From a virus (taxonomy: Duplodnaviria; Heunggongvirae; Uroviricota; Caudoviricetes): a stretch of DNA of 42,705 nucleotides. The notes under the pieces are model-generated. The model was given only the letters and a program-made list of their open reading frames with translations, had not been told where the DNA came from and did no database searches. Both the position numbers and the translations under genes were made by a program. This document shows, in pieces, positions 1-42,705 of this stretch. How positions within the stretch are numbered: position 1 is the first letter of the stretch; every line of letters starts with the position of its first letter. Location: IMG/VR virus record IMGVR_UViG_2778261632_000005, positions 1 through 42,705 of that record. One strand, 5' to 3'.

Positions 1-1134
1 TTAATTATTAATAATTTTTATCCAATCCTTGCCTCTATCATCATGGTATCTGGCTGTTTGCTGGGGAGATTTATGCCCCAGCAGTTTTTGAGTATTTACT
101 CCCTGGTCTTCATACAGACGTTCTGCCAGAGAGCGCTGCTCGTGAAAAGTTGCAGGCGTGCCCTCACCCCATTCAATCTCTGCTTTATCCCGTGCTTTGC
201 TGAAATTCATCGTAATGGTGTTGGACTTCACCTGCGCACCGCGCTCCGCCTGCGACGTTGCCCGAAAGAAGTGGATCATATACGGGCTGACTGCATAATC
301 CCGACATCTGGCAACAACATCCCGAAGACACCAACCTATAGCATTAAGGCGCAGAGAAAGAGGGATTGCGATTTTGCTCCCGGTTTTTTCCTGAATGACA
401 TGGAGATGATCATCCCAAATATCGCTAAATTTCATTCGCGAGATATCACCTAACCGCTGGCCAGTCACCAGTGCTAACAGCATAGCATTCCCCATATACT
501 GATGTTTCTTATCCGCGATATCGAAAATCTTCTGCCACTCGTCGAGGCTAAGTCGTTGTCTGGTAATCTTGCGCCTGGGCTGTTTAGTAGCAAGGGCAGG
601 GTTGTGACCAGACGGCACTTCACCGTAGTGTTGGGCCTCTTTGAATACATCGATCAGAACTGAGCGAACAACTTGTGCCATTCTTGGTTGGCCTGCAGAT
701 AGATACTCTTCAAGAATTTGAGCAATATCCCTGACATCAACAGAAGATATCAGTTTCATTCCCGCACGTTCTTTGAGAAGTGCAACTGGCTTTGCTTTTT
801 GTTTATACGTATTCTCTTTGATATCGCCTGACGCGAATCTTTCCTCCTGAATTTTCCAGTACCGCTCAAGCCAGGTAATAGTCGTAATTGCTTTACCTCT
901 GCTGGTGGCAATCCGATCGCTAATAGCCAGAACCTGTCTTGAGCGCTGCTCGGCAAGTCTTGCGTTCGCTTCAGTAGCAATTGCTATAGCCTCCACTTCA
1001 TCAGTACCCAAGCTGTGAAATTTCCCTGTCACAGGGTGTTTGTACCTCCAATAAACTTTATTGACCTTCCGACTATAGAGTGGATAAAGGTTAGGTACTG
1101 ATACATTATTTTTACGTGGTCTCGCTGCCATCGC
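1..1134 (-). CDS. int: Tyrosine integrase, lambda Int family
   Basis: 377 aa from MAARPRKNN; C-terminal motifs resemble lambda Int (LLALVTGQRLGDI, TFHEQRSLAERLYE, LLGHKSPQQTARYHDDRG); AAGGA RBS 8 nt upstream; the ORF is open to 1197 but 1134 fits the lambda Int N-terminus and the RBS. Confidence 0.9.
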   Translation of the reverse strand, partial: AMAARPRKNNVSVPNLYPLYSRKVNKVYWRYKHPVTGKFHSLGTDEVEAIAIATEANARLAEQRSRQVLAISDRIATSRGKAITTITWLERYWKIQEERFASGDIKENTYKQKAKPVALLKERAGMKLISSVDVRDIAQILEEYLSAGQPRMAQVVRSVLIDVFKEAQHYGEVPSGHNPALATKQPRRKITRQRLSLDEWQKIFDIADKKHQYMGNAMLLALVTGQRLGDISRMKFSDIWDDHLHVIQEKTGSKIAIPLSLRLNAIGWCLRDVVARCRDYAVSPYMIHFFRATSQAERGAQVKSNTITMNFSKARDKAEIEWGEGTPATFHEQRSLAERLYEDQGVNTQKLLGHKSPQQTARYHDDRGKDWIKIINN

Positions 1135-1357
1135 TAAGGATCCTTTGCAATTTTGGTGAGTCAGATTTCTTGATAACCGGCGCAGCAAGTTCTCCAACCA
1201 ATTCCGCGTCCTCTCTAACTCTCCAGAGCCTACCTTGCTTCATTGCTGGTGGAGAAAAGAGATTTTGCTTAGCGTAACGGCGCAATGTTGAGACGCTAGG
1301 TGGATTACTTCTGTATTTATCGGTTGCCCATTCTTCAAGAGTTAACATCTGAATCAT
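1112..1357 (-). CDS. xis: Excisionase-like small DNA-binding protein
   Basis: 81 aa directly upstream of int and overlapping its start by 23 nt as in lambda xis-int; GGAGA RBS. Confidence 0.65.
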   Translation of the reverse strand: MIQMLTLEEWATDKYRSNPPSVSTLRRYAKQNLFSPPAMKQGRLWRVREDAELVGELAAPVIKKSDSPKLQRILSDGSETT

Positions 1358-1416
1358 GCGTTATTCTCCATTTAACCCGGCTGCACCCGGAATACGAAAT
1401 TATAAATTATCGCTGG

Positions 1417-1701
1417 TTAGCTTTGGTGGAACAGCATAGAGCGGCCCGGGTGAGACATCAAAACAGCGCCAGCGTATATCACAGGTTCTTTCTTCACCTT
1501 CTTTGTGCCAGTCAACGACATCTGCCACTGGCTCGGCGTTCCTACCTGCCAACACTCATCTACTACCTTCAACATATCCGCGAGAATGTAAGCTCTGTTC
1601 CCGCCGTTTGAGTACTGGGTATCATGCTGCAGGTGTTCGCGTATCTGGTGCAGTCGATCGAGTGATGCAGGACCGTGCGCCGGGTGGTTGTTAGTTGTCA
1701 T
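1417..1701 (-). CDS. Hypothetical protein (94 aa)
   Basis: ATG overlaps the TGA stop of the upstream methyltransferase gene (ATGA coupling). Confidence 0.5.
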   Translation of the reverse strand: MTTNNHPAHGPASLDRLHQIREHLQHDTQYSNGGNRAYILADMLKVVDECWQVGTPSQWQMSLTGTKKVKKEPVIYAGAVLMSHPGRSMLFHQS

Positions 1702-2477
1702 GCTGCACGCTCCTGATTATTTATTTCTACGCAGCACGCTGAATGCTGCAGCTGCCACTCGCGGAACTTGTCCATTTCCAAGGGCTTTAATTCTGTCCAC
1801 CCGATGGGCCACCCCATTAGCCACTCGACCCATTCCGGGTTCAGTGGGCCAGTTACCGTATCCAGCTGCGGTGCAAATGACGGGATTCTGGATGGCGTAT
1901 TTACCTGCTGCGCTAAGCTGGTTCCCGTCATCTTCTCTGTGTACAGCCTCCCCGGTTCGCGTCGCTCGCTGATGGCGTTGTCCACATCCTGTGCGACGAC
2001 CCAAATTCTGTCTCGCTTGTGAGGCGCTCCAGCGTCGAGTGCTGAAATACGACACCATTGCGCGTCATACCCCATTTCGGCAAGGTCACCAACGACCACT
2101 GCAAGTCCTCTTCTAACAAGCAACGGTGAGTTTTCCACGAGCACGAAGCGCGGTCGAACCTCACTGATAATTCTTGCCATGTGCCGCCATAGTCCAGATT
2201 TCTCGCCATCAATTCCCGCTCCCTTTCCAGCGGCGCTAATGTCCTGGCATGGAAACCCTCCAGAAACGACATCAACAATTCCTCTCCATGGCTTTCCGTC
2301 AAAACTGCGCACGTCAGACCAAATCGGGAAAGGTCTGAGGATTCCATCGTTTTGTCGTTGCGCGAGAACTTGTGCGGCGTAGGCATCACGTTCAACTGCG
2401 CAAACTGTGCGCCATCCAAGGAGGTACCCTCCGAGAATTCCTCCGCCAGCGCCTGCGAAAAGAGCCAACTCATTCAC
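1698..2477 (-). CDS. DNA (cytosine-5)-methyltransferase, short orphan type
   Basis: Motif I FAGAGG, motif IV GGFPCQDIS (PCQ catalytic Cys), motif VI VLVENSP, motif VIII HKRDRIWVV; no adjacent restriction endonuclease gene. Confidence 0.85.
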   Translation of the reverse strand: MNELALFAGAGGGILGGYLLGWRTVCAVERDAYAAQVLAQRQNDGILRPFPIWSDVRSFDGKPWRGIVDVVSGGFPCQDISAAGKGAGIDGEKSGLWRHMARIISEVRPRFVLVENSPLLVRRGLAVVVGDLAEMGYDAQWCRISALDAGAPHKRDRIWVVAQDVDNAISERREPGRLYTEKMTGTSLAQQVNTPSRIPSFAPQLDTVTGPLNPEWVEWLMGWPIGWTELKPLEMDKFREWQLQHSACCVEINNQERAA

Positions 2478-2985
2478 ATGCTCCTCCCTGGCACTCCCCC
2501 TTCACGCCAATGCCAGCGGCTTGTAGTTCATCTTCTAGGTGACAAATCTCTTTCGCCATCCTCATTTGGTTGCTTTCGGCGCGGTCCTTGTAGTCACGGA
2601 AATCTCGCTCTACTTCTAATCGCTTCTCTCGGTGAATGCTTTCCAATGATTTAGCTTGGTGTAAATCCTCTGCCTGTCGCTCAAGCTTGAATCGCTGAAG
2701 TTCTACCAACTCATTTGCGGCTTCCAGCTCATCCATCAGCGCCACCACATCAGGGTCGCTAACATCGACGGCGATGACGCGTGACTGTTCGTAGTGGTAG
2801 TCAGCGATGCTGCGACCTTCTGCGTAATGCCCCCCAGCATCGTCATAAGTTGCTCCAGTACAACCGTAAGTAATTCGGCTGGCAGAAATACGCTGCACTG
2901 TCATTTCCGCGCCGCAAATGTGGCATTTAGGTACTGGCTGCGGTGAATAGCGCTCACGCAGCGCCTGTTTGTTGAGTGCTGTCAT
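2470..2985 (-). CDS. Hypothetical protein with N-terminal Cys-rich segment and coiled-coil C-terminus
   Basis: 171 aa ORF; CHICG...YGC putative zinc-binding pattern; charged heptad-like C-terminal half; stop overlaps the methyltransferase start. Confidence 0.55.
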   Translation of the reverse strand: MTALNKQALRERYSPQPVPKCHICGAEMTVQRISASRITYGCTGATYDDAGGHYAEGRSIADYHYEQSRVIAVDVSDPDVVALMDELEAANELVELQRFKLERQAEDLHQAKSLESIHREKRLEVERDFRDYKDRAESNQMRMAKEICHLEDELQAAGIGVKGECQGGACE

Positions 2986-3239
2986 TGGGTGGTCTCCTTG
3001 CGAAACATCAGTATTGTCAGGTCGCCTTTTGTTTCCAGTCGAACAGACCCACCAGGCTCAATCTCAGAAAGGTTGAATGCGTCATACAGTTCATTAACAG
3101 CCTTCTGTCTCTTTTCCTGCTTCTTTCTGGATACCCATTGCTTAAAGGCGATACTGATAAACCATTCACCGGCTTTAAACATGATGTATAACCACCCAAT
3201 AAGAGCTAAACCAGTATTCATCATTGTTGCGATGCTCAT
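2982..3239 (-). CDS. Small membrane-anchored hypothetical protein (85 aa)
   Basis: One hydrophobic helix (GLALIGWLYIMF) then a charged tail; 4-nt overlaps with neighbours. Confidence 0.5.
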   Translation of the reverse strand: MSIATMMNTGLALIGWLYIMFKAGEWFISIAFKQWVSRKKQEKRQKAVNELYDAFNLSEIEPGGSVRLETKGDLTILMFRKETTQ

Positions 3240-3757
3240 AGCGCGGCTCCTTTGCGAAGTTGGGCGGCGAATTCTGCGATGTCTGCTCTGGCCGTGTAGT
3301 GAGGTGGTAGAGAAGCGAGAAGCATCTCCACACCCTGTGCCCGCACTTCAGCCAGGATGGCGTCGGTGGCTGGGGCTTTGCCAGCTTTGCGCTCAATGGC
3401 GCATTGAAGACCTTGAATGGCATCCACAACGCGATTGCTGTCAAGATAGGTCTTACTACGATATACGTGCCTCATAACATCTGATGCGCACTCTTTCACG
3501 GTTACATTCTCCGCCGCCAGCTCCCTGCACTTGCTCTCGGCGTTAGCGAGCTGTACTGCCATGTCTGTGAGTTTCAGTTCAAGATTGTGAATAGTTGCGT
3601 CTGCTGCACGAAACTCGCGCTGGGATTCCGTTAAATTTGAGCATGCGTTCTGAATTGAGTAGGCCAAAATGGCAGTATCACGATCATCTGATTCTTCAGC
3701 TTTAACCTGCAACTGAACCGCCAGGCTGAAGAGATCAGCAATTTGAGTTTCTGTCAT
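3236..3757 (-). CDS. Hypothetical protein (about 173 aa)
   Basis: ORF open to 3859, but the ATG at 3757 lies 4 nt downstream of the ParB-like gene stop; start uncertain. Confidence 0.5.
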   Translation of the reverse strand: MTETQIADLFSLAVQLQVKAEESDDRDTAILAYSIQNACSNLTESQREFRAADATIHNLELKLTDMAVQLANAESKCRELAAENVTVKECASDVMRHVYRSKTYLDSNRVVDAIQGLQCAIERKAGKAPATDAILAEVRAQGVEMLLASLPPHYTARADIAEFAAQLRKGAAL

Positions 3758-3761
3758 ACGG

Positions 3762-4802
3762 TTATTGATAGTTTGCATTGGTATGTACCTGCTGAAGTTT
3801 GTGTTGTTTAACGAAGTGGGCCACTGCTTTTGACTGGCTGGCGATAATTTTTCTGTCACCTAGGTCGAGCGTGACGTTCTTACCGCGATAAATTATTGCC
3901 GAGCCGATTTCCTTACCGTCCAGCTTCACATACAGCACTTTCCCGATAATCTCTGTCGTAGGGATTGGCTGTGAAAGGCGATATGTTTCGCGAGCTTCAG
4001 CAATGGTTTTATGTTCGTCGATTATCGACAGGGCTTCAGCCAGAGCCGTGCCTTGCAAAGTGAACACGCCTTCATCGCTGATCGTCGCCATGGCCATCAG
4101 TTCCACGAAACGGCGAGCACTTTTAATGTTGAGTTCCGGAGCGATAGAACTGCGCGTAACCTTTGTTTTCCCCTGGGCGGCGGCTACGGCTTTATCGTGT
4201 TGGAGAACTTCACCAGCCTGTTCGCCAAACTCACGAACTCGGTCAACGGCAACATCAACAGACACAGCCCCTGATTTAACTTCCTGCTGAACGTCATGGT
4301 TCGCTGTGCTGAGTAGAAGAAGCTTTTCTACGGTGGCTACAGATTTGTTTACCAGCTTTGCAATCTCGCTGGTGGTTTGGTTGAAAGCATTATGAAGCTC
4401 CTGAATAACAGCAGCCTGTTCAATATCGGAAAGGGGGAGTTGGTTATTACTGGTCATGATGCGAGCCAGCCGCTGCACATCGTTACCGTTAAACGGCATG
4501 ATATGAATACGGTCTACTGGCTTACCAGCTTCAGCACAACGCGCATAGCAACGGCGACGGCGATGGCCTTCAACAACCCACACTCCACCTTCATCACGTG
4601 CGATAACCTCCAGCGGAGGAACGGTTCCACCGTTCATCAGATAGTTAAACAGGTCGTCATCTGCCTGGCGGGTGCGTTCGTCGTCTTCACGCTTGTTGAA
4701 ACCTTCACGCACGTGGATATGTTCAAGGCTGATAAACATCCCGGTATCGGTGCGCTTGATGGTCCCATCACGGGACATCTGTTTGAATGAGTTGGCGGCC
4801 AT
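3762..4802 (-). CDS. ParB-like nuclease-domain protein
   Basis: 346 aa; N-terminal ParB/Srx-like motif VVEGHRRRR; start ATG overlaps the stop of the upstream gene (TAATG). Confidence 0.7.
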   Translation of the reverse strand: MAANSFKQMSRDGTIKRTDTGMFISLEHIHVREGFNKREDDERTRQADDDLFNYLMNGGTVPPLEVIARDEGGVWVVEGHRRRRCYARCAEAGKPVDRIHIMPFNGNDVQRLARIMTSNNQLPLSDIEQAAVIQELHNAFNQTTSEIAKLVNKSVATVEKLLLLSTANHDVQQEVKSGAVSVDVAVDRVREFGEQAGEVLQHDKAVAAAQGKTKVTRSSIAPELNIKSARRFVELMAMATISDEGVFTLQGTALAEALSIIDEHKTIAEARETYRLSQPIPTTEIIGKVLYVKLDGKEIGSAIIYRGKNVTLDLGDRKIIASQSKAVAHFVKQHKLQQVHTNANYQ

Positions 4803-5284
4803 TACGCAGTACCTTCACGAAGTTGGTTAGCGAATAACAGAGCCTGATTACCAGCGTAAACAATGCTTTCTTCTTGCTCTTCTTTCCCTATGGCAATAGT
4901 GACGTTTGCGTACTTTTCCACGCCAGTGGCCTGGATATCGCGAATAACCTGATCGGTTACTGGAGTTAACTCGCGTAATTCTCTCTGCGCCTCCAGCATG
5001 TGCATATTGGTCGGCGATTTGGTATGACGTTCAACGATGCGGTCGCACTCTTTGGCCCAACAATTAACATCGTCGCGTAAAACAGTGTTCTCGATGGCCA
5101 GTGTTTTACGCTGTTCCATTGATTCGCACAGCGCGACACCCTGAACATCGTAGCGGTTCGCCAGTTCATTCATCAGCCACTGGGAAGCAGGTGGCAGGAG
5201 AGGGGCAGCTTTACGGGCTGCATCGATCAGTTGCTCTCTGGTCATACGTGGTTGTAACTCAGTGACGTTCTGTGTGGTCGTCAT
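4802..5284 (-). CDS. Hypothetical protein (160 aa)
   Basis: Start MTTTQNV chosen because GGAGA lies 5 nt upstream; the ORF is open further to 5395. Confidence 0.5.
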   Translation of the reverse strand: MTTTQNVTELQPRMTREQLIDAARKAAPLLPPASQWLMNELANRYDVQGVALCESMEQRKTLAIENTVLRDDVNCWAKECDRIVERHTKSPTNMHMLEAQRELRELTPVTDQVIRDIQATGVEKYANVTIAIGKEEQEESIVYAGNQALLFANQLREGTA

Positions 5285-5530
5285 GGTTAGTTTCTCCGTG
5301 TTATATGCGCCCTGCACGGCGCTGAATTTTGGTTGCACGAATCCATCGCCAAAAGGCGAATAAAAGTTTGGGTTTCGTTTCAGTAAATGCCCCATGAAGA
5401 GGCACTTAGTGAAACGGGCGACTGCAATCGCCGGTAAGTTTCTCCACTCAATTGAAAGCGCGTTCCGCTGGTTTTGGATTTAACGAACTGGCACTTAATG
5501 ACAAGGGACAGAACGCGCTTTCAGTTGAGT

Positions 5531-5576
5531 AAAAAGGGCGGTACCAGGGACTTCAAAGGTTGGTACTGGTACCGCC
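5531..5576 (-). terminator. Intrinsic terminator downstream of the tRNA
   Basis: Perfect 11-bp inverted repeat (5537-5547 / 5566-5576) followed on the minus strand by a U-run (5531-5535). Confidence 0.6.
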
Positions 5577-5628
5577 AAGACTCCACACAGCTTTCTTACT
5601 TCCTTGGATCACGAGAACTACGTGATTC

Positions 5629-5705
5629 TGGTGCAGCATGCAGGATTCGAACCTGCGACCCACGGCTTAGAAGGCCGCTGCTCTATCCATCTGAGCTAAT
5701 GCCAC
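5629..5705 (-). tRNA. tRNA-Arg (anticodon UCU), prophage-borne
   Basis: 77-nt cloverleaf read on the minus strand: D-arm GCTC/GAGC, anticodon loop CUUCUAA, T-arm GCAGG-UUCGAAU-CCUGC, 3' ACCA; the acceptor stem has two adjacent G-U pairs. Confidence 0.8.
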
Positions 5706-5709
5706 AACT

Positions 5710-5773
5710 GGAAGCGCACTCCACCTGTTTCACACCTGTCACCCATAACTGGTAAGTAAAGGAGTGCGCTTCC
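5710..5773. repeat. Perfect 13-bp inverted repeat (GGAAGCGCACTCC / GGAGTGCGCTTCC) with a 38-nt spacer
   Basis: Arms at 5710-5722 and 5761-5773; spacer contains CACCTGT twice; sits 4 nt upstream of the tRNA 5' end. Confidence 0.7.
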
Positions 5774-5885
5774 ATGTTGTGTGCCTGTCTTTTCACCACA
5801 TCAGGCTCGGTGGTTCTCGTGTACCCCTACAGCGAGAAATCGGTTAAAATCTTCTCACCCCTACAGAGAGTGATGGATTCCACCG

Positions 5886-6386
5886 ATGGACAACAAATGG
5901 TTGCAGGAAGTACTGCGTTCAATCCTGCGTGACATAGACATTAGGCGTTTAATGCATATGCTAATCATTTTCGTCATTCTCACGGTGCTTTTGCCTGACT
6001 CTGTTAAGCAGTCTGTTGGTGCTCATAATCCGGAATTCCTTCCAGCTTTCAGCCTCTACTATCTGATGATCATCTGCGTAAGTTTTTTTATTTCTTCGCT
6101 TACCAGCTTCACTACTAAATCTCTTTTAAATGCGCTTCATACATTGGCTTTACGTATTCGAGTCATCATGCTTTCAGAACCTGAAAAGCAGTGCCTTCTG
6201 TCTTTCATAAAGACCGGTGACCATGTTGTGTATGCAAAAAATCACAATCCGGTGGTTGAGCAGTTGGTCTATAAAGGCATTCTTAGGAAAACCTACTCAC
6301 TAAATTGTGGCCCAGACATGGAAGGGTACGTCATAGAAGACAAATATCATTTCCACGTGTTAAGGCACTTATCTACCAGTCTTTGA
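5886..6386 (+). CDS. Membrane protein, putative superinfection-exclusion / abortive-infection candidate
   Basis: 166 aa ORF in an AT-rich island; two predicted TM helices then an 80-aa soluble domain; weak RBS; lies between the tRNA and the repressor. Confidence 0.5.
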   Translation: MDNKWLQEVLRSILRDIDIRRLMHMLIIFVILTVLLPDSVKQSVGAHNPEFLPAFSLYYLMIICVSFFISSLTSFTTKSLLNALHTLALRIRVIMLSEPEKQCLLSFIKTGDHVVYAKNHNPVVEQLVYKGILRKTYSLNCGPDMEGYVIEDKYHFHVLRHLSTSL

Positions 6387-6622
6387 CCAAAAAGCTTTAT
6401 CTTTAAAGCAAGCTTTTTAAGCGCAATAGAAATTAGTTTTTCCAGTCGACTTCTATTGCGACGTTCTCGCCTGACCAGCTCATCGAACGTATCAGGTAGG
6501 ACCTTAATATCTGCAGGCAGCTTTTTAAGGTCACAACCGCATTCTGGGCACTTCGTATAAAGTGGCTCAAATTTCCACGATCTAGACAATGCCTCCATCT
6601 TTCTGTTTGCGTATGTGCTCAT
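6347..6622 (-). CDS. Small putative zinc-ribbon protein (91 aa), first gene of the leftward early transcript
   Basis: CPECGC motif and a basic RRERRNRSR stretch; AAGGG RBS 8 nt upstream; 3' end overlaps the convergent 166-aa ORF by 40 nt. Confidence 0.5.
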   Translation of the reverse strand: MSTYANRKMEALSRSWKFEPLYTKCPECGCDLKKLPADIKVLPDTFDELVRRERRNRSRLEKLISIALKKLALKIKLFGQRLVDKCLNTWK

Positions 6623-6691
6623 TACATGCCCTTACATTTATTCCCGGGTTTTACCAGATGAATGTAACTATGGGGTCGTCTGATGTGTTTT

Positions 6692-6746
6692 AAATGTACC
6701 TTTAGTTACCATCATGGTCAAGTAAGTTAATGTACTTTTTGTTACC
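6692..6746. promoter_or_regulatory. Two tandem operator-like repeats (putative OL / pL region)
   Basis: AAATGTACCTTTAGTTACC (6692-6710) and TTAATGTACTTTTTGTTACC (6727-6746); a third copy at 7501-7521. Confidence 0.55.
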
Positions 6747-6798
6747 TTGGTGGCGAAAAAAAATGCCAGAATGATATCTGGCATTAGAAATGAGTTAC

Positions 6799-7458
6799 TT
6801 AGATGTTCTGCGTTATCTGAACAACTTTGCCTACAATGCGGCAATTGCCATCAATGGGGATCGGCTTAAAGGCGGGATTAAGCGGCATGAGATATGAGTA
6901 AGGGCTATCCCAAACAAGTTTCTTCACAGTCGCTTCTGCTGAACCATCAAGTATTGCAACGACAATTTTCCCATACAGGTCATCAAGTTGTCCGTAATGT
7001 GGCTCAACAATAACGATTGAGCCCTCCGGAATTGATGGAAGTCCATGTGGGTTAGTCATTGACTCACCACGAACTACCAATCCGAAAACTTCATCAGAAA
7101 CGTTTGCTGTGGTTTGAGTCCATGAAATCACATCAGTAAGCCTTGAACATGCATAGGTATCAGTCCATACCCCGGCCTGAACAGCAGAGATAATAGGAAC
7201 GGCGGTAGGTGGCTTCAGGTATGGGATAACTTTGGTGTCATCTTGAGTCTCATCACCCTTGCCGTAAAGAATCCATTCAGGAGTGGTCTGTAAAGCCATC
7301 GCTAGTTGGTGAAGGTTTTCTCCGTCAGGCTTAGTTGTACCGTTCTCCCATTTGGTAACGGACACTCTACTCACCCCAAGGCGTTTAGCCAGGGTCTGCT
7401 GAGTTATATCGAGCTGGACTCGCCGGGATCTTATTCGGTCTTTCATCTCTGTTTTCAT
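6799..7458 (-). CDS. cI: Prophage repressor, cI-like (HTH plus LexA-type S24 autopeptidase)
   Basis: N-terminal HTH (QQTLAKRLGVSRVSVTKWENG), Ala-Gly cleavage site (VQAGVW), Ser nucleophile GESM and Lys (TVKKL). Confidence 0.9.
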   Translation of the reverse strand: MKTEMKDRIRSRRVQLDITQQTLAKRLGVSRVSVTKWENGTTKPDGENLHQLAMALQTTPEWILYGKGDETQDDTKVIPYLKPPTAVPIISAVQAGVWTDTYACSRLTDVISWTQTTANVSDEVFGLVVRGESMTNPHGLPSIPEGSIVIVEPHYGQLDDLYGKIVVAILDGSAEATVKKLVWDSPYSYLMPLNPAFKPIPIDGNCRIVGKVVQITQNI

Positions 7459-7550
7459 GTAACCAATGTTACATTGATTCCTTGTAACTGTTGTTTGCTA
7501 TTTAATGTACCTTTTGTTACCTTTAAGGCGTGAGTTAACCAGGAGGAACC
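7459..7550. promoter_or_regulatory. Divergent repressor/cro promoter-operator region (OR-like)
   Basis: Third operator-like repeat TTTAATGTACCTTTTGTTACC at 7501-7521 plus GTTAC/GTAAC half-site-like motifs at 7465-7490; AGGAGG RBS before cro. Confidence 0.55.
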
Positions 7551-7748
7551 ATGTTTAAAACTGACGTCATAGAACACTTCGGAGGGGTATCAAAAACCGC
7601 GAGTGTTTTGGGAATTTCCCATCCTGCAGTGTGCAGATGGGGTGATGTGATCCCTCAGAAGCAAGCTTTTGTTATCGAACGTATCACTAAGGGCAAGCTT
7701 AAATACGATGCCAGCCTTTACCAAAAGTCTACAGACACAGCAGCTTAA
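7551..7748 (+). CDS. cro: Cro-like small HTH regulator
   Basis: 65 aa, divergent from the repressor; HTH (SKTASVLGISHPAVCRW); AGGAGG RBS. Confidence 0.7.
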   Translation: MFKTDVIEHFGGVSKTASVLGISHPAVCRWGDVIPQKQAFVIERITKGKLKYDASLYQKSTDTAA

Positions 7749-7773
7749 ACATAACTACCAAAGGAAAAACAAG

Positions 7774-8238
7774 ATGGTAGAGCAAACCCTGAAGGAAGTA
7801 GTGAAAGCGATGTGCAAGGCGTACCCCGGAGGCCGTCAGGCTATGGCTGGTGCGTTGGGCATGTCAGAAACCCAGTTCAACAACAACCTTTACGAGAAAA
7901 ACGGTTGTCGTTTCTTTGAAGTCACCGAGTTGGAAGCGATGGAAGACATTTCCAACACGTCATTGGTTGCTGACTACTTTGCCAAGCGTCGCGGCGCACT
8001 GCTGGTGGACGTACCAAACCTGGAAGATCTGGACCGTGTTGACTTGTTCAGCCGTGCAATGCGCACAGCAGCTGCAAGAGGGCAGGTTGATCAGATTATC
8101 CAGAAGGCGCTTGAGGATGGAGTTATTGAAAAGCATGAAGCCGAAGAGATTCAGGAACATCACCGCCGTCATCTGGCAGCGCGTGAAGAAGAAATCCGCG
8201 CGATTGTGGCCTTATTCAGCCGCCGTCAAAAGAAGTGA
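7774..8238 (+). CDS. CII-like / YdaT-like regulator
   Basis: 154 aa immediately after cro; AAGGA RBS; the ORF is open from 7669 but the first ATG with an RBS is 7774. Confidence 0.55.
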   Translation: MVEQTLKEVVKAMCKAYPGGRQAMAGALGMSETQFNNNLYEKNGCRFFEVTELEAMEDISNTSLVADYFAKRRGALLVDVPNLEDLDRVDLFSRAMRTAAARGQVDQIIQKALEDGVIEKHEAEEIQEHHRRHLAAREEEIRAIVALFSRRQKK

Positions 8239-8299
8239 CGCCAGCGAGTGTGCAGCTCCAGGCGTCGTGGCGTGTCGTATTCAGTGGAGAAACTAACGC

Positions 8300-8638
8300 A
8301 TGAACAGTGTAACAACACAGTACCGCAGGTCGCAACTTATTGCTCGACCTATGCCGGGTGGAAAAGGCCCGGCGCAGTTCGTGTATGGGGTAATGGTATC
8401 CGGATGCTTTGAGCCTGTCTGCTACCAGTTTGCCGATTGGGTTGTAGGTGATTTCAACGGCCAGGCGGAGAAGGTCGAATGCGAGCACTCAACAGACGGT
8501 TCAAAGACAGCTACGGCGTCCCAGTCAGGGTTATCCGGTGGGAGCCAGAAACTCAACGGGTTATATACCTGCGCGACGGATACGAGCATGAGTGCTTCAG
8601 TCCTCTCGAACAGTTTCAGCGTAAATTCAGGGAAATAG
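8300..8638 (+). CDS. Hypothetical protein (start supported; C-terminal extent doubtful)
   Basis: GGAGA RBS before the ATG at 8300; the C-terminal third is Ser/Thr-rich, looks like off-frame translation, and overlaps the next ORF. Confidence 0.35.
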   Translation: MNSVTTQYRRSQLIARPMPGGKGPAQFVYGVMVSGCFEPVCYQFADWVVGDFNGQAEKVECEHSTDGSKTATASQSGLSGGSQKLNGLYTCATDTSMSASVLSNSFSVNSGK

Positions 8639-8691
8639 AGGATCAGAATGAGCCTGTTAATGACATCCCGGCCCATAGTAATAAATCCTGA
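8479..8691 (+). CDS. Hypothetical small protein (70 aa)
   Basis: GGAGAAGG RBS; protein-like composition; overlaps the start of the replication gene. Confidence 0.4.
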   Translation: MRALNRRFKDSYGVPVRVIRWEPETQRVIYLRDGYEHECFSPLEQFQRKFREIEDQNEPVNDIPAHSNKS

Positions 8692-9568
8692 CCTTGCATA
8701 CAGCATTGGCCTGAATGAGGCGATTGCTTTGCAGCAGATTAATTACTGGCTGCAAGAAACCAAATCGGGCATGGAAAGTGATGGTGTTCGCTGGATTTAC
8801 AACACGACAGAACAGTGGCTGGAGCAGTTCCCGTTCTGGTCTGAGTCGACCCTGAAGCGTACCTTCACCCGCCTGAAGACACTCGGTGTGCTCAAAATTG
8901 AGCAACTGAACAAGTCCCAACGCGACATGACCAACTTCTACACAATCAACTATGAAAGCGAGCTTTTAGATGAAGTCAAAGTGACCGAATCGAAGAGGTC
9001 AAAATGTGCTCTTCCATCAGGTCAAAATGACACGATGGAAGAGGTCAAAGTGACACGCTCCATCAGGTCAAAACGAACCGATGTCATCAGGTCAAAATGC
9101 ACTGATGATCTTACAGAGAATACAACAGAGAGTACTACAGAGATTACAGGTAAAGACTCTTGTCCGGTTGCGGTGCAACCAGACCGAGATGTGTTGATTA
9201 CTGATCAGGCTAAACAGGTTTTGGTTCACCTTAACCAGGTCACGAACTCACGCTACCAGGTTTCAACCACGTCTCTGCAAAACATCCGTGCACGTATCGG
9301 CGAAGGGTTCACCGTTGCAGAGTTGTCGCTGGTGGTGGATTACTGCAACGCGAAGTGGGGTGATGACCTGAAGATGTCTGATTACCTGAGACCACAGACG
9401 CTTTTCCAGCCGTCCAAGTTCCCGGGATACCTCAAGTCTGCAAATAACTGGGACAAAGCTGGCCGCCCAGAACGAGTGAATGGCGAGTGGGCCCGCGAAG
9501 ATGGCATCTTCAAACCCAGCTTCAAGAACACTGATTACAGCGCTATTCCACCAGGGTTCAGGGGGTAA
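8648..9568 (+). CDS. Replication initiator, lambda O-like
   Basis: 306 aa in the replication position after cII; contains an internal iteron array; GAGGA RBS. Confidence 0.7.
   Translation: MSLLMTSRPIVINPDLAYSIGLNEAIALQQINYWLQETKSGMESDGVRWIYNTTEQWLEQFPFWSESTLKRTFTRLKTLGVLKIEQLNKSQRDMTNFYTINYESELLDEVKVTESKRSKCALPSGQNDTMEEVKVTRSIRSKRTDVIRSKCTDDLTENTTESTTEITGKDSCPVAVQPDRDVLITDQAKQVLVHLNQVTNSRYQVSTTSLQNIRARIGEGFTVAELSLVVDYCNAKWGDDLKMSDYLRPQTLFQPSKFPGYLKSANNWDKAGRPERVNGEWAREDGIFKPSFKNTDYSAIPPGFRG
8971..9099 (+). repeat. Origin-like iteron array inside the replication initiator gene
   Basis: Six direct repeats with core GTCAAA(A/G)(T/C)G at 8975, 8998, 9021, 9044, 9067 and 9091 (23-bp period, last 24), with alternating GAAGAG/CATCAG flanks. 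Confidence 0.75.
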
Positions 9569-9570
9569 CG

Positions 9571-10014
9571 ATGAGCATTCTGAAAATGGTCCAGATGTTT
9601 ATTGCCATGAACCCCGGCTCAACGACCAGGGACATCATCGAAGGTCTGACCCAGTTCAGCCAGGACAGGCTACAACTCGCCGTTTGCCGCCTGCATGGTT
9701 CTGGGCTGGCCACGCGTAAACGCGACGGTCGCCAATTCCGTTACTACGCGGAACCGCCAGCAGATTGCCACTTCGAAGTGTTTGAACCAACTCCTGAAGT
9801 CAGCGCCTTGATGGAAACGGCGAAAGGTCTGGAGTCGAAAGATCTCTTTCACCGTGCCGCGACGATTTACATGGAGGCGTTCAGCGCATCAGCCATTGAA
9901 TCAGAGCGAGCAGCAATACTGGCAGAACGTCAGCGCTGCCTTGGCCTGGCTAAACCAGCAGTTATTGCCGAAGACGGATGCTATCTGGCTGGTCGATTTT
10001 CGGGAGGCCGTTAA
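9571..10014 (+). CDS. Hypothetical protein in the lambda-P position (147 aa)
   Basis: Follows the O-like gene; no Walker motifs, so not a DnaC-type loader. Confidence 0.5.
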   Translation: MSILKMVQMFIAMNPGSTTRDIIEGLTQFSQDRLQLAVCRLHGSGLATRKRDGRQFRYYAEPPADCHFEVFEPTPEVSALMETAKGLESKDLFHRAATIYMEAFSASAIESERAAILAERQRCLGLAKPAVIAEDGCYLAGRFSGGR

Positions 10015-10682
10015 TGAACTATTCACTGATTTACGCCGATCCACCGTGGGAATACGGGAACACTATCAGCAATGGCGCAGCGGAAAACCATTACGGCACG
10101 ATGAAACTCATCGACATTAAACGCCTTCCTGTCTGGGAACTGGCCGCCGAAGATTCAGTTCTGGCTATGTGGTTCACCGGTACACATACCCGTGAGGCGA
10201 TCGAACTGGCTGAAGCATGGGGTTTTAAGGTTCGGACCATGAAGGGATTCACCTGGGTGAAGTTCAACTCACTGGCAGAACAGCATATCAATAAAGCGCT
10301 TCAGGCTGGTGGAGTAGAGGACTTTTACGACTTCCTTGACCTGTTGAACGCTCAGACCCGAATGAACGGTGGTAACTATACCCGCGCCAACACCGAGGAT
10401 CTGTTAATCGCCACCCGTGGTAAAGGGCTGGAACGGTTAAACGCGAGCGTGAAGCAGGTTATCTACAGCCCACTTGGTGAGCATAGCCAGAAGCCAGCAG
10501 AAGCGCGTTACCGTCTGGAGCAGTTATATGGCGATGTGTCACGCATTGAGTTGTTCAGCCGCTGCGCGTCCCCCGGCTGGCATCACTGGGGAAATCAGGC
10601 AGAAAACCCTGATGTAATCATGTTCCCTGGTTACGTTGCTAAACCTGCTCCGCTGCTGGAGGTGGCTTATGCAGGATGTTGA
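10014..10682 (+). CDS. DNA N6-adenine methyltransferase, MT-A70 / phage Dam-like
   Basis: DPPW catalytic motif (LIYADPPWEYG) near the N-terminus; GGAGG RBS; ATG overlaps the upstream stop (TAATG). Confidence 0.8.
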   Translation: MNYSLIYADPPWEYGNTISNGAAENHYGTMKLIDIKRLPVWELAAEDSVLAMWFTGTHTREAIELAEAWGFKVRTMKGFTWVKFNSLAEQHINKALQAGGVEDFYDFLDLLNAQTRMNGGNYTRANTEDLLIATRGKGLERLNASVKQVIYSPLGEHSQKPAEARYRLEQLYGDVSRIELFSRCASPGWHHWGNQAENPDVIMFPGYVAKPAPLLEVAYAGC

Positions 10683-10887
10683 GGCACGAAACGCGCTTCG
10701 TAACATCGCCAGAAGATGCAACGAGGAAATAACCGCTAAACGCAAGGCTAACCCAGGTATTAATTGTGACGAAATAGCCAGGCCAATTTTTAACGATGCC
10801 ATGGGGATGGTTAAGCAGCTCGGCTTTACGCCATCTCATTTGTATCTCGAAGTCGGGATTCTGAACAAGCGGATTAAGGAGCGCTGA
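10669..10887 (+). CDS. Hypothetical protein (72 aa)
   Basis: GGAGG RBS; start overlaps the methyltransferase 3' end. Confidence 0.45.
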   Translation: MQDVEARNALRNIARRCNEEITAKRKANPGINCDEIARPIFNDAMGMVKQLGFTPSHLYLEVGILNKRIKER

Positions 10888-10888
10888 A

Positions 10889-11206
10889 GTGAACAAACTT
10901 ACCGTGAGACAAAGTGAAGTACTTGGTTCGATCGTTAACTATCAGCGCCGGTTCGGATTCCCTCCAACGATATGTGAACTGGCTGGGCTGATTGGTTGCT
11001 CATCACCGAACGCAGCAGCGGAGCATGTGAAGGCCATAGCGAAGAAGGGATATATCTCAGTAGCACCTGGAGTTTCCAGGGGGATCACCGTTATTTCAGG
11101 AAATGATGAGGCAGACGCGATATCGATCATCAAGTCACTCATTAACGGTGAGAGTGATTCAAGAGAACGCGCCTTGTCATGGCTGGAAGCGAGGGGTGTT
11201 CAGTAA
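10889..11206 (+). CDS. LexA N-terminal DNA-binding-domain-only protein
   Basis: 105 aa, GTG start with AAGGAG RBS; resembles the LexA winged-helix domain (FPPTICELAGLIG-SSPNAAAEHVKAIAKKGYI); no S24 peptidase domain. Confidence 0.7.
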   Translation: MNKLTVRQSEVLGSIVNYQRRFGFPPTICELAGLIGCSSPNAAAEHVKAIAKKGYISVAPGVSRGITVISGNDEADAISIIKSLINGESDSRERALSWLEARGVQ

Positions 11207-11595
11207 TGAAATTAACGCTGCCATTCCCGCCAACAGTTAACACCTATTACCGGTCACCTGACCGTGGAGCGTTAAAGGGTAAGCACCTGATCAGTGAGAT
11301 GGGTAGGAAATTCAAGAAGAACGTTTACGCATCTGTTGTTGAGCAGTACGGCGGTATACCTAAACCAGTTAACGTCAACGTTGAGGTAAACATAGTTCTT
11401 TTCCCGCCAGATAACAGACGGCGGGATTTGGACAACTACAACAAAGCGCTGTTCGACGCACTGACGAATGCCAGAGTCTGGGAAGACGACAGTCAGGTTA
11501 AACGGATGGCAATCGAATGGGGGCCTGTAGTAAAGCCTGGAAGGGTAGAGATAACGATCAGCCGATTTGAAACCGTGGCGGGTGCAGCCGCCTGA
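11206..11595 (+). CDS. rusA: Holliday-junction resolvase RusA
   Basis: 129 aa; RusA-like motifs (LPFPPTVNTYYR, RRRDLDNYNKALFDALT); TAATG overlap with the upstream gene. Confidence 0.85.
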   Translation: MKLTLPFPPTVNTYYRSPDRGALKGKHLISEMGRKFKKNVYASVVEQYGGIPKPVNVNVEVNIVLFPPDNRRRDLDNYNKALFDALTNARVWEDDSQVKRMAIEWGPVVKPGRVEITISRFETVAGAAA

Positions 11596-11611
11596 TAAGT
11601 GGAGACAGAGC

Positions 11612-12337
11612 ATGCAACAGATGAGCATAACAGTAACGTGTCCGACCCATCATGCAGCAACGATAGGGCAGCAGATCACCATGTCCAGCCGTGAAATTGC
11701 GAAACTGGTTGATTCCCGGCACAGCAATGTCTGCGTAACGATAGAGCGCCTCATGAATTCCGGTGTGATTGGAGGGTATGCTGCATTGCAGTACACCCAT
11801 CCCCAGAACGGGCAGACCTACCATCACTATGAAGTGAACAAACGAGACAGCTATGTGATCGTTGCTCAATTATCGCCGGAGTTTACCGCCCGACTTGTTG
11901 ACCGCTGGCAGGAACTGGAGAGCAACGGTGGAATGATTGTTCCCCGGTCACTTCCTGAGGCACTGCGCCTTGCTGCTGATCTGGCAGAACAGAAACAGCG
12001 CCTGAGTGAAGAACTGGCAGTTGCAGCACCGAAGGCCGAGTTCGTTGATCGTTATGTTACGGCTACTGGGTCAATGACTTTCCGGCAGGTTGCCAAGCTG
12101 CTTAACGCCAAAGAGCCAGAGTTTGCGATGTTCCTGATTGAGAACGGCATCATGTACCGGCTTAACCGTGTTCTCACACCAAAGAGCAAGCATATCGAAG
12201 CAGGGCGCTTTGAGGTGAAGACGGGCACGACAAACCAGACAAATTATGCGTTCAATCAGTCCCGCTTCACCGCCAAGGGTGTTCGCTGGATTGGTGGCCT
12301 GTGGGCAGAGCATATTGCTAAGGGGCAGGTAGCGTGA
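11612..12337 (+). CDS. Rha-family phage regulatory protein / antirepressor-like
   Basis: 241 aa; Rha-like N-terminus (MSSREIAKLVDSRHSNV) with an antirepressor-type C-terminus; GGAGA RBS. Confidence 0.65.
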   Translation: MQQMSITVTCPTHHAATIGQQITMSSREIAKLVDSRHSNVCVTIERLMNSGVIGGYAALQYTHPQNGQTYHHYEVNKRDSYVIVAQLSPEFTARLVDRWQELESNGGMIVPRSLPEALRLAADLAEQKQRLSEELAVAAPKAEFVDRYVTATGSMTFRQVAKLLNAKEPEFAMFLIENGIMYRLNRVLTPKSKHIEAGRFEVKTGTTNQTNYAFNQSRFTAKGVRWIGGLWAEHIAKGQVA

Positions 12338-13323
12338 GGGCATTACTGACACCTGAAGTGGCACCGATGACCGGGGTAGTGATATTTCGCCCAGGCAGTG
12401 AACTGATGCATCTGTTCAGACGTGGGCGTGTTCTTATCGAGCCGCAGGCAGAGTCAATGACTGAGTTACCGTCTGGCATGCTGCCGGAGACTGCTCAGGA
12501 GCTTCAGAACGATCCGTTAATGCGTGCTGTCTTCGAAAATCAGAAGGTCATACATCGTGCTGGTGGACTGAATTCACTGGATTCCTGGCTCGAAAGAAAA
12601 CTGGAATGTCAGTACCCACACAGCGAGTGGCATGATCGCAACTACACCATCACCCGGCATGCGCCTAGCTCAATCCGCACGTGCTGGGGCTGTGACTTAA
12701 AAATTCGTGAGCAGTTCACTGAAGGTCTGGCGGGTATTGCCCGTCAAAACCTGGTATCCTGGCTTCTGAAGGTCGTAAACGGTCAATTAGGCTTCAGTGA
12801 AGACCATGTTCTTACGCTTCCGGAGTTTTGCTGGTGGATGGTAAAGAGCGACCTGGCTGACGAGATACCTGAAGCCGTAGCCCATAAAGCCCTTCGTCTG
12901 AAGGAGGAGACTAACCAGTCGGTAACACGTGAAAGCGATATTGTTCCGACATTACCCGCTCAACAACTGGTACAGGAGAAAGCGAAAAAGATAGTGGCGA
13001 TGAAGGTAGACCCGGAGACACCGGAATCCTTCATGCTTAAACCCAAGCGTCGCCGCTGGGTGAATGAGAAATACACGAGATGGGTTAAGGCCCAGCCGTG
13101 CGTATGCTGTAACAAGCAAGCTGACGACCCCCACCACCTGATTGGCCACGGGCAGGGTGGAATGGGTACAAAGGCACACGACCTGTTTGTGATTCCTCTG
13201 TGCAGAGAGCATCACGACGAGTTGCATGCTGATCCTGTGGTATTTGAATCGAAATACGGTGACCAGCTGGTCCTGGTGTTTCGGGTTATAGATCGTGCGC
13301 TGGCAATCGGCGTACTGGCGTAA
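12334..13323 (+). CDS. DUF968-like phage protein with C-terminal HNH-like Cys/His cluster
   Basis: 329 aa; C-terminal CVCCNK...HHLIGHG...CREHHDELH; GTG start overlapping the upstream stop. Confidence 0.55.
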   Translation: MRALLTPEVAPMTGVVIFRPGSELMHLFRRGRVLIEPQAESMTELPSGMLPETAQELQNDPLMRAVFENQKVIHRAGGLNSLDSWLERKLECQYPHSEWHDRNYTITRHAPSSIRTCWGCDLKIREQFTEGLAGIARQNLVSWLLKVVNGQLGFSEDHVLTLPEFCWWMVKSDLADEIPEAVAHKALRLKEETNQSVTRESDIVPTLPAQQLVQEKAKKIVAMKVDPETPESFMLKPKRRRWVNEKYTRWVKAQPCVCCNKQADDPHHLIGHGQGGMGTKAHDLFVIPLCREHHDELHADPVVFESKYGDQLVLVFRVIDRALAIGVLA

Positions 13324-13335
13324 GTGGAGACGCTC

Positions 13336-14166
13336 ATGGATCTCGATAATGTTGTTAAATTTTTTGCCCCAAAAGGAATGCATATTTCCGATAGTGTTCG
13401 CGCTACTGCTAGTGAACAACTAACAGTAACTGATGTTATGGCAGCTCTTGGCATGACCCAGGCAGACGCTGGAATTGGCCTTGCCATGTATCTTGGTAAG
13501 GCTGGGGTAAGTAAGCAGGACAGAGAAGCATCAATAAACTGGCTTGCTGAATACGCCAAAGAATCCGCGCCTTTTGCAGTTCGCCGCCTAGCCGGTAAAA
13601 AATTCCCTCTATGTATGCTCATCTTGGCTAAGTTCGCCTATAACGACTATGCATCATCAGCTGCTGATGTATTCGATTGTCCTAAATGCAATGGCAAAGG
13701 GCTAATTGAAAAAGTTGTAACGGTAACTAAAAGCCATTACACAATGAGGCTTCCGCAATGGGCCAAAGACTTCGGGCAGTCACCATCTTATTTCGAAAAG
13801 AAGCGTGAGGTTAAGGATATTGAGCAATCACTCTGCACTAAATGTCACGGAACCGGAAAGCTAAGCAAGCGCTGCCAGTGTGGTGGGACAGGAAAGACGC
13901 TGGACCGAAAAGCAACAGATCTTCAGGGCGTACCGGTTTATAAGGAATGCAAACGCTGTGAAGGTCGCGGTTACAGCAGACCAAAATCCTCCGTTGCTTA
14001 CCGGGGTATCTTTTCCGAACTTCCAAGCCTTCCAGATCGTACTTGGCGCTATAGCTGGAAACCATTCTATGAAATGCTCGTTTCTCGTTGTTTCCAGGAA
14101 GAGAGCTATTCAAATACACAATTGAAAAAAGTTACCAGAAACGAAAGTTTGAGCGATATCGCGTAA
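13336..14166 (+). CDS. Q: Late antiterminator, Q-like
   Basis: Sits just before a promoter-terminator region and the lysis genes; Cys-rich zinc-finger-like motifs (CPKCNGKG, CTKCHGTGK, CQCGGTGK, CKRCEGRG). Confidence 0.65.
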   Translation: MDLDNVVKFFAPKGMHISDSVRATASEQLTVTDVMAALGMTQADAGIGLAMYLGKAGVSKQDREASINWLAEYAKESAPFAVRRLAGKKFPLCMLILAKFAYNDYASSAADVFDCPKCNGKGLIEKVVTVTKSHYTMRLPQWAKDFGQSPSYFEKKREVKDIEQSLCTKCHGTGKLSKRCQCGGTGKTLDRKATDLQGVPVYKECKRCEGRGYSRPKSSVAYRGIFSELPSLPDRTWRYSWKPFYEMLVSRCFQEESYSNTQLKKVTRNESLSDIA

Positions 14167-14262
14167 TTTAGCGTCAAGTTACTTGCAATGTTGCCGTTTT
14201 TGAGTTAATTTGACACTAACGATGGGCATTGTATGTCTACGGTTAGGAATAAAATTTAAAAA

Positions 14263-14285
14263 CCTCGCTACGGCGGGGTTTTTTT
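14263..14285 (+). terminator. Intrinsic terminator (tR'-like) downstream of Q
   Basis: Stem CCTCGC/GCGGGG with loop TACG then a T7 run; candidate promoter TTGCAA-16 nt-TAATTT at 14184-14211. Confidence 0.65.
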
Positions 14286-14437
14286 ATGGATGACCGCCGC
14301 CAATAAGACAAAGAGCGGGGAGTGATAAGGAGTCTACATGTTCCAGCCGACCTTAAAGCTCACATAGGCAGGACCACAATTAAACTCTGCGCAAACCAAG
14401 GTTGAGCGCCCTGTACCAGTAAGCAGGACCATTTTAA

Positions 14438-14462
14438 GGCTGCGCATTGCGTGGCCTTTTTT
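14438..14462 (+). terminator. Second intrinsic terminator in the Q-to-lysis leader
   Basis: 8-bp stem GGCTGCGC/GCGTGGCC (two G-U pairs) followed by TTTTTT. Confidence 0.55.
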
Positions 14463-14508
14463 ATTTCCCCTCAATTTGAGAGGACTCACAGCAATAAGAG
14501 GGGGCTTA

Positions 14509-14904
14509 ATGTCCGATCCTGTTTCTGGCACTACGGTCGCGGCTGGTGGACTGATGGGAGCCAGCGTATTTGGTCTTGCAACCGGTATTGATTATGGCGT
14601 GGTATTTGGCGCATTCGCTGGTGCAGTATTTTATGTAGCGACAGCGGCAAATATCACACGAGTACGATTGATTGCTTACTTCATGACGTCATTCATTGTT
14701 GGCGTTCTTGCTGCTGGCCTGGTTGGTTCAAAGTTGTCACAGGCTACCGGGTACAATGACAGACCATTAGACGCACTTGGTGCTGTTGTAGTGGCTGCGA
14801 TGACAATCAAAGTGCTCACATTTTTCAACAGTCAGGATTTGGGAAGCCTGTTCAGTATTCTTTCGCGATTCCGTGGAGGAGGGGCCAGCAATGGTAACAA
14901 GTGA
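14509..14904 (+). CDS. Putative holin (membrane protein)
   Basis: 131 aa, several hydrophobic helices, GAGGGGG RBS, immediately upstream of the endolysin. Confidence 0.6.
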   Translation: MSDPVSGTTVAAGGLMGASVFGLATGIDYGVVFGAFAGAVFYVATAANITRVRLIAYFMTSFIVGVLAAGLVGSKLSQATGYNDRPLDALGAVVVAAMTIKVLTFFNSQDLGSLFSILSRFRGGGASNGNK

Positions 14905-15172
14905 TCCGTCAGCGATGGTGAATGCAGGTATTTGTGCGGTCATCGTCCTTGTCCTGATGTTTTACCAGCGTGAAGGGGCAAGACATCGCCCCGCTATATC
15001 ATTGCTGGCGTACTTCGTTGTGCTGGTTTATGCCAGCGTTCCATTCAGATATCTGTTTGGCCTCTACCAGGAGTCACACTGGATGGTGGTCATCGTAAAC
15101 CTTCTTATTTGCGCTGCCGTCTTATGGGCTCGTGGGAACGTGGCGCGTCTCGTTGATACGCTGAGGCATTAA
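14891..15172 (+). CDS. Second small lysis-cassette membrane protein (holin/antiholin candidate)
   Basis: 93 aa with 3 predicted TM segments; GGAGGA RBS; overlaps the neighbouring genes. Confidence 0.55.
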   Translation: MVTSDPSAMVNAGICAVIVLVLMFYQREGARHRPAISLLAYFVVLVYASVPFRYLFGLYQESHWMVVIVNLLICAAVLWARGNVARLVDTLRH

Positions 15173-15789
15173 TGAACCAATCACAATTTCAACAGGCGGC
15201 TGGTGTCAGCGCCGGGTTAGCTTCGCGCTGGTTTCCGCACATTGACGCAGCAATGAAAGAGTTCGGCATTGTTAAGCCCGAAGACCAGGCAATGTTTATC
15301 GCTCAGGCAGGACATGAATCAGCAGGATTTACCGCGCTGGTGGAGAGCTTCAACTACACCCCTGCTGCTCTGCTGACCACCTTTGGACGCCGCATTACGA
15401 ACTATCAGGCATATATGCTTGGGCGTGACAAAGAAAAAGGGCAGCTAGCCAATCAGCCAGCCATTGCAAATCTGGTGTACAGCAATCGCCTCGGTAACAA
15501 AGCATCAGGCGATGGGTGGAAATATCGTGGCCGTGGGCTGATTCAGATTACCGGTCTTGATAATTACCGCCGCTGCGGAACGGGATTAAAACTGGATTTA
15601 GTCAGTAATCCTGAGTTGCTGGAAAAGGATATCAACGCTGCACGGTCAGCTGCATGGTTCTACGCCACCAGCAGATGCCTGAGCTACTCCGGCGATCTGG
15701 TTCGTATCACTCAGATCATCAATGGTGGACAGAACGGCATTAACGACCGTCGTGCACGCTACGCCAAAGCAAAATCGGTGCTCTCATGA
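15172..15789 (+). CDS. Endolysin, glycoside hydrolase family 19 (chitinase-like)
   Basis: 205 aa; GH19-type catalytic region (AQAGHESAGF, GRGLIQITG, IINGG) between the membrane proteins and the spanins. Confidence 0.8.
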   Translation: MNQSQFQQAAGVSAGLASRWFPHIDAAMKEFGIVKPEDQAMFIAQAGHESAGFTALVESFNYTPAALLTTFGRRITNYQAYMLGRDKEKGQLANQPAIANLVYSNRLGNKASGDGWKYRGRGLIQITGLDNYRRCGTGLKLDLVSNPELLEKDINAARSAAWFYATSRCLSYSGDLVRITQIINGGQNGINDRRARYAKAKSVLS

Positions 15790-16010
15790 TTAAGTGGCTG
15801 GTTCTCCTCATTCCACATTGGGAAACGGACACGGTTGTTTTGCAGGAGAAGGGTGACGAATTACATATCGCTTGCAGTTATAGCGATATTAAACCTGGCG
15901 AGGTGTTCGACGGGATGTGTGAACTTAAAACCTTCACATGGCTTAACTGGTCTTTCCCATACGGTCAGCCTATCAACGTCCGCTCATTTGAACCAAAGGT
16001 AATCGCATGA
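15786..16010 (+). CDS. Hypothetical lysis-cassette protein (74 aa)
   Basis: ATGA overlap with the endolysin stop. Confidence 0.45.
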   Translation: MIKWLVLLIPHWETDTVVLQEKGDELHIACSYSDIKPGEVFDGMCELKTFTWLNWSFPYGQPINVRSFEPKVIA

Positions 16011-16279
16011 GCATTGTAGAAATCATTATCGGCGTTATTGGCGCAATTATGGTAGCAGCTGCTGGTGGTTTTGGTGTTGGCCATTTGCGAGGCACCAATA
16101 AAGCGGAAGCCAAAGCAGATCAGCAGCGCACTGAAGAACGTGCAGCAGCTACTGAAGCCGTTGCAGAACGCCGGGTAGAGACAACAAAAGGAGCCAGGGA
16201 TGTACAGCAGACTGTTAATCATCTTCCTGATGACGATGTTGACCGTGAGTTGCGCGAAAACTTTACCCGCAAAACCTGA
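16007..16279 (+). CDS. i-spanin, Rz-like
   Basis: N-terminal TM helix (IIIGVIGAIMVAAAGGFGV) then a charged periplasmic domain. Confidence 0.7.
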   Translation: MSIVEIIIGVIGAIMVAAAGGFGVGHLRGTNKAEAKADQQRTEERAAATEAVAERRVETTKGARDVQQTVNHLPDDDVDRELRENFTRKT

Positions 16280-16433
16280 AGTAACGGACACGGCCTGTGA
16301 CTGGGTGAACATCATCTACCTCACAGAACACGACATTGAGGTAATGGATCGCCAGACTAAGAAAGATGTGTTGACGCATAACCGGTCTGTTCAGCGCAAC
16401 TGTCCAAATAAAATCACTACGGCCTCGCAATAG
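16200..16433 (+). CDS. o-spanin, Rz1-like lipoprotein (overlapped, +1 frame)
   Basis: Lipobox LTVSC in the signal peptide; starts inside the Rz gene and runs past its stop; AAAGGAG RBS. Confidence 0.7.
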   Translation: MYSRLLIIFLMTMLTVSCAKTLPAKPEVTDTACDWVNIIYLTEHDIEVMDRQTKKDVLTHNRSVQRNCPNKITTASQ

Positions 16434-16445
16434 CGGGGCTTTTTA
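16422..16445 (+). terminator. Intrinsic terminator after the spanins
   Basis: Stem GCCTCGC/GCGGGGC with loop AATA then TTTTT; overlaps the Rz1 stop. Confidence 0.65.
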
Positions 16446-16465
16446 ACGTAATAAAGGTAAAGACG

Positions 16466-16753
16466 ATGGATGAAGAATATCGTAAAGACCTGCAACTATG
16501 GTTTGGACTATCACACGCCGCTTTTTGCGTAATGCCTCGCGTATTCATGGAAGCTATGCCCGCTGAATGGCAAGAGAAGATGGCCCAACTGCTATTTGAG
16601 TATGACGATACGGTTAAAACGAATGTGTGTGGAATTCATAGTTGTTTTGTTACTGCCAAGGACAGAAGCAACAGATTTATGAAGATGCCAGACGACATTC
16701 TTAATTATCGTCACCCACGGCGTGAGTTCATCGAATCTTTCCTGAACAAGTAG
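16466..16753 (+). CDS. Hypothetical protein (95 aa)
   Basis: ORF after the lysis terminator; no recognisable motifs. Confidence 0.45.
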   Translation: MDEEYRKDLQLWFGLSHAAFCVMPRVFMEAMPAEWQEKMAQLLFEYDDTVKTNVCGIHSCFVTAKDRSNRFMKMPDDILNYRHPRREFIESFLNK

Positions 16754-17017
16754 TCATTACAAAGCTCATCTGCTGGTGGACTATAAACAGATAGCATTAC
16801 AGCAGGCATTCACTGAGTGCCTGTGATAATGTCAAATTGTGGTGAATGCGCAGGCTGATGCGCGTGCAACAGCTACTCATTGAAACGGTAGTTATGTCGG
16901 AGTTCAGCACCGGCCACCACACCTAATTGAATTGTCAGTGGCTAGGGTAGCTCCTGAAAAGCGGCATCGTCACCGCCTGCCACTGATAACATGACGAGCA
17001 ACTAAGACGAGGTTGTG

Positions 17018-17233
17018 ATGGGAGACAATAAAAGCCAATGGATCAGTATTGAATGCCGACTACCAGAAAGCAAAGAGGGTCAGTGGTCGAAAGAGGTAAT
17101 TGCGCTTAGTGATACCGGTGATGTCTTCAAATTATCCTGCATGGGATCATATTGGCAAAGGTCGAAGGCATTCATTGAGTCGGGTTCAACAAAGATAACG
17201 CACTGGATGCCGCTTATTTACCCCGATGATTAA
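17018..17233 (+). CDS. Small phage protein, DUF551-like
   Basis: C-terminal W-rich pattern (HWMPLIYPDD) typical of DUF551 late-region proteins; RBS ACGAGG. Confidence 0.5.
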   Translation: MGDNKSQWISIECRLPESKEGQWSKEVIALSDTGDVFKLSCMGSYWQRSKAFIESGSTKITHWMPLIYPDD

Positions 17234-17250
17234 AACAGAATGAAACGAAA

Positions 17251-17272
17251 GGTCGCTTAGGCGGCCTTTTTT
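17251..17272 (+). terminator. Intrinsic terminator
   Basis: Stem GGTCGC/GCGGCC with loop TTAG then TTTTTT. Confidence 0.6.
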
Positions 17273-17398
17273 ATTGCGCTTCGCACGCGCATATCGAAGA
17301 GAGTCTTTCAGTAGTGAGCCTGGGTGATGCCGTTAGGTTGCGTTTACCTCTCGGGCGGCATTGCCGTGCGACAGGCTCACGTCTAAAAGGAAACGCAC

Positions 17399-17734
17399 AT
17401 GAATTATCAGCTTGCAAAATTGTATCGCGGTGATCGTTTCTTCGGGTATGGAATAGCCGTAGGTGGCTTGCTTATTGATGGTCAGGTTTCAACGGTGGTA
17501 GAAACTGCGCCAAACGAAATGCCGAAAGTAATTGCGACATTTAATCTCAGCAATGAACATTCCGAAAAACAACCACGAATTGATTTAGACAACCCAAGAG
17601 CTTCTAACGAATTCCAGATTGTAATCCATCCAGATAAGACATTAACCGTTGAGCAGTTAGAAGAGTTGCGAGACACGGTTAAAGGATTTCTTACCAAGCA
17701 TAATTTGTCTGATGGTGGTTTATGGAAGTATTAA
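17399..17734 (+). CDS. Hypothetical protein (111 aa), first gene of the glycosyltransferase cassette
   Basis: 3' end overlaps the downstream glycosyltransferase start by 13 nt. Confidence 0.5.
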   Translation: MNYQLAKLYRGDRFFGYGIAVGGLLIDGQVSTVVETAPNEMPKVIATFNLSNEHSEKQPRIDLDNPRASNEFQIVIHPDKTLTVEQLEELRDTVKGFLTKHNLSDGGLWKY

Positions 17735-19179
17735 TAAACGGGGTGCGTTTTACACCAGAAGGCGATAACAAAGTACGTATTGGGATTGCAATCACAACCC
17801 ATAATCGGCATGAAGTGCTTAAGCGTGCCATTGAGCAGCACATGAAGCATCTTCCATCTGGTGCGCTGGTGGTTGTGATAGACGATGGATCAAGTCCTGC
17901 TGCAATAGTTCCTGATGGGGTTAAGTTGGTACGCCATGAGCAATCACGCGGCATTGTCGCCTCTAAGAACGCCAGCCTGACAGCGCTGGTGGACGCAGGG
18001 TGTGAGCATCTTTTCCTGTGGGATGATGATGCGTGGCCAATAGCTGATAACTGGCATCTACCCTACATCGAGTCACCAGAACCCCATTTGGCTTATCAGT
18101 TTCTTGACCTCGCTGGTCCACGAAAGATTAACGATATGACTGTCCTGTACAGGGATGATAAGCATATCGCTTACACCGGGCAGCGCGGCGTTATGCTTTA
18201 TTACCACCGCAGCGCCATTGATAAGGTTGGCGGCTTCGATCCGGTATACGGGCGTGGCATGTACGAGCATCCTGATCTGGCGCTTCGCATTCACAACGCA
18301 GGGTTATCGACCTGGGCGTTTGCGGATGTTGCGGGCTCTGAAAAGCTCATTCATTCGATGGATGAATACGAAGAGGGTGCGCGTTCAATTCCCCGACCTG
18401 AGTGTGAAGCGTTAGCAAAAGCTAATGCTGTTATTTATAGCGACAGACGCGATAACGGTTATACCGCATACGTTCCTTTCAGGAAACAGCGCAACGTGGT
18501 GATTACGGCATTGCTGACCAGCCAGAATGATCCACAACGTCAGGTAAGGATGAAAGCGTCTCCTGAGTTGGTTCAGGGATGGGCCACGTCTATTAGTGGC
18601 GCTGATGCAGTGGTACTGGCCGATGAGCTCGATACAGCACCGAAAGGTGCGGACCTTTTTAAAGTGTCACCTTTGTCAATGAGTCCCTATTTCGCACGAT
18701 GGCTGCATATTTATCAGTATCTGCGTGCTCATCCAGAGTATCTCCTTATCTGGTGTACTGATGGTACCGATGTCGAAATGCTTAGAGAGCCATGGGCAGA
18801 AATGCAGCCGGGTAAAATTTACGTGGGCTCAGAGCATAAGACGTATGCCGACGAATGGATGAAGTCCAATCACCACGGCAAAGCGTATAGCGAGTTCATC
18901 GAGAAGCACATTGATGAACCGCTGCTCAACGCTGGACTACTTGGTGGTAGTCGTGACGATGTAATGGAGTTTGCTCACAGGATCATCAGACAGTATTACC
19001 TGATTGAAAGCCATCATTTCTGGAGGATGGAGACAGCTCTCCCCGCGCTGGTCGATATGGGTGCTTTCGGTATGGCTGCGAAGTCATTTGGCAATAGAGT
19101 CGTTACCGGCCCTAAGGTTCATACCATTTTTAAAACTGATGGTATCGGTAAGGAGTTCGCATGGTTTCGCCACAAGTAA
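17722..19179 (+). CDS. Two-domain glycosyltransferase (N-terminal GT2-like GT-A domain, second DxD-containing domain)
   Basis: 485 aa; N-terminal GT2 pattern (IGIAITTHNRHEVLKRAIEQ, VVIDDGSS, LWDDDAWP); C-terminal half has a further acidic motif (LIWCTDGTDVE). Confidence 0.7.
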   Translation: MEVLINGVRFTPEGDNKVRIGIAITTHNRHEVLKRAIEQHMKHLPSGALVVVIDDGSSPAAIVPDGVKLVRHEQSRGIVASKNASLTALVDAGCEHLFLWDDDAWPIADNWHLPYIESPEPHLAYQFLDLAGPRKINDMTVLYRDDKHIAYTGQRGVMLYYHRSAIDKVGGFDPVYGRGMYEHPDLALRIHNAGLSTWAFADVAGSEKLIHSMDEYEEGARSIPRPECEALAKANAVIYSDRRDNGYTAYVPFRKQRNVVITALLTSQNDPQRQVRMKASPELVQGWATSISGADAVVLADELDTAPKGADLFKVSPLSMSPYFARWLHIYQYLRAHPEYLLIWCTDGTDVEMLREPWAEMQPGKIYVGSEHKTYADEWMKSNHHGKAYSEFIEKHIDEPLLNAGLLGGSRDDVMEFAHRIIRQYYLIESHHFWRMETALPALVDMGAFGMAAKSFGNRVVTGPKVHTIFKTDGIGKEFAWFRHK

Positions 19180-19754
19180 TGTTTGTGGTTATTGGTCATC
19201 ATGTTCGCCGTAAACAGGCATTGATTTTGGCTGAATCTATTGGTGCAACCCTGATGATTGATACTGATGATCACGGTGCTAACTGGAATCATCGCCGCGC
19301 GCTGGAATGGGCAGCCAATCAATCATGCCGTGTGGTAGTGCTTGAAGATGATGCTATGCCAGTTGCTGGTTTCTGCGAAAAGATTGCTGTATGGCTTGCA
19401 CGTTATCAGGATGCACTGTGTTCATTTTATCTCGGCACTGGCCGTCCACCACAGTATCAACTGGAGATAGCATCAAAGCTAATAGCAGCTGATAAGGCCA
19501 GAGCTGACTTCATTACATTGCCGCGTCTTATTCATGGCGTCTGCTACAGCGTACCTCAGCAACATATCAAGAGAGTGCTGGATAAATGGAACCACAGCAA
19601 AGCAGCAGACTATGCAGTCGGTGATGCTTACGGTGGCCCTGTTGTCTATCCATGCTACTCACTTGTTGACCACGCTGATGGACAGCCAGTAGAACCAGCC
19701 AGAGACAATCAGCCAAGAACAGAACGCCGCAGAGCATGGAGGTTACATGTCTAA
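19179..19754 (+). CDS. Putative GT-A-fold glycosyltransferase (191 aa)
   Basis: DxD-like motif VVLEDDAMP; ATG overlaps the upstream stop (TAATG); the ORF is open from 19161. Confidence 0.5.
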   Translation: MFVVIGHHVRRKQALILAESIGATLMIDTDDHGANWNHRRALEWAANQSCRVVVLEDDAMPVAGFCEKIAVWLARYQDALCSFYLGTGRPPQYQLEIASKLIAADKARADFITLPRLIHGVCYSVPQQHIKRVLDKWNHSKAADYAVGDAYGGPVVYPCYSLVDHADGQPVEPARDNQPRTERRRAWRLHV

Positions 19755-20115
19755 GTTAAAGACACTACAACCGCGCCTGAAAGCTATCGACACCCGACGA
19801 ATAAAGCCTGTCTATGGTGAGCATCGTCGAGTGAGTGGAAGCGCAAGGGTAAGCCTTAAGCGTCGTATCTATGTGCGCGACGGTGGTCACTGCTGTATGT
19901 GCAATCAAGTAGTAGACCTGCATGACAGCGAGCTTGATCACCGCATAGCACTACAGTTCGGTGGTGACAACGATGAGAGCAACCTCTGGACGCTGTGCAT
20001 TGATTGCCACTCAGGTAAGTCATCGCGCGAAGCATCAATGAACCAACCTGACAGTGAGGCTCTGAAGCACTCTGTGCCGAAAGATAAATCACAATCTGGC
20101 ATCGTAATTCTCTGA
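19747..20115 (+). CDS. HNH endonuclease (packaging-associated)
   Basis: HNH motif (CCMCN...DHRIALQFGGDNDESNLWTLCIDCH) directly upstream of the terminase genes. Confidence 0.8.
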   Translation: MSKLKTLQPRLKAIDTRRIKPVYGEHRRVSGSARVSLKRRIYVRDGGHCCMCNQVVDLHDSELDHRIALQFGGDNDESNLWTLCIDCHSGKSSREASMNQPDSEALKHSVPKDKSQSGIVIL

Positions 20116-20215
20116 CCAAACACCGGGGGGGTATCGGTGGGTGTCAACGCCGATCGCGCTGGACACCGCGCCCCCTCTCACACACAGAAAATTTTCCCCT
20201 TTGGAGGGTGTTAAC

Positions 20216-20677
20216 GTGTTAACAGGACAAAAGCGCAAATTCGCACAAGCGCTGATGTCCGGTTCATCCCAGGCTGAAGCAGCCCGAAAGGCCGGTTACT
20301 CCGAGAAAACCGCGAGGTCACAGGGTTCCCGGCTGGCAAAAGACCCGGATATCATCGCGTTTATCAGTAAAAAACGTGGGGTCGAAGTCATTGCCGAGCA
20401 GGCTGTTTCTGAACCAGATGATCTGCCAAAAGTTGTTAACAGAACGGTGAAGGAATTTGATGATCCGCTTGAGTTCCTGAAAGCAGTGATGAACGACGTA
20501 TCAGAAGAGACGGACGTCAGAAAAGACGCCGCAAAAGCGATGCTGCCATACCTTCACCCCAAAAAAGGAGAAGGCGGTAAAAAGGATGCAAGACATGCCG
20601 CCGCGAAGGTCGCAGCAACGGGTAGCAAGTTTGGAGCAATGGCACCGCCGAAGCTTGTTGTTAATAACAAGGGGTAA
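20216..20677 (+). CDS. Terminase small subunit
   Basis: GTG start with GGAGGG RBS; HTH-like N-terminus (QKRKFAQALMSGSSQAEAARKAGYSEKTA); ORF open from 20141. Confidence 0.75.
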   Translation: MLTGQKRKFAQALMSGSSQAEAARKAGYSEKTARSQGSRLAKDPDIIAFISKKRGVEVIAEQAVSEPDDLPKVVNRTVKEFDDPLEFLKAVMNDVSEETDVRKDAAKAMLPYLHPKKGEGGKKDARHAAAKVAATGSKFGAMAPPKLVVNNKG

Positions 20678-20680
20678 TCA

Positions 20681-22339
20681 ATGGCTCAATGGACCACGGC
20701 TTGCCCTGAATGGGAATCTCTTCTGGTTGCAAAGCAATCAATCATCCCACCACCAATTTTCCCAGACCAGGCAGAACAGGCACTTGGCATCTTCAAAGAG
20801 TTACGCGTCTCTGATTTACCAGGGAAGCCAACATTTGGTGAGTGTTCCGAGGAATGGGTATTTGACTTTGTTAATGCCATTTTTGGTGGCTATGAAGCAG
20901 AGACTGGTAAGCAGTTAATCCGCGAATATGGACTACTTATCTCGAAAAAGAACACAAAATCGACCATCGCTGCAGGAATTATGCTGACCGCGCTAATCCT
21001 GTGCTGGCGTGAAGATGAAGAGCACCTGATTCTCGCGCCGACAAAAGAGGTGGCTGATAACAGTTTTAAACCTGCTGCCGGGATGATACGCGCCGATGAA
21101 GAGCTGTCTGATATGTTCCAGATTCAGGACCATATCCGCACCATCACACACCGAGTAACACGAAATACACTCAAAGTAGTAGCAGCTGACACCGATACTG
21201 TTTCAGGTAAAAAGTCAGGGCGCATTCTGGTCGATGAGCTTTGGTTGTTTGGCAAGCGAGCTAATGCCGAAGCCATGTTTATGGAAGCACTTGGTGGGCA
21301 GGTATCTCGCAACGAAGGGTGGGTTATATTCCTGACTACGCAAAGTGATGAACCGCCTGCTGGTGTATTCAAAGAACGCCTTGATTACTGGCGAGCTGTG
21401 CGAGATGGGAAGATTAATGACCTTAAAACACTCGGCGTCCTGTATGAATTCCCTGACTCTATGGTGGAAAGCAAGGCTTACCTTGAACCAAAAAATTTCT
21501 ACATCACCAATCCGAATATTGGACGTTCGGTAAGTGAAGAATGGATTGCCGATCAGCTTCTGAAGAACCAGAACAAAACAGACGGCACATTACAGCAGTT
21601 CCTTGCGAAACACCTCAATATCGAAATTGGTCTGAACCTCCGCAGTGACCGATGGGCAGGTGTTGATTTCTGGGAGCCGCAAATTAGGCAGGTAACATTC
21701 AGCGATATCCTTCAGCGAGCTGAGGTTGCTACGGTTGGGATAGATGGTGGTGGCCTTGATGACCTTCTTGGTCTTTACATTATTGGTCGTGACAAAGAAA
21801 CCCGTGAGTGGATTGGATGGGGCCATGCCTGGGCGCATGAAATAGCTGTGCGCCGCAGAAAAAGCGAGGAATCCAGGTTCAACGATTTCGTTAAGGCCGG
21901 TGACCTGACTATCGTAAAACGAGTAGGACAGGACACGGAGGAAGTCGCTGAATATGTTAGCCGTATTAATGATGCGGAACTGCTGGATAAAATTGGCATT
22001 GACCCTTCTGGTGTCGGTCAGATCCTTGATGCTCTTGTAGAAGCTGAAATACCTGAAGATTCAGTGGTTGGTGTCAGCCAGGGATGGAGACTTGGTGGTA
22101 CGATTAAGACCACAGAGCGCAAGCTTGCAGAGGGTGTGCTTATTCATGGCGGACAACCATTAATGGCCTGGTGTGTAGGAAACGCCAGAGTAGAGCCAAA
22201 AGGTAACGCTATCCTCATCACCAAACAGGCCAGCGGTAAGGGTAAAATTGACCCCCTTATGGCCCTGTTTAATGCCGTTTCGCTAATGGCACTTAATCCT
22301 GAAGCGAAGAAGAAAGATTACCAGGTATTTTTTATATAA
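20681..22339 (+). CDS. Terminase large subunit
   Basis: 552 aa directly after TerS; N-terminal ATPase region and acidic nuclease-like C-terminal region (GIDGGGLDDLLG). Confidence 0.8.
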   Translation: MAQWTTACPEWESLLVAKQSIIPPPIFPDQAEQALGIFKELRVSDLPGKPTFGECSEEWVFDFVNAIFGGYEAETGKQLIREYGLLISKKNTKSTIAAGIMLTALILCWREDEEHLILAPTKEVADNSFKPAAGMIRADEELSDMFQIQDHIRTITHRVTRNTLKVVAADTDTVSGKKSGRILVDELWLFGKRANAEAMFMEALGGQVSRNEGWVIFLTTQSDEPPAGVFKERLDYWRAVRDGKINDLKTLGVLYEFPDSMVESKAYLEPKNFYITNPNIGRSVSEEWIADQLLKNQNKTDGTLQQFLAKHLNIEIGLNLRSDRWAGVDFWEPQIRQVTFSDILQRAEVATVGIDGGGLDDLLGLYIIGRDKETREWIGWGHAWAHEIAVRRRKSEESRFNDFVKAGDLTIVKRVGQDTEEVAEYVSRINDAELLDKIGIDPSGVGQILDALVEAEIPEDSVVGVSQGWRLGGTIKTTERKLAEGVLIHGGQPLMAWCVGNARVEPKGNAILITKQASGKGKIDPLMALFNAVSLMALNPEAKKKDYQVFFI

Positions 22340-22358
22340 ATAACACGTCAGTTAATGA

Positions 22359-22378
22359 CCCGCCACGGCGGGTTTTTT
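22359..22378 (+). terminator. Intrinsic terminator-like hairpin after terL
   Basis: Stem CCCGC/GCGGG with loop CACG then TTTTTT. Confidence 0.55.
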
Positions 22379-22397
22379 CGTTTCTGGAGGACAGTAA

Positions 22398-24335
22398 ATG
22401 AAGCTTGACCGCGCATGTACGATCATGACGGTGAAAGCGGTGGATGAGGACAAACGGATAATCACCGGGATTGCTTCCACACCATCACCTGACCGTGACG
22501 GCGACATTATGGACCCTGACGGTGCGAAGTTCGGTAGTGAAAACCCTTTCCTCTGGCAGCATGACAGAACCCAACCTATTGGGAACTGTTCTGCAAAGAA
22601 AGTGAAAGAAGGGCTTCAGATCACGGCGCAACTTGTTAAGCCAACACCTGACATGCCATCGCAGCTGGTGGCCAGGCTTGAAGAAGCGTGGGCATCAATC
22701 AAATCAGGTCTTGTGAAAGGCCTGTCTATCGGCTTCAAGCCAATTAAATACGCATATCTCGACTCTGGTGGCATCCATTTTCTTGAATGGGAGCTTCTTG
22801 AAGTTTCTGCAGTAACGATCCCGGCGAATGCCGAGTGTTCGATTCAAACCGTTAAATCGTTTGACCGCCAGTTACTCGCCGCGCTCGGCACTGAGAAACC
22901 GGTAGTTAAAACCATAAATTCTGCTGGCGCTTCAGCACCGAATAAATCTTCTCAAAAAGGAAAATCAACGATGAATATCGCTGAACAGATCAAAAGTTTT
23001 GAAAACAAGCGTGCAGCGCTGGCTTCTTCACTGAACGACATCATGAGCAAAGCCGCCGATGAAGGCCGCACGCTGGATGCGGAAGAAACAGAAAGCTACG
23101 ACAACACCTCTACTGAAATCAAAGCGGTCGACGAGCACCTTAAACGCCTGCGTGATATGGAAACCAGCATGGCATCAACCGCCAAGCCAGTAACTAAAGC
23201 AGCATCTGGTGAAGTTACAGTGGTGAATAACGCACCATCCATCATCCGTGTAGAGCCTAAGCTGGAAAAAGGTATTGCCTTTGCCCGTTTTGCCAAGTCT
23301 CTTGCAGCTGGTAACGGTAGCCGCTCCGAAGCGCTACAGATTGCGAAAAACCAGTATCCTGATGACACCAAACTTCATCACGTTCTGAAAGCTGCGGTAA
23401 GTGCTGGTACTACCACAGACCCTGCCTGGGCTGGTGCACTGGTTGAATATCAGGATTACGCGCAGGATTTCGTTGAGTTTCTGCGTCCTCAGACCATTAT
23501 CGGACGTTTTGGCCAGGGTAACATCCCGTCCCTGCGTCAGGTTCCGTTCAATGTTCGAATTCCGGCGCAGACCTCCGGTGGTTCTGCTAACTGGGTTGGT
23601 CAGGGTAAAGCCAAGCCTCTGACCAAGTTTGACTTCGCAACCATCACCTTCGGTTTCTCCAAGGTGGCTTCTATTGCAGTACTGACCGAAGAGTTGATCC
23701 GTTTCTCAAATCCATCTGCTGATGCTCTGGTGCGTAACGCCCTGGCTGAAGCGGTGATCGCGCGGCTGGATACCGACTTCATCGACCCGGCAAAAGCGGC
23801 AGTGGCTGATGTTTCCCCTGCATCTATTACCAACGGTATTACTGCGATTCCGTCTACTGGCGATCCAGATACCGATGCTGCAGCAGCATTTGGTAAATTT
23901 ATTACCAATAACCTGCAGCCGAATGGCGCGGTATGGCTGATGTCCAGTACTACGGCTCTCACTCTCTCCATGCGTAAAAATGCCCTGGGCCAGAAAGAGT
24001 ATCCTGACATGACCATGCTGGGCGGTACATTCCAGGGTCTGCCAGTAATTGTCTCCCAGTACGTTGGCAATCAGTTGGTGCTGGTTAATGCACCGGATGT
24101 ATACCTGGCTGATGACGGCGGTGTGGCAGTTGATATGTCTCGCGAAGCTTCTCTGGAAATGCAGAGCGCTCCGACCCATGACAGCACCACCCCAACGGCA
24201 GTGGAACTGGTATCCATGTTCCAGACCAACAGCGTGGCCATCCGTGCAGAGCGCTGGATTAACTGGAAACGCCGTCGCGATACAGCAGTGGCCGTTATCT
24301 CCGGCGTTGATTACAGCACTGGCGCTACCAGCTAA
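22398..24335 (+). CDS. Fused prohead protease (HK97 family) and major capsid protein (HK97 fold)
   Basis: 645 aa; N-terminal 170 aa resembles HK97-type prohead protease, the rest from MNIAEQIKSF resembles HK97-family major capsid protein. Confidence 0.75.
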   Translation: MKLDRACTIMTVKAVDEDKRIITGIASTPSPDRDGDIMDPDGAKFGSENPFLWQHDRTQPIGNCSAKKVKEGLQITAQLVKPTPDMPSQLVARLEEAWASIKSGLVKGLSIGFKPIKYAYLDSGGIHFLEWELLEVSAVTIPANAECSIQTVKSFDRQLLAALGTEKPVVKTINSAGASAPNKSSQKGKSTMNIAEQIKSFENKRAALASSLNDIMSKAADEGRTLDAEETESYDNTSTEIKAVDEHLKRLRDMETSMASTAKPVTKAASGEVTVVNNAPSIIRVEPKLEKGIAFARFAKSLAAGNGSRSEALQIAKNQYPDDTKLHHVLKAAVSAGTTTDPAWAGALVEYQDYAQDFVEFLRPQTIIGRFGQGNIPSLRQVPFNVRIPAQTSGGSANWVGQGKAKPLTKFDFATITFGFSKVASIAVLTEELIRFSNPSADALVRNALAEAVIARLDTDFIDPAKAAVADVSPASITNGITAIPSTGDPDTDAAAAFGKFITNNLQPNGAVWLMSSTTALTLSMRKNALGQKEYPDMTMLGGTFQGLPVIVSQYVGNQLVLVNAPDVYLADDGGVAVDMSREASLEMQSAPTHDSTTPTAVELVSMFQTNSVAIRAERWINWKRRRDTAVAVISGVDYSTGATS

Positions 24336-24342
24336 GAAGGAG

Positions 24343-24360
24343 GGCGGGGGAAACCCCGCC
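24343..24360 (+). other. GC-rich stem-loop with GAAA tetraloop downstream of the capsid gene
   Basis: GGCGGGG-GAAA-CCCCGCC, perfect 7-bp stem; no strong U-run. Confidence 0.6.
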
Positions 24361-24367
24361 GTTTCAT

Positions 24368-24538
24368 ATGGCAAAGATCAGATACCTACAGCGTACACAT
24401 GACTCATTGCCAGGTGATGAGAAAATTGTGAATGACCAGTGCGCAAAGGTACTGGTTCTGCTGCATAAAGCTGAATATGTGACTGGCAAAAAAGCTGGTG
24501 GACCGAAAAAGAAAAAAGTTAACGCGGAGAATGGCTGA
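24368..24538 (+). CDS. Small basic hypothetical protein (56 aa), absent from the supplied ORF track
   Basis: Found by manual translation (MAKIRYLQRTHDSLPGDEKIVNDQCAKVLVLLHKAEYVTGKKAGGPKKKKVNAENG); stop overlaps the portal ATG; no clear RBS. Confidence 0.4.
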   Translation: MAKIRYLQRTHDSLPGDEKIVNDQCAKVLVLLHKAEYVTGKKAGGPKKKKVNAENG

Positions 24539-25890
24539 TGTGGAATCCTTTTAGTCGGAAAGAGAAAGCACTACAGCAACCATCATCTCGCGGCTGGACT
24601 CCGATATTTTCCTTTGTCAGAGAACCTTTCGCAGGTGCCTGGCAAAGAAACATGGAAATCAGGAATGAGACCGTACTTTCGTATTATGCGGTGTTCTCTT
24701 GCATTACGCTGATAGCCAGTGACATTTCAAAGATGTCGCCAGCCATTCAGGCCAAAGATTCTAACGGCATCTGGAAAGAAGTTTCGGATAATGAATTCGA
24801 CACACTAATCAGTAAACCTAACCAGTTTCAGAACACAATTCAGTTTTTTGAAACGTGGATGAATTCAAAACTTTCTCGCGGAAATACCTACGTGATGAAG
24901 GTTAAAAACAATACCGGGAAGATTACAGAACTTCGTATTCTTGATCCGGATAAAGTCACACCCTTAGTTGCTGATGATGGTTCTGTTTTTTATCAAATTA
25001 GCCCTGACCAGATTAGCGGTTTGCCGACACAAGTAACCGTTCCGGCGCGAGAAATAATTCACGATCGCTTTAACTGCCTATTTCATCCTTTGATCGGTAT
25101 TTCTCCTATCTATGCATGTGGACTCGCAGCAATGCAGGGTAAGCACATCCAGGAAAGCTCTGCGTTCTTCTTTAAAAATGGCGGCAAACCAAGTGGCGTT
25201 ATTACTATTCCTGGCTCTGTTGATGCTGACAAAGCCACAGAAATAAAAAAAGCATGGGATGCAGGTTACACAGGGGAAAATGCAGGAAAGACTGGACTGT
25301 TATCAGGTGGCGCAGAATACAAAGCGATCACCATGTCTGCGGTAGATGCGCAGACTGTTGAGCAGCAGAAACTCTCTGCAGAAATGGTTTGTTCTGCCTT
25401 CCATGTCCCGGCATATAAGGCTGGCGTTGGCGAAATACCAAGTTCTGATAACGTTGAAGCACTTGAACAACAATATTACTCACAGTGCCTGCAGGTGCTG
25501 ATTGAGTCTATCGAGTCACTCTTGAAAGAAGCTTTCGAACTGGATGCCAAAAAGCGTGTTGAGCTTGATATCGGCGCGCTGTTACGAATGGACAGCGAAC
25601 GCAGAATGAAAGCGCTGGGTGATGGAGTTAAAAACACCATCCTTACTCCAAACGAAGCCCGTAAAAGTGAAAACCTTCCTCCTGTTGAAGGTGGTGATTC
25701 TCTCTTCCTGCAGCAGCAGAACTTCAGCCTGGCAGCGCTGGCCAGGCGCGATGCATCAGAAGACCCATTCGCGAAAGGGACGCAACAGCCGCAGACAGCG
25801 ATTGCACCTGTTGATGAAAGTGGAAAGACGCTAAGTGAGACTGAACTTTTCGCGGCGAAAACAATGCTCAGAGGATTATTAACAAAATGA
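24538..25890 (+). CDS. Portal protein, HK97 family
   Basis: 450 aa; composition and C-terminal pattern (LTPNEARKSENLPPVEGGD) consistent with HK97-type portals. Confidence 0.7.
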   Translation: MWNPFSRKEKALQQPSSRGWTPIFSFVREPFAGAWQRNMEIRNETVLSYYAVFSCITLIASDISKMSPAIQAKDSNGIWKEVSDNEFDTLISKPNQFQNTIQFFETWMNSKLSRGNTYVMKVKNNTGKITELRILDPDKVTPLVADDGSVFYQISPDQISGLPTQVTVPAREIIHDRFNCLFHPLIGISPIYACGLAAMQGKHIQESSAFFFKNGGKPSGVITIPGSVDADKATEIKKAWDAGYTGENAGKTGLLSGGAEYKAITMSAVDAQTVEQQKLSAEMVCSAFHVPAYKAGVGEIPSSDNVEALEQQYYSQCLQVLIESIESLLKEAFELDAKKRVELDIGALLRMDSERRMKALGDGVKNTILTPNEARKSENLPPVEGGDSLFLQQQNFSLAALARRDASEDPFAKGTQQPQTAIAPVDESGKTLSETELFAAKTMLRGLLTK

Positions 25891-26771
25891 ATGAACGTGA
25901 ATTATCCCTGATTAAAGCGCTTGGTGAAGAGTTTGGAGCAGCCATTAAAAAAATGGCAGATGACTTTCAGCAAGCGCTGGAGAAAACAGCCAGTAATCTG
26001 GAGAAGCAACTGGAAGAGGTTCGTCAATCAATTCCAGAATTCCAACCAGTAGAAATACCAGATGTATCTAAAATGGTTGCCGATGCTGTAAGTGAAATTG
26101 AATTACCGAAGGCTCCAGAACTACCAGACTTGAACCAGATTATCGCCGATGCTGCCAAAAGCGCGGTGAAGCAGGTTTTTGAATCAATTCCAGTACCCAA
26201 GGATGGTAAAAGCGTCACGGTTGATGATCTGCGTCCCCTTGTCGAAGAGGTAGTTAATGCGTTAATTCCTGAGCCGGTAGATGTTGAAAAGCTCGCTCAG
26301 GATTTGTTGTCAAAGATTCCTGATCCTGAACCTGGTTCAGATGGTCGTGACGCTCTTGCAATAGAGCTTGAACCATTCATTGACGAGAAAAAAAGCTATC
26401 CACGCGGTACCTATGCGACTCACAAAGGCGGCCTTTGGCGCGCCCATGAAAAGACGCACGGCATGCGGGGCTGGGAATGTATTGTTGACGGTGTGTCTGG
26501 CATTGATATCAAACAAGATAACCAGCGAACCTTCTCAATTTCTCTCGAAAGAGCAAGCGGAACTGTTGAAGTTAAGTCCTTTGACATCCCGGTAACTATC
26601 TATCGCGATGTATTCAAATCTGGTACCGAATATCAACCTGGCGATACGGTCACATGGGGTGGTTGTATGTGGCATTGCAACGAGAAAACCTGCGACAAGC
26701 CTGGTGAGACAGGATCAAAAGGATGGACGCTTGCTGTTAAGAAAGGGCGAGATCTGAGGGATAAACCATGA
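25887..26771 (+). CDS. Hypothetical head-region protein (294 aa)
   Basis: Coiled-coil N-terminus, Pro/Glu-rich linker, Cys/His-containing C-terminal domain (WGGCMWHCNEKTCDKPGE); ATGA overlap with the portal stop. Confidence 0.5.
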   Translation: MNERELSLIKALGEEFGAAIKKMADDFQQALEKTASNLEKQLEEVRQSIPEFQPVEIPDVSKMVADAVSEIELPKAPELPDLNQIIADAAKSAVKQVFESIPVPKDGKSVTVDDLRPLVEEVVNALIPEPVDVEKLAQDLLSKIPDPEPGSDGRDALAIELEPFIDEKKSYPRGTYATHKGGLWRAHEKTHGMRGWECIVDGVSGIDIKQDNQRTFSISLERASGTVEVKSFDIPVTIYRDVFKSGTEYQPGDTVTWGGCMWHCNEKTCDKPGETGSKGWTLAVKKGRDLRDKP

Positions 26772-27094
26772 TTGAACTGGTTACGCTCGAAGAAGCTAAA
26801 TTGCATCTCCGTATTGATGACGACTATGGAGATACTGATCTTACCTTGAAAATTAAGGGCGGCAGTGCGGCGATCCTTTCTTACATCCAGGGGAGTCGCG
26901 CGCTAATCGTGGGTGATTCTGGAAATCTTATCGATGGTGAGCCGCTTACTCGCGTTCAGACAGCCCTGTTGGTTCTGCTTGGCTATCTGGACCGTAACCG
27001 CGGCGGCGAAGAAGAAGAAAAGTTGAAACAGGGAGAGCTTCCTTTTTCTGTATCAATGCTGATTTACGACCTCCGTAAGCCGACAATTATTTAA
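26768..27094 (+). CDS. Head-tail connector protein (gp6-like)
   Basis: 108 aa, N-terminal LEEAKLHLRID pattern typical of gp6-like connectors. Confidence 0.6.
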   Translation: MIELVTLEEAKLHLRIDDDYGDTDLTLKIKGGSAAILSYIQGSRALIVGDSGNLIDGEPLTRVQTALLVLLGYLDRNRGGEEEEKLKQGELPFSVSMLIYDLRKPTII

Positions 27095-27164
27095 GGGGCA
27101 GGTATGGCATGCGCAGGATGCGCCAGACGGCGCGAGTGGATTAAAAAGTGGACGAGGATTGCCT

Positions 27165-27359
27165 ATGAACGAGCAGCAGGTAAACGAACTAACGGTGGCA
27201 CTGAAAGCGCTGGCAACGTCTCAAATGAAACAGGCAGAAGCGATAAACCGTCTGGCTCAGGCTGATGAAACACTGATATCTCTGATTGCAAAAACGCTCG
27301 TTGATGAAATTGACGATGAGTTGCCACCGCAAACCTATCTTGATGGCAAGCCGAGGTAA
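27165..27359 (+). CDS. Hypothetical small head-tail region protein
   Basis: 64 aa ORF between connector and head-closure genes. Confidence 0.4.
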   Translation: MNEQQVNELTVALKALATSQMKQAEAINRLAQADETLISLIAKTLVDEIDDELPPQTYLDGKPR

Positions 27360-27361
27360 TT

Positions 27362-27694
27362 GTGGAATTTGCAAAACTGCGCCACCGCGTCACCATTCAG
27401 CGGAGAACCGCCATCCAGTCACCTACTACTGGTGCAATGGAATATACCTGGAATGACCTTGCAGATGTCTGGGGTAACGTGGTTGCCTCTTCGGTCAGGG
27501 ATTTCATTACAGCCCAGGCATCAAACGTAAAAGTAACAGCCAGAATCACTATTCGATACCGGGAAGATATCCAGGAGAAAGACCGTATTCTTTTCTGTGG
27601 CAAAATCTACAGCATTGAGGGGATCCTTCCTGACCCTGATAGTGGACTCGAATATCTCACGCTTCCGTGCTCAGAGGGGGTAAAGGATGGCTGA
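27362..27694 (+). CDS. Head closure / head-tail adaptor protein
   Basis: 110 aa, GTG start with GAGG RBS; position and size typical of head-tail joining proteins. Confidence 0.55.
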   Translation: MEFAKLRHRVTIQRRTAIQSPTTGAMEYTWNDLADVWGNVVASSVRDFITAQASNVKVTARITIRYREDIQEKDRILFCGKIYSIEGILPDPDSGLEYLTLPCSEGVKDG

Positions 27695-28172
27695 CAGCAT
27701 TGAGTTTAAGCTTGAAGGTGTAGATTCACTGCTTGGTAAGTTAGAAGCCATTACCACGGAAACTAAGCGCAAAACAGGGCGCTCCGCACTGAGGAAGGCG
27801 GGTAACGTTATCGTAACTCAGGTAAAGAGAAACGCAGAACGACTGGACGACCCTCACACAGCCCGTAGCATTGCTGATAACGCCGCGCTTCGCTGGAATG
27901 GTCGTATGTTTAAACAAACCGGTGATCTTGCCTTCAGGATAGGCATTCTTCAGGGCGCCGTACTTAAAAAACATCCAAGCACTGCGAAAGATGCACCCAC
28001 TCCACACTGGCGTCTTCTTGAGTTTGGCACTGAAAAGATGGCAGCAAAACCGCTGGTTCGTGCTGCAGCAAATTCCAGCTTGATAGAGGTTTTCAACACA
28101 TTCTCTGTTAACTACGAAGCGGGGATTGACCGAGCCATCAAACGAGCACAGAAGAAAGGAGAGACGGCATGA
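27687..28172 (+). CDS. Tail completion protein (HK97 gp10-like)
   Basis: 161 aa; position and size. Confidence 0.55.
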   Translation: MADSIEFKLEGVDSLLGKLEAITTETKRKTGRSALRKAGNVIVTQVKRNAERLDDPHTARSIADNAALRWNGRMFKQTGDLAFRIGILQGAVLKKHPSTAKDAPTPHWRLLEFGTEKMAAKPLVRAAANSSLIEVFNTFSVNYEAGIDRAIKRAQKKGETA

Positions 28173-28534
28173 TTGCTCCTATTTTCCCTGTTTGCGCATC
28201 GAGTTCTGAAGTCACTGCTTTACTCGGAAGTAATCCGTTAAGAATTTACCCTTTCGGCATTCAGGATGATAACGTTGTTTATCCATACGCCGTCTGGCAG
28301 AACATCAGCGGCTCTCCCGAAAATTTCCTAAACCAACGACCAGATGCGGACATGTATTCGCTTCAGGTTGATATCTATGCCGATACCCCTGATGAGGCTA
28401 TTTCTGTCGCTCAGGCCATGCGTAATGCGATTGAGGTAAAAGCCAACATTGTTCGCTGGGGTAATCAGACGCGAGACCCTGAGACGCTCAGGTATCGATA
28501 TTCTTTCGACGTTGACTGGATAGTCAACCGATAA
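28169..28534 (+). CDS. Tail terminator-like protein
   Basis: 121 aa immediately upstream of the major tail gene. Confidence 0.5.
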
Positions 28535-28546
28535 CAAACCTTCCAC

Positions 28547-28570
28547 AACCGGCCTTGAGCCGGTTTTTTT
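28547..28570 (+). terminator. Hairpin plus T-run upstream of the major tail gene
   Basis: Stem AACCGGC/GCCGGTT with loop CTTGA then TTTTTTT. Confidence 0.55.
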
Positions 28571-28586
28571 ATACCCGGAGATAATT

Positions 28587-29084
28587 ATGTCAGTAGTGAC
28601 TCAAGGCACTCAGATGTACGTTCTGAATAACGGTGTGGTCAGTGAAGTTGAATGTATTACTTCGTTCTCACCAGGTAGTAGCCCGGCAGATCAGATTGAA
28701 GATACCTGTCTGAGTGAAACCAGTACTCGTTCCTATAAAAAAGGTCTGCGCACACCTGGTCAGGCTACGGTAGCTCTTAACGCAGACCCGGCAAACGCCA
28801 GTCATGTCATGCTGAGCAATCTTGCCGAATCAAGCGATCAAACAAACCTGACCTTCGCTATTGGCTGGGCTGATGGAACGGATGAACCAACGGTAGCGAC
28901 TTCAGGTGATCCAGATGCAGTAGATGGTCTTTCTCTACCGGATACGCGTACCTGGTATGTATTCCAGGGCTATGTTTCTGATTTCCCGTTCGACTTCCAG
29001 GCTAATACGGTCGTACAAACCTCAGCAACTATTCAGCGTTCAGGGCAGGGGGTTTGGGTTCCAAAGGCCCAACCAACGAGCTAA
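28587..29084 (+). CDS. Major tail tube protein
   Basis: 165 aa, GGAG RBS, immediately upstream of the G/GT chaperone pair. Confidence 0.7.
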
Positions 29085-29101
29085 TAACCAGGCATTAATG
29101 A

Positions 29102-29117
29102 GCGGGGGAAACCCCGC
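29102..29117 (+). other. GC-rich stem-loop with GAAA tetraloop downstream of the major tail gene
   Basis: GCGGGG-GAAA-CCCCGC; same motif as at 24343-24360. Confidence 0.6.
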
Positions 29118-29139
29118 AAATTGAGAGGAGAGGAAAGAA

Positions 29140-29517
29140 ATGAAACTGAATATGGATTCGTTAAAACAGGCAGGGGCGTTCACTGGTCGTCCTGTTGAAA
29201 AGGAAATTACCTGGAAGCAAGGCGATAAGGAGATCACAGCTACCGTTTATATCCGACCAATGGGTTATCACGACGCGGTATCAAATGTTCTTTCAGCAGT
29301 GGGAAAAATTGATGGTGTTGCAGGGCGTATTGCTGCATCAATCTGTGATGAAAATGGTGCACCTGTTTTCACTGTCGCCGATATCACTGGTGAAGCAGAC
29401 CCTGAGCGCGGCGCACTTGATGGTGCTCTTACCGTCGCTCTGCTTGTCGCTATTCAGCAGGTTAACGATCTGGGAAAGGCGAACTCAGCGCAGAAGACGA
29501 ATTCTGGTGTGAATTAG
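29140..29517 (+). CDS. Tail assembly chaperone (lambda gpG-like)
   Basis: 125 aa between major tail and tape measure genes; contains a G GGA AAG slippery heptamer near the 3' end. Confidence 0.75.
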   Translation: MKLNMDSLKQAGAFTGRPVEKEITWKQGDKEITATVYIRPMGYHDAVSNVLSAVGKIDGVAGRIAASICDENGAPVFTVADITGEADPERGALDGALTVALLVAIQQVNDLGKANSAQKTNSGVN

Positions 29518-29783
29518 TTCTCAACGGAATCGGTGGTCGCACCATTGCTGAAGCAAAAGAACGCGTTAGCGTCACAGAGTATCGCGACTGGGTTCTTTAC
29601 CGTCAAAAGTACGGTAGCCTTAACGGAATGATGCGTACTGAGTGGGCCGCTGGCCTTATTTCTTCTGTGCTGGCTAACGTCAACCGTGGAAAAGATTCCC
29701 CCTCCTTCAAAGTAACAGACTTCACACCACACATTAACGAGCCTTCCATTTCACTGGAGCAGGCTATGCAGGAGTGGACATAG
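29140..29783 (+). CDS. Tail assembly chaperone frameshift product (gpGT-like), -1 shift at 29472-29478
   Basis: The -1 frame is open from the slippery site to TAG at 29781-29783, 2 nt before the tape-measure start. Confidence 0.7.
29472..29478 (+). promoter_or_regulatory. Programmed -1 ribosomal frameshift slippery heptamer G GGA AAG
   Basis: Identical to the lambda G-T slippery sequence and correctly phased in the G-like ORF. Confidence 0.75.
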
Positions 29784-29784
29784 C

Positions 29785-32310
29785 ATGGCTGGTAAATCCC
29801 TCGGAACGCTGACCATTGACCTCGTAGCTAAGGTTGGTGGATTTGTATCTGGTCTAAGCCAGGCTGAACGAGCATCACAAAAATGGCGAAAACAGGTTCA
29901 GGCTGATGCAAAAGCAGCTGCGGTAGCATTTACTGGTTTTGCTACCGCGGCAAGTGCGGCAGCTATCGGTGTCGGCGTCGCCGGTTACAACCTGCTAAAA
30001 ACAACGTCAAAGCAGATTGCCGAAACAGACCGTTGGGCTAAGTCGCTCAATATGTCTACGCAGTCTTTGCTTGCCTGGCAGTATGCAGCTGAAAAAGCTG
30101 GCGTATCCGGTGACCAGATGGCCGATATCCTCAAGGATATTGGCGATAAAATTGGTGATGCTGTACTGAATAAATCTGGGGAAGCTGTTGGTGCGCTTGA
30201 TGCGCTGGGATTATCCGCAAAAAAATTAGCCGGTGAGTCACCTGATAAACAACTGCTCGCTATCAGTGATGCTCTTGGCAAGATAAAAACAAACGCCGAA
30301 AAAACAACCATTCTCGAAAGCCTTGGTAATGACCTGTCAAAGCTCCTGCCCTTACTTGATCAGGGTGGTGAAAAGCTTCGTCAGTACATGGATGCGGCAA
30401 AGCAGTTCGGTGTTGCCCCTGATGATGCAGACATCGAAAAACTGGTGAAAGTAAACTCCCTGTTTGAGGACATGGAGACACAGGTAAACGGTGTAAAAAT
30501 TGAGATTGCTACCGGTCTTGCAAATGTTGACCTGTCAGGATTACAGAATGCGATCACTGACATGGGCGATGTTTTCAAAGACCCTCAGGTGATTCAGGGA
30601 CTAACAGACCTTGTTGGCGGCGTTGTTGACCTCGCTACCTGGCTTGTGAAAGTTGGTGCTGAAGCAGGTAAGCTAATTGACCTGTACAAAGGTGGGAAGG
30701 CTGTTGGTGACAATGCATCTGTAACTGATATAGAGCGCCGACTTAATAACCTTAAAGCTGATGTAGAAGATCAGGGCTTCCTTGCCAGTTTTAACAGAAT
30801 TGGAATGGACGTTGACGGGAAGAAAGCTGAAATAGCGCAGCTTGAACGCCGACTTTCCATCATGAAAGCCGGTAATAATCTTCCTCTCAGTCCTGCCACC
30901 ATTGGTGGGCCACCCTCATCCAGCAAAAATTATTCCTTAGGCTCAGGAGAAACAAACGGTAAAGCATCGCCTGACGCCGGGGCCAAGAAGCTGGAATCAG
31001 CATTTAAGTCTCTGGAAATGAGTTATCAGCGCCAGATTGCGTTAATTGACATAACTGGCAAAAAGAACCAGCAGGTTACTGAGCTTGAGAAGCTGCGTTT
31101 TGATTTCACTTCTGGAAAATTAACAGGGATTAATGCAGCTCAGAAAGAGCGTCTTGAGCAGCTTGCTACGGAAATAGATCGTCTAAACTCCCTGAAAAAA
31201 GCCAATGAAGAAAACCTGAAACTTGTCGAATTTACCGCTAATTTGCGCAAGCAAAATCAGAATGACCAGGCAGCAAATGATTCTGATTTTATTGGCGCAG
31301 GAATGGGCGACAAGACTCGCCAGCGCATGAAGGAATTGCTGGATATTCAGCGTAGTTTTCTCGACAGACAGTCTGACCTTCAGAAGCAATACCAAAGCGG
31401 CGATATCAGTAAATCGCTTTATGACCAGGAGACGGCAGCATTACAGCAGGCACTTATTGAGCGTCTCGATATTCAGCAGGACTATTACAAAAAGTCCGAT
31501 GCACAGATGGGCGACTGGCAAAGCGGGATTATGGATGCGTTGAATGATTACGCTGATAACTCTGCTGATTACTACCAGACCGCCGCCGATGCGATGACAT
31601 CAATTCTTAATGGTGCAACGGAATCCATCTCTGACAACCTGAATGATCTTGTGCACGGGGCGGAGGATTTAGGTGATTTCTTCAGCAATATTTTCTCTGG
31701 TCTTGGTGAAACAATCATTAAAACCCTTTCTGATATGGCGGCGCAGTGGTTGGTATATCAGGCGGTGCAATTGCTGGTAGGTAAATCAACACAGGCAAGC
31801 GCAGCGGCATCAATGCTGGCGAACGCACAGGCTTCATCCTTACAGGCTCAGATCGCCGCTTATGCATCTACTGCGGCTATTCCTATCGTTGGTCCCGCTC
31901 TTGCGCCTGCTGCTATGGCAACGGCGGCGGCAGTGACTGCTCCGCTTGTCGCTGCAGTTGGTACTTCTGCCCTTGCAGGTATGGCCCACGATGGTATCGA
32001 CAGCGTTCCTGAAACTGGGACTTGGCTCTTGCAGAAAGGTGAGCGAGTCGTTACATCGCAGACTTCGGCCAAGCTTGATGAAACACTTGACAGGGTAAAT
32101 CAGCAGTCCACACAGGGCGCCAGCTTCTCACCCGTTATTAACATGAATGTGAATGGTGACCCTTCCGACACTCAGATTGCCATGATGAAGCAAGCAACCA
32201 CAGAAGGGGCAAAGCTTGGTTATCAACAGGCAGCCAGTGACCTGGCAAGCGGAAAGGGAAGCATCTCAAAAGCGATGATGCGATGGAACACTAACAGGAG
32301 AACTGGTTAA
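29785..32310 (+). CDS. Tail tape measure protein
   Basis: 841 aa, Ala/Gly/Gln-rich with coiled-coil segments and a hydrophobic stretch. Confidence 0.85.
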   Translation: MAGKSLGTLTIDLVAKVGGFVSGLSQAERASQKWRKQVQADAKAAAVAFTGFATAASAAAIGVGVAGYNLLKTTSKQIAETDRWAKSLNMSTQSLLAWQYAAEKAGVSGDQMADILKDIGDKIGDAVLNKSGEAVGALDALGLSAKKLAGESPDKQLLAISDALGKIKTNAEKTTILESLGNDLSKLLPLLDQGGEKLRQYMDAAKQFGVAPDDADIEKLVKVNSLFEDMETQVNGVKIEIATGLANVDLSGLQNAITDMGDVFKDPQVIQGLTDLVGGVVDLATWLVKVGAEAGKLIDLYKGGKAVGDNASVTDIERRLNNLKADVEDQGFLASFNRIGMDVDGKKAEIAQLERRLSIMKAGNNLPLSPATIGGPPSSSKNYSLGSGETNGKASPDAGAKKLESAFKSLEMSYQRQIALIDITGKKNQQVTELEKLRFDFTSGKLTGINAAQKERLEQLATEIDRLNSLKKANEENLKLVEFTANLRKQNQNDQAANDSDFIGAGMGDKTRQRMKELLDIQRSFLDRQSDLQKQYQSGDISKSLYDQETAALQQALIERLDIQQDYYKKSDAQMGDWQSGIMDALNDYADNSADYYQTAADAMTSILNGATESISDNLNDLVHGAEDLGDFFSNIFSGLGETIIKTLSDMAAQWLVYQAVQLLVGKSTQASAAASMLANAQASSLQAQIAAYASTAAIPIVGPALAPAAMATAAAVTAPLVAAVGTSALAGMAHDGIDSVPETGTWLLQKGERVVTSQTSAKLDETLDRVNQQSTQGASFSPVINMNVNGDPSDTQIAMMKQATTEGAKLGYQQAASDLASGKGSISKAMMRWNTNRRTG

Positions 32311-32783
32311 TGGCTAAAACTACCAGCATTAACTATCCGAATGATTACCTTCCGATTCCATTACAGGAAGGGTTCGGGTTAAAGCCTGTTAGTCCATTGC
32401 TGAGAACAGAACTTACATCTGGCAGGGCAAGGCAGCGCCGCCTGTACACTTCAACGCCAACTCAGGCCTCAGTGGCATGGTTGTTTACAGATCCGGAGTC
32501 TCAACTGTTTGAGGCGTGGTTCAGAGACACCATCAAAGATGGGGCTGACTGGTTCAATATGCCTCTTCGCTCACCTCTTGGCATTATCGACATGTACGTT
32601 TGCCGGTTCGTCGATATTTATGAAGGGCCGACCATTGAGGGGGGTAATTACTGGCGATATACAGCCACCCTTGAATTATGGGAACGACCAATTCTTGCAC
32701 CTGGTTGGGCTGATTTCCCGGATTACATTATCAACAGCAGCATTATTGATATTGCGCTCAACAGGGAGTGGCCCAGACCGTGA
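32310..32783 (+). CDS. Minor tail protein
   Basis: 157 aa, TAATG coupling to the tape measure gene. Confidence 0.55.
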   Translation: MAKTTSINYPNDYLPIPLQEGFGLKPVSPLLRTELTSGRARQRRLYTSTPTQASVAWLFTDPESQLFEAWFRDTIKDGADWFNMPLRSPLGIIDMYVCRFVDIYEGPTIEGGNYWRYTATLELWERPILAPGWADFPDYIINSSIIDIALNREWPRP

Positions 32784-33262
32784 CAATTCTGAATCGTCTT
32801 TACGCCTCATCTGGTGAAGAGGTGATTATCGAAACACTCCAGATAAACATCGGTAGTGAAGTTTATTATTTATGTAAGGGCTTCGATGATATTACCGCAA
32901 CCACAGAAAATGGTGATGCTGTGACATTCAATGCAGCAGCGATTGATATTGCTCTTCCTGCCCGGAATAGTGATGGAACTCAGGACTTGCAGTTTGCTAT
33001 CGATAACATTGATGGAGTTACTTCAACAGCGATTCGTAACGCGCTGGATAATCTCTCCGAGGCATCTTTAACCTATCGTAACTACGTCTCTACTGACCTC
33101 AGTGCACCTGCTTCTGTTCCATACACTCTGGCTATTAAGAGCGGTTCGTGGACGTCGACACAGGCGCAAATAACGGCTGGCTATATGAACGTACTCGATA
33201 CTGCATGGCCTCGCCACCGTTACACCCTTCCGTACTACCCAGGCCTCCGTTACATGAGTTAA
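32768..33262 (+). CDS. Minor tail protein
   Basis: 164 aa; start ambiguous (GTG at 32768 or 32780). Confidence 0.5.
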   Translation: MAQTVTILNRLYASSGEEVIIETLQINIGSEVYYLCKGFDDITATTENGDAVTFNAAAIDIALPARNSDGTQDLQFAIDNIDGVTSTAIRNALDNLSEASLTYRNYVSTDLSAPASVPYTLAIKSGSWTSTQAQITAGYMNVLDTAWPRHRYTLPYYPGLRYMS

Positions 33263-33271
33263 GGAGAAACT

Positions 33272-33652
33272 ATGTTCAATCCTGACAAATACCTTTCTGT
33301 TGTGTGGCAGAAGGGGGGGCGCGTTTACCCTGATCTTGACTGTTTTGGCATCGTCAATGAAGTACGGAAAGACCTTGGATTACCTCTCTGGCCAGATTTT
33401 TCAGGAGTAACTAAAGATGACGGTGGTCTTGACCGAGAGGCTGTCAAACTGATGCGATCACTTGAGAAGTGCGATCCTTGTGTTGGGGCAGGCGTTGCAT
33501 GTTATTCCGGGTCAACCGTCACTCACGTTGGTGTCGTAGTTGAGATAAATGGTCAACTTCACGTAGCTGAATGTAATCCGGGAATGAATGTGACCTTTCT
33601 TCCTGTTTCGCGTTTCAAGCGACGCTTCGTTAAAGTGGAGTTCTGGAAGTGA
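33272..33652 (+). CDS. Tail assembly protein with NlpC/P60-like Cys/His pattern (lambda gpK-like)
   Basis: 126 aa; candidate catalytic Cys (DCFGIV) and His (VTHVGVV); AAGGAG RBS. Confidence 0.55.
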   Translation: MFNPDKYLSVVWQKGGRVYPDLDCFGIVNEVRKDLGLPLWPDFSGVTKDDGGLDREAVKLMRSLEKCDPCVGAGVACYSGSTVTHVGVVVEINGQLHVAECNPGMNVTFLPVSRFKRRFVKVEFWK

Positions 33653-36366
33653 CAATCAGAATTTATCCCTCTCGCTTGCCTGGTGAACCGCTTGAAACGC
33701 ATGAACACGGTTCCATCACAATTCACCAATGGCTGATTAAAAAAGTAGAAGGCTATAAGCCTGATATGAGGCAACCGATAACAATTGATGTTGATGGAAA
33801 AAATATTCCACCTCAGGCGTGGTTTGAGTTTGCTATCAAATCAGACAGTGATGTCAGAATTTACCCTGTCCCTTATGGCGCTGTAGCTCTTGCCTGGATT
33901 GCCGTTGCTGTATCGGTTGCATCAGTCGCGTATGCTCTTTTCTTTGCTCCTGGTGTTGGTGACCTTGGCGGTTATTCATCAGGTACTGGAAACCCTCTTG
34001 ATGTAAATCCTGCTAAAGCGAATAACGCAAAATTGGGCGACCCGATACGCGAGTTATTTGGAAGAAGCCGTATTTATCCTGACTATGCAGTGCAGCCTGT
34101 AACAAGATTCTCAGTTGATGATCCAACCGTAATGACAGTTGAAATGTTCGTTGTTATGGGGAGAGGGCGTTTTTCATTTGGAGATGGTGATATTCGCGTT
34201 GGCTCAACCCCAATTGCCTCTCTTGGCGATGGGTTTAACTACACAGTGTATCAACCCGGGCAAAACGTTAGTGGAGATCAACGATCAGAAAACTGGTTCA
34301 ATTCCACAGAGGTTGGGGGAACCGCATCTGGTTCTGGTCTTGATATGGCGCAAACCGCGCCGGACACGGAAGATGTTGTTGCCAATTCGTTAACCGTTTC
34401 AGGACCAACAATAACATTTAATGGGCTGAGCACGGATGATGGAGATGAAACAACAAATGACCTTCCAGATACATGGACTGTTGGTGCAATTGTTGAGTTA
34501 ATTGTTCCTGATTCCTATGTGGTAACTAATGACGGTGCTTACAGCAGAATTACCAGTGATACGCTTGAGGAAATAGCTCCTTATGTTGGGATGCCTGTAA
34601 CGCTCTGGTACAACAGCATTGATTACCAACTATTCATTGCTGATTTTATACCTCACTCTGAGCCAGTCGGCGAAGATGTGATTACCGCATCAATAACTCT
34701 CGCTTACGATAGCGCTACCGGGACTCCGTTCACCGGGATTCCTGAGGGTTATGTCAGGCTATCTGTTTCCCATTCCGGAAGCGAATATAAGATTCTTGAT
34801 ATAGATGGTAGCTCTGTAACTCTAGAGAGGATTATTGATGGCAGCGTTGACCCGTCATGGCCTGGATTTTCCCCGCGTACAGTTCTTGATTTTGAAGCAA
34901 ACGGTTTAAATGAGAATGATAGCTGGATGGGGCCTTTTCTGGCATGCCCCGAAAATGAAGTTGCTGATATGTTCGAAGTAAACTTCTACTTCCCAAACGG
35001 AATTTGTGGGTACAACAAAAAAGGGAACAAGCAAAACCGTGAGGTGAAGTGGGAGATTCAGTACCGGCCATACAGTTCTGGTGCCGGGTGGATAAGCAAA
35101 ACAGGATCGTACAATCTCCAAAACATCAACGGACTTGGATTCACCGAAAGAATCACGCTGGATACGCCTGCGCTTGTAGAGGTGAGAGCTCGCCGCACGA
35201 ACGAGCAGGGACAGAATAACAGCCGCGATAACATGTACTGGCAGTCATTGCGTGGGCGTTTGTTGTCACGGCCAGCATCGTATACTGGCGTCACCACAAT
35301 GGCGGTTACTGTGGAAACTGGCGGTAAACTGGCAGCGCAGTCAGATCGCCGCGTAAACGTTGTAGCCACGCGAGTTTATGATTCTGGTGTGTCAAGGAGC
35401 ATTTCTGGTGCTTTGTATCATATAGGTAATGAGTTGGGTCTGGCGATGGACCATGAAGCTATTGACTCACTAGAAACTACTTACTGGACTCCTGGCAGTG
35501 AATTTTTTGACTTTGCCACTACGGATTCTGTTTCTGCACTTGAGATGCTTCAGAAAGTGACAAACGCAGGAAAAAGTTACTTCCTTCTGACTGATGGTCT
35601 GGCATCTGTAGCAAGGGAAGGTGTGAAAACGTGGACGGGAATAATCAGCCCACAGGAGATGACTGATCCGCTTCAGACGGCTTTCGTTGCTCCTTCAGCA
35701 GATGACTATGATGGTGTTGATGTTACATATATCAACGGTACAACATGGGCTGAAGAGACGGTGCAGTGCAGAACAGCAGATAACCTAACTCCGGTAAAGA
35801 TTGAGGACTATACGCTTGATGGTGTTCTTGACCAGGACCGCGCGTATCAGATAGGTATGCGACGTCTGATGAAGTACCGTCAGCAACGGCTGACTCACAC
35901 CACCACAACGGAAATGGATGCTCTCTGTTATAACGTTGGCGACAGAATTGTTTTTACAGACGATATTCCTGGAAGCAAAACAGTCAGCACGCTGATTGAA
36001 GATATGAGATCAAGTAGTGGTGTGACGACGATTGCAGTGTCAGAGCCCCTTGACTGGACATTCAATAATCCTCGCGTATTAATCCGCTATCAGGATGGTT
36101 CAGCGTCTGGTTTACTGACCGCTATGAAAGTGGGTGATTATGAATTATCTGTTCCTGAACAAGCAGAATTCATTAACATCATAATGAACGACCCAGCAAT
36201 TGAACCTCCGCGCCTGATATTTTGCGAGTCATCTCGTGTTGGATACAGCGCGTTAATTTCAGAGATTGCACCACAATCTGACGGTACATGTCAGGTAACT
36301 GCCAAAGAATACCGCGATTCATTCTACCAGTACGACAATGCCACATACCCAGGCAATGTAGCTTAA
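33649..36366 (+). CDS. Tail tip / central fibre protein (lambda gpJ-like)
   Basis: 905 aa, GTG start with AAAGTGGAG RBS, in the J position after the M/L/K-like genes; has an N-terminal hydrophobic segment. Confidence 0.7.
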   Translation: MTIRIYPSRLPGEPLETHEHGSITIHQWLIKKVEGYKPDMRQPITIDVDGKNIPPQAWFEFAIKSDSDVRIYPVPYGAVALAWIAVAVSVASVAYALFFAPGVGDLGGYSSGTGNPLDVNPAKANNAKLGDPIRELFGRSRIYPDYAVQPVTRFSVDDPTVMTVEMFVVMGRGRFSFGDGDIRVGSTPIASLGDGFNYTVYQPGQNVSGDQRSENWFNSTEVGGTASGSGLDMAQTAPDTEDVVANSLTVSGPTITFNGLSTDDGDETTNDLPDTWTVGAIVELIVPDSYVVTNDGAYSRITSDTLEEIAPYVGMPVTLWYNSIDYQLFIADFIPHSEPVGEDVITASITLAYDSATGTPFTGIPEGYVRLSVSHSGSEYKILDIDGSSVTLERIIDGSVDPSWPGFSPRTVLDFEANGLNENDSWMGPFLACPENEVADMFEVNFYFPNGICGYNKKGNKQNREVKWEIQYRPYSSGAGWISKTGSYNLQNINGLGFTERITLDTPALVEVRARRTNEQGQNNSRDNMYWQSLRGRLLSRPASYTGVTTMAVTVETGGKLAAQSDRRVNVVATRVYDSGVSRSISGALYHIGNELGLAMDHEAIDSLETTYWTPGSEFFDFATTDSVSALEMLQKVTNAGKSYFLLTDGLASVAREGVKTWTGIISPQEMTDPLQTAFVAPSADDYDGVDVTYINGTTWAEETVQCRTADNLTPVKIEDYTLDGVLDQDRAYQIGMRRLMKYRQQRLTHTTTTEMDALCYNVGDRIVFTDDIPGSKTVSTLIEDMRSSSGVTTIAVSEPLDWTFNNPRVLIRYQDGSASGLLTAMKVGDYELSVPEQAEFINIIMNDPAIEPPRLIFCESSRVGYSALISEIAPQSDGTCQVTAKEYRDSFYQYDNATYPGNVA

Positions 36367-36417
36367 TCAATATCAAATCAACCTGCCGAGGCGAGTTGTT
36401 TCTTTTATGAGGCCCAT

Positions 36418-38514
36418 ATGACCACTTATAACACCGGCAATCCGCTGGGGTCTGCTGCTGCAAAAGATTTATACGATAACGCTCAGAACTTTGATCATCT
36501 GTCGAATGATCTTGAAAATGAGATGTGGCCTGACCGATTTGGGAAGAGCAGGTTAACTTGGCATGGAATGGAAAAAAGATACCAGGAAAAGCTGGTGTCT
36601 ATGGGGTGGGAACTGATTGATTCATTTCAGGGAGGAACTACGTTAACGAGGGCAGATCAGGCGTTGCGTTGGGAATTACCTGATGGGGATGGAGAGTATT
36701 ACCGCTGGGATGGCTCTCTGCCTAAAACAGTCCCTGCCGGTTCTACACCAGATTCAACAGGTGGTGTTGGCACTGGCGCATGGGTTGGAGTTGGTGATGC
36801 ATCTCTTAGATCTGATCTAACAAAATATGGTGCAACGGTTGACCAGATAGCGCATCGGGTTACAACACTGAAATCTTTTGAAGAGTTTGGTGCGATTGGA
36901 GATGGGGTTACTAATGATACAGCCTCGATGCTGGCAGCGCTGGAATGGCTGAAAGATGTCCCTTTCGGTAAATTGGTTGGCAGACCTGGCGCAAATTATC
37001 TAATCACACAAAGCCTCGTCATGAAATTTGACGGCTCATACACTCAAGATGTAACGTCAACTCGCTATCTGGATTTTACTGGGACAGTGATTGTGGCAGG
37101 CGCCGATAATATCACTTGCATTCGCATGAGCCATGATTTCTGCCATATCATCAATCCTGTAGTAATTAACCCAAATAACTATTCCGACGTTATCGCCTAC
37201 GCTATTGCACCAGAAACCGAATCTCAGACTACCATACGCGTGTCACAGCAATTCTGTGTAATGGAGAATCCACGAGCACGGGGAACTAAGATAGGCCTTA
37301 AGTTTAAACCAGGGCCTACAGTCGGTGGGAGTAATAGCGGTGCGTATTACCACTCAATTATGAATCCTAATTTTGAGAGAGTGGATTGCGGATTCTATTT
37401 CGAGCGCAGCGTAAGCGGAGACAATAACAACACAAGGATTCATATCTTCAATCCAGTTCATATAACCGGTAACTGTGCTTTTTGGATCGAAAGCACTGAC
37501 TCACTACGCGTTTACGGTGGATCATGTGAAAATATCACATTGGGAACCTGGCCGGCTGACGTGCCATGCGCAGTCCGTGTTGTAAAAACAGTAAGCACAG
37601 ATACACAGGTCGCTGGAAACCTACATTTCTACGGATATCTTGGAGAAGTTTGTCACAGAGCCTATCAAATAGATACAAATGTAGGAACCTACGAAAACTA
37701 CTTTGATTGGAAATGGGTATTAATTAATGAAAACCCATATCGCGCACCAGGACAGGATGGGAATTTCGTAGCACGATTTGATGGGGAAATTCTTAGTAGT
37801 AGCTGGGACAACAGTGCTCTTAACGTAGTAGGGTGTAGAAACCCACATACAGGACATCAGGCAATAATCATCCAAAATCCAGATGAGACGCCAGCAGAAC
37901 TTTGGAGTAATACTGGGTGGAAATTTACCGCAACAATTTACGATTGCCCGGCACAAAATTTACAACATAGTAATAGCCATGAACAGATATTAGGGGCATT
38001 GTATGCTGGATTGACGCTTACAACCTATCCTGATAGCAGGAGAATAATGTTAACAAGCAAGGAGGGGGCTGATGGGGTTGAGAGACCACAAAATGATCTG
38101 ATAATTAATGGATTTAACAGGCTATGTGCAGAAAATGATAATGATACCGCTCTTGGTGATTCTGATAGACGGTGGAGTGTTGTTTATGCAGCTACTAGTT
38201 CAATAGTTACATCTGATGAGGAGCATAAAACCTCTTTTCTATCAGATGATAATACTTTAGAAAGAGAGAAGAAGGCAGCTAAGGAAATTAAAAGCTGTAT
38301 ATTTCGGTATAAGTTTAAAAAAAGCATTGATAAAAAAGGAGAGGGGGCCCGTCTTCATTATGGAGTGGGGGCGCAAACTGTTGGCGAAATTATGAGGAAG
38401 TATGACCTGAATCCGGATAATTATGCTTTTTGGTGCAGAAACAAAACAAATGAAGGCGATAGGTATGGTATCAGATACGAAGAGTTAATTATGTTTCTGA
38501 TGGTTAACGCATAA
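36418..38514 (+). CDS. Tailspike / side tail fibre with C-terminal intramolecular chaperone-like domain
   Basis: 698 aa; central region looks like a beta-helix depolymerase domain; C-terminal 110 aa resembles peptidase-S74 autoproteolytic chaperone domains (TSSIVTSDEEHKT ... GARLHYGVGAQTVGEIM ... YGIRYEELIMF). Confidence 0.6.
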   Translation: MTTYNTGNPLGSAAAKDLYDNAQNFDHLSNDLENEMWPDRFGKSRLTWHGMEKRYQEKLVSMGWELIDSFQGGTTLTRADQALRWELPDGDGEYYRWDGSLPKTVPAGSTPDSTGGVGTGAWVGVGDASLRSDLTKYGATVDQIAHRVTTLKSFEEFGAIGDGVTNDTASMLAALEWLKDVPFGKLVGRPGANYLITQSLVMKFDGSYTQDVTSTRYLDFTGTVIVAGADNITCIRMSHDFCHIINPVVINPNNYSDVIAYAIAPETESQTTIRVSQQFCVMENPRARGTKIGLKFKPGPTVGGSNSGAYYHSIMNPNFERVDCGFYFERSVSGDNNNTRIHIFNPVHITGNCAFWIESTDSLRVYGGSCENITLGTWPADVPCAVRVVKTVSTDTQVAGNLHFYGYLGEVCHRAYQIDTNVGTYENYFDWKWVLINENPYRAPGQDGNFVARFDGEILSSSWDNSALNVVGCRNPHTGHQAIIIQNPDETPAELWSNTGWKFTATIYDCPAQNLQHSNSHEQILGALYAGLTLTTYPDSRRIMLTSKEGADGVERPQNDLIINGFNRLCAENDNDTALGDSDRRWSVVYAATSSIVTSDEEHKTSFLSDDNTLEREKKAAKEIKSCIFRYKFKKSIDKKGEGARLHYGVGAQTVGEIMRKYDLNPDNYAFWCRNKTNEGDRYGIRYEELIMFLMVNA

Positions 38515-38525
38515 GTAAATTAATA

Positions 38526-38553
38526 CCCCCCGCACTATATAATTATACGGGGG
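38526..38553. terminator. Hairpin between convergent tailspike and gtr genes (possible bidirectional terminator)
   Basis: CCCCCG / CGGGGG stem flanking an AT-rich 15-nt loop. Confidence 0.45.
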
Positions 38554-38558
38554 TTATA

Positions 38559-39995
38559 TTAGAATCTAATAACTACAATATTATCAACGAGATATATTGC
38601 AAATACATTACCTGCATATAAGGTGGTTTTGTCATTTGCTTTTAGTAAAATTTCATCACGTTTATCATTATTTGCATAGGTAATATCATTTAGCCCGTTC
38701 CTCATTAAAATAAATCTTCCACCATCATAACCCCAAGAAAATGTGTCAAGCATCATGTTATTCATGAATGGATAAATGTTAATGGTTGACTCCATGACTC
38801 CAGAATGTTGTGGGCGCCCATCAATAATAAATTCTTTATGCTTTGATAAATTCAACCTGTCAAGATTACTCACTATCCTGGTTGCTAAAGATTCTGCATA
38901 TCTAAAATCTTCTCGCACTGCATTTGTAGATGCACATAAAAAAAGATAATTAGTAAAGTAAAAAAATACCGCTGGCGCAAGCCATAGCCATTTACGTTTA
39001 AAAGAACAGCACAACGCATAAAGACAGAAGAAGGATGCAGCAGAAATCCCTATAATTGTTCGTGGTATGATTGATGGATTTTGCCCATACACTCCAACTC
39101 CTGGTATAAACGTGACAAGTGCACATAAAACAATAACTATCGTCAGAAAGGTAAATAATGGTTTTGTTGATCTAAAGCACATAACGCATACAGCAACAAC
39201 AAACGCAGCGCACATGATTGCAATCGGGTATAAAAATGGTGAGTCTAGTAGTTTTAAAATGAGTATGTATGAGTTTTTGTAATTATTAAGAACTGTTTCA
39301 AGTCCCGAATAAGTCAATGGAACGATTTTATTGAAATTCAAAAAGTAATAACTTACATTAGTTATTGGGATAATAACTTTAAGGTATGCTATAGTGCCTA
39401 AAAGAAATGTTAAAGCTCTAATTATCAATACTTTGGTTATGTTTTTATAATTTTCTTTTTTTACATAAGCTCCCATGAATATCTCAATAGCGGATAGACA
39501 TATAAATAGTGCTATTGCAGCTTGGTAAAGAGAAAGGCTGGCAACAAGAGCCGTTACTGACAAAACAAAAGAAGATATTTTGTTAGTGTGTAAAATATAA
39601 GGCGTAATTGCCATGGTTACAGATAGAACCATAAAGAAGGAATCATATCTGAATAATAAATTAGAAACAAAAAAAGGAGATGCTAAGAAGCATAAAGATA
39701 GCACTATTGCTTTAATCCCTTTGCTCCCTATAAAGTATTCACATACTTTTAAAGATACTGCACTATAAAGGATTAATGCCAGAATTGTCATTCCTGGGAA
39801 GTAGTCAGGAAGAACATCTCCTGTAGTAATTGTTCTATATATAGCTTCTGCAAGAGGTCGTCCATCTCCTTGCCATCCATAATATGACCATACCGACCTA
39901 AATATGTCGTCATTATAATAACTAGTTCCTAACAGTAATGGAATGGCATAAAATAATGTCAGTCCAGCAGCAATAACTATATGTCTATTAGGCAT
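38559..39995 (-). CDS. Serotype-specific O-antigen glucosyltransferase, GtrC-like polytopic membrane protein
   Basis: 478 aa, about 10 predicted TM helices, strongly AT-rich coding sequence, immediately downstream of gtrA-gtrB. Confidence 0.75.
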   Translation of the reverse strand: MPNRHIVIAAGLTLFYAIPLLLGTSYYNDDIFRSVWSYYGWQGDGRPLAEAIYRTITTGDVLPDYFPGMTILALILYSAVSLKVCEYFIGSKGIKAIVLSLCFLASPFFVSNLLFRYDSFFMVLSVTMAITPYILHTNKISSFVLSVTALVASLSLYQAAIALFICLSAIEIFMGAYVKKENYKNITKVLIIRALTFLLGTIAYLKVIIPITNVSYYFLNFNKIVPLTYSGLETVLNNYKNSYILILKLLDSPFLYPIAIMCAAFVVAVCVMCFRSTKPLFTFLTIVIVLCALVTFIPGVGVYGQNPSIIPRTIIGISAASFFCLYALCCSFKRKWLWLAPAVFFYFTNYLFLCASTNAVREDFRYAESLATRIVSNLDRLNLSKHKEFIIDGRPQHSGVMESTINIYPFMNNMMLDTFSWGYDGGRFILMRNGLNDITYANNDKRDEILLKANDKTTLYAGNVFAIYLVDNIVVIRF

Positions 39996-39999
39996 GATA

Positions 40000-40920
40000 T
40001 TACCTCTTATTCTTCTTTATAAGATATTTTGGCCTTTTTTTGGTTTCTAAATATATTCTACCAATATACTCACCAAGTACTCCAATTCCTATTAATTGAA
40101 TTCCACCAAGAAACAGAATAGACACTAGCAGGGATGGATAGCCCCGTACGGCGTTACCAAACGCTAAAGTGTTGAATATCATCCAGGCGCCATACAAAAA
40201 AGCGCAACCGGCTACCACTAGCCCAATATACGTCCAGATGCGAAGCGGGAAGGTCGAGAAAGAAGTTATGCCTTCTAGTGCTAAATTCCATAGTTTCCAG
40301 CCATTAAATTTTGAGTCTCCGGCAACACGTTCAGCTCTTGCATACTCAACAACATCAATTTTCCCACCAACCCATGACAAAACACCTTTCATGAAGAGAT
40401 TGCGCTCAGGAAGCAGTTTGATGTTTTCAACAACTTCGCGTGACATCAGGCGAAAATCACCCACGTTCTCTTCAATTTTTGGGTTGCTAATTTTGTTGTG
40501 TAGCTTGTAGAACCACTCAGCAGATTTGCGCTTTAGCCTTCCATCGGTAGAGCGGTCTGTTCTTTTAGCCAGAACCATATCAGCGCCATCCTGCCACTTA
40601 GCAATGAGGTGCGGGATGACATCGATAGGGTCTTGCAGATCAACATCGATTGGGATGACTGCTTCGCCGGTAGCATTATCGAGACCTGCGAATAGGGCAG
40701 GCTCTTTACCAAAGTTTCTGGTGAAAGATAGAGGTACCACCAATTTGTCAGAGACAGCAAGTGCATTGATGATGGATTCTGTTGAATCGCTGCTCCCGTC
40801 GTTAATAAATACAATCTCAATGTCGTACTCTTTTAGGCCTTCAAACTCGCGTACCGTTTTATAAAATATAGGTATTGTGGCCTCTTCGTTAAAGACCGGA
40901 ACAACTAAAGAAATTTTCAT
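40000..40920 (-). CDS. gtrB: Bactoprenol glucosyltransferase GtrB (GT2)
   Basis: 306 aa; GT2 motifs ([24 protein letters not shown]) and two C-terminal TM helices. Confidence 0.85.
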
Positions 40921-41279
40921 TTCGCATCCCTAAAGACAATGAATTTCGAGTAAATAAATCCGCATACCAAGCTGATCGCGGAAAAAGCAACCAGGGTGAC
41001 AATAGGTGGGAGTGCGCACAAATCAGCCCCCCAGCCAACAGCAGCGCTTAATGATCCCATAAAACCGACATATAACATGTAGCGCAGCATTGTTGTCGAT
41101 GAATTGAATGTGAATTTGGCATTGGCATAAAAACTGAACGATACAGCTACGGCAAATCCAGCCAGGTTCGCTAGAGCCTGATTTGTGTGCAATACGTAGA
41201 TGCAGATTGCAAACACAACCCAGTGGATAAGCGTATTGATGATGCCGATAGATGTGTACTTAGCGAATAGCTTTAACAT
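40917..41279 (-). CDS. gtrA: GtrA flippase-like small membrane protein
   Basis: 120 aa from MLKLFAKYT, 4 predicted TM helices; stop overlaps the gtrB start; ORF open to 41342. Confidence 0.8.
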
Positions 41280-41495
41280 TATAAAAATCAGTGAATTCTT
41301 AGAGGCCGAAAGTTTAGCATTTGAAAGTGGATCGATCGACATATCATGTTAATTTGGTGAGACAAAAACGGGATACACAAAGCTTTGCATCGGTTTGCAA
41401 GGCTTTGCAGTGCCCACCTATGACACATTCTCATGAAGAGCTCAGCAGTAATTATTGATAGGCAGCGCCGCATTGATCTGCAATCATTTTAAAAC

Positions 41496-41515
41496 TACTG
41501 TATATAAAAACAGTA
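41496..41515 (+). promoter_or_regulatory. LexA operator (SOS box)
   Basis: TACTGTATATAAAAACAGTA matches CTGT-N8-ACAG; lies 18 nt upstream of the next ORF. Confidence 0.8.
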
Positions 41516-41532
41516 AAAGATTGGTGAAAATC

Positions 41533-41772
41533 ATGCCACGCCGTTCAGATATTAACGCTGCATTTTCGTCAGCAGTACAACAAAACCAGAAAGGATATCA
41601 GTGCTTACGCACAGACGACTTCATCCGAGAGTTAGCGAAAGTGCACTGGCATTTCAGCCGTGTCGATGCTAACTCCTGGATAGAGCGATACCAGCCAGAT
41701 TTTGCCGACAAGACCACGGACAACAGTGATAACCGTTACTGGATCCTGCGCAATATGGGAAGGGTATTCTAA
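41533..41772 (+). CDS. Small SOS-box-preceded protein upstream of a UmuD-like gene (ImpC-like by position)
   Basis: 79 aa; stop overlaps the downstream ATG; the ImpC label is an inference from operon architecture, not from sequence. Confidence 0.45.
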   Translation: MPRRSDINAAFSSAVQQNQKGYQCLRTDDFIRELAKVHWHFSRVDANSWIERYQPDFADKTTDNSDNRYWILRNMGRVF

Positions 41773-42160
41773 TGGGATTTACTTCACCTGCAGCAGATTA
41801 CGTTGAAACAAGGATTTCCCTTGATCAGCAGTTTATCAGTCAGCCCGCAGCGACTTACTTTATGCGAGCATCACGTTCACATTTCAGGTAAGGGATAATC
41901 CTGGGGGCGCTGCTTGTTGTGATGCGTCACTTTCTCCATGTGATGGCTCGTTGCTGATATGCGCGATAGACGGAGAATTCAGGATCAAGCGATATCGGAC
42001 TCATCCTCAGCCCCACCTGGTTAATCTGGAGAACGGGAGAAGGGAGGCGCTGCCAGCAGATGATGACGGTTACAGTTCTGCACCCGCTATATTCGGAGTG
42101 ATCACGTACATCATTAATGATGCCAGGAACGCGGAGTTTGATGACTGCCCGGTAATGTGA
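41772..42160 (+). pseudogene. UmuD/ImpA-like S24 peptidase gene, apparently disrupted
   Basis: N-terminus MGFTSPAADYVETRISLDQQF...ATYFMRAS ends at TAA (41889-41891); the C-terminal part (AIDGEFRIKRY...FGVITYIIND) continues in another frame; no umuC-like gene follows. Confidence 0.6.
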
Positions 42161-42528
42161 ATAGCTTAAATTGTGCGAGGATTTTAACCTCATTCACCTG
42201 ACTCGTTATGGCTATGTTGAGACCAAAAAATATTTCACCATTGTACCTCCTAGATGATTATAAGTTATTGATTAAGTTGATCTTAAAATCATGAATTATT
42301 GGCGAAAAAACGGTGTAACTTGTTGATAGTGCTTGATAACACGCATGATTTAAAATCCCTTTATCGTGAAAGGGCTGATAGGTACAGGCACTTGTTTTTG
42401 CCCTCTAAAACGGTTATCAAAACCAAAAAACACACATTGATAATCAATCGGTTAGGGGAATGCTGAAAGCCAGTTGATTTACAATAAAATTATAGAATTA
42501 TTTTTATTTATCATGTGGTTGTATATGA

Positions 42529-42705
42529 AGCATCTAACTACTGTTACGCCATATGGGTTGGACTGAAGCGGCTGACCTGATTGTTAAAGGTATGGAAGGC
42601 GCAATCAATGCGAAGACCGTAACCTATGACTTCGAACGTCTGATGGAAGGCGCTAAACTGCTGAAATGTTCAGAGTTTGGTGACGCGATCATCAAGAATA
42701 TGTAA
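42529..42705 (+). pseudogene. icd: 3' fragment of the isocitrate dehydrogenase gene (icd), prophage junction remnant
   Basis: Encodes [55 protein letters not shown], recalled as near-identical to the E. coli Icd C-terminus; an in-frame TAA lies immediately upstream, so only the 3' end is present. Confidence 0.8.

What the first reader, a model, noticed from the sequence alone, without database searches (positions are those of the whole stretch)
1417..5284. Early-left operon pairing an orphan short C5-cytosine methyltransferase with a ParB-like nuclease-domain protein and five unknowns
All seven genes are on the minus strand with 4-nt stop/start overlaps. The methyltransferase has clear motifs I, IV (PCQ), VI (ENS) and VIII but is only 259 aa, and no cognate restriction enzyme is nearby. 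Together with the ParB/Srx-fold protein this looks like an anti-restriction or defence-related early module rather than lambda exo/bet/gam recombination functions.
Basis: partly seen in the sequence, partly recalled or inferred. Interest (0 to 1): 0.55.

Follow-up and report, generated by a model that had tools for sequence, protein, structure and literature searches.

The report
Frameshifted two-frame phage cytosine methyltransferase gene
The "short orphan methyltransferase" is a frameshifted copy of a phage DNA-methylase gene that is normally readable in two overlapping frames over its whole length, each frame carrying a different half of the enzyme, while the surrounding operon is an ordinary block of prophage accessory genes.

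Summary
The seven tightly packed minus-strand ORFs are real. They form the int-proximal accessory block of a lambdoid E. coli prophage. The 259-aa "methyltransferase" is not an intact short enzyme.

Relatives (Salmonella phage S9-5, Citrobacter, Pseudomonas, Acinetobacter; 140 loci examined) carry two co-extensive ORFs on the same DNA:
- Frame A holds C5-methyltransferase motifs I-VIII and motif X.
- Frame B, whose ATG lies 4 nt after A's start, holds the WPTP-type target-recognition region and a motif-IX-like LNPxWVEWLMGWPIGWT.
- Both frames are stop-free over 230-365 codons in 55/60 genome loci. Both are co-extensive in 74/80 viral loci. The third frame has 12-31 stops.

In the window, a 1-nt deletion at 1941/1942 fuses the A N-terminus to the B C-terminus. 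It truncates B at 181 aa and strands motif X in the third frame. This allele occurs on 17 contigs. The other E. coli allele has stops in both frames.

The best model is an alpha/beta heterodimeric methyltransferase like M.EcoHK31I, inactivated here.

The ParB-like protein has an ordinary ParB N-terminal domain plus HTH. No gene in the block matches a known defence-system model. The operon is ordinary; the two-frame methyltransferase family is the interesting part.

The parts
1417..1701 (-). 94-aa hypothetical ORF. Its ATG forms an ATGA overlap with the stop of the frame-B tail of the methyltransferase locus.
   Evidence: PGAP WP_227467229.1 in relatives. Partial hit to phrog_6144 of unknown function.
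1698..2477 (-). 259-aa ORF annotated as a DNA cytosine methyltransferase. It is a chimera of frame A codons 1-178 (motifs I-VIII) joined to the frame B C-terminus (motif IX-like).
   Evidence: The exact protein occurs on 17 contigs.
1942..2477 (-). Frame A, N-terminal part, forming the catalytic large domain. Motif I is at 2439-2459, IV at 2235-2258, VI at 2124-2135 and VIII at 1992-2021.
   Evidence: PF00145 E=8.6e-31 over residues 4-182. Aligns to M.HhaI 13-173 in relative P0365. Coordinates.
1941..1942 (-). Frameshift site. One T is missing between these two bases: minus strand GTA|CAC here against GTATCAC in E. coli PCP07014 and 23CRST032.
   Evidence: Alignments. Restoring the base gives A = 253 aa and B = 258 aa.
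1928..2473 (-). Frame B, 181-aa truncated ORF (MSWLFSQAL...MWTTPSASD...). Its ATG lies 4 nt after A's GTG and forms an ATGA overlap with the stop of the upstream Ead/Ea22-like gene.
   Evidence: 3955 cluster representatives match it. The full-length form has 4772 homologues. Annotated as WP_244572820.1.
1698..1941 (-). Frame B C-terminal part, now read in the 259-aa ORF. It holds the end of the target-recognition region and the motif-IX-like LNPEWVEWLMGWPIGWT (1794-1844).
   Evidence: B-type codon-position pattern. hhalign places the motif on M.HhaI 274-290.
1717..1941 (-). Frame A C-terminal remnant, stranded in the third frame inside ORF 1717-2058. It holds EPGMGRVANGVAHRVDRIKA (1783-1842) and motif X LGNGQVPRVAAAAF (1741-1782).
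   Evidence: PGAP's pseudogene model in relatives ends at this stop.
2470..2985 (-). 171-aa Ead/Ea22-like protein.
   Evidence: PF13935 E=1.1e-17. phrog_1138 and phrog_368.
2982..3239 (-). 85-aa DUF4752 protein.
   Evidence: PF15944 E=2.2e-39. phrog_667.
3236..3778 (-). 180-aa protein of unknown function, using the PGAP start.
   Evidence: phrog_492.
3762..4802 (-). 346-aa ParB-family protein with a ParB N-terminal domain carrying a GHRRRR box, plus an HTH.
   Evidence: PF17762. phrog_1033 E=1.2e-83. Aligns to 4umk ParB 59-196. 82% nt identity to the phage mEp390 ParB-like gene.
4802..5284 (-). 160-aa protein of unknown function, the first gene of the block.
   Evidence: phrog_14171 E=2.3e-59.

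Best explanation
Window 1417-5284 is the int-proximal accessory (left-operon) block of a lambdoid E. coli prophage.

Its methyltransferase locus belongs to a large phage and prophage family of C5-cytosine methyltransferase genes that are coded in two co-extensive frames:
- Frame A encodes the catalytic large domain. It carries motifs I-VIII, then a disordered-looking linker, then motif X.
- Frame B starts at an ATG 4 nt after A's start. It reads through the same DNA as a stop-free N-terminal extension, then the WPTP-type target-recognition region, then a motif-IX-like segment. Together these make up the small domain.

The most likely mechanism is inferred, not shown. Both chains would be translated from the same coupled start region. 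They would assemble into an alpha/beta heterodimeric methyltransferase, as shown experimentally for M.EcoHK31I. That enzyme would methylate phage DNA to evade host restriction.

In this window the gene is broken. A 1-nt deletion at 1941/1942 switches A into B. The 259-aa product lacks motif X and the first part of the recognition region. B stops at 181 aa. This copy is therefore most likely inactive.

The remaining genes are ordinary accessory genes of unknown role with no detected defence function: 94 aa, Ead/Ea22-like, DUF4752, 180 aa, ParB-family and 160 aa.
For: Shown
- S9-5 has two full overlapping ORFs of 244 and 247 aa.
- The window differs from its 99.9%-identical relatives by one missing T, which explains all three partial ORFs.
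- Both frames are open end to end in 55/60 genome loci from diverse bacteria. They are co-extensive in 74/80 viral loci. The third frame has 12-31 stops.
- Synonymous-codon permutation expects 5.3 stops in B given A, with P(0)=0.0016 per locus. It expects 8.9 stops in A given B, with P(0)=1e-4. None is observed.
- The B-frame protein has 4772 homologues, and 3955 cluster representatives match its N-terminal part.
- Codon-position diversity switches along the gene. It is A-type over motifs I-VIII, B-type over WPTP and LNPEWVEWLMGWPIGWTDLKPL, and A-type again over LGNGQVPRV.
- The B ATG context [AG]TGAATG is kept in 47/53 genome loci and 76/80 viral loci.
- Downstream genes are start/stop-coupled to the B stop in 35/110 loci and to the A stop in 24/110. 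In the window, both ends of B sit in ATGA overlaps.
- In tandem-type relatives, A stops just after motif VIII and B carries the recognition region, IX and X.
- The motif-IX-like segment aligns to M.HhaI 274-290.
- The AF2 model of A gives pLDDT ~25 for the linker that shadows the recognition region and motif IX.

Precedent
- The M.EcoHK31I beta chain (motif IX) is encoded in an alternate frame inside alpha (motifs I-VIII and X). Both chains are required (PMC2836561, PMC3404938).

Inactivation
- The window allele occurs on 17 contigs. The double-stop allele occurs on at least 121 contigs. PGAP calls the latter a pseudogene.
Against: - There are no expression, proteomic or methylation data for any family member.
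- The AF2 model of B is low-confidence (pLDDT 47, pTM 0.31). It has no fold or sequence match in the PDB. The alignment behind it was shallow, and the bona fide domain in A also scored only 47-79.
- Amino-acid-level selection on the B N-terminal 165 residues is unproven. The ratio dNN/dNS is 0.54-0.64, but the estimator is position-biased, as the control frame shows.
- Pfam and NCBIfam models do not reach motif IX or X in either frame. The hhalign hit is not significant (E=0.23).
- The loci are related by descent and horizontal transfer, so they are not independent samples.
- Many A-N+B-C chimeras like the window's ORF are annotated as methyltransferases. Some activity for such forms cannot be excluded.
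Confidence: 0.6

Rival explanations
1. One reading: the 259-aa ORF is an intact, unusually short orphan C5-methyltransferase. Together with a ParB-like nuclease it forms an active anti-restriction or defence module.
For: - Motifs I, IV, VI and VIII are present, with a strong PF00145 N-terminal hit.
- NCBI annotates the identical protein as a DNA cytosine methyltransferase.
- Similar A-N+B-C proteins occur in other genomes.
Against: - The ORF changes frame at 1941/1942 relative to its relatives. Motif X is left in another frame.
- In unbiased samples about 92% of loci keep both frames intact.
- Chimeras switch frame at many different points, some before motif VIII, which is what random frameshift mutants would look like.
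- There are no PADLOC hits for the neighbouring genes.
- ParB shows only partition-type features.
Confidence: 0.08
2. A single-chain enzyme is made by programmed ribosomal frameshifting. The ribosome would shift A to B after motif VIII. In the window's subtype it would also shift B back to A before motif X. Frame B is not translated on its own.
For: - The mosaic of selection (A, then B, then A) is what a recoded single chain would show.
- In tandem-type relatives, A ends with a stop 7-20 codons after motif VIII, where a +1 shift would give a canonical enzyme.
- Rare single-frame I-VIII+TRD+IX+X proteins exist, namely P0365 and P0390.
Against: - It does not explain why B stays stop-free over the 165 codons upstream of the supposed shift site.
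- It does not explain the conserved B ATG.
- It does not explain why A stays open through the recognition region, nor the coupling of neighbouring genes to both stops.
- There is no conserved slippery sequence at the IX/X boundary: AATTAAAG in the window against AATTAAGG in S9-5.
- Two shifts in one gene would be unprecedented.
Confidence: 0.12
3. Frame B is a conserved but functionless shadow ORF. It is kept open for a reason other than its protein product. One possibility is that ribosomes unavoidably start at the AAUGAG AUG and must not terminate inside the gene.
For: - The AF2 model of B is low-confidence and has no structural or sequence relatives.
- Selection on the B N-terminal amino-acid sequence is not demonstrable.
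Against: - The codon-position pattern is B-type over the recognition region and the motif-IX-like segment. There the A reading is low-complexity and is predicted to be disordered.
- WPTPxAxD repeats and LNPxWVEWLMGWPxGWT are conserved as protein motifs across variants of different length.
- Without B, frame A has no recognition domain and no motif IX.
Confidence: 0.12

Closest known systems
M.EcoHK31I (YGGCCR), the heterodimeric C5-methyltransferase of E. coli HK31 (Lee, Kam & Shaw 1995, as described in PMC2836561 and PMC3404938)
   Same: - Alpha carries motifs I-VIII and X.
- Beta carries motif IX and is encoded in a different reading frame inside the alpha gene.
- Both chains are needed for activity.
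- The alternate-frame-encoded N-terminus of beta contributes to alpha-beta association.
   Different: - Beta is described as 'smaller' and lying 'entirely within' alpha. Here B is co-extensive with A, starts 4 nt after A's start, and ends within about 15-60 nt of A's stop.
- Here the recognition region appears to be in B, whereas it is assigned to alpha in M.EcoHK31I.
- M.EcoHK31I belongs to a restriction-modification system, whereas these genes are orphan phage genes.
M.AquI alpha/beta (Karreman & de Waard 1990; Pinarbasi 2002, as cited in PMC3404938)
   Same: It is a natural two-chain C5-methyltransferase split in the variable region. Alpha carries I-VIII and beta carries IX-X. This matches the tandem-type relatives L068-L071, where A carries I-VIII only and B carries the recognition region, IX and X.
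   Different: The PMC3404938 passage read here says nothing about how far the two M.AquI genes overlap. In the relatives studied here the beta-like ORF runs back over the whole alpha coding region. In the window's subtype, motif X has moved to the A frame.
Monomeric C5-methyltransferases (Pfam PF00145; M.HhaI, M.HaeIII)
   Same: The A N-terminus aligns to M.HhaI 13-173, with motifs I-VIII in canonical order. The division into a large domain (I-VIII, X) and a small domain (TRD, IX) follows their structures (PMC3404938).
   Different: No single frame contains all ten motifs. Family models match only the N-terminal half.
Lambdoid and P22-like 'ea'/accessory regions between int-xis and the PL-proximal genes (e.g. 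phage mEp390, Salmonella phage S9-5)
   Same: The position next to int/xis is the same. So are the Ead/Ea22-like, DUF4752 and ParB-like genes, the mosaic gene content and the tight translational coupling.
   Different: There are no recombination genes in this block. The methyltransferase cassette is replaced by an HNH endonuclease in the closest other E. coli prophages.

Membership tests
C5-cytosine DNA methyltransferase (PF00145 / TIGR00675) | Motif I (FxGxG), the AdoMet-binding loop | tested here: met
   FAGAGGG at residues 7-13, window 2439-2459. PF00145 E=8.6e-31.
C5-cytosine DNA methyltransferase (PF00145 / TIGR00675) | Motif IV (PCQ catalytic cysteine), motif VI (ENV) and motif VIII (QxRxR) | tested here: met
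   GFPCQDIS, ENSP and HKRDRIWVVA are all present. The region aligns to M.HhaI 13-173 in relative P0365.
C5-cytosine DNA methyltransferase (PF00145 / TIGR00675) | Target-recognition domain plus motifs IX and X in the same polypeptide as motifs I-VIII | tested here: not met
   - In the 259-aa ORF the motif X unit (LGNGQVPRVAAAAF) is in another frame at 1741-1782.
- In intact relatives the IX-like motif and the WPTP region are in frame B, while X is in frame A.
- Pfam and NCBIfam match only profile positions 4 to about 180.
- The TIGR00675 score is 79.3, below its cut-off of 100.65.
Alternate-frame heterodimeric C5-methyltransferase (M.EcoHK31I type) | The alpha chain has motifs I-VIII and X but lacks motif IX | tested here: met
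   This holds for intact relatives and for the repaired window sequence. It does not hold for the window's frameshifted copy.
Alternate-frame heterodimeric C5-methyltransferase (M.EcoHK31I type) | A second ORF in another frame of the same DNA carries motif IX | tested here: met
   - Frame B carries LNPxWVEWLMGWPIGWT.
- It shows a B-type codon-position pattern.
- hhalign places it on M.HhaI motif IX at 274-290, though only at E=0.23.
Alternate-frame heterodimeric C5-methyltransferase (M.EcoHK31I type) | Both polypeptides are made and both are required for methylation | not testable with these tools
   The evidence is only indirect: ORF conservation, the conserved ATG, and coupling of neighbouring genes to both stops.
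Alternate-frame heterodimeric C5-methyltransferase (M.EcoHK31I type) | Sequence homology to M.EcoHK31I alpha and beta | not testable with these tools
   The sequence is not held in any searchable collection here. The papers give no sequence.
Programmed ribosomal frameshift gene | A conserved slippery site, with the zero frame closing soon after the shift site and the new frame closed upstream of it | tested here: not met
   Both frames are open over the whole gene. The IX/X boundary sequence is not conserved. Only the tandem-type relatives have an A stop after motif VIII.
ParB/Srx superfamily (ParB N-terminal domain plus HTH) | An N-terminal ParB box with an arginine patch (GERRxR), followed by an HTH | tested here: met
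   Residues 50-187 align to 4umk ParB 59-196, with VEGHRRRR against AGERRLR. PF17762 HTH_ParB E=4.5e-6. phrog_1033. Nuclease activity was not tested.
Known anti-phage defence or anti-restriction systems (PADLOC) | A match of the neighbouring proteins to defence-system models | tested here: not met
   The 94, 171, 85, 180, 346 and 160-aa proteins have no PADLOC hits. Only the frame-A methyltransferase hits generic MTase models.

The most novel reading that the evidence does not exclude
A family of thousands of phage and prophage orphan C5-methyltransferase genes is obligately coded in two frames over its entire length.
- Frame A makes the catalytic large domain.
- Frame B makes the DNA-recognition small domain behind a ~165-residue N-terminal extension born by overprinting.
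- The two chains start from one shared coupling site ([AG]TGAATGAG) and assemble into the active enzyme.

This would be one of the longest and most widespread conserved same-strand full gene overlaps known in bacteria or phages. It would also mean that standard annotation, which keeps only frame A, misses half of the enzyme.
Probability: 0.45. Interest if true: 0.8.

Novelty: new variant of a known kind. Interest (0 to 1): 0.6.

Why it matters
1. Annotation. Both frames are open, so any single-base indel yields a full-length chimeric ORF that pipelines call an intact "DNA cytosine methyltransferase". The window's 259-aa protein and dozens of similar database entries are examples. Meanwhile the B chain is dropped or labelled hypothetical. 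Predictions of methylome or anti-restriction function from such calls will be wrong.

2. Biology. If both chains are made, this family generalises the single M.EcoHK31I curiosity into a common phage design. It offers a large natural data set for studying how fully overlapping genes arise and are maintained. Examples are the overprinted N-terminal extension and the movement of motif X between frames.

3. This locus. The prophage's methyltransferase is inactivated in every E. coli copy seen, through two independent alleles. That argues against the proposed active anti-restriction role. It hints at selection against foreign m5C in E. coli. This last point is inference only.

Tried and rejected
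- AF2 models of B (P0001, 70 sequences) and A (P0271, 48 sequences) were both low-confidence (pLDDT 47 and 51). They therefore cannot decide whether B folds.
- A Foldseek search of the B model against the PDB gave only noise.
- A profile of B against PDB sequences gave nothing.
- Pfam and NCBIfam at lenient thresholds did not detect motif IX or X in either frame.
- An OLGenie-like dNN/dNS estimate suggested purifying selection on the B N-terminus (0.54-0.64). Applying the same estimator to the third frame gave 1.3-1.6, which shows strong position bias. I do not count this result as evidence.
- I looked for a -1 slippery site at the IX/X boundary. A_AAG is present in the window but not in S9-5.
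- PADLOC and PHROGs gave no function for the five unknown proteins.
- Literature searches for the B sequence or for this family-wide overlap found nothing. They found only the M.EcoHK31I and M.AquI precedents.
- I rejected sequencing error as the cause of the frameshift, because the exact chimera occurs on 17 contigs from several sources.

Full report
**Observation**

Listing ORFs in window 1-9000 shows integrase (1-1197) and excisionase (1112-1357). Seven tightly packed minus-strand ORFs follow:

| Window coordinates | Product |
|---|---|
| 1417-1701 | 94 aa |
| 1698-2477 | 259 aa |
| 2470-2985 | 171 aa |
| 2982-3239 | 85 aa |
| 3236-3778 | 180 aa (alternative starts at 3757 and 3859) |
| 3762-4802 | 346 aa |
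| 4802-5284 | 160 aa |

- Two complete E. coli genomes carry the same block at 99.9% identity, in a prophage inserted next to icd. PGAP annotates the same seven genes there.
- Pfam assigns Ead/Ea22-like (PF13935) to the 171-aa protein and DUF4752 to the 85-aa protein. It assigns HTH_ParB to the 346-aa protein. It assigns PF00145 to the 259-aa protein, but only over residues 4-182.
- PHROGs places the other proteins in families of unknown function and the 346-aa protein in phrog_1033, "ParB-like partition protein".
- PADLOC finds nothing for the six non-methyltransferase proteins.
- The ParB-like protein aligns over residues 50-187 to the chromosomal ParB N-terminal domain plus HTH, including the arginine box. 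Nothing indicates a nuclease.

**What the "short methyltransferase" really is**

- One search already shows two other long ORFs on the same strand inside 1698-2477. One is a 181-aa ORF (1928-2473) starting MSWLFSQAL. The other is a 113-aa ORF (1717-2058) ending ...RVDRIKALGNGQVPRVAAAAFSVLRRNK, which looks like a motif X unit.
- In Salmonella phage S9-5 (82% nt identity over the 5' two-thirds) the homologous locus holds two complete overlapping ORFs.
  - Frame A (244 aa) has motifs I, IV, VI and VIII and ends in ...RVDRIKALGNGQVPRVAAAAF.
  - Frame B (247 aa) starts 4 nt later. It runs MSWLFSQAL...LWPTAKA...LNPQWVEWFMGWPIGWTELRPLAMDKF.
- Aligning the window with the two E. coli genomes, S9-5 and E. 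coli PT62 shows what happened. The window lacks one T, reading GTA|CAC at 1942/1941 on the minus strand against GTATCAC.
- Restoring that base gives A = 253 aa and B = 258 aa.
- The 259-aa ORF is therefore A codons 1-178 joined to the B C-terminus. The 181-aa ORF is a truncated B. Motif X is stranded in the third frame (coordinates).
- The two other E. coli genomes keep the T. They carry two substitutions, at window 2114 and 2110, that create TGA in A and TAG in B. PGAP calls that copy a pseudogene.
- The window's chimera is a real allele, found as an exact protein on 17 contigs. Fragments of the double-stop allele occur on at least 121 contigs. Intact A (252-253 aa) and B (255-259 aa) occur in Citrobacter.

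**Is the two-frame arrangement real and selected?**

- The repaired B protein has 4772 homologues with full-length coverage. None has a Pfam domain, and nearly all are unnamed or labelled "hypothetical".
- The B N-terminal 181 aa matches 3955 cluster representatives at the 50% identity level.
- A scan of one genome per species returned 60 loci from Enterobacterales, Pseudomonas, Acinetobacter and Betaproteobacteria. A few came from MAGs of Phycisphaerae, Flavobacteriales, Parachlamydiaceae and Sulfuricurvum.
- In 55 of those 60 loci, frames A and B are both stop-free over the whole 230-365 codons and end within about 60 nt of each other. The third frame has 12-31 stops.
- An independent sample of 80 viral contigs gave 74/80 co-extensive pairs.
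- I permuted synonymous codons while keeping the A protein and its codon usage. This predicts 5.3 stops in B, with P(0)=0.0016 per locus. The reverse test predicts 8.9 stops in A, with P(0)=1e-4. None is observed.
- The start context [AG]TG AAT G.. is kept in 47/53 genome loci and 76/80 viral loci. The Asn codon is always AAT, which creates the B ATG.
- Among 110 distinct intact loci, a downstream gene start overlaps or abuts the B stop in 35 and the A stop in 24. Upstream genes end in an ATGA overlap with the B ATG in 22 and in an xTGA overlap with the A start in 38.
- In the window, both ends of B sit in ATGA overlaps with the neighbouring genes.

**Which frame codes what**

- Codon-position diversity across the intact loci switches along the gene.
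  - Over motifs I-VIII, the A third position varies most.
  - Over the alignable WPTP block and GQLNPEWVEWLMGWPIGWTDLKPL, the B third position varies most.
  - Over the last ~15 codons (LGNGQVPRVAAAAF), the A pattern returns.
- Between motifs VIII and X the A reading is low-complexity, rich in R, Q, E and S, and unalignable. The B reading of the same DNA has repeated WPTPxAxD motifs in variants of all lengths.
- The AF2 model of an A protein gives a Rossmann-like N-terminal half (pTM 0.52). It gives pLDDT ~25 for residues 167-239, the stretch that shadows the recognition region and motif IX.
- hhalign places LSPDWVEWLMGWPPGWT on M.HhaI 274-290, which is motif IX. The E-value of 0.23 is not significant, but this is the only hit and it falls at the expected position.
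- In structural terms A carries the large domain (I-VIII plus X) and B carries the small domain (TRD plus IX). The domain definition comes from PMC3404938.

**Family variants**

- *Tandem type.* In loci L068-L071 the A ORF stops 7-20 codons after motif VIII, giving 168-190 aa. The B ORF (363-491 aa) carries its N-terminal extension, the recognition region, IX, a linker and X.
- *Single-frame forms.* Rare proteins hold I-VIII+TRD+IX+X in one frame: P0365, P0390, P0392 and about 5 of 117 top hits in all. In P0365 and P0392 a stretch of out-of-frame 'junk' follows motif VIII, as a frameshift fusion would leave. Only P0365's DNA was examined.
- *A-N+B-C chimeras.* Many proteins like the window's ORF are annotated as methyltransferases. 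Their switch points differ, and some lie before motif VIII or even at residue 7. This fits ordinary frameshift mutants that stay ORF-open because both frames are open.
- *Rate of breakage.* In the unbiased samples about 8% of loci are broken.

**Mechanism**

- M.EcoHK31I is an experimentally characterised C5-methyltransferase made of two chains.
  - Alpha carries motifs I-VIII and X.
  - Beta carries motif IX.
  - Both chains are required, and the N-terminus of beta promotes association (PMC2836561, PMC3404938).
- M.AquI is split into alpha (I-VIII) and beta (IX-X).
- The family studied here fits this kind, with a more extreme layout. The most likely mechanism is that both chains are translated from the shared start region and assemble into an alpha/beta enzyme.
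- As an orphan phage methyltransferase, that enzyme would protect phage DNA from host restriction. This role follows from established knowledge of phage orphan methyltransferases, not from a test here.
- Translation of B, heterodimer formation and the methylated sequence are all inferred. None was shown.
- The window's copy can make neither an intact A nor an intact B, so it is most likely inactive.

**Rival explanations**

- *Programmed frameshifting to a single chain.* This would explain the mosaic of selection. It would not explain the open B frame upstream of the shift, the open A frame downstream of it, the conserved B ATG, or the coupling of neighbours to both stops. No conserved slippery site was seen.
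- *A functionless shadow ORF.* This is contradicted by the B-type selection pattern over the recognition region and motif IX. It would also leave A without any recognition domain.
- *An active 259-aa monomer.* This would lack motif X and cannot be fully excluded without an assay.

**Limits**

- There are no expression or methylation data.
- The AF2 model of B is uninformative (pLDDT 47, from a shallow alignment) and has no PDB relatives.
- Selection on the amino-acid sequence of the B N-terminal 165 residues is unresolved, because the estimator is position-biased.
- Family HMMs do not reach motifs IX and X.
- Homology to M.EcoHK31I could not be tested, because no sequence was available.
- The loci share ancestry and are not independent.

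**Verdict**

- The operon as described is ordinary prophage accessory content, and the defence interpretation is unsupported.
It is a frameshifted allele of a gene coded in two frames.
- That gene family is a more extreme and far more widespread version of the M.EcoHK31I arrangement. I found no description of it in the searchable literature.

Noticed in passing
window 5629-5705 (-): A tRNA-Arg (anticodon TCT) gene lies inside the left-operon region, between the 160-aa gene and sieB. The 93-aa plus-strand ORF at 5474-5755 overlapping it is probably spurious.
   Followed up: partly
window 2110 and 2114 (L003/L005 equivalents): The two other E. coli copies of this prophage differ from the window by two substitutions 4 nt apart. 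Together they create a stop in frame A (TGA) and a stop in frame B (TAG). This double-stop allele is the commoner one, on at least 121 contigs. Every E. coli copy seen is inactivated in one way or the other.
   Followed up: partly
window 5886-6386 (+), 6799-7458 (-), 7551-7748 (+): The immunity region holds a sieB-like superinfection exclusion gene (81% nt identity to P22 sieB), a LexA/S24-family CI-like repressor and a Cro-like gene, which supports a P22/lambdoid prophage identity.
   Followed up: partly
window 38001-40000: GC content drops sharply to 0.33-0.36 against about 0.48 elsewhere. This suggests a horizontally acquired moron or cargo segment near the right end of the prophage.
   Followed up: no
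P0025 (ENA metagenome protein, 432 aa): The frame-B protein is fused in frame to a Dam-type N6-adenine methyltransferase domain (PF05869). In phage S9-5 an adenine methylase gene sits immediately upstream of the two-frame C5 gene.
   Followed up: no
P0004 and P0109 (402 and 392 aa): These frame-B proteins start with a first short MSWLFSK-type stretch. About 150 unrelated residues follow before the usual B sequence, which hints at duplication or insertion at the shared start region.
   Followed up: no
L058 (Parachlamydiaceae MAG) and L047, L053, L064: Two-frame methyltransferase loci turn up in MAGs far outside the Proteobacteria. L058 has an N-terminal 75 residues nearly identical to the enterobacterial type, followed by a divergent remainder that still keeps both frames open. 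The cause may be recombination, horizontal transfer or contamination.
   Followed up: no
E. coli hits H23-H25: The closest other E. coli prophages share the ParB-like, Ead/Ea22 and flanking genes at about 93% identity. They carry an HNH endonuclease and DUF4014/DUF551 genes where this window has the methyltransferase, so the cassette is exchangeable.
   Followed up: no

Follow-up and report, generated by a model that had tools for sequence, protein, structure and literature searches.

Why would a phage carry a tRNA gene squeezed between two perfect inverted repeats, and what might those repeats do? The DNA analysed here (42,705 nucleotides; hereafter the window) carries a lambdoid, e14-like E. 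coli prophage, in which a first-pass annotation had placed a tRNA-Arg(UCU) between two such repeats, leaving three options for the upstream one: a processing determinant, a protein-binding site or a recombination relic. The repeats are real and far above chance frequency. A search of the whole 42.7-kb window for perfect inverted repeats with stems of 11 bp or more and loops of up to 60 nt gave only four places, three of them within 5453–5774, whereas first-order Markov shuffles gave 0.75 matches for 11-mers, 0.03 for 13-mers and 0 for 14-mers. In the reading that we consider best, to which we assign a probability of roughly 0.6, RNase III would cut the early-left transcript at the upstream hairpin, RNase P and RNase E would then free the tRNA, the tRNA would supplement the host AGA tRNA, and the cassette in which it lies would have existed before it.

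An argU-type tRNA in the early-left operon

ARAGORN made a single call in the window, a tRNA-Arg(tct) of 77 nt on the minus strand (5629–5705) with a normal cloverleaf, an encoded CCA and discriminator A73, and the Rfam tRNA model scored it at 65.6 bits (gathering score, 29). The gene is of the argU type: it is 86% identical to K-12 argU (dnaY), with the anticodon, D-arm, anticodon loop and T-arm in common, and the differences fall mainly at stem positions that covary; the discriminator is G73 in argU and A73 in the prophage tRNA. The two adjacent acceptor G·U pairs that had been pointed out are present (U2·G71 and G3·U70 in 5′-GUGGCAU/AUGCUGC-3′). Given that the phiV10 homologue has a fully Watson–Crick acceptor stem (AUGCCAC), these wobbles represent two transitions that keep pairing, and the same holds for all substitutions relative to the tRNA homologues. 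ArgRS recognizes A20, C35, U36 or G36, and A73 or G73. These identity elements are intact here—A20 in the D-loop AGAUGGAUA; C35, U36 and A37 in the loop CUUCUAA; A73; and the CCA. With its UCU anticodon, the tRNA looks functional and would read AGA, as had been proposed.

The same tRNA family occurs in phiV10 (a Uetakevirus), SPN1S and Klebsiella prophages; Uetakeviruses and many viral contigs retain it, on the strand that also carries the neighbouring RNA. Stx phages also carry rare-codon arginine tRNAs (argN and argO), but those lie downstream of Q, whereas that of the window is part of the early-left operon, with the repressor region on one side and int/xis on the other. A relic of a prophage att site (that is, a duplicated tRNA 3′ end) was considered and rejected, because the tRNA is complete and sits some 4.5 kb within the prophage, past int, xis and eight early genes.

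The annotated neighbourhood comprises int and xis, early-left genes, the tRNA, sieB (plus strand), a cI-like repressor (6799–7458, minus strand) and cro (7551–7748, plus strand). On the tRNA strand, the promoter scan found one sigma-70-like site upstream of the tRNA, a pL-like promoter (TTGACC-17-TACATT; 6693–6721, minus strand) that is also identified by its cI-like/cro context, and the same scan detected no promoter belonging to the tRNA itself. The early-left (pL-type) operon occupies the minus strand, with the tRNA within it and int and xis further down. From pL, its transcript runs through a 91-amino-acid ORF antisense to sieB, a hairpin of a conserved family (5779–5705), the tRNA (5705–5629), a small trailer hairpin, a DicF-like intrinsic terminator (5594–5531), a second family hairpin (5530–5446) and a structured leader before reaching the early-left genes. 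Strings with at most one mismatch to the boxA of a lambda-type nut site (YGCTCTTTA) are absent from 5250–6700, and their window-wide counts are at chance level. Antitermination through boxA/boxC in the hairpin arms (rrn or lambda type) was likewise rejected; UGCUCUU-like strings occur in some members of the hairpin family; the window showed no boxA match.

Positions 5780–5968 share 81% identity with the PsieB promoter of P22 and the beginning of sieB/esc, and the hairpin at 5705–5779 lies approximately 50 bp upstream of the P22-like PsieB region. P22 differs in having neither the hairpin nor the tRNA, with ral directly after the PsieB region; a 105-nt antisense RNA, sas, is transcribed from the sieB region of that phage. 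Relatives of the window prophage carry other defence-like genes at the position of sieB.

The phage genome is rich in AGA. The ORFs of the window contain 9.15 AGA and 6.65 AGG per 1000 codons, compared with approximately 2 and 1, respectively, in K-12, and there are 10 AGA codons in the int ORF and 10–12 in the tail-fibre ORFs. The tRNA therefore most likely supplements the scarce AGA-reading tRNA of the host for an AGA-rich genome that includes int and xis.

Hairpins and terminator around the tRNA

The upstream hairpin (5705–5779, minus strand), identified by repeat search, folding and homology, has a perfect inner stem of 14 bp (5709–5722 with 5761–5774) that closes a 38-nt loop (5723–5760). 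It had been described correctly as perfect and with a 38-nt spacer, but as 13 bp long and 4 nt upstream of the tRNA; the fourteenth pair reduces the gap to the tRNA 5′ end to 3 nt. An outer helix, CAAC/GUUG (5779–5776 with 5708–5705, with A5775 bulged), includes nucleotide +1 of the tRNA. With 4–6 outer and 14 inner pairs and one bulge, the helix spans about two turns, and folding recovered the hairpin together with its outer helix (−36.9 kcal/mol, z −5.7). The outer helix overlaps tRNA positions +1 to +3, and when the whole region is folded to its minimum free energy it competes with the wobble-weakened acceptor stem, a competition that could hinder maturation rather than help it. Beyond the tRNA, a small trailer hairpin (AUCACG-UAGUUCU-CGUGAU; 5608–5626, minus strand), read from the sequence and present in the whole-region fold, begins 3 nt past the CCA; with its loop or stem altered, it also follows a tRNA or an STnc100-like payload in phiV10 and three other loci (L018, L090 and L109).

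The next element is a DicF-like terminator module (5531–5594, minus strand), delimited by repeat search, folding, the Rfam DicF model and alignment, and by position the first terminator of the early-left operon. It consists of a 5′ tail (AAAGCUGUGUGGAGUCUU), a perfect 11-bp stem (5576–5566 with 5547–5537) with an 18-nt loop, then a C and UUUUU (5535–5531), and this downstream repeat folds at −20.3 kcal/mol (z −4.7). The G+C-rich stem followed by a U-run on the transcribed strand is that of an intrinsic terminator; its 18-nt loop is long for an efficient one. A simple terminator scan did not list 5531–5594, probably owing to its loop limit of 8 nt. The first-pass annotation had described the 11-bp stem and U-run accurately, but took them for the own terminator of the tRNA and for a sign of its expression. 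The same site carries this terminator in the tRNA-less relatives L005 (98% identical) and L009 and in e14 of K-12, and so it is no specific evidence that the tRNA is expressed.

Directly after the U-run lies a second copy of the hairpin family (5446–5530, minus strand), recognized through repeat search, folding and conservation and missed by the earlier annotation. Its arms (5446–5465 and 5511–5530) pair over 20 bp with one mismatch (95% complementary) around a 45-nt loop, with folding energies of −35.8 kcal/mol on the minus strand (z −6.3) and −38.7 kcal/mol on the plus strand (z −5.95). Positions 5449–5474 are 73% identical to 5705–5730, and this second hairpin is kept in L004, L005, L006 and mEp390. 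It is followed by a structured leader (5285–5445, minus strand; defined from the sequence, repeat search and relatives) belonging to the early-left gene that comes next (ATG at 5284), with two small hairpins at 5417–5432 and 5307–5322 that have the loop UUGCAG or GUGCAG; across L008, L009, L015, L001 and e14 their stems vary and the loop is kept.

Homology indicates that the upstream hairpin is not specific to the tRNA but is one copy of a conserved family, members of which are found without an adjacent tRNA in e14, Qin, L008, L001, mEp390, Klebsiella phages and Uetakeviruses. Among 13 members, the paired cells make up 96.8%, and both sides have changed at 9 of the 12 inner pairs, a covariation that is partly circular because the hairpins were picked for pairing. 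The alignment shows invariant bases in both arms: CA.AAC..G.AAGCGCA on the 5′ side and GTGCGCTTCC.GTTGTG on the 3′ side. The loops range from 23 to 106 nt and differ in sequence (L008, L001, mEp390, L007 and Qin), whereas the stems are conserved. Mismatches number 23 of the G·U type (tRNA strand) and 30 of A·C; as G·U is no commoner than A·C, the helices show no preference for the tRNA-strand transcript. An integron attC site was also considered for the upstream hairpin and rejected, given that its ends CACAAC and GTTGTG(G) break the YYY/RRR positions of RYYYAAC...GTTRRRY and that the only integrase annotated nearby is a phage tyrosine integrase, with cassette ORFs lacking.

The Qin dicF locus as a model for the proposed processing

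The closest guide to function is the dicF locus of the K-12 prophage Qin, which likewise is part of an early operon under repressor control in a lambdoid prophage and has the same layout: a family hairpin, a payload RNA and a terminator (GGCGGUA...CCGCCCUUUUU). The 3′ arm of the Qin hairpin is near-identical to that of the window (GTGCGCTTCC.GTTGTGGCA), and the two payloads differ, being an RNA of approximately 110 nt that is not a tRNA in Qin and a true tRNA here. In published accounts, processing by RNase III as well as RNase E has been demonstrated at dicF in Qin, the 5′ end of a 190-nt DicF species needs RNase III (cut between +813 and +814) and the RNA upstream changes in stability when RNase III is lost (Faubladier et al. 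1990; 10.1101/2023.04.14.536235). Going back 190 nt from the 3′ end of DicF leads to positions 2246–2251 of the Qin locus (L141); the −10 element of dicBp at 1426–1431 implies a start near 1438, which puts +813 near 2250. Both estimates, which depend on a gel-estimated length of 190 nt and a promoter-inferred start site, are inside the 3′ arm of the Qin hairpin (L141 2235–2258, corresponding to 1,649,234–1,649,257 of NC_000913), and by these coordinates the published RNase III cut would fall in the 3′ arm of a family hairpin.

The window hairpin resembles the dicBF type both in its homology to that of Qin and in its build and position, as a helix of about two turns that precedes a payload RNA and a terminator of the DicF type. 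Of the three options raised originally, a processing determinant is consequently the best supported, with the Qin homologue and the published RNase III cleavage both pointing to it. RNase III punctuation hairpins are also known from the T7 early region, the lambda N leader and sib. Those are, as here, irregular, bulged helices of approximately 20 bp between units of early transcripts, a likeness that is an analogy of mechanism only.

By analogy with Qin, derepression would give a pL transcript that RNase III would cut in the 3′ arm of the upstream hairpin, at an expected position of about 5709–5714. The upstream RNA would then end in a stable stem, and a precursor of approximately 185 nt with a short 5′ leader would be freed. 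RNase P would take off the leader at G+1, RNase E and exonucleases would trim the A/U-rich trailer to the encoded CCA, and the transcripts that stop at the terminator would constitute the immediate-early unit. The tRNA appears, on comparison of the loci, to sit in a pre-existing non-coding processing cassette, the same one that holds DicF in Qin and an STnc100-like RNA in e14, where that RNA occupies the place of the tRNA. The STnc100 model (Rfam RF02076) scores 29.2 bits in e14 and 34.1 bits in Qin, in or beside the cassette and below the gathering score of 47. In both prophages the STnc100-like RNA has a terminal GUGGUG/CACCAC helix; the window has no STnc100-like sequence.

The likeness to dicF raises the question of which RNA is the product. 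The downstream repeat might be the body of a DicF-like trans-acting sRNA that RNase E frees from the tRNA trailer, with the tRNA merely riding in its precursor, which we regard as doubtful. The module matches the Rfam DicF model (RF00039) at 14.6 bits (E 1.3; 5536–5589, minus strand) over model positions 1–52, a full-length but weak resemblance; the e14 copy reaches 28.5 bits, DicF itself 76.7 bits, and the score of the module is far below the gathering score of 48. Module and DicF have the motifs UUGGCGGUA.CAG and CCGCCCUUUUUA in common, and the 5′ tail of the module (CUGUGUG(G/U)AGUC) is kept across loci, but it is unlike the tail of DicF. Predicted pairing to the ftsZ start (RNAduplex) was no better than for shuffled sequences (z +0.37 at full length and −0.48 for the 5′ 30 nt), in a test that discriminates poorly, as DicF itself reaches only −1.74.

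It is also unlikely, if anything more so, that the upstream repeat has no function and is a recombination linker or scar at module boundaries, its closeness to the tRNA recording one lambdoid exchange. The junction falls exactly in the common GTTGTG: as far as GTTGTG the window matches the tRNA-less loci L001 and L008, and beginning with GTTGTGG it matches loci that have the tRNA, L007 and phiV10. The stem and loop of the window hairpin (part of the loop being CAGTTATGGGTGACAGGTGTGAAACA) recur after the terminator in L115, indicating that hairpins move between positions; relatives lose homology to the window at many points around the cassette; and the equal frequency of G·U and A·C mismatches favours neither strand. 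A pure scar would nevertheless be expected to decay, whereas the hairpin persists, with compensatory changes, in very different phages, and its Qin counterpart falls at a mapped RNA end that requires RNase III, an enzyme whose loss alters the stability of the RNA upstream. The scar and RNase III processing are not mutually exclusive. The earlier suggestion of a recombination relic is partly right in that the hairpin–tRNA junction lies within the GTTGTG also found in tRNA-less relatives, and in our preferred reading the tight spacing of hairpin and tRNA results from recombination within this sequence, which is common to all family hairpins.

Role of the tRNA and contents of the slot

Codon supply, which we infer from AGA usage, is not the only conceivable role. 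The tRNA could mainly replace or shield a host tRNA-Arg that is cleaved by a defence nuclease or a colicin D-type toxin, and its acceptor stem is indeed unlike that of argU at most positions in a molecule that is otherwise nearly identical; its neighbour on the opposite strand is, moreover, a superinfection-exclusion gene, at the position where relatives have their defence-like genes. This is improbable, as the anticodon stem-loop, the usual target of anticodon nucleases, has the same loop (CUUCUAA) as argU and so gives no sign of escape mutations, and an AGA-rich prophage is enough to account for the tRNA. Slightly less probable still is a decaying relic, unexpressed or unchargeable, that hitch-hikes in the operon. 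The adjacent G·U pairs and the lack of a detected promoter of its own would fit, as would the rarity of the exact arrangement (at least 80% of a 401-nt query, 5400–5800, is covered in 4 of 5426 complete E. coli genomes), but the high covariance-model score, the substitutions that keep pairing, the intact identity elements and CCA, and the persistence of the family in Uetakeviruses and many viral contigs speak against decay. Very improbable is that the hairpin, chiefly its loop, is a DNA or RNA site for a sieB regulator or a ParB-like early protein: CACCTGT does occur twice in the spacer as noted previously (5722–5728 and 5733–5739, 11 nt apart), the PsieB-like region is near and CAGTTATGGGTGACAGGTGTGAAACA recurs in L115, but L003, the closest relative, has lost the first copy, L008, L001 and Qin have unrelated loops, loops vary where stems are conserved and P22 has the PsieB region without a hairpin, so the motif is not conserved and the protein-binding option loses its support.

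Tentatively, and at slightly less than even odds, the hairpin–payload–terminator unit may serve enterobacterial phages generally, in early operons and in morons, as a slot for stable RNAs; the conserved hairpin bases CACAAC...GTTGTG would then act both as RNase III marks on the transcript and as crossover points for exchanging payloads. The slot holds tRNA-Arg(UCU) in the window, L003, L004 and Uetakeviruses; in e14, Qin and Stx2 phages its contents are STnc100-like RNAs that are tRNA-shaped, and in L005 and L009 it is empty. An odd, palindrome-flanked tRNA becomes the subject of a testable processing model, borrowed from the dicBF operon of Qin, the one homologous locus with mapped RNases. 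If the model is right, a rare-codon tRNA would be delivered as an immediate-early product, excised from the very transcript that further on carries int and xis, themselves AGA-rich, and the DicF locus would be one case of a widespread modular cassette rather than a K-12 curiosity. Several annotated ‘hypothetical proteins’ would then overlie structured RNAs, among them mEp390_036, PhiV10p04 and ymfH in e14, where the RNA would lie at about 1,201,195–1,201,385 on the minus strand of NC_000913.

Fuller units are preceded by an undescribed five-helix RNA of approximately 165 nt. Of 5426 complete E. coli genomes, 1376 contain it; it is always left unannotated and has no Rfam family. The put RNA of HK022 was considered as a relative and rejected, as nhmmer found nothing in the early region of HK022. 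A preprint on Pas sRNAs concerns sRNAs of the late region, a different locus. Present in a quarter of E. coli genomes, the unannotated RNA of approximately 165 nt merits separate study.

An intact tRNA-Arg(UCU) in the early-left region

The window corresponds to an E. coli prophage, with 100% identity over 5400–5800 to strains PCP07014 and 23CRST032. ARAGORN called a single tRNA in it, tRNA-Arg(tct) (5629–5705, minus strand), which scored 65.6 bits against the Rfam tRNA model (gathering score, 29), in agreement with the first-pass annotation of an intact tRNA. The tRNA shares 86% identity with K-12 argU. It matches argU in the T-arm, the anticodon loop (CUUCUAA) and all but one D-loop base of the D-arm, and departs from it through paired changes in both the acceptor and the anticodon stem and through A73 in place of G73. 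The two acceptor-stem G–U pairs remarked on earlier are indeed present—the acceptor 3′ strand reads AUGCUGC versus AUGCCAC in the phiV10 homologue, indicating two transitions that both still pair as wobble pairs. The anticodon loop is identical to that of the host argU, so that escape from an anticodon nuclease is not indicated. Origin by att duplication, raised at first as a comparison to make, was ruled out, since the gene is full-length and sits 4.5 kb into the prophage. Across 57 window ORFs, AGA and AGG occur at 9.15 and 6.65 per 1,000 codons (K-12 averages, ~2 and ~1), with ten AGA codons in int and ten to twelve in the tail-fibre ORFs. Such codon usage is consistent with a classical codon-supply role, and this is an ordinary rare-codon tRNA, probably a functional one.

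The gene order is int and xis, early-left genes (−), tRNA (−), sieB (+), a LexA-family cI-like repressor (−), cro (+) and ymfL. On the tRNA strand, a promoter-like sequence upstream of the gene was found only once, as a pL-like site (6721–6693, −); together with the gene order, this places the tRNA within the early-left transcription unit, ahead of the first terminator. The P22 PsieB promoter and start of sieB/esc match window 5780–5968 at 81%, and in P22 a 105-nt antisense RNA (sas) is made from this region. A direct repeat, ACCCCTACAG(C/A)GAGA, lies within the PsieB-homologous region (5823–5845 and 5857–5879); relatives in which this position is occupied by other genes instead carry CCCCAACAA repeats. 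Immediately 3′ of the pL-like promoter is a 91-aa ORF (6347–6622, −) that is unannotated in RefSeq, overlaps the sieB 3′ end by 40 nt and encodes a CPECGC motif and an Arg-rich RRERRNRSR stretch reminiscent of N-type RNA-binding motifs. Elsewhere in the window, 16935–16999 (+) matches the Rfam int-alpA RNA (43.2 bits; gathering score, 35.8), and a DNA cytosine methyltransferase gene (1698–2477, −) is a pseudogene with an internal stop according to RefSeq.

Hairpins around the tRNA and in relatives without it

The upstream inverted repeat (5709–5722/5761–5774) is perfect with a 38-nt spacer, as first described, but comprises 14 rather than 13 bp and stands 3 rather than 4 nt from the tRNA; with one bulged A, the helix gains CAAC/GUUG and reaches tRNA nucleotide +1. 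CACCTGT does occur twice around the spacer (5722–5728 and 5733–5739), although the pair is not conserved in homologues. The terminator, read on the minus strand, has the 11-bp perfect stem (5537–5547/5566–5576) and U-run noted previously (C followed by UUUUU). Directly after the U-run is a second hairpin (5446–5465/5511–5530; 20 bp with one mismatch, 45-nt loop) that is absent from the first-pass annotation and has an arm 73% identical to that of the upstream hairpin; counting this element (5446–5530), the tRNA and terminator are flanked by two related hairpins. Folding relative to shuffled sequence gave z scores of −5.7 (upstream hairpin), −4.7 (terminator) and −6.3 (second hairpin). The 42.7-kb window has four sites with perfect inverted repeats of 11 bp or more and loops of up to 60 nt; three lie around the tRNA (Markov-shuffle expectation: 11-mers, 0.75; 13-mers, 0.03; 14-mers, 0). 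Integron attC identity was rejected, as the hairpin departs from the consensus.

Smaller hairpins lie nearby. One directly after the tRNA 3′ end (AUCACG-loop-CGUGAU; 5608–5626, −) is kept after the tRNA and after STnc100-like RNAs in other loci. The first early-left gene has two 5-bp hairpins with UUGCAG or GUGCAG loops in its leader (5417–5432 and 5307–5322, −); stems vary and the loop is kept in e14 and four further relatives (L008, L009, L015 and L001), as would be expected of a protein-binding RNA hairpin. No boxA (allowing at most one mismatch) was found over 5250–6700, including alongside these leader hairpins, and boxA counts across the window are at chance level.

Comparison with relatives indicates that neither inverted repeat belongs to the tRNA. 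Homology to the window is broken at differing points among E. coli relatives: one locus (L005) has 98% identity over 5400–5605, covering the second hairpin and terminator, and no tRNA, and the terminator stem is also shared by another (L009) and by K-12 e14, both without the tRNA, so that the terminator cannot be called the tRNA's own. The upstream hairpin likewise occurs with no adjacent tRNA in L008, Klebsiella phage L001 and mEp390. In alignment, the window tracks L001 and L008 up to GTTGTG and then the tRNA loci L007 and phiV10 from GTTGTGG, placing the junction within a hexamer common to all family hairpins. In a further relative (L115), the terminator is followed by a hairpin that has the stem of the upstream hairpin and, for the most part, its loop, indicating that hairpins are interchangeable between positions. 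Among 13 family members, 96.8% of cells were paired and both sides had changed in 9 of 12 inner pairs, a test that is partly circular because members were chosen as hairpins. Mismatches comprise 23 G·U on the tRNA strand versus 30 A·C, about equal, and thus favour neither strand.

Homology to the dicF locus and a candidate processing route

The dicF locus of K-12 Qin has the same layout as the window cassette: a family hairpin (L141 2173–2258), a payload RNA of ~110 nt beginning GUGGCAAC, DicF (76.7 bits, Rfam DicF model) and an STnc100-like RNA (34.1 bits). The Qin and window hairpins can be aligned and have the 3′ arm GTGCGCTTCC.GTTGTGGCA in common. In Qin, RNase III cuts between +813 and +814, forming the 5′ terminus of a DicF species of 190 nt; RNase E produces the 53-nt DicF, and loss of RNase III abolishes the upstream ydfA RNA (Faubladier et al. 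1990, confirmed by Ragunathan and Vanderpool; bioRxiv 10.1101/2023.04.14.536235). Measured from the DicF 3′ end, a length of 190 nt places the cut at L141 2246–2251, and counting from dicBp (−10 at 1426–1431, start at ~1438) puts +813 at ~2250; both estimates fall within the 3′ arm (2235–2258) of the Qin family hairpin. The homologous cut in the window would lie at about 5709–5714, 4–9 nt upstream of tRNA G+1.

When the homologous e14 region was scanned against Rfam at permissive settings, two matches were full-length, both sub-threshold: the terminator to DicF (28.5 bits) and the segment replacing the tRNA to STnc100 (29.2 bits). The window terminator matched DicF model positions 1–52 at 14.6 bits (E = 1.3), below the gathering score, and was not assigned to DicF; predicted pairing of this module with ftsZ was no better than for shuffled sequence. 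In e14 (L140 5070–5381; NC_000913 ~1,201,069–1,201,380), the CDS ymfH overlies the family hairpin, the DicF-like terminator and the STnc100-like RNA with its terminal helix. The ymfH ORF call looks doubtful, as do mEp390_036 and PhiV10p04.

Homology to a known processing cassette accounts for the inverted repeats. Among the roles first offered for the upstream hairpin, this homology argues for a processing determinant, and a recombination relic holds in part. New here are a true tRNA in the payload position of a dicF-type cassette and the breadth of the cassette across phages. From the homologies and layout, we infer the following route for the window prophage. The derepressed pL transcript would run through the 91-aa ORF and antisense to sieB; RNase III would cut the upstream hairpin, leaving an upstream RNA that ends in a stem and freeing a precursor of ~185 nt. 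RNase P would remove the short 5′ leader, and RNase E and exonucleases the trailer (the small conserved hairpin and an A/U-rich stretch). The DicF-like terminator would end the immediate-early unit, with read-through RNA continuing into the second hairpin, a structured leader and the early-left genes.

A conserved non-coding core in fuller cassettes

Fuller cassettes, with a conserved non-coding core ahead of the payload, were found in Uetakeviruses, Stx2a_WGPS2, mEp390, the P1-like D6, Jedunavirus and CPS-53-like prophages; the core is missing from the window, K-12 CPS-53, e14 and the HK022 early region. A search with a single 18-mer from the core recovered at least 120 viral contigs, and among the matches listed a same-strand tRNA-Arg(tct) lies downstream of the core in 22 of 110 unique loci and a tRNA(cat) just upstream in 14. 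Of the 29 pairs in the consensus fold, 13 show compensatory changes and several are invariant G·U pairs valid only on the tRNA strand; the core had no Rfam match. It occurs in 1,376 of 5,426 complete E. coli genomes; the 30 matches listed from that search all lie clear of annotated features.

The core corresponds to an undescribed five-helix RNA of ~165 nt that precedes the payload slot in many phages of enterobacteria (L015 2490–2710 (−) and L007 2640–2830 (−); also L012, L013 and L014), with its own −10 element and terminator in some contigs. In phage D6 (L014), a tRNA(cat) (~2690–2775, −) that the D6 record leaves unannotated ends ~20 nt upstream of this RNA on the same strand, an arrangement found, among the matches listed, in D6 and 13 related viral contigs.

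What the first reader, a model, noticed from the sequence alone, without database searches (positions are those of the whole stretch)
5886..6622. AT-rich two-gene moron beside the repressor: membrane protein plus small zinc-ribbon protein
Between the tRNA and cI lies a markedly AT-rich island with two convergent, 40-nt-overlapping ORFs: a 166-aa protein with two TM helices and a soluble C-terminal domain (+ strand), and a 91-aa CPECGC protein (- strand) that is the first gene after the operator repeats. This is the position lambda uses for rexAB/sieB-type exclusion genes, and the 91-aa ORF occupies the N position without an N-like arginine-rich motif. It is a candidate lysogen-expressed exclusion or abortive-infection module.
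Basis: partly seen in the sequence, partly recalled or inferred. Interest (0 to 1): 0.65.

Follow-up and report, generated by a model that had tools for sequence, protein, structure and literature searches.

The report
SieB exclusion cassette facing an orphan early gene
The 166-aa gene is an ordinary, already annotated prophage superinfection-exclusion gene (sieB) that also has the internal start and antisense-RNA sequence of the phage P22 system, and the 91-aa gene facing it is a real but unannotated early phage gene of unknown function, not a partner in a two-gene defence module.

Summary
Both ORFs exist as described: 5886-6386 (+, 166 aa) and 6347-6622 (-, 91 aa), with a 40-nt 3' overlap.

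- the region matching P22's annotated PsieB promoter;
- an invariant Met25, which is the Esc start in P22;
- on the opposite strand (~5890->5781), a close homologue of the P22 sas antisense RNA.

**91-aa ORF.** PGAP does not annotate it here, but it looks like a real gene. Its dN/dS is 0.2-0.3, the lowest of six frames. It has a Shine-Dalgarno sequence and is the first gene after PL/OL. It has no family match and no similarity to N. No nut sites were detected, and it has one CPxCGC knuckle rather than a zinc ribbon. Its first ~32 residues recur as the first PL product in related phages that carry a different convergent membrane-protein gene. Its basic helical C-terminus occurs only next to this sieB.

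**Verdict.** This is a known exclusion cassette convergent with an orphan early gene. The two should be oppositely regulated, so they are not one module. Interest is modest.

The parts
5886..6386 (+). sieB: 166-aa superinfection exclusion protein B (two N-terminal hydrophobic segments plus a C-terminal winged-helix domain)
5958..6386 (+). Esc-equivalent: in-frame internal start at Met25 (a second ATG at Met23, 5952)
   Evidence: P22 esc is annotated as starting at sieB codon 25. Met25 is invariant in 17 SieB sequences, including P22 and lambda (A6). AGG lies 7 nt upstream of the Met23 ATG (read).
5820..5850 (+). PsieB-equivalent promoter region (-10-like TAAAAT at 5845-5850)
   Evidence: Aligns column for column with the annotated P22 PsieB (L005 1541-1571). 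Activity was not tested.
5781..5890 (-). sas-like antisense RNA region, complementary to the sieB start codon, RBS and promoter but not to the Esc start
   Evidence: About 90% identical to the 127-nt P22 sas RNA sequence given in PMC13397905. Also conserved upstream of lambda sieB. Predicted to form three stem-loops, -36.8 kcal/mol, z -1.8. Expression was not tested.
5781..5814 (.). 34-nt core at the distal edge of the cassette (the 3' third of sas)
   Evidence: blastn-short finds it in 45 of 52 fetched loci. It is 94-100% identical in the 26 loci that share only the core and carry a different convergent gene instead of sieB; lambda, P22 and Kp4866-6 match over longer stretches that include it.
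6347..6622 (-). orf91: unannotated 91-aa early gene. Residues 1-32 form a Cys-knuckle module (CPxCGC); residues ~44-91 form a basic amphipathic helix
   Evidence: Nine homologue clusters at 62-96% identity. dN/dS 0.20 (codons 1-34) and 0.23 (codons 53-78), each the lowest of six frames. SD-like AAGGG 6 nt upstream of the ATG. Not annotated by PGAP. K+R 22 against D+E 11. AF2 gives a single helix 43-89 at low confidence.
6693..6721 (-). PL-like promoter (TTGACC-17-TACATT)
   Evidence: Consensus scan, 9 of 12 matches. It overlaps the operator repeats. This is a consensus match only.
6658..6755 (.). OL operator repeats (6691-6719, 6727-6755, and a related site at 6658-6673)
   Evidence: Direct-repeat family D2, with a third copy in OR at 7502-7530, and inverted repeat I12 pairing 6658-6673 with 7463-7478.
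6762..6785 (-). Intrinsic terminator after cI (9-bp stem followed by T8)
   Evidence: Terminator scan. It separates the cI transcript from PL/orf91. Sub-threshold Rfam AgvB match over 6758-6810.
6799..7458 (-). cI-type repressor (context)
   Evidence: HTH_3 E 3e-16 and Peptidase_S24 E 1.6e-22.
5629..5705 (-). tRNA-Arg(UCU) in the PL operon (context)
   Evidence: ARAGORN. Rfam tRNA 65.6 bits.

Best explanation
The locus is a P22/lambda-type sieB cassette lying tail to tail with the first gene of the early leftward (PL) operon.

Shown by sequence:
- The 166-aa ORF is a SieB family protein with a membrane-anchoring N-terminus and a winged-helix C-terminal domain.
- Its upstream region matches P22's annotated PsieB.
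- Met25, the start of the truncated Esc protein in P22, is invariant.
- The opposite strand encodes a close homologue of the P22 sas antisense RNA.
- orf91 is a conserved protein-coding gene ~64 nt downstream of PL/OL.

Inferred from what the cited papers report for P22:
- In the lysogen CI shuts PL. sieB is transcribed from its own promoter and yields SieB plus Esc. When a heteroimmune lambdoid phage superinfects, SieB stops macromolecular synthesis midway through the lytic cycle (an abortive-infection type of exclusion).
- When this phage itself grows lytically, PL fires. orf91 is translated and transcription continues antisense through sieB. That gives rise to, or accompanies, the sas-like RNA, which pairs with the sieB translation start but not the Esc start. 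SieB synthesis then falls while Esc continues, and the phage escapes its own exclusion.

orf91 is not part of the exclusion module. My best guess is that it is a small early protein that binds a host or nucleic-acid target through its 32-residue Cys-knuckle module, with a basic helix that may dimerise added in this lineage. Its function is unknown.
For: **SieB identity**
- Family membership.
- Purifying selection, dN/dS 0.06.
- Two hydrophobic segments.
- Winged-helix fold of residues ~95-166.

**P22-type regulation**
- The start codon aligns with the P22 sieB start, and Met25 is conserved.
- Window 5780-5968 is 81% identical to P22 DNA although the proteins are only ~27% identical. The conserved block coincides with the sequenced P22 sas RNA and is also present in lambda.
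- P22 biology: prophage expression and a mid-cycle shut-off of macromolecular synthesis (PMC10461980); sas induces a switch between the peptides encoded by sieB (PMC12197685; PMC7067206).

**orf91**
- Conserved synteny cI -> orf91 -> <- sieB with different cI and cro alleles.
- dN/dS.
- SD and a short leader directly after PL in every locus examined.
- A strong terminator between cI and PL.
Against: - No expression data were available. The promoters are consensus or homology calls only.
- The simple scan found no sigma-70 promoter for sas on the minus strand, so how the sas-like RNA is made (its own promoter or processing of the PL transcript) is open.
- SieB here is only 23-27% identical to lambda and P22 SieB and lacks their C-terminal tail. 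Its target range and even its phenotype are therefore extrapolated.
- The basic C-terminal half of orf91 is found only next to this sieB type, so a functional link to SieB cannot be excluded.
- The AF2 model of orf91 is poor (pLDDT 58).
Confidence: 0.75

Rival explanations
1. orf91 is a functional analogue of lambda N / P22 gp24. On this view it is an antiterminator that uses its internal arginine-rich helix to bind an RNA site and lets PL (and PR) transcription read through terminators.
For: It occupies the N position, as the first PL gene convergent with sieB. Residues 51-59, RRERRNRSR, contain the RRERR run that I recall from memory in the lambda N arginine-rich motif; this was not compared here. 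The protein is small and basic.
Against: - hhalign probability is 0.2-0.5% against P22 gp24 and lambda N. There is no Pfam N family hit.
- The basic stretch is internal and variable in relatives (LILKRQNRTR, IIVKGRRRTR).
- The boxA pattern gives 37 hits against 38 expected. No nut-like sequence is shared by the PL and PR transcripts.
- The PL leader is only ~64 nt and the cro-to-next-gene gap is 25 nt.
- No intrinsic terminator was found on the PL strand between 6622 and 5300.
- Sister phages keep only the first 32 residues under selection.
Confidence: 0.07
2. orf91, at least its basic C-terminal helix, is an early-expressed accessory of the sieB cassette. It could be a second self-immunity factor that neutralises SieB, or one that helps sas pair with sieB mRNA during the phage's own lytic growth.
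For: The C-terminal half (residues ~35-91) occurs only in loci that carry this SieB subtype. It lies inside the cassette-specific DNA between the shared 32-codon module and sieB, and it is under purifying selection (dN/dS 0.23-0.30). Its timing (PL) is right for self-protection.
Against: - Physical adjacency alone explains the co-occurrence.
- P22 and lambda have other genes (24, N) at that position, and Kp4866-6, whose SieB is 63% identical, has no ORF there at all.
- The sequence features of the P22 self-immunity system (Esc start, sas homologue) are already present.
- 4 of 14 relatives lose the part that overlaps sieB.
Confidence: 0.12
3. The two ORFs form a two-component abortive-infection system of the RexA/RexB kind, with a soluble sensor and a membrane effector, both expressed from the prophage.
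For: It pairs a membrane protein with a small soluble protein next to the repressor.
Against: - The genes are convergent and should be oppositely regulated. orf91 is directly behind the operator-controlled PL and is separated from cI by a strong terminator.
- There is no PADLOC hit for either protein.
- In the cited literature P22 sieB exclusion is attributed to the sieB gene, and homologous SieB occurs without orf91.
Confidence: 0.03
4. orf91 is a chance ORF created by the AT-rich spacer and the end of sieB, and PGAP was right to leave it out.
For: PGAP does not call it in either E. coli genome. No family or structure match was found. In sister phages the equivalent ORF's tail is an unconstrained shadow of the opposite-strand gene (dN/dS 1.05 against 0.13).
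Against: - The frame is kept open in 14 distinct sequences down to 71% nucleotide identity.
- dN/dS is 0.20-0.30 and is the lowest of six frames in both halves.
- The SD and start codon are conserved.
- The N-terminal module is also constrained in the sister class (0.24).
- NCBI carries a 91-aa member of the same 90%-identity cluster as a Citrobacter hypothetical protein, WP_268064832.1.
Confidence: 0.05

Closest known systems
P22 sieB / esc / sas superinfection-exclusion system (Susskind 1974; Ranade & Poteete 1993, as cited in PMC10461980 and PMC12197685)
   Same: Pfam SieB family. Same position and orientation relative to the first PL gene. The upstream promoter region and the antisense sas sequence are 81-93% identical at DNA level. 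The sieB start codon and the internal Met25 (Esc start) are conserved.
   Different: The protein is only ~27% identical and is 166 aa rather than 192 aa. It lacks an 11-residue linker segment and the C-terminal tail. The convergent neighbour is orf91 rather than gene 24. A tRNA-Arg follows the cassette instead of ral. No phenotype has been tested.
Lambda sieB (git), convergent with N
   Same: Same family, same slot, and the same conserved block upstream of sieB.
   Different: About 23% identity. Lambda has N and nutL upstream, and rexAB beside cI; neither is present here.
Lambda N / P22 gp24 antiterminators
   Same: orf91 holds their map position, is small and basic, and has a short Arg-rich run.
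   Different: No sequence or profile similarity, no N-terminal arginine-rich motif, no nut sites detected, and no proximal terminators found.
Zinc-ribbon proteins (for example Pfam Zn_ribbon_8)
   Same: One CPxCG knuckle preceded by a beta-hairpin-like KFxPLYxK stretch.
   Different: There is no second knuckle. Only Cys25 and Cys28 are invariant in both alignments; Cys30 is nearly invariant and Cys86 lies in the dispensable tail. The score is below the Pfam cut-off.
Morons of lambdoid phages (Juhala et al. 2000 concept, as cited in PMC4104026)
   Same: sieB has its own promoter region, lower GC than its surroundings, and is replaced by a different membrane-protein gene, or by nothing, at the same slot in related phages.
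   Different: orf91 is not part of the moron. Only its C-terminal coding half lies in cassette-specific DNA.

Membership tests
SieB (PF14163) superinfection exclusion protein B | Sequence match to the family profile above the curated cut-off | tested here: met
   70.1 bits against a 26-bit cut-off, E 2e-19, profile positions 1-121 of 147. PHROG 1301 E 1.4e-23.
SieB (PF14163) superinfection exclusion protein B | N-terminal membrane-spanning segments | tested here: met
   Two hydrophobic stretches, about residues 22-40 and 51-72, which are helical in the AF2 model.
P22-type sieB/esc/sas system | Gene lies distal to and convergent with the first PL gene, and has its own promoter | tested here: met
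   Synteny. The promoter region aligns with the annotated P22 PsieB. Promoter activity was not tested.
P22-type sieB/esc/sas system | In-frame internal start giving the truncated Esc protein | tested here: met
   Met25 is invariant in 17 family members, including P22, where esc starts at codon 25. Translation was not tested.
P22-type sieB/esc/sas system | Antisense sas RNA covering the sieB translation start | tested here: met
   Minus strand 5890->5781 aligns with the sequenced P22 sas RNA. Whether the RNA is actually made cannot be tested with these tools.
P22-type sieB/esc/sas system | Prophage-expressed abortion of superinfecting heteroimmune phage | not testable with these tools
   Needs lysogen challenge experiments.
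Lambda N-type antiterminator (for orf91) | Sequence or profile similarity to N / gp24 | tested here: not met
   hhalign probability 0.2% and 0.5%. No Pfam hit.
Lambda N-type antiterminator (for orf91) | nutL and nutR (boxA + boxB) sites in both early transcripts | tested here: not met
   boxA pattern gives 37 hits against 38 expected. No shared inverted repeat between the PL and PR transcripts. The leader is ~64 nt and the cro-to-next-gene gap is 25 nt.
Lambda N-type antiterminator (for orf91) | N-terminal arginine-rich RNA-binding motif | tested here: not met
   The basic run is at residues 51-59 and is variable in relatives.
Zinc ribbon (for orf91) | Two Cys/His knuckles giving four metal ligands | tested here: not met
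   There is a single CPxCGC knuckle and no His. The fourth Cys (C86) is absent from the 81-aa relatives. Zn_ribbon_8 scores 14.2 bits against 34.4. Metal binding itself was not tested.
Moron (for sieB) | Independent transcription unit that is present or absent, or replaced, among otherwise related phages and has deviant base composition | tested here: met
   A different convergent gene occupies the same slot in L020-L049, and mEp390 has no such gene there. GC is 0.415 against 0.476. The promoter is inferred by homology.
RexAB-like or other catalogued defence systems | Match to defence-system protein models | tested here: not met
   No PADLOC hit for either protein at E <= 0.1.

The most novel reading that the evidence does not exclude
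The PL-proximal slot may be a modular system with three parts:
- A conserved 32-residue Cys-knuckle microprotein, always the first product of PL in a group of lambdoid phages in which no N homologue or nut sites were detected.
- An exchangeable convergent membrane-protein moron, either SieB or an unrelated 105-139-aa protein.
- A near-invariant 34-nt core that forms the 3' end of sas and would act as a common scaffold for an antisense RNA against whichever moron sits in the slot.

In the sieB lineage the microprotein has gained a selected basic helix. That helix could be a new early regulator or a protein-level anti-SieB factor.
Probability: 0.2. Interest if true: 0.6.

Novelty: new member of a known kind. 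Interest (0 to 1): 0.3.

Why it matters
For annotation, the 166-aa gene needs no new name. The record could add three features: the Esc start, the sas-like RNA, and the missing 91-aa gene.

Two points have some wider interest:
- SieB's mechanism is poorly understood. The model here suggests that a membrane anchor is joined to a winged-helix domain, which gives a concrete domain to mutate.
- The group of lambdoid phages sampled here (the SieB protein cluster includes E. coli, Salmonella, Citrobacter and Enterobacter sequences; the orf91 cluster has a Citrobacter entry) has an uncharacterised Cys-knuckle protein where N normally sits, and no nut sites were detected.

Finding what that protein does would show how these phages run their early programme.

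Tried and rejected
1. **Hairpins inside the orf91 C-terminal coding region** (6390-6417 and 6421-6460), considered as a conserved sieB or PL terminator. They are not conserved in relatives and there is no consistent structure.
2. **Distant hits P0010 and P0013** from the 1.8-billion-protein profile search. They are repetitive junk translations.
3. **L052 as a distant full-length homologue.** It is a canonical four-Cys ribbon in an unrelated 58-kb viral contig.
4. **Rfam AgvB match at the cI terminator.** It is below threshold, and the anti-GcvB seed is deleted.
5. **AF2 model of orf91.** pLDDT is 58, too poor for a fold search.
6. **Profile of the 40-residue N-terminal module against the 5.8-billion-protein set.** Nothing new was found.
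7. **PDB sequence search.** Only chance matches with E > 0.4.
8. **Search for a sas promoter.** There is none on the minus strand in the consensus scan. I read the minus strand by eye, and the best candidate -10 there (CATTTG) matches the consensus at 2 of 6 positions.
9. **The original sieB and sas papers** (PubMed 8335629 and 8339929) are not held in the library.
10. **The mEp390 homologue of the alternative moron.** It lies elsewhere in that phage, antisense to an annotated gene, and is uninformative.

Full report
**Observation**

The two ORFs are real and lie at the stated coordinates: 5886-6386 (+, 166 aa) and 6347-6622 (-, 91 aa). They are convergent and share 40 nt. A tRNA-Arg(UCU) lies at 5629-5705 (-). 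A cI-type repressor (HTH_3 + Peptidase_S24) lies at 6799-7458 (-), with a P22-Cro-like gene at 7551-7748.

Three copies of an operator-like repeat lie at 6691-6719, 6727-6755 and 7502-7530. A PL-like promoter runs 6721->6693 on the minus strand. Together these place the 91-aa ORF ~64 nt downstream of PL. A strong intrinsic terminator (6785->6762, minus strand) separates it from cI.

The AT-richness is modest. GC is 0.415 against a window mean of 0.476, and 7.4% of equal-sized windows are as low.

**Provenance**

Window 5400-7600 is 99.9% identical to a prophage in two of 5,426 complete E. coli genomes. In those genomes PGAP annotates the 166-aa ORF as 'super-infection exclusion protein B'. It annotates nothing between sieB and cI.

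**The 166-aa ORF is SieB**

It matches Pfam PF14163 at 70.1 bits (cut-off 26) and PHROG 1301. It is 27% identical to P22 SieB and 23% identical to lambda SieB (tblastn 26.8-29.1% to the phage SieBs matched over most of their length). It is 63% identical to a SieB in Klebsiella phage Kp4866-6. Among ten related loci it is under strong purifying selection (dN/dS 0.06).

**The cassette carries the sequence features of the P22 regulatory system**

Window 5780-5968 is 81% identical to P22 DNA even though the proteins are only ~27% identical. In the annotated P22 record this block covers PsieB, the sieB start and the esc start. The ATG at 5886 aligns with the P22 sieB start. Met25, where P22 Esc begins, is invariant in 17 SieB sequences, including lambda and P22.

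The 127-nt P22 sas RNA sequence is given in PMC13397905. It aligns with the window's minus strand from ~5890 to ~5781. It therefore covers the sieB start codon, ribosome-binding site and promoter, but not the Esc start at 5958. Lambda has the same block upstream of its sieB.

The cited papers describe P22 sieB as follows:
- It is prophage-expressed, and macromolecular synthesis stops midway through the lytic cycle of superinfecting P22-like phages but not of P22 itself (PMC10461980).
- sas induces a translational switch between the peptides encoded by sieB (PMC12197685).

I infer that the same logic applies here. The simple scan found no minus-strand promoter for sas. The RNA may therefore be processed from PL read-through, which necessarily runs antisense across sieB.

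**The 91-aa ORF is a real gene but an orphan**

- The 5.8-billion-protein set holds nine homologue clusters at 62-96% identity.
- Every locus recovered has the order cI -> orf91 -> <- sieB, with different cI and cro alleles.
- Over 14 distinct sequences, dN/dS is 0.20 for codons 1-34, 0.30 for codons 35-78 and 0.23 for codons 53-78. Each value is the lowest of the six frames.
- A purine-rich SD precedes the ATG, and the leader after PL is short in all loci.
- Pfam, PHROGs, NCBIfam, PADLOC and PDB sequences give nothing significant.
- tblastn against 50,697 phage records finds nothing.
- NCBI lists a 91-aa member of the cluster of the 90%-identical homologue as a Citrobacter hypothetical protein.

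The protein is basic (22 K+R against 11 D+E) and not hydrophobic. AF2 predicts only a long helix over residues 43-89, at low confidence.

It is not a zinc ribbon in the usual sense. It has one CPxCGC knuckle and no His. Cys86 lies in a tail that 4 of 14 relatives lack.

**orf91 is not N-like by any test available**

- hhalign probabilities against P22 gp24 and lambda N are below 1%.
- A boxA pattern occurs at chance frequency, 37 hits against 38 expected.
- No sequence is shared in inverted orientation between the two early transcripts.
- The cro-to-next-gene gap is 25 nt.
- No intrinsic terminator was found on the PL strand in the first ~1.3 kb.

**Mosaic structure**

A scan of viral contigs returned 40 loci. 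Seven encode full-length relatives, and all seven are followed by the same SieB subtype.

Most of the other 33 share only the first ~34 residues of orf91 (a few tblastn matches extend to 47-78 residues). tblastn finds no SieB in any of them. In the seven inspected, a different convergent membrane-protein gene (105-139 aa) takes its place. Its stop codon abuts codon 32 of the orf91-like ORF.

In those loci, dN/dS of the ORF after codon 32 is 1.05 in its own frame against 0.13 in the opposite gene's frame. The tail is thus an unconstrained shadow of the opposite gene. The first 31 codons remain constrained at 0.24.

So the conserved unit is a 32-residue Cys-knuckle module (Cys25, Cys28, Gly29 and Leu32 invariant; Pro20, Tyr22, Pro26 and Cys30 nearly so). 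Only in the sieB lineage is it joined to a selected basic helix.

On the far side of the slot, a 34-nt core (window 5781-5814) was found in 45 of 52 fetched loci. It is 94-100% identical in the 26 loci that carry the other gene and share only the core. Lambda, P22 and Kp4866-6 match over longer stretches that include it. It corresponds to the 3' third of sas.

**Conclusion**

The 'two-gene module' reading is not supported. One gene should be expressed in the lysogen and the other is a repressor-controlled early gene. In addition, a SieB that is 63% identical occurs without orf91.

The function of orf91 remains unknown. I favour a small early host- or nucleic-acid-binding protein. An anti-SieB accessory role (about 0.12) and an N-like role (about 0.07) are not excluded.

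Noticed in passing
window 5781-5814: A 34-nt core (minus strand AACCACCGAGCCTGATGTGGTGAAAAGACAGGCAC) was found in 45 of 52 fetched loci. It is 94-100% identical in the 26 loci that carry a different convergent gene and share only the core; lambda, P22 and Klebsiella phage Kp4866-6 match over longer stretches that include it. It forms the 3' third of the P22 sas RNA. In the non-sieB loci it could also supply a promoter (TTTTCA-18-TATTCT) for the alternative gene.
   Followed up: partly
L020-L049 (for example L022 4094-4483, minus strand): Related phages carry, in place of sieB, an unrelated 105-139-aa membrane protein (MNNPLSNLQLDVWYKVLIV...) with no Pfam, PHROG or PADLOC match. This is probably another prophage-expressed gene in the same slot. 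The orf91-like ORF reads through it in the codon-aligned antisense frame for 65-100 codons without constraint.
   Followed up: partly
window 5446-5530 and 5709-5774: The tRNA-Arg(UCU) lies in the PL operon between two long, nearly perfect hairpins (20-nt arms, 95% complementary; 14-nt arms, 100% complementary). These may be processing structures.
   Followed up: no
window 6758-6810 (-): The 3' end of cI plus its terminator gives a sub-threshold Rfam match to the prophage anti-sRNA AgvB (30.9 bits, gathering score 56). Only the conserved 3' hairpins align, and the anti-GcvB seed is missing.
   Followed up: partly
window 38559-40920 (-): The most AT-rich part of the window (GC ~0.32) encodes a 478-aa polytopic membrane protein. 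Next to it is a 306-aa ORF whose N-terminus ([13 protein letters not shown]...) I recognised by eye as resembling a GtrB-type family 2 glycosyltransferase; no family search was run. Together they may be a gtr-type O-antigen modification cassette.
   Followed up: no
[not shown]
   Followed up: partly
window 3762-5395 (-): The PL operon continues with a 197-aa protein of unknown function (PHROG 14171) and a ParB-like protein (PHROG 1033). These are conserved downstream in most of the related loci.
   Followed up: no

Follow-up and report, generated by a model that had tools for sequence, protein, structure and literature searches.

Which protein reads the short repeats that surround the repressor gene of this E. 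coli prophage, and in what form are they recognised? The window, by which we mean the whole stretch of DNA analysed, is 42,705 nucleotides long. The first-pass annotation of it had taken three copies of a 19–20 bp motif to be repressor/Cro operators and had put the leftward early promoter beside the 3' end of cI. From the evidence set out below, the repeats are most likely the binding sites of the prophage repressor and Cro, in a layout very close to that of P22 and with a different recognition sequence. The genes concerned are the following.

6799–7458, minus strand: cI, a repressor of 219 aa whose N-terminal part is an HTH and whose C-terminal part is an S24 self-cleavage domain
7551–7748, plus strand: cro, 65 aa
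7774–8238, plus strand: gene of a CII-like activator (CP76/YmfL family), next downstream of cro

The repressor matches HTH_3 (3e-16) and Peptidase_S24 (2e-22) in Pfam. In the PDB its best match is full-length lambda cI (3BDN, 1.5e-22), and the N-terminal domain of P22 c2 (1ADR, 2R1J and 3JXB) is also found. It is 44% identical over 209 aa to the c2 of a P22-type locus (L022), and Cro (Pfam P22_Cro, 1.3e-22), encoded divergently from cI across the right operator, is 46% identical to the Cro of the same locus. The third gene, labelled YmfL family at NCBI, matches Phage_CP76 (7.8e-15) and PHROG 101, CII-like transcriptional activator (6.5e-45). The prophage is integrated beside icd, and E. coli PCP07014 and 23CRST032 carry the region at 99.8% identity. 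A 91-aa ORF left of the leftward promoter PL has no match in Pfam or PHROGs, sieB lies opposite the PL operon, and further to the right are encoded a second small LexA-family protein (at about 10889–11206) and a KilAC antirepressor.

Searching both strands of the 42.7-kb window with TWAATGTACYTTTWGTTACC, and allowing up to 3 mismatches, we obtained 3 matches, all on the plus strand and all with 0 mismatches. The chance expectation is 0.01, and 3 matches were seen in 0/100 dinucleotide shuffles, which confirms the three copies around the repressor gene.

6691–6710, plus strand: 20-bp copy 1
6727–6746, plus strand: 20-bp copy 2
7502–7521, plus strand: 20-bp copy 3

Copy 2 was correctly located by the first-pass annotation, and copies 1 and 3 were each one base off. 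Its placement of two copies 3' of cI and one in the cI–cro gap holds, copies 1 and 2 lying 53–108 bp past the cI stop codon and copy 3 inside the 92-bp cI–cro intergenic region, but its count was incomplete, with a further site at 7457–7474 overlooked. Additional core-motif matches in the window (at 13426, 23397, 36956 and 42532) do not exceed the chance level, and neither intergenic region was found to hold other repeated or palindromic motifs. All three copies have the same plus-strand orientation and keep the same asymmetry (left half GTACC, right half GTAAC), a conserved feature that a simple symmetric-dimer model does not demand.

A half-site weight matrix, trained on related loci only, was then applied to the whole window (~42,700 positions). 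Four sites stood out, with scores of 18–24 against 8.7 for the next best in the window; all four fall within 6694–7522, and 0/30 Markov-shuffled windows contained any site scoring at least 16. The predicted functional unit is an 18-bp pseudo-palindrome of 7+4+7 bp and not a 20-bp direct repeat: the annotated repeats are real, but what would be recognised is the shorter symmetric element, and the extra conserved bases of the 20-mers belong to −10 hexamers. Half-sites follow the consensus A(T/G)GTA(A/C)C around an A/T-rich centre, reading TTTT, TTTA, TTTT and CAAT in the four strong sites. These and two weaker candidates are listed below.

6662–6679: OL3-like, weak or degenerate third left site, ATGTAAC TATG GGGTCGT (score 4.6, rank 10)
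6694–6711: OL1, predicted operator, ATGTACC TTTA GTTACCA, the core of copy 1 (score 18.7)
6730–6747: OL2, predicted operator, ATGTACT TTTT GTTACCT, the core of copy 2 (score 18.1)
7457–7474: OR3, predicted operator, ATGTAAC CAAT GTTACAT (score 23.6, the top of the window)
7482–7499: OR2, probable weak operator, TTGTAAC TGTT GTTTGCT (score 5.0, rank 8)
7505–7522: OR1, predicted operator, ATGTACC TTTT GTTACCT, the core of copy 3 (score 22.5)

OR3 overlaps the cI start codon (7456–7458) and its 7-bp arms are perfectly symmetric, and OR1, OL1 and OL2 fit the consensus at 12–13 of the 14 arm positions. In OR2 and in the OL3-like site a single half-site is good, and neither score (5.0 and 4.6, respectively) is individually significant. 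In OR2 the left half is good (8.0) and the right half poor; the GTAAC of the left half is kept in most relatives, next to a 7-bp gap that varies. The OL3-like site has a perfect left half (11.8) and a decayed right half, and in three relatives (L001, L002 and L013) an intact ATGTAAC-N4-GGTAC likewise stands 32 bp from OL1.

Phylogenetic footprinting drew on 17 related prophages, spread over about a dozen enterobacterial genera that include Klebsiella, Escherichia, Kluyvera, Buttiauxella, Kosakonia, Edwardsiella, Rahnella and Yersinia. Operators and proposed −35/−10 hexamers are conserved across the 17 relatives, and the gaps between operators vary. OR1 is identical in 16/17 (L005 has one base change), OL1 is nearly invariant across 16, the distance from OR3 to OR1 is fixed at 48 bp in 17/17, and the spacing from OL1 to OL2, 36 bp in the window, is 34–35 bp in 16. 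Transcription signals were assigned as follows.

6693–6721, minus strand: PL, leftward early promoter, −35 TTGACC (6721–6716), 17-bp spacer, −10 TACATT (6698–6693)
7495–7523, plus strand: proposed PR, −35 TTGCTA (7495–7500), 17-bp spacer, −10 TACCTT (7518–7523)
7541–7546, plus strand: Shine-Dalgarno sequence AGGAGG, between the PR start and cro
6762–6785, minus strand: cI intrinsic terminator, 9-bp stem followed by TTTTTTCGCC

PL is the sole σ70 consensus promoter in 6300–7800, found independently by a consensus scan, and its start would lie near 6686, putting the OL3-like site at about +8 to +25. Copy 1 extends across its spacer and −10, with OL1 covering part of both, and copy 2 is just upstream of the −35, with OL2 beginning 8 bp upstream of that hexamer. 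The hexamer bases GTCAA and AATGTA are present in every relative having the left operator, except that L013 has AAGGTA. A leftward early promoter beside the cI 3' end, as first annotated, is supported by this consensus promoter running from 6721 to 6693 on the minus strand, with the cI terminator between. That terminator sits between the cI stop codon and OL2, and relatives keep a hairpin and A-run at its position with different stem sequences.

The proposed PR falls under the threshold of the consensus scan, its −10 TACCTT matching at 3/6. We assign it as the probable rightward promoter, with a start near 7530, from its invariant hexamers (TTGCT and TACCTT in all 18 sequences, the window and 17 relatives) and its PL/OL1-like register: −35, 4 nt, 18-bp operator and T come in the identical arrangement at both promoters. 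OR1 is accordingly located in the spacer and −10 of PR, and OR2 overlaps its −35. A PR at the P22-homologous position (−10 TTTAAT, 7501–7506) is a minor alternative only, its −35 region being unconserved and its −10 lacking A2. For the maintenance promoter PRM, the minus-strand TACATT within copy 3 was rejected, the last T not being kept in relatives; a TAACAT −10 in OR3, also set aside, would give a leaderless cI mRNA with OR2 at about −32 and no recognisable −35. No Rfam family reached its gathering score in this immunity region or in those of the relatives.

The closest described arrangement is that of P22, whose six operators are rotationally symmetric sites with the 18-bp consensus ATTTAAGATATCTTAAAT; its repressor contacts positions 2–7 and 12–17 and leaves uncontacted the central four, where A/T-rich sequence is preferred (PMC4267663; PMC5175364). 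The P22 form ATTTAAG-N4-CTTAAAT and the sites of the window share the 7+4+7 format and the A/T-rich centre. In both the P22-type L022 locus and the window, OR3, OR2 and OR1 follow one another at start-to-start spacings of 25 and 23 bp (with only one good half-site in OR2 of the window), and PL consists of TTGACC, 4 nt, the OL1 18-mer and T. OR3 abuts the repressor start codon in each, OL1 and OL2 are 35 bp apart in the P22 type compared to 34–36 bp in the window and its relatives, and the interval from the repressor to PL is gene-free in both P22 and the window. Gene identity, conservation and the P22 layout all agree, supporting the reading of the repeats as repressor/Cro operators, and the full model, in which they serve a lambdoid, P22-type immunity region of an E. 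coli prophage, is very probably correct.

The P22 consensus itself was not found in the sites of the window; the architecture is the same and the specificity different. The half-site is ATGTAAC/ATGTACC in the window and ATTTAAG in P22, differing at positions 3 and 7. The recognition-helix valine is kept (Val33 of P22, V32 here), but other helix residues change from P22 to the window (N32 to R31, A34 to S33, S36 to T35, Q37 to K36 and N46 to D45), and because of these differences the prophage should, as predicted from sequence, be heteroimmune to P22. Further differences concern the layout. Measured from the operators, the proposed PR is shifted to the right by about 20 bp compared with P22, and there is no conserved −35 at the P22-homologous position. 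No third left site occurs at the position of P22 OL3 (about 6749–6766), where the cI terminator fills the space, and a weak site downstream of the PL start is found instead. In place of c1 there is a CII-like gene of the CP76/YmfL type.

Across relatives the recognition helix and half-site vary together: GVSRVSVTKWE in the group of the window goes with ATGTAAC, GVSNVAISQWE of the P22 type with ATTTAAG, GVSDVAVGYWE of phage LLS with ACTAAG and GVSPSAVTQWE of a Xenorhabdus relative with AGTAAG. The centre is N4 in all, and this covariation samples only four specificity groups. Within the group of the window, Klebsiella phages ST101-KPC2phi6.3 and ST13-OXA48phi12.2 and Escherichia phages vB_EcoS-733R5 and vB_EcoS-716R3 are same-immunity prophages, with cI up to 94.5% identical, cI–cro–cII DNA 77–83% identical to the window, and OL1, OL2, OR3, OR2 and OR1 in common. 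Their genes left of OL differ from those of the window, homology beginning at window position 6653, and the third left site, degenerate in the window, is intact in all four. A literature search found no published operator data for these four phages, and a string search of the literature with the 14-mer operator cores on both strands found no paper; literature on catalogues of Cro/operator half-sites comprised work on N15, phiKO2, PY54, 933W and P2 only.

Could the repeats be read otherwise? Taken on the minus strand, GGTAAC and GGTACA in each copy can be seen as a direct repeat of half-sites 10–11 bp apart, bound by a head-to-tail repressor in the manner of P2 C; P2-type repressors reportedly use direct-repeat operators, and the three copies are themselves mutually direct, in one orientation. 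However, the best site, ATGTAAC-N4-GTTACAT, forms a perfect inverted repeat that is conserved in 17/17 relatives and unreadable as a direct repeat, and clear palindromes with the same N4 spacing are found in the Xenorhabdus and LLS relatives. The repressor is homologous to P22 c2, which acts as a dimer on rotationally symmetric sites, and is not of the P2 C type. Moreover, PL and PR share a register only when the sites are read as palindromes, because the 20-mer points in opposite ways relative to the two promoters. We consider head-to-tail binding highly improbable. Conservation arising from promoter function only, through duplicated −10/spacer segments and with the true operators elsewhere, we hold to be very unlikely. 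Copy 1 does contain the PL −10 TACATT (minus strand) and copy 3 the proposed PR −10 TACCTT, so part of the conservation comes from promoter function. Yet OL2 and OR3 are equally conserved where no convincing promoter use is apparent, and the 18-bp conserved block includes a promoter-distal half-site with no role in σ70 recognition. The AAT flank of copy 3 is unconserved (the minus strand reads TACATC, TACATG or CACATC in relatives), and there is therefore no −10 there in relatives; nor does either intergenic region offer an alternative repeat or palindrome as operator.

It is equally hard to credit that a regulator other than cI and Cro is the ligand, even though genes for a CII-like activator, a second LexA-family protein and a KilAC antirepressor are present in the prophage. 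The candidates would be the CP76/YmfL CII-like protein, host LexA or the LexA-family protein of about 10889–11206. LexA recognises the SOS box, CTGT-N8-ACAG, which is absent from the three copies and from OR3, and for a CII-type establishment promoter one would look downstream of cro, in leftward orientation, and not at OL. The sites lie over PL, PR and the cI start, as immunity operators do, and match P22 site for site, and the half-site changes along with the cI recognition helix across relatives. As for chance likeness among A/T-rich intergenic sequences, nothing beyond the A/T richness of the regions speaks for it, and its probability is negligible: 3 copies compared to 0.01 expected, 4 sites scoring at least 16 where shuffled windows have none, and conservation across genera together refute it. 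Binding of the prophage repressor and Cro to 18-bp pseudo-palindromes remains the preferred explanation.

Lambda and the window have in common divergent cI and cro genes around a tripartite OR, OL at PL beyond cI, a repressor with an S24 self-cleavage domain and sieB opposite the PL operon. Lambda operators are 17 bp long and unrelated in sequence, and rexAB lies between lambda cI and OL. Lambda also has three adjacent OL sites upstream of PL, whereas in the window the −35 lies between OL1 and OL2, which are 36 bp apart. The e14 element of E. coli K-12 (ymfK-ymfT/croE-ymfL) uses the same integration site next to icd and has the same gene order, namely LexA-like repressor, Cro and YmfL-type CII-like protein. 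The possibility that e14 has the same immunity was rejected. YmfK aligns with cI in the S24 domain only (31% over 132 aa, with the HTH unaligned), and the intergenic palindromes of e14 are built on TGTACC/GGTACA, unlike those of the window. A conserved structured leader follows PL in e14 and is absent from the window.

How would the switch work? By homology to P22 c2, a cI dimer would recognise the pseudo-palindromes through their two 7-bp half-sites, leaving the central 4 bp uncontacted. Leftward transcription would start about 110 bp past the cI stop codon, just beyond the cI terminator, and given the positions of OL1 (in the PL spacer and −10) and OL2 (upstream of the −35), bound repressor is expected to shut it off. 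OR1, in the same register in PR, would block cro transcription, and the weak OR2 is probably filled cooperatively. OR3 extends over both the cI start codon and the stretch that must contain the maintenance promoter, and its occupation by Cro or by excess repressor would turn cI synthesis off. Induction would proceed through RecA-stimulated self-cleavage of cI by its S24 domain, releasing the sites. What the analysis shows is the sequence of the sites with their statistical excess and conservation, the consensus matches of promoter and terminator, and the homology and geometry shared with P22; binding, the ranking of affinities, cooperativity, transcription starts and the location of PRM are what we infer. 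The switch is most likely of the ordinary lysis–lysogeny type with an uncharacterised immunity type, and in mechanism it reveals nothing new, being of the known P22-type kind with a new specificity.

One departure from that kind may be raised, although we think it unlikely. OR3 is the sole perfectly symmetric site and the top scorer, OR2 is very weak, and some members of the lineage have a third left site downstream rather than upstream of the PL start, which might amount to an unusual site hierarchy; the asymmetry of OL1, OL2 and OR1 might enable cI and Cro to tell the sites apart. If OR3 were the tightest repressor site, cI autorepression would set in before full PR shut-off, and such a hierarchy, if true, would depart from the lambda/P22 order of occupancy in a manner comparable to the atypical switch of 933W.

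For a prophage family found in about a dozen enterobacterial genera, the analysis now defines the operator sequence, the arrangement of promoters and the probable heteroimmunity group; some members of the family reside in carbapenemase-producing Klebsiella. With P22, LLS and the Xenorhabdus relative, the family forms a natural c2-type series in which the 7+4+7 format is kept and the half-site bases change along with a few recognition-helix residues (R31 and K36 in the window, N32 and Q37 in P22). This series is useful for deriving rules of HTH–DNA recognition and for orthogonal repressor/operator pairs.

The degenerate 20-mer that the first-pass annotation had reported as three operator-like copies around cI has exactly three matches in the window, all on the + strand and without mismatches (both strands searched, up to three mismatches allowed), where dinucleotide shuffles of the window predict 0.01. 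The reported coordinates of copies 1 and 3 were one base off:

6691-6710, + strand, repeat copy 1, TAAATGTACCTTTAGTTACC
6727-6746, + strand, repeat copy 2, TTAATGTACTTTTTGTTACC
7502-7521, + strand, repeat copy 3, TTAATGTACCTTTTGTTACC

In the cI-cro intergenic region, the perfect inverted repeat GTAACCAATGTTAC (7459-7472) matches all three copies in both orientations, and alignment on it gives the common format ATGTA(A/C)C-N4-GTTAC(A/C)(T/A). A site is two 7-bp half-sites A(T/G)GTA(A/C)C flanking four A/T-rich base pairs, in the window TTTT, TTTA, TTTT and CAAT. The window was scanned with a symmetrised half-site matrix built from 68 sites of 17 related loci (three phage records, L001-L003, and 14 genome loci), the window itself left out. 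Three of the four strong sites had been reported; the strongest, OR3, had been overlooked. The next best score was 8.7, and none of 30 Markov-shuffled windows held a site scoring 16 or more. Together with the 20-mer count, this excludes chance similarity. In two weaker candidates just one of the half-sites is good. The sites and genes are:

5629-5705, − strand, tRNA-Arg(TCT)
5886-6386, + strand, SieB
6662-6679, candidate third left site, score 4.6, rank 10
6694-6711, predicted left operator OL1, score 18.7
6730-6747, predicted left operator OL2, score 18.1
6799-7458, − strand, cI repressor, 219 aa, HTH_3 and Peptidase_S24 domains
7457-7474, predicted right operator OR3, score 23.6
7482-7499, candidate OR2, score 5.0, rank 8
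7505-7522, predicted right operator OR1, score 22.5
7551-7748, + strand, cro, P22_Cro family
7774-8238, + strand, CII-like protein, CP76/YmfL family

A consensus scan of 6300-7800 returned one promoter only, TTGACC-17-TACATT (minus strand, 6721 to 6693), the predicted leftward early promoter PL, beside the cI 3' end as the first-pass annotation had placed it. The same scan found an intrinsic terminator past the cI stop codon and before OL2 (minus strand, 6785 to 6762). At PL the −35 is followed by 4 nt, the 18-bp OL1 and a T, the −10 being the last five operator bases plus this T. On the right, TTGCTA (7495-7500), 4 nt, the 18-bp OR1 and a T stand in the same register, with TACCTT (7518-7523) as −10. 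This pair scores under the threshold of the scan; TTGCT and TACCTT are invariant in 18/18 sequences compared. We take it as the putative rightward promoter PR, whose predicted start near 7530 would leave a 20-nt leader with AGGAGG (7541-7546) ahead of the cro ATG. Promoter consensus gave no placement for the maintenance promoter PRM.

The promoters also account for the 19-20 bp length first given to the motif. The sites are real but the predicted recognition unit is the 18-bp 7+4+7 format, the flanking bases belonging to promoter hexamers: AAT left of OL1 ends the PL −10 and CT(T) right of OR1 ends the PR −10, while AAT left of OR1 varies among relatives. Relative to PL and PR the 20-mers lie in opposite orientations and the 18-mers in equal register, which favours the palindromic reading. 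A reading of the motif as a direct repeat is contradicted by these registers, by OR3 being a perfect palindrome and by the homology of the repressor to a dimeric palindrome binder. Were the repeats promoter elements only, OL2, OR3 and the promoter-distal half-sites would be left unexplained. LexA or the CII-like protein as the binder would agree with neither the sequence nor the positions of the sites.

The palindromic operators find their closest parallel in P22, whose repressor binds six rotationally symmetric sites with the 18-bp consensus ATTTAAGATATCTTAAAT, contacting positions 2-7 and 12-17 but not the central four base pairs, and most tightly where centres are A-tracts or A/T-rich (PMC4267663; PMC5175364). 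The window's sites share the 7+4+7 format, and 5/7 half-site positions are equal (A1, T2, T4, A5, A6). P22 c2 N-terminal domain structures occur among the PDB sequence matches of cI. The c2 of SF11, a Salmonella Lederbergvirus (locus L022), starts MNTQLMGERIRARR and is 44% identical to cI over 209 aa; the Cro proteins are 46% identical, and SF11 operators agree with the published P22 consensus. Its sites start at 1354 (OL1), 1389 (OL2), 2125 (OR3), 2150 (OR2) and 2173 (OR1), giving spacings of 35 bp on the left and 25 and 23 bp on the right, against 36, 25 and 23 bp in the window. Mainly because of this exact match in geometry we accept 7482-7499 as a weak OR2. The PL hexamer TTGACC and its register are equal in both; OR3 directly follows the c2 start codon in SF11, whereas in the window it overlaps that of cI by two bases. 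In the protein alignment, P22 Val33, which inserts into a thymine-methyl pocket, is V32 in cI, and N32, Q37 and N46 are R31, K36 and D45, replacements that may underlie the altered bases at positions 3 and 7 of the half-site. Across four groups the bases vary along with the recognition helix and the format is constant; one helix is common to all relatives with the window's operators:

Window's group, helix GVSRVSVTKWE, operator ATGTAAC-N4-GTTACAT
Xenorhabdus relative (45% identity), helix GVSPSAVTQWE, operator AGTAAG-N4-CTTACT
Phage LLS (46% identity), helix GVSDVAVGYWE, operator ACTAAG-N4-CTTAGT
P22 type, helix GVSNVAISQWE, operator ATTTAAG-N4-CTTAAAT

The repressor is found at 67-94% identity in four phage records and 14 genome loci. 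The genome loci belong to Pseudescherichia, Kluyvera, Phytobacter, Buttiauxella, Mangrovibacter, Kosakonia, Edwardsiella, Rahnella, Klebsiella, Yersinia and Chania, except that one of the 14, L006 (CACSKA010000005.1), is labelled Chryseobacterium sp.; it has this enterobacterial-type immunity region (repressor identity 90%), and its assembly probably has a wrong label or is contaminated. In an ungapped comparison of 18 OR sequences, 14/18 columns of OR3 and 17/18 of OR1 are at least 90% identical, against none in the 7-bp OR3-OR2 gap, figures that are conservative because one sequence is out of register. OR3-OR1 spacing is 48 bp in 17/17 relatives. On the left, both sites and GTCAA of the −35 are retained while the flanks diverge, and the terminator hairpin is retained with differing stems. 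From OL1 to OL2 the 16 relatives with a left operator all have 34 or 35 bp. The window has 36 bp, with one base more in the stretch from the PL −35 to OL2 (6722-6729). A third left site (ATGTAAC-N4-GGTAC), 32 bp left of OL1 and downstream of the PL start, is intact in L001, L002 and L013; the window retains its position and left half, with GGGTC as right half, and the other relatives have different sequence there.

We infer every binding step of the following switch. A repressor dimer at OL1 and OR1 would lie across the spacer and −10 of the respective promoter, PL or PR, and keep RNA polymerase out. As in P22, cooperative occupancy would be added by OL2, which ends 8 bp short of the PL −35 on its upstream side, and by weak OR2, which lies over the PR −35. 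Since OR3 extends over the cI start codon and over the sole possible place for PRM, cI would be switched off once Cro or excess repressor occupies this site. From the S24 domain, RecA-dependent self-cleavage is predicted upon induction.

An E. coli prophage makes up the window; two complete genomes have the region at 99.8% identity, and in both the prophage adjoins icd, the e14 attachment locus. The tRNA-Arg lies within the leftward early operon, with sieB on one side of it and the early-left genes on the other. Going downstream from PL, the first ORF (6347-6622, − strand) stands where N would be; its 91 aa include the arginine-rich RRERRNRSR. This ORF has no match in Pfam or PHROG, is without annotation in the 99.8% identical E. 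coli genome, and is not common to the relatives, whose homology starts at 6653. Transfer from the annotated twin genome places a second, small LexA-family protein (about 10889-11206, +) and a KilAC-domain antirepressor (about 11621-12337, +) downstream of the replication genes, and these may form a second, antirepressor-based induction route. Rfam's int-alpA RNA family has a match at 16935-16999 (+; 43.2 bits against a gathering score of 35.8), in the late region and thus at a long distance from the integrase, which is encoded at the window's left end.

Directly downstream of the predicted PL start, an element of about 65 nt, CAACAGCGAACAGGCAGGACGCCCACGAAGTAGCCGCC..GGCGTATGAAG..GATGATTCGC, is conserved in 11 relatives (L004, L006-L008, L010-L012, L014-L017), just past OL1 on the PL-transcribed strand. 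It is also present in e14 of E. coli K-12 (L021; about 2600-2680, minus strand) and absent from the window. Its consensus fold has 15 pairs, five with compensatory double changes; it reaches no Rfam family at gathering score. In e14-like prophages it may serve as a leader or antitermination RNA. e14 has palindromes of its own on TGTACC/GGTACA, such as CTTGTACCGTTAAGGTACAAG, at 3440-3530 (ymfK-ymfT intergenic) and 2680-2720 (beyond ymfK); these probable YmfK operators are related in half-site to the window's but differ in spacing.

A literature string search for the operator cores gave no paper, and operators are left unannotated in the closest phage records. In a type of switch that is well understood, the region represents a new specificity; its mechanism is ordinary, and its value is mainly that of a comparative data point.

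Follow-up and report, generated by a model that had tools for sequence, protein, structure and literature searches.

The overlapping ORFs found between the CII-like regulator gene and the replication initiator gene of a lambdoid prophage are probably two genes read out of frame from the same DNA: a YmfM-like ORF (ORF112), whose open frame and stop position would be kept by selection, and a DUF4222 gene (ORF70) overlapping its 3′ part. Translation of the first gene is putatively coupled to that of the initiator, and either product, or both, may be a division inhibitor. All positions refer to the window, the whole stretch of 42,705 nt that was analysed, and its relevant features are listed in Table 1.

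Table 1. Features of the ORF112/ORF70 overlap and of its surroundings in the window.
Feature	Position	Strand	Evidence
LexA/cI-like repressor gene	6799-7458	minus	
P22-Cro-like gene	7551-7748		
YmfL / CII (CP76)-like regulator gene, upstream neighbour of the overlap	7774-8238	+	Pfam Phage_CP76, phrog_101
Shine-Dalgarno GGAG of the YmfM-like ORF, inside the conserved GTGGAGAAACTAACGCATG	8286-8289	+	read from sequence
Full YmfM-like ORF (ORF112), ATG start, 112 aa including the tail	8300-8638	+	ORF listing, phrog_1170
Y-N, conserved N-terminal domain, aa 1-59	8300-8476	+	codon-position changes, phrog_20047, AF2
In-frame TGA located 9 codons ahead of the DUF4222 ATG	8449-8451	+	sequence
Shine-Dalgarno-like tract GGAGAAGG of the DUF4222 gene	8467-8474	+	read from sequence
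Tail of the YmfM-like ORF, aa 60-112, +1 reading of the DUF4222 gene	8477-8635	+	codon-position changes, openness
DUF4222 (RgdR-family) gene (ORF70), ATG start, 70 aa	8479-8691	+	Pfam PF13973
Candidate stop-avoidance codon 4, CTC before AAC	8488-8490	+	CTA/CTG would make TAA/TGA in the YmfM frame
Candidate stop-avoidance codons 16 (GTC before AGG) and 18 (GTT before ATC)	8524-8532	+	third-base pattern
Candidate stop-avoidance codon 28, GTT before ATA	8560-8562	+	third-base pattern
DUF4222 codon 53 (ATA) and next G, giving the conserved TAG that ends the YmfM-like ORF	8635-8638	+	alignment
Shine-Dalgarno AGAGGA of the initiator, overlapping the YmfM-like stop, 5 nt before ATG 8648	8637-8642	+	
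Replication initiator gene, 306 aa, internal iterons, downstream neighbour	8648-9568	+	Pfam Phg_2220_C, phrog_428

The immunity and replication region of the prophage extends from position 6799 to 9568, and DNA searches assign it to the e14 family. ORF112 is found between the ymfL/CII-CP76 gene and the replication gene of this lambdoid immunity region, and both overlapping ORFs belong to the early-right operon. The upstream neighbour matches Pfam Phage_CP76 (E = 7.8e-15) and the CII-like activators of phrog_101 (E = 6.5e-45), and its counterpart in a near-identical E. coli locus is labelled 'YmfL family' by PGAP. The downstream gene matches Phg_2220_C (E = 1.9e-20) and the replication initiation proteins of phrog_428 (E = 5.6e-66), and includes repeats with a 23-nt period at positions 8955-9107 (iterons). 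ORF70 is in the -1 frame relative to ORF112, with which it shares 160 nt (8479-8638), and overlaps the initiator by 44 nt (8648-8691). An earlier note had credited the ORF starting at 8300 with a good RBS and had described a second ORF, with an RBS of its own, that overlaps both ORF112 and the initiator start; both observations hold. The sequence GTGGAGA(A/T)AC(T/C)AACGCATG, which includes the first RBS, is kept in all three N-domain subfamilies described below, and a purine-rich Shine-Dalgarno-like tract surrounded by variable sequence is found 3-10 nt upstream of the DUF4222 start in each of them. No promoter-like sites were found in the segment 7400-9700; the only two terminator-like sites there, a number close to the shuffle expectation, are both outside ORF112 and ORF70. 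No Rfam match was obtained in 7000-10000 on either strand. An antisense ORF at 8422-8706, part of which is called 'hypothetical protein' by PGAP in one locus (L001), was rejected: of 71 unique sequences, 40 keep it open and 31 interrupt it.

The sequences compared were gathered from IMG/VR with a DUF4222 protein query (80 loci, 71-99% identity), to which e14 and phage records were added. They provided 71 unique overlap sequences, one locus (L016) being set aside as its DUF4222 ORF is interrupted by a stop. The two-ORF arrangement was observed in the 80 IMG/VR loci, in 41 species-representative genomes, in several phage records and in the e14 element of E. coli K-12, and because of this recurrence it is not due to chance. 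The species-representative loci include genomes of Citrobacter, Enterobacter, Kosakonia, Kluyvera, Pantoea and Mixta, as well as of Phytobacter, Atlantibacter, Buttiauxella, Raoultella, Escherichia and Shigella. Three divergent subfamilies of the N-terminal domain were recognized, in ORFs of 112/111, 108 and 112 aa, respectively, each attached to a DUF4222 gene of one and the same kind.

ORF70 matches Pfam DUF4222 (PF13973) with 65 bits for a cut-off of 27 (E = 4.4e-18; profile positions 5-52 out of 53), and an identical protein (70 aa, P0032) is named 'DUF4222 domain-containing protein' at NCBI. Its core domain comprises aa 4-53 (8488-8637), with the motif RVIYLR..GYEHECFSPLEQF invariant or nearly so in the family, and is modelled by AF2 as a small beta-barrel (core pLDDT ~90). 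The C-terminal ~14 aa are an off-frame reading of the 5′ end of the initiator gene; the last ~12 aa of DUF4222 proteins come in this way from whichever initiator is next, which gives forms of 59, 61 or 70 aa. Nucleotide changes in the overlap, counted by parsimony on a neighbour-joining tree of the 71 unique sequences, distribute as 76/48/280 over the three DUF4222 codon positions. This pattern indicates that ORF70 is a real protein-coding gene under strong purifying selection.

The assignment of ORF112 as a homolog of YmfM from the e14 prophage is likewise well grounded in sequence comparison: its residues 1-112 align to the 112-position profile of phrog_1170 (E = 5e-38), and phrog_20047, a family of 63 aa, matches residues 1-62. 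Upstream of the overlap, changes by ymfM-frame codon position (121/117/257) point to the first ~58 residues of the YmfM-type ORF being protein-coding and under purifying selection. The AF2 model agrees with a division of the predicted protein into this N-terminal domain (Y-N) and a tail, giving residues 9-62 a pLDDT of 71-85, with three strands and a helix, and residues 65-112 a pLDDT of ~40, which predicts a disordered tail. Changes in the overlap counted in the ymfM frame (48/280/76) are anti-coding, the second codon positions being the most variable, and indicate a tail without amino-acid constraint. The view that the C-terminus of ORF112 looks like off-frame translation was correct, since this part reads the DUF4222 gene in its +1 frame; the extent first proposed for it, a third of the protein, was too small, as residues ~60-112 amount to nearly half.

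The Y-N domain also exists on its own, as a gene of 55-68 aa in other phages. It has 63 aa in Providencia phage PSTRCR_117lys and 59 aa in Hafnia phage yong2, its stop codon overlapping the start of the next gene (ATGA) in both, and forms a 65-aa ORF in Citrobacter phage phiNP. A profile (HMM) search of 1.84 billion representative proteins identified 102 members of the YmfM family. Their lengths are bimodal: 36 have 40-69 aa and cover only profile positions 1 to ~58, some of them being fragments, while 35 have 100-129 aa and match the whole profile; about 10 have at least 190 aa. Each long member that was traced to its DNA is long by reading through a DUF4222 gene, as all five of the distant ones have, in the -1 frame, a DUF4222 ORF that Pfam confirms (54-72 bits).

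The frame that encodes the unconstrained tail is nevertheless kept open. In 70 of the 71 unique sequences it contains no stop from DUF4222 codon 1 to codon 52, and each of the 71 has 1-6 stops in the third (+2) frame. Given each DUF4222 protein and the codon usage of the window, the exact probability that the +1 frame is open by chance is 0.045-0.12. The frame is open to the same point in all 41 species-representative loci. The control is provided by RgdR-type DUF4222 genes, found in P4-like elements that have no upstream YmfM-like ORF: their +1 frame is open in none of 35 unique sequences, with 2-4 stops in each.

For a stop codon to appear in the ymfM frame, a DUF4222 codon must end in TA or TG and be followed by A or G, and the usage of third bases at such sites is informative. 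Codons 4, 18 and 28 are always at risk. The third base of codon 4 is C or T in 70/71 sequences, the lone GTA creating the sole premature stop (in L028); codon 18 ends with a pyrimidine in 71/71; codon 28 is GTT in 70 sequences and GTC in one, never GTA or GTG. These codons change freely between C and T (7, 6 and 1 changes in total, respectively), while purine/pyrimidine changes number 1, 0 and 0 compared to a mean of 5.1 at comparable codons that are not at risk (Poisson, 3.8e-6; Fisher, 2.2e-4; these p-values are approximate because the sequences share descent and mosaic recombination). At codons where the risk depends on the following base, codon 16 is GTR (GTA/GTG) only before CGN (9/42 versus 0/29; p = 0.009) and codon 19 is ATA only before a codon starting with C (13/51 versus 0/20). 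Taken together, the patterns indicate that selection keeps the ymfM frame stop-free across the DUF4222 gene.

The same data bear on the possibility that the relevant products are DUF4222 and a short Y-N protein alone; the ORF of 112 codons would then owe its length to descent or chance, its tail and stop position would be without function, and it would in effect be an artefact of annotation. The 112-aa ORF is indeed not called by PGAP in the near-identical E. coli locus or in K-12, its tail resembles off-frame sequence, and the C-terminus of DUF4222 is itself an incidental off-frame reading of the gene that follows. The stop-avoidance statistics disfavour this explanation, which appears improbable: the openness observed in the unique, species-representative and distant loci exceeds what chance would give, the single purine at an always-risky codon is the one that truncates the frame, RgdR-type genes do accumulate stops in the same frame, and the position of the ORF112 stop is maintained by four different solutions at codon 53 (ATA, TTA, CTA and GTA).

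This terminal stop is the second constrained property of the frame. Among the 71 unique viral-contig and phage sequences, 69 have xTA (ATA, TTA or CTA) at DUF4222 codon 53 with A or G as the next base; only the SfV and Stx1-phage loci depart from this, the ymfM frame there continuing into an Ash domain. The stop is also present, GTA being used as well, in every species-representative genome with a complete locus. It is formed as ATA|G, ATA|A, TTA|A, CTA|A or GTA|G within variable DUF4222 residues (REIE, TELK, REIT, REVG and others). All loci share the layout in which TAG-AGG or TAA-AGG is followed by 6 nt and by the initiator ATG. In the window the TAG codon (8636-8638) is 9 nt before ATG 8648 and lies within the Shine-Dalgarno sequence of the initiator. 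The ymfM frame is the frame of the initiator, and loss of the stop would therefore fuse the YmfM-like ORF to the initiator. The conservation of position points to selection that holds the stop at DUF4222 codon 53 inside the initiator Shine-Dalgarno.

What would be selected, in our proposal, is the act of translating the YmfM-like ORF up to the RBS of the initiator. Ribosomes starting on this ORF would be delivered to the initiator start by termination-reinitiation coupling, an arrangement that would extend, across the inserted DUF4222 gene, the ATGA coupling of phages that have the N-domain gene alone. A premature stop at any point of the overlap would interrupt the delivery of ribosomes to the initiator, which could explain why stops are avoided along its whole length. 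We infer translational coupling as the cause of the open frame and hold it as a serious candidate, a little short of probable. A simple model of start-site occlusion would not account for avoidance over the whole overlap. Ribosomes translating DUF4222 cross the initiator start too, a point against coupling as those in the YmfM frame may then be unneeded. No conserved RNA structure that sequesters the initiator Shine-Dalgarno was found. Single-sequence folds that would hide the RBS of DUF4222 or of the initiator are no more stable than shuffled sequences (z = +1.6 and -0.6), and pairing between the SPLE codons and the initiator Shine-Dalgarno was no better than in shuffled controls across 42 sequences. 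Weak local pairing does exist in the window.

The main rival to coupling is true dual coding, in which the C-terminal ~53 residues would form a functional, flexible extension rich in Ser, Thr and Gly and the frame would be open for the sake of the tail; a linker, or a degradation or interaction tail, are examples of what it could be. Selection for openness would be expected under this explanation also, and the filamentation phenotype published for ymfM (see below) was obtained with the full 112-codon ORF. Furthermore, the same frame continues into a Phage_ASH domain in SfV orf37 and in the Stx1-phage 'Ant' protein, with a Y-N-like N-terminal segment or start ahead of it, and the overlap region thus acts as a real linker in these proteins. 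As read-through in SfV-like and Stx1 phages yields a longer protein, the tail of the e14 type may in part be a remnant, or a linker that is tolerated. Nonetheless, a functional tail seems unlikely when weighed against the lack of amino-acid conservation, with second codon positions the most variable, the predicted disorder, and the many family members that consist of the N-domain alone. Neither is synonymous change in DUF4222 reduced in the overlap (280 changes in 53 codons versus 257 in 62 codons of Y-N). The dual selection detected concerns DUF4222 at the amino-acid level and the YmfM frame for openness and stop position only. A comparative finding of a single conserved frame had been proposed as the outcome that would dismiss the overlap: amino-acid conservation is indeed confined to the DUF4222 frame there, but the openness and stop position of the other frame are conserved as well.

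A frameshift had been offered as the alternative to two small genes, either a split of an ancestral gene by sequencing error or mutation, or a programmed -1 event that fuses Y-N to DUF4222. The relative -1 position of DUF4222 is the one needed for the latter, and in-frame Y-N::DUF4222 chimeras are found in databases (P0096, 119 aa with 14 member sequences, P0029, P0031 and P0007). These chimeras, however, switch frame at differing points, some of them twice, as indel errors or sporadic mutants would. DUF4222 has its own start, ATG or, in the e14 type, TTG, fixed in position across loci, and the Shine-Dalgarno-like tract described above. A stop in its frame precedes this start by 1-15 codons in most relatives; in the window the codon after the TGA begins at 8452, leaving an interval of 27 nt for any frameshift fusion. 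No X_XXY_YYZ slippery heptamer is conserved in the upstream frame of the overlap, the only matches being AAATTTA at +145 (30 loci) and TTTAAAG at +22 (8 loci). The two-frame layout is maintained in more than 120 independent loci, and Y-N and DUF4222 each exist alone. A programmed frameshift or a split gene was accordingly rejected and is very improbable. Two small genes are the option that the data support, with a DUF4222 gene of conserved start and Shine-Dalgarno and a coding signature in the N-terminal ~58 aa of ORF112.

The equivalent of ORF112 in the e14 element of K-12 is ymfM (b1148, 'cell division inhibitor YmfM'), located between ymfL and ymfN. Translation of e14 in three frames reveals a DUF4222 ORF inside ymfM (LRQVNRWFKDHYGVPVRVIRWEPETQRVIYLREGYEHECFSPLEQFRRKFREIEVGHEH), with a TTG start after AAGGAG. 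Annotations hold one gene or the other: in K-12-derived genomes PGAP calls the DUF4222 ORF (1204001-1204180) but not ymfM, the curated record NC_000913.3 has ymfM and no DUF4222, and phage records annotate either the ymfM-type ORF or DUF4222. The e14-type segment is present in 2,111 of 5,426 complete E. coli genomes.

Cloning of the ymfM ORF in pBAD24 was reported to cause filamentation and loss of Z rings, and a ymfM deletion was also used to assign SfiC to this gene (Ansari et al., bioRxiv 10.1101/2020.11.19.390815). The preprint presents ymfM as one gene, makes no mention of the ORF embedded in it, and includes neither tagging nor western blots, point mutants or sequence analysis. An earlier library screen had mapped the activity no finer than the ymfK-ymfN region (PMC6206680), and a multi-omics study of the SOS response lists ymfM at the transcript level only (PMC11002266). 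The 339 bp that were cloned contain the Shine-Dalgarno, the TTG start and 53 of the 59 codons of DUF4222, which is the whole Pfam domain, and the ymfM deletion also removes the Shine-Dalgarno, start and codons of DUF4222. Because clone and deletion affect both genes, the published ymfM experiments do not separate the Y-N domain, the 112-aa protein and DUF4222 as the division blocker. The SOS-induced inhibition of division that is credited to ymfM in e14 could come from either product or from both. A stronger proposal, which is possible if on the doubtful side, is that the SfiC block of e14 comes wholly or partly from the embedded DUF4222, YmfM being a protein of ~58 aa whose ORF is held open purely for ribosome delivery. 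Were it true, the overlap would be selected for translation rather than for its product, and the strong loss of motility on over-expression of the DUF4222 protein RgdR (see below) would share its cause with the division block.

The YmfM-type ORF and the DUF4222 gene are each already catalogued, and no new kind of element is described here. In the literature we found no paper noting that ymfM and DUF4222 occupy the same DNA, nor a description of their selection-maintained out-of-frame overlap or of the resulting ambiguity on the division inhibitor. Annotation of both genes would probably be appropriate, and how much of YmfM is functional deserves to be reconsidered. The matter concerns a 40-year-old phenotype, SfiC division inhibition, whose assignment to YmfM in 2020-21 rests on a clone and a deletion that hit both ORFs. 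The locus also offers a clean and statistically tractable case in which an alternative frame appears to be held open, with its stop in place, without constraint on the encoded peptide, a signature that helps to separate translation-level from product-level selection on overlapping genes.

The closest known system is e14 ymfM itself. The locus in the window resembles it by its position between ymfL and the replication gene, its length of 112 codons, a stop 9 nt before the next ATG, the embedded DUF4222 ORF, and the N-terminal domain, which is 59% identical over 59 aa to that of e14-type phages. It differs in ~40% of the tail residues, because the tail tracks the synonymous sites of DUF4222. DUF4222 starts with ATG in the window and with TTG in e14, and the downstream initiator module is another one.

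The sole characterised DUF4222 member is RgdR (ECs1581) of EHEC O157:H7, a basic protein of 99 aa. It is a non-specific DNA binder that activates LEE1 as well as type III secretion and is a strong repressor of motility, activities known only for ECs1581 and close variants (PMC3378721). RgdR and ORF70 belong to the same Pfam family (82 and 65 bits, respectively); both are small, basic, prophage-encoded proteins whose genes are directly upstream of, and overlap, a replication gene (a primase gene in the case of RgdR). However, ORF70 is only ~34% identical to RgdR, which is longer by N- and C-terminal extensions. The gene of RgdR also sits in a P4-like satellite prophage that lacks a YmfM-like ORF, and 7 stops interrupt its +1 frame along the gene, with 2-4 in the core. 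The regulatory activity of RgdR cannot be assumed for ORF70.

Embedded or overlapping genes read out of frame are known in phages from lambda Rz/Rz1, phiX174 and MS2. As in these cases, the overlap studied here uses two frames of one stretch of DNA within a compact phage operon, and the sequence of one frame is dictated by the other. In those systems both products have sequence-dependent functions, whereas here one frame would be selected only for its openness and for the place of its stop. Termination-reinitiation coupling is found in polycistronic operons at ATGA or closely spaced stop and start codons. The end of the YmfM-like ORF is comparable to such junctions, its stop being inside the downstream Shine-Dalgarno and 9 nt before the ATG, and phages that have Y-N only display ATGA at the same junction. 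Unlike in usual coupling, the upstream ORF of this putative case traverses an entire inserted gene in another frame before reaching the start of the next one.

Annotations of the overlap between the YmfM-like ORF and the out-of-frame DUF4222 gene conflict with each other. The NCBI annotation pipeline (PGAP) has a DUF4222 CDS in genomes derived from E. coli K-12 that is absent from the curated K-12 reference record; conversely, ymfM is missing from the PGAP annotation. On the opposite strand of the overlap, PGAP also calls a 'hypothetical protein' in the near-identical E. coli genome L001. This call is probably spurious because its frame is broken in 31 of the 71 unique related overlap sequences.

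Features located in the window and at related loci (L-numbers)
Feature	Position	Strand	Description
DUF4222 CDS	L004 3502-3681 (E. coli K-12 MG1655 1204001-1204180)		PGAP call in K-12-derived genomes
55-aa ORF	L001 1684-1851 (window 8422-8589)	minus	PGAP call, 'hypothetical protein'
SfV orf37	L085 1261-2097		annotated 278-aa protein
Stx1 phage 'Ant'	L088 1147-2169		annotated 340-aa protein
RgdR gene	L089 4305-4604		DUF4222 gene of P4-like satellite
Direct repeats	window 8955-9107		23-nt period, within initiator gene
147-aa ORF	window 9571-10014		weak PerC-like match (E 0.03)
Adenine methyltransferase	window 9978-10682		MT-A70 family, PGAP annotation in L001

The YmfM frame read through the DUF4222 gene usually stops at DUF4222 codon 53. 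This stop is lacking in SfV orf37 and in 'Ant' of the Stx1 phage, where the frame continues into a Phage_ASH domain, followed in 'Ant' by an in-frame Rha domain. The two long annotated proteins thus overlap an entire unannotated DUF4222 gene. Natural variants altering the boundary between DUF4222 and the conserved N-terminal domain of the YmfM-like ORF (aa 1-59) also occur, namely database protein P0096 (119 aa, 14 member sequences) and locus L002 (~1674-1746). Either a 1-nt change joins the two domains in frame, or the TGA found 5' of DUF4222 is missing, which lengthens the DUF4222 ORF at its upstream side. They may be sequencing errors or else viable fusions.

Citrobacter portucalensis A60 (L179) encodes a DUF4222 protein with 100% identity to that of the window. 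At the DNA level the window is 99.8% identical to two E. coli chromosomes, including that of 23CRST032 (L001). These matches indicate that this prophage type is transferred between Citrobacter and Escherichia.

The two ORFs found 3' of the initiator gene overlap each other by 37 nt. The repeats inside the initiator gene, with cores (A/G)AGGTCAAA(A/G)TG and CATCAGGTCAAAATG, are probably origin iterons, an arrangement that would resemble lambda O, whose gene also contains iterons. The DUF4222 genes of lambdoid phages (window 8479-8691) and of the P4-like satellite encoding the EHEC regulator RgdR both lie directly 5' of a replication gene and overlap it; this neighbour is a primase gene for RgdR and an initiator gene in the window. 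This position, shared by two unrelated element types, hints at a role of DUF4222 linked to replication rather than purely host-regulatory.

Follow-up and report, generated by a model that had tools for sequence, protein, structure and literature searches.

In bacteriophage lambda the replication origin is located within the gene for the initiator O, a protein to which HHpred assigns an HTH_36 N-terminal domain and a Phg_2220_C C-terminal domain (PMC5509034). The Rep boxes of plasmid pSK41 are located centrally in rep, and the linker that they encode is dispensable (PMC5703833). The iterons of RepA_N replicons are semi-palindromes that converge on a poly-A tract (PMC7145576), and the C-terminal domain of RepA_N initiators is host-specific (PMC5703833, PMC7145576). 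In phages P22 and L, the origin is presumed to be formed by repeats within gene 18, and binding of gp38 to the repeats of oriL has been demonstrated for SPP1 (PMC8022706, PMC6316719). Among 314 lambdoid phages, 34 possess 'O-only' replication modules, none of which has been studied and whose mode of replication is not understood (Genome Res 2025, PMC12315714).

Here we describe a lambdoid prophage contained in a stretch of 42,705 bp, referred to as the window. Its layout is textbook lambda-type, although lambda-like phages of its kind, which lack a helicase-loader gene, have been little studied. Sequence comparisons make it highly probable that this lambda-like prophage initiates replication at the segment 8969-9184, located centrally in the initiator gene. 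The original prediction of a lambda-type origin inside the initiator gene is supported by the position in the gene, by constraint at the DNA level, by co-inheritance with the N-domain of the initiator, by unstable A-rich DNA and by a palindrome.

The initiator gene and its domains

The repressor genes of the early region, the initiator gene and the domains of its product were assigned as follows:

6799-7458, minus strand: CI-like S24 repressor (early region)
7551-7748: P22-type Cro (early region)
8648..9568, plus strand: replication initiator gene containing the probable origin (306 aa; PHROG and Pfam matches)
8648..8977 (aa 1-110), plus strand: N-terminal winged-helix DNA-binding domain (AlphaFold2 model)
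9218..9436 (aa 191-263), plus strand: C-terminal Phg_2220_C domain (Pfam PF09524, 1.9e-20; PHROG 22793, 1.7e-86)

The ORF at 8648-9568 is located downstream of CI, Cro and CII, with a CII-like activator and then a DUF4222 protein encoded between Cro and the ORF. The initiator gene is followed by genes for a 147-aa PHROG 1324 protein, an MT-A70 methyltransferase, a small repressor, RusA, Ant, an HNH endonuclease and Q, and by lysis genes. No helicase or helicase-loader gene, whether P-like or gp12-like, was found in the early operons, and this counts against the origin reading. So does the lack of a sigma-70-like promoter in 6700-10200, where a simple scan for promoters and terminators gave nothing of relevance to an origin.

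The window further encodes a ParB-like protein at 3762-4802, and as a whole it contains 17 Chi sites (GCTGGTGG), 16 of them on the plus strand, with 1.4 expected.

The 306-aa ORF matched PHROG 428, 'replication initiation protein' (5.6e-66), as well as PHROG 6493, and the O-like PHROGs 391 (1.9e-15) and 678 (2.5e-8). When lambda O was compared with these same O-like PHROGs, 678 matched its N-terminal part (aa 1-172) and 391 its C-terminal part only (aa 140-292). Pfam Phage_rep_O (PF04492), which lambda O itself matches at 5.7e-36, showed no match to the 306-aa protein at E <= 0.01, BLASTP against lambda O detected no similarity (E 0.9), and hhalign of the family profiles against lambda O was negative. 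The absence of a link to lambda O at this level counts against the origin reading. The ORF had been described as O-like, and this description is correct for an initiator recognized by PHROG 428 and by the O-like PHROGs 391 and 678, but not in the sense of membership in the Pfam lambda O family. The closest database relative of the protein, with 97% identity, is from Citrobacter freundii, and many relatives are found in Enterobacter; the RefSeq labels of close relatives do not go beyond 'conserved phage C-terminal domain-containing protein' or 'transcriptional regulator'.

Phg_2220_C is the only Pfam match of the 306-aa protein; no Pfam family matches the N-domain, Pfam RepA_N (PF06970) does not match the protein, and PDB sequence searches with the protein or with an N-domain profile returned chance-level or weak PadR-like matches only. 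By hhalign, recognition helix and wing of the N-domain are weakly linked to those of the HTH_36/DnaD_N-type N-domain (probability 74%). An AlphaFold2 model for aa 1-110, calculated with 26 diverse family members as input (pLDDT 85.5, pTM 0.76), displays a helix-turn-helix and a beta wing. The best solved structures retrieved for this model by Foldseek were N-domains of staphylococcal RepA_N plasmid initiators, including a complex with DNA; 4pql_B was matched with E 6.4e-4, TM 0.65/0.56 and an rmsd of 3.0 over 102 columns, and 4pt7 and the Rep-DNA complex 5kbj were found as well. At the level of this model the fold of the N-domain is established as a winged helix of the RepA_N / DnaD-N type, closest to the iteron-binding domains of RepA_N proteins, and by analogy with these the domain is presumed to be the iteron reader. 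The Phg_2220_C domain is presumed, again by analogy, to be the part that recruits the host machinery. In a fold search of BFVD many phage replication proteins were obtained, and lambda O was not among the top 50. A full-length AlphaFold2 model based on 23 close homologues was set aside because its quality was too poor (pLDDT 45.5); within this model, poor overall as it is, the segment encoded by the repeat array has the lowest pLDDT (22-26).

The iteron array and the constraint on its DNA

Six repeat units are located at about aa 108-154 of the 306-aa ORF (8648-9568, plus strand):

8969..8991, plus strand: iteron 1, GATGAAGTCA AAG TGACCGAATC; core at 8975; 7/10 dyad positions
8992..9014, plus strand: iteron 2, GAAGAGGTCA AAA TGTGCTCTTC; core at 8998; 8/10 dyad positions
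9015..9037, plus strand: iteron 3, CATCAGGTCA AAA TGACACGATG; core at 9021; 8/10 dyad positions; most conserved unit
9038..9060, plus strand: iteron 4, GAAGAGGTCA AAG TGACACGCTC; core at 9044; 6/10 dyad positions
9061..9083, plus strand: iteron 5, CATCAGGTCA AAA CGAACCGATG; core at 9067; 7/10 dyad positions
9085..9107, plus strand: iteron 6, CATCAGGTCA AAA TGCACTGATG; core at 9091; 8/10 dyad positions; preceded by one extra base

When both strands of the whole window were searched for GTCAAARYG, exactly 6 matches were obtained, all on the plus strand and within 8975-9099, and about 2.1 scattered matches would be expected by chance. The cores start at 8975, 8998, 9021, 9044, 9067 and 9091, and are thus spaced by 23, 23, 23, 23 and 24 bp. 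This window-wide search bears out the six GTCAAA(A/G)(T/C)G cores of the original prediction with their spacing of 23 bp and, for the last one, of 24 bp; of the span of 8971-9099 given there, the array itself stands, but the first core begins at 8975 and not at 8971. No copy of the 12-mer AGGTCAAAATGA with at most one mismatch exists outside the array anywhere in the window, and there is no second cluster. Additional operator-like iterons elsewhere in the window were therefore ruled out, with zero copies at this threshold. The array is the strongest tandem repeat of the window according to Tandem Repeats Finder, which reports it with a period of 23 (64% matches, score 66) and with a period of 46 (78% matches, score 128).

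The 9-bp core originally proposed is present, but the true repeat unit is larger, a 23-bp semi-palindrome in which a 3-bp A-rich centre is located between two converging arms of 10 bp. Units 1-6 show symmetry at 7, 8, 8, 6, 7 and 8 of their 10 arm positions, respectively, amounting to a sum of 44/60. The window-wide mean is 2.49/10, scores of at least 8 are reached at 0.06% of positions, and a summed dyad score of 44/60 at the spacing of the array is unique in the window. The units share the inner arm GTCA/TGAC, and the outer six bases switch between a GAAGAG-type and a CATCAG-type, an alternation from which the 46-bp period results. The alternating flanks noticed at the outset are thus real and are the outer arms of the dyads. 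With this the anatomy of the array is established, and by analogy with described iterons the six repeats are almost certainly the binding sites of the initiator of the prophage. Outer arms that differ (GAAGAG vs CATCAG) would be unusual if one dimer reads all positions, and this counts against the origin reading.

In order to describe the variation of the array, mean column entropies per codon position were calculated for 105 distinct relatives. The N-domain displays an ordinary coding pattern, with 0.087/0.048/0.632 for codon positions 1/2/3. The iteron cores gave 0.064/0.106/0.292, so that silent positions are protected, and the spacers gave 0.36/0.30/0.24, so that codon periodicity is absent. 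Near-invariance was observed for CCATCAGGTCAAAATGA (9014-9030), where the entropy per column is <0.1 throughout and the 105 relatives contain three singleton variants. Since 23 is not divisible by 3, the copies of the core fall into three different reading frames and are translated as VKV, RSKC or GQND. The 87 distinct arrays could be aligned without gaps, and both length and spacing of the array are invariant. Because indels and a coding-type codon periodicity are absent from the arrays of the relatives, the constraint is established as acting on DNA, and the entropy pattern and the gap-free alignment together indicate that the array evolves as DNA, superimposed on the coding sequence of a linker that tolerates change. 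Describing the encoded peptide as a repetitive linker was therefore right in substance, given the relaxed, non-coding-like variation and the lowest model confidence in this segment.

Downstream elements and exchange of modules

Three further features are found between the array and the C-terminal domain:

9108..9161, plus strand: A-rich tract of low stability, candidate DNA unwinding element (GC 35% vs 47.5% in the window; 43% A in the top strand)
9113..9148, plus strand: three tandem 12-mers ACAGAGAnTACn (ACAGAGAnTAC; encoding TENT TEST TEIT; TRF period 12, score 51)
9162..9184, plus strand: palindrome at the junction with the C-terminal domain, GTCCGGTTGC ggt GCAACCAGAC (10-nt arms, 90% complementary)

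Between 8901 and 9300, and also in the gene as a whole, DNA stability (in stretches of 40-60 bp) is lowest in the segment 9108-9161, which ranks at the 97th-98th percentile of the window and is likely to be an unwinding element. The tract is only moderately AT-rich (62-65% AT), far less extreme than that of lambda, and this counts against the origin reading. The palindrome is conserved, with a variable loop, in relatives with three different types of N-domain. Very probably, the functional region extends to 9184 and includes the 12-mers and the palindrome. A search for DnaA boxes near the origin ruled them out, the only TTWTNCACA match of the window being located far off, at 39587; a single GATC (Dam site) at 9107 was discarded, as it is not conserved in relatives.

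The 12-mer cluster (9113-9148), immediately beside the array, is the third strongest tandem repeat in the window, and ACAGAGANTAC has three exact matches there and none elsewhere in the window. In 17 of 18 distant relatives the 12-mer element follows directly after the repeats, with 2-4 copies spaced by 12-13 nt, and it is also present in phages P954, AF and PEp14. The 12-mers are thus shared by phages as far apart as those of enterobacteria and staphylococci, whose iterons differ in their outer arms. In close relatives their entropies by codon position were 0.000/0.290/0.104, third positions being nearly invariant, and in distant relatives glutamate is encoded by 29 GAG and 2 GAA codons within the cluster, as compared with 116 and 193 outside of it (p = 6e-10). 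With a spacing of 13 nt, CAGAGA falls into all three reading frames. This pattern of conservation indicates that the 12-mers are constrained as DNA throughout the family. The element is missing from both other N-domain types that share the C-terminal domain of the window. We consider it possible, but doubtful, that the 12-mers constitute a second, family-wide, sequence-specific origin element, namely a strand-specific signal for single-strand binding or unwinding that is addressed to a conserved part of the initiator. Such a signal may be comparable to DnaA-trios or to the 13-mers of RK2 and, if it exists, might enable an 'O-only' phage to dispense with a loader of its own in loading the host helicase.

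The N-domain belongs to a family of 9721 clusters at 50% identity (E <= 1e-3) for which there is no Pfam model. Relatives with 37-64% identity in the N-domain carry 2-6 repeats with a period of 21-24 bp at nt 310-450 of the gene, and such repeat-bearing distant relatives include a 'DnaD-like helicase loader' of Staphylococcus phage P954, an 'O family protein' of Erwinia phage PEp14 and a protein of Pseudomonas phage AF. In most of these arrays a CAAAWTG centre is placed between phage-specific inverted arms, as in TGCTCAAAATGAGCA, GTGTCAAAATGACAC and GGGCAAATTGCCC.

Klebsiella phages possess the same N-domain and array, with 88% nucleotide identity up to 9189, joined to a divergent variant of Phg_2220_C; similarity to these phages stops just past the palindrome, which marks a junction for the exchange of modules. 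The E. coli phages HannyBb and mEp460 share the N-domain and the array at about 80% nucleotide identity up to 9143 (about 81% for the N-domain and array of mEp460_4F5), followed by a lambda-O-type C-terminus (PHROG 277 at 3.8e-28; PHROG 2357). HannyBb is thus a natural hybrid in which the N-domain and array described here are joined to the C-terminus of the lambda O type. From the palindrome onward, the C-terminal domain of the window is also found fused to two other types of N-domain. One of them, starting with MSRIFDIV, is accompanied by CCGCGAAAGTGCGG-like repeats about every 22-23 bp, and the other, starting with MSTKLTGYVWD and matching Pfam HTH_36 and DnaD_N, is accompanied by the repeats CATCAAAATCTGATG / CCTCAAAATTTGAGG; both types carry their own repeats at the equivalent position of the gene. 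Repeats therefore swap together with the N-domain and independently of the C-terminal domain. With this their co-inheritance is established, which in lambdoid phages is classically taken to mean that N-domain and iterons form one specificity module.

Alternative explanations, proposed mechanism and known systems

As the array is coding and located between two folded domains, one might argue that its repeats only serve the need of the protein for a repetitive flexible linker and that the DNA itself is without function. The low pLDDT (22-26) of the segment, in a model that is poor overall, would be in agreement with this, and so would a weak protein repeat of 23 aa (EVKVT...), which is due to a 69-nt super-period. 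We regard this explanation as extremely improbable, since the 23-nt period puts an identical core into three frames and so yields different peptides, third codon positions are far more conserved in the cores (0.292) than in the N-domain (0.632) and spacers are aperiodic, length and spacing do not vary among 87 distinct sequences, and the repeats change with the type of N-domain and not with the neighbours of the linker. Instead of being binding sites in duplex DNA, the inverted repeats might also act through hairpins of mRNA or single-stranded DNA or through cruciforms, with functions such as translational control, pausing or priming. Indeed, RNA of 8965-9110 folds at -45.7 kcal/mol (z = -3.9 vs shuffled sequences) and DNA of 8965-9190 with z = -3.8 vs shuffled sequences. 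These z-scores were discounted, however, because an array of dyad-symmetric protein sites would fold in this way anyway. Across 87 relatives, pairs are kept at 90.4% as compared with 90.2% in shuffles (102 of 500 shuffles score at least as high), most of the variation disrupts pairs (47-77 is kept in 21/87 and 99-117 in 23/87), real double changes occur at only one pair, and no Rfam family is found in the region. Compensatory changes seen in unit 5 of HannyBb were not upheld across the 87 sequences. A hairpin function is therefore considered very improbable.

Another possibility is that the initiator, or a different phage protein such as the ParB-like one encoded in the window, is bound by the repeats for control only, that is for autoregulation, titration, incompatibility or partition, and that replication starts elsewhere. 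Plasmid iterons and cloned lambda iterons also inhibit by titration (PMC3349717, PMC4488673). However, the motif has no second cluster in the window, a conserved 12-mer element of low stability always follows directly after the array, and the array co-varies with the N-domain of the initiator across phages of very different hosts. In addition, the equivalent position is the origin in lambda, Stx phages, SPP1 (oriL) and pSK41, and the presumed origin in P22 and L (PMC7466680, PMC8022706, PMC6316719, PMC5703833). Given the single cluster, the adjoining conserved unwinding-type element and the precedent of every studied system of like design, a role in control only is unlikely.

If 8969-9184 is read as the replication origin, a mechanism can be proposed on the model of lambda O and RepA_N, from which we infer that the DNA is bound, bent and melted, that a helicase is recruited and that transcription plays a role. 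The winged-helix domain of the initiator, probably as a dimer, would bind to the six contiguous 23-bp iterons at 8969-9107 (arm-GTCA-AAA-TGAC-arm), and the bound array, with its A-tract centres and a spacing of about two turns, would bend and wrap. Wrapping may then destabilize the adjacent A-rich 12-mer tract (9108-9161) and lead to strand opening, and the Phg_2220_C domain would bring in host replication proteins. As in lambda, early transcripts that run rightward from the region of the Cro promoter would cross the origin.

A probable origin (8969-9184) is hereby fixed for a replicon that is common among prophages of Citrobacter, Enterobacter, Klebsiella and E. coli, yet unstudied. The added value consists in the delineation of this origin for an unstudied class of replicons and in a family-wide 12-mer element that may be a signal for unwinding or single-strand recognition. 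Together with its initiator, the delineated origin would provide a minimal two-part system for asking how 'O-only' phages recruit the host helicase. Also, the comparative data tie the origins of lambda-type phages and RepA_N-type plasmids together in one architecture, consisting of a winged-helix domain, A-centred semi-palindromic iterons within the gene and an exchangeable C-terminal domain.

[quoted passage not shown] The lambda site TCCCTC AAAAC GAGGGA and the site GGTCA AAA TGAC described here are both dyad-symmetric with an A-rich centre, and the lambda iteron TCCCTCAAAACGAGGGA has the same design as the inverted arms around an A-rich centre in distant relatives. Spacings of 20, 24 and 23 bp in lambda and of 23, 23, 23, 23 and 24 bp here are both in the range of about 20-24 bp, or about two helical turns. 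In both cases a strand-asymmetric A-rich tract and then a palindrome (GTCAGAG...CTCTGAC in lambda) are found downstream (PMC3349717), a recombination junction, annotated in lambda, is located just to the right of the origin, and N-domain and origin behave as one specificity module (PMC3349717, PMC7466680). The number of six units is also found in the six-iteron origins of the Stx phages 933W and P27 (PMC7466680). Unlike lambda, the prophage has contiguous 23-bp semi-palindromes with alternating outer arms, a tract of 62-65% AT with three ACAGAGAnTAC 12-mers instead of the 38-bp high-AT tract, and no gene for a P-like loader.

The RepA_N replicons of pSK41 and pTZ2162 (4PQL, 4PT7, 5KBJ) provide the best structural matches and are alike in having central iterons within the gene, whereas they are plasmids with four Rep boxes and not a temperate phage with six units, and the C-terminal domain of the pSK41 protein differs from Phg_2220_C. 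In P22 gene 18, phage L gene 18 and SPP1 gene 38 (G38P, oriL), repeats of phage-specific sequence are located inside the gene for the origin-binding protein (PMC8022706, PMC6316719), and in SPP1 an AT-rich unwinding element adjoins the repeats, as proposed here (PMC8022706, PMC6316719). Repeat sequences and protein families of P22, L and SPP1 differ from those of the prophage and, unlike the prophage, P22 (gp12) and SPP1 (gp40) possess a helicase of their own, SPP1 also a loader. By its gene content the prophage belongs with the 'O-only' lambdoid phages, as represented by LLS / mEp460, which have a single-gene replication module without helicase or loader (PMC12315714), and the high-Chi signature reported for 'O-only' phages (PMC12315714) is shared by the window. 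No origin is given for the 'O-only' type in that study (PMC12315714), whereas a probable one is delineated here from sequence.

Conserved repeats and the junction of the initiator modules

Within the initiator gene, two elements were found 3' of the six iterons:

9113-9148, tandem 12-mers (T)ACAGAGAnTAC, immediately 3' of the iterons
9162-9184, palindrome GTCCGGTTGC-ggt-GCAACCAGAC, translated as CPVAVQPD

The 12-mers were kept in 17 of 18 distant relatives despite differing outer iteron arms, and they were likewise kept in Staphylococcus, Erwinia and Pseudomonas phages in which the outer arms differ. In the related loci L164-L184, counterparts were located at about nucleotides 370-490 of each initiator gene. 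Glutamate codons within the 12-mers were GAG in 29 cases and GAA in 2, and this codon use together with frame shifts shows that the 12-mers are constrained at the DNA level.

In relatives, the loop codon of the palindrome is free to vary while the stems are kept, and the exchange point of N-terminal versus C-terminal modules is exactly at this palindrome. It may serve as a recombination junction, as an origin boundary or as a protein motif.

Exchange of N-terminal and C-terminal domains

The C-terminal domain of the initiator was also found fused to two further N-terminal domain types, each with its own repeats at the same gene position as the iterons of the window and with a period of about 22-23 bp. 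In the first type (loci L105, L114, L137, L139, L151 and L156; nt ~1800-1960) these are CCGCGAAAGTGCGG-like repeats, and in the second (L154 and L159; nt ~1790-1960) they are CATCAAAATCTGATG / CCTCAAAATTTGAGG repeats. The reverse combination occurs as a natural hybrid initiator in Escherichia phage HannyBb (L002):

L002 2956-4384, window-type N-terminal domain, six iterons and lambda-O-type C-terminal domain

The next annotated gene in HannyBb is Ren-like, and a P gene is absent despite the lambda-O-type C-terminal domain. Furthermore, two tandem copies of the N-terminal domain were detected in proteins of 400-880 amino acids (P0128, P0130, P0133, P0154 and others). In 8 of 10 such proteins sampled (P0128, P0130, P0133, P0137, P0145, P0173, P0211 and P0252), Pfam gave no match outside the N-terminal domain, or no match at all.

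Other features of the window

1698-2477 (-), DNA methyltransferase
3762-4802 (-), ParB-like protein
5629-5705 (-), tRNA-Arg with a TCT anticodon, within the early-left part of the prophage
9571-10014, 147-aa ORF, PHROG 1324 'transcriptional activator', no Pfam match
9978-10682 (+), MT-A70-type DNA methyltransferase, directly 3' of the replication genes
16935-16999 (+), int-alpA RNA (Rfam, 43.2 bits versus a gathering score of 35.8), 3' of the lysis genes
38559-39995, 40000-40920 and 40917-41342 (-), three ORFs in an AT-rich block

DNA stability in the window is lowest within this strongly AT-rich block (~38200-42500), which resembles foreign cargo carried at the end of the prophage.

Comparison with lambdoid phages

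In lambda, P occupies the slot held here by the 147-aa ORF. The early operons of the window yielded neither a helicase gene nor a loader gene, and the replication module therefore consists of a single gene. Chi (GCTGGTGG) occurs 17 times in the whole window (for example at 901, 1245, 4368, 8001, 9328 ... 24494) versus 1.4 expected, with 16 of the 17 on the + strand and one, at 9328-9335, inside the initiator gene. This count agrees with the LLS class of lambdoid phages, described as 'no Rec module, high Chi' (PMC12315714).
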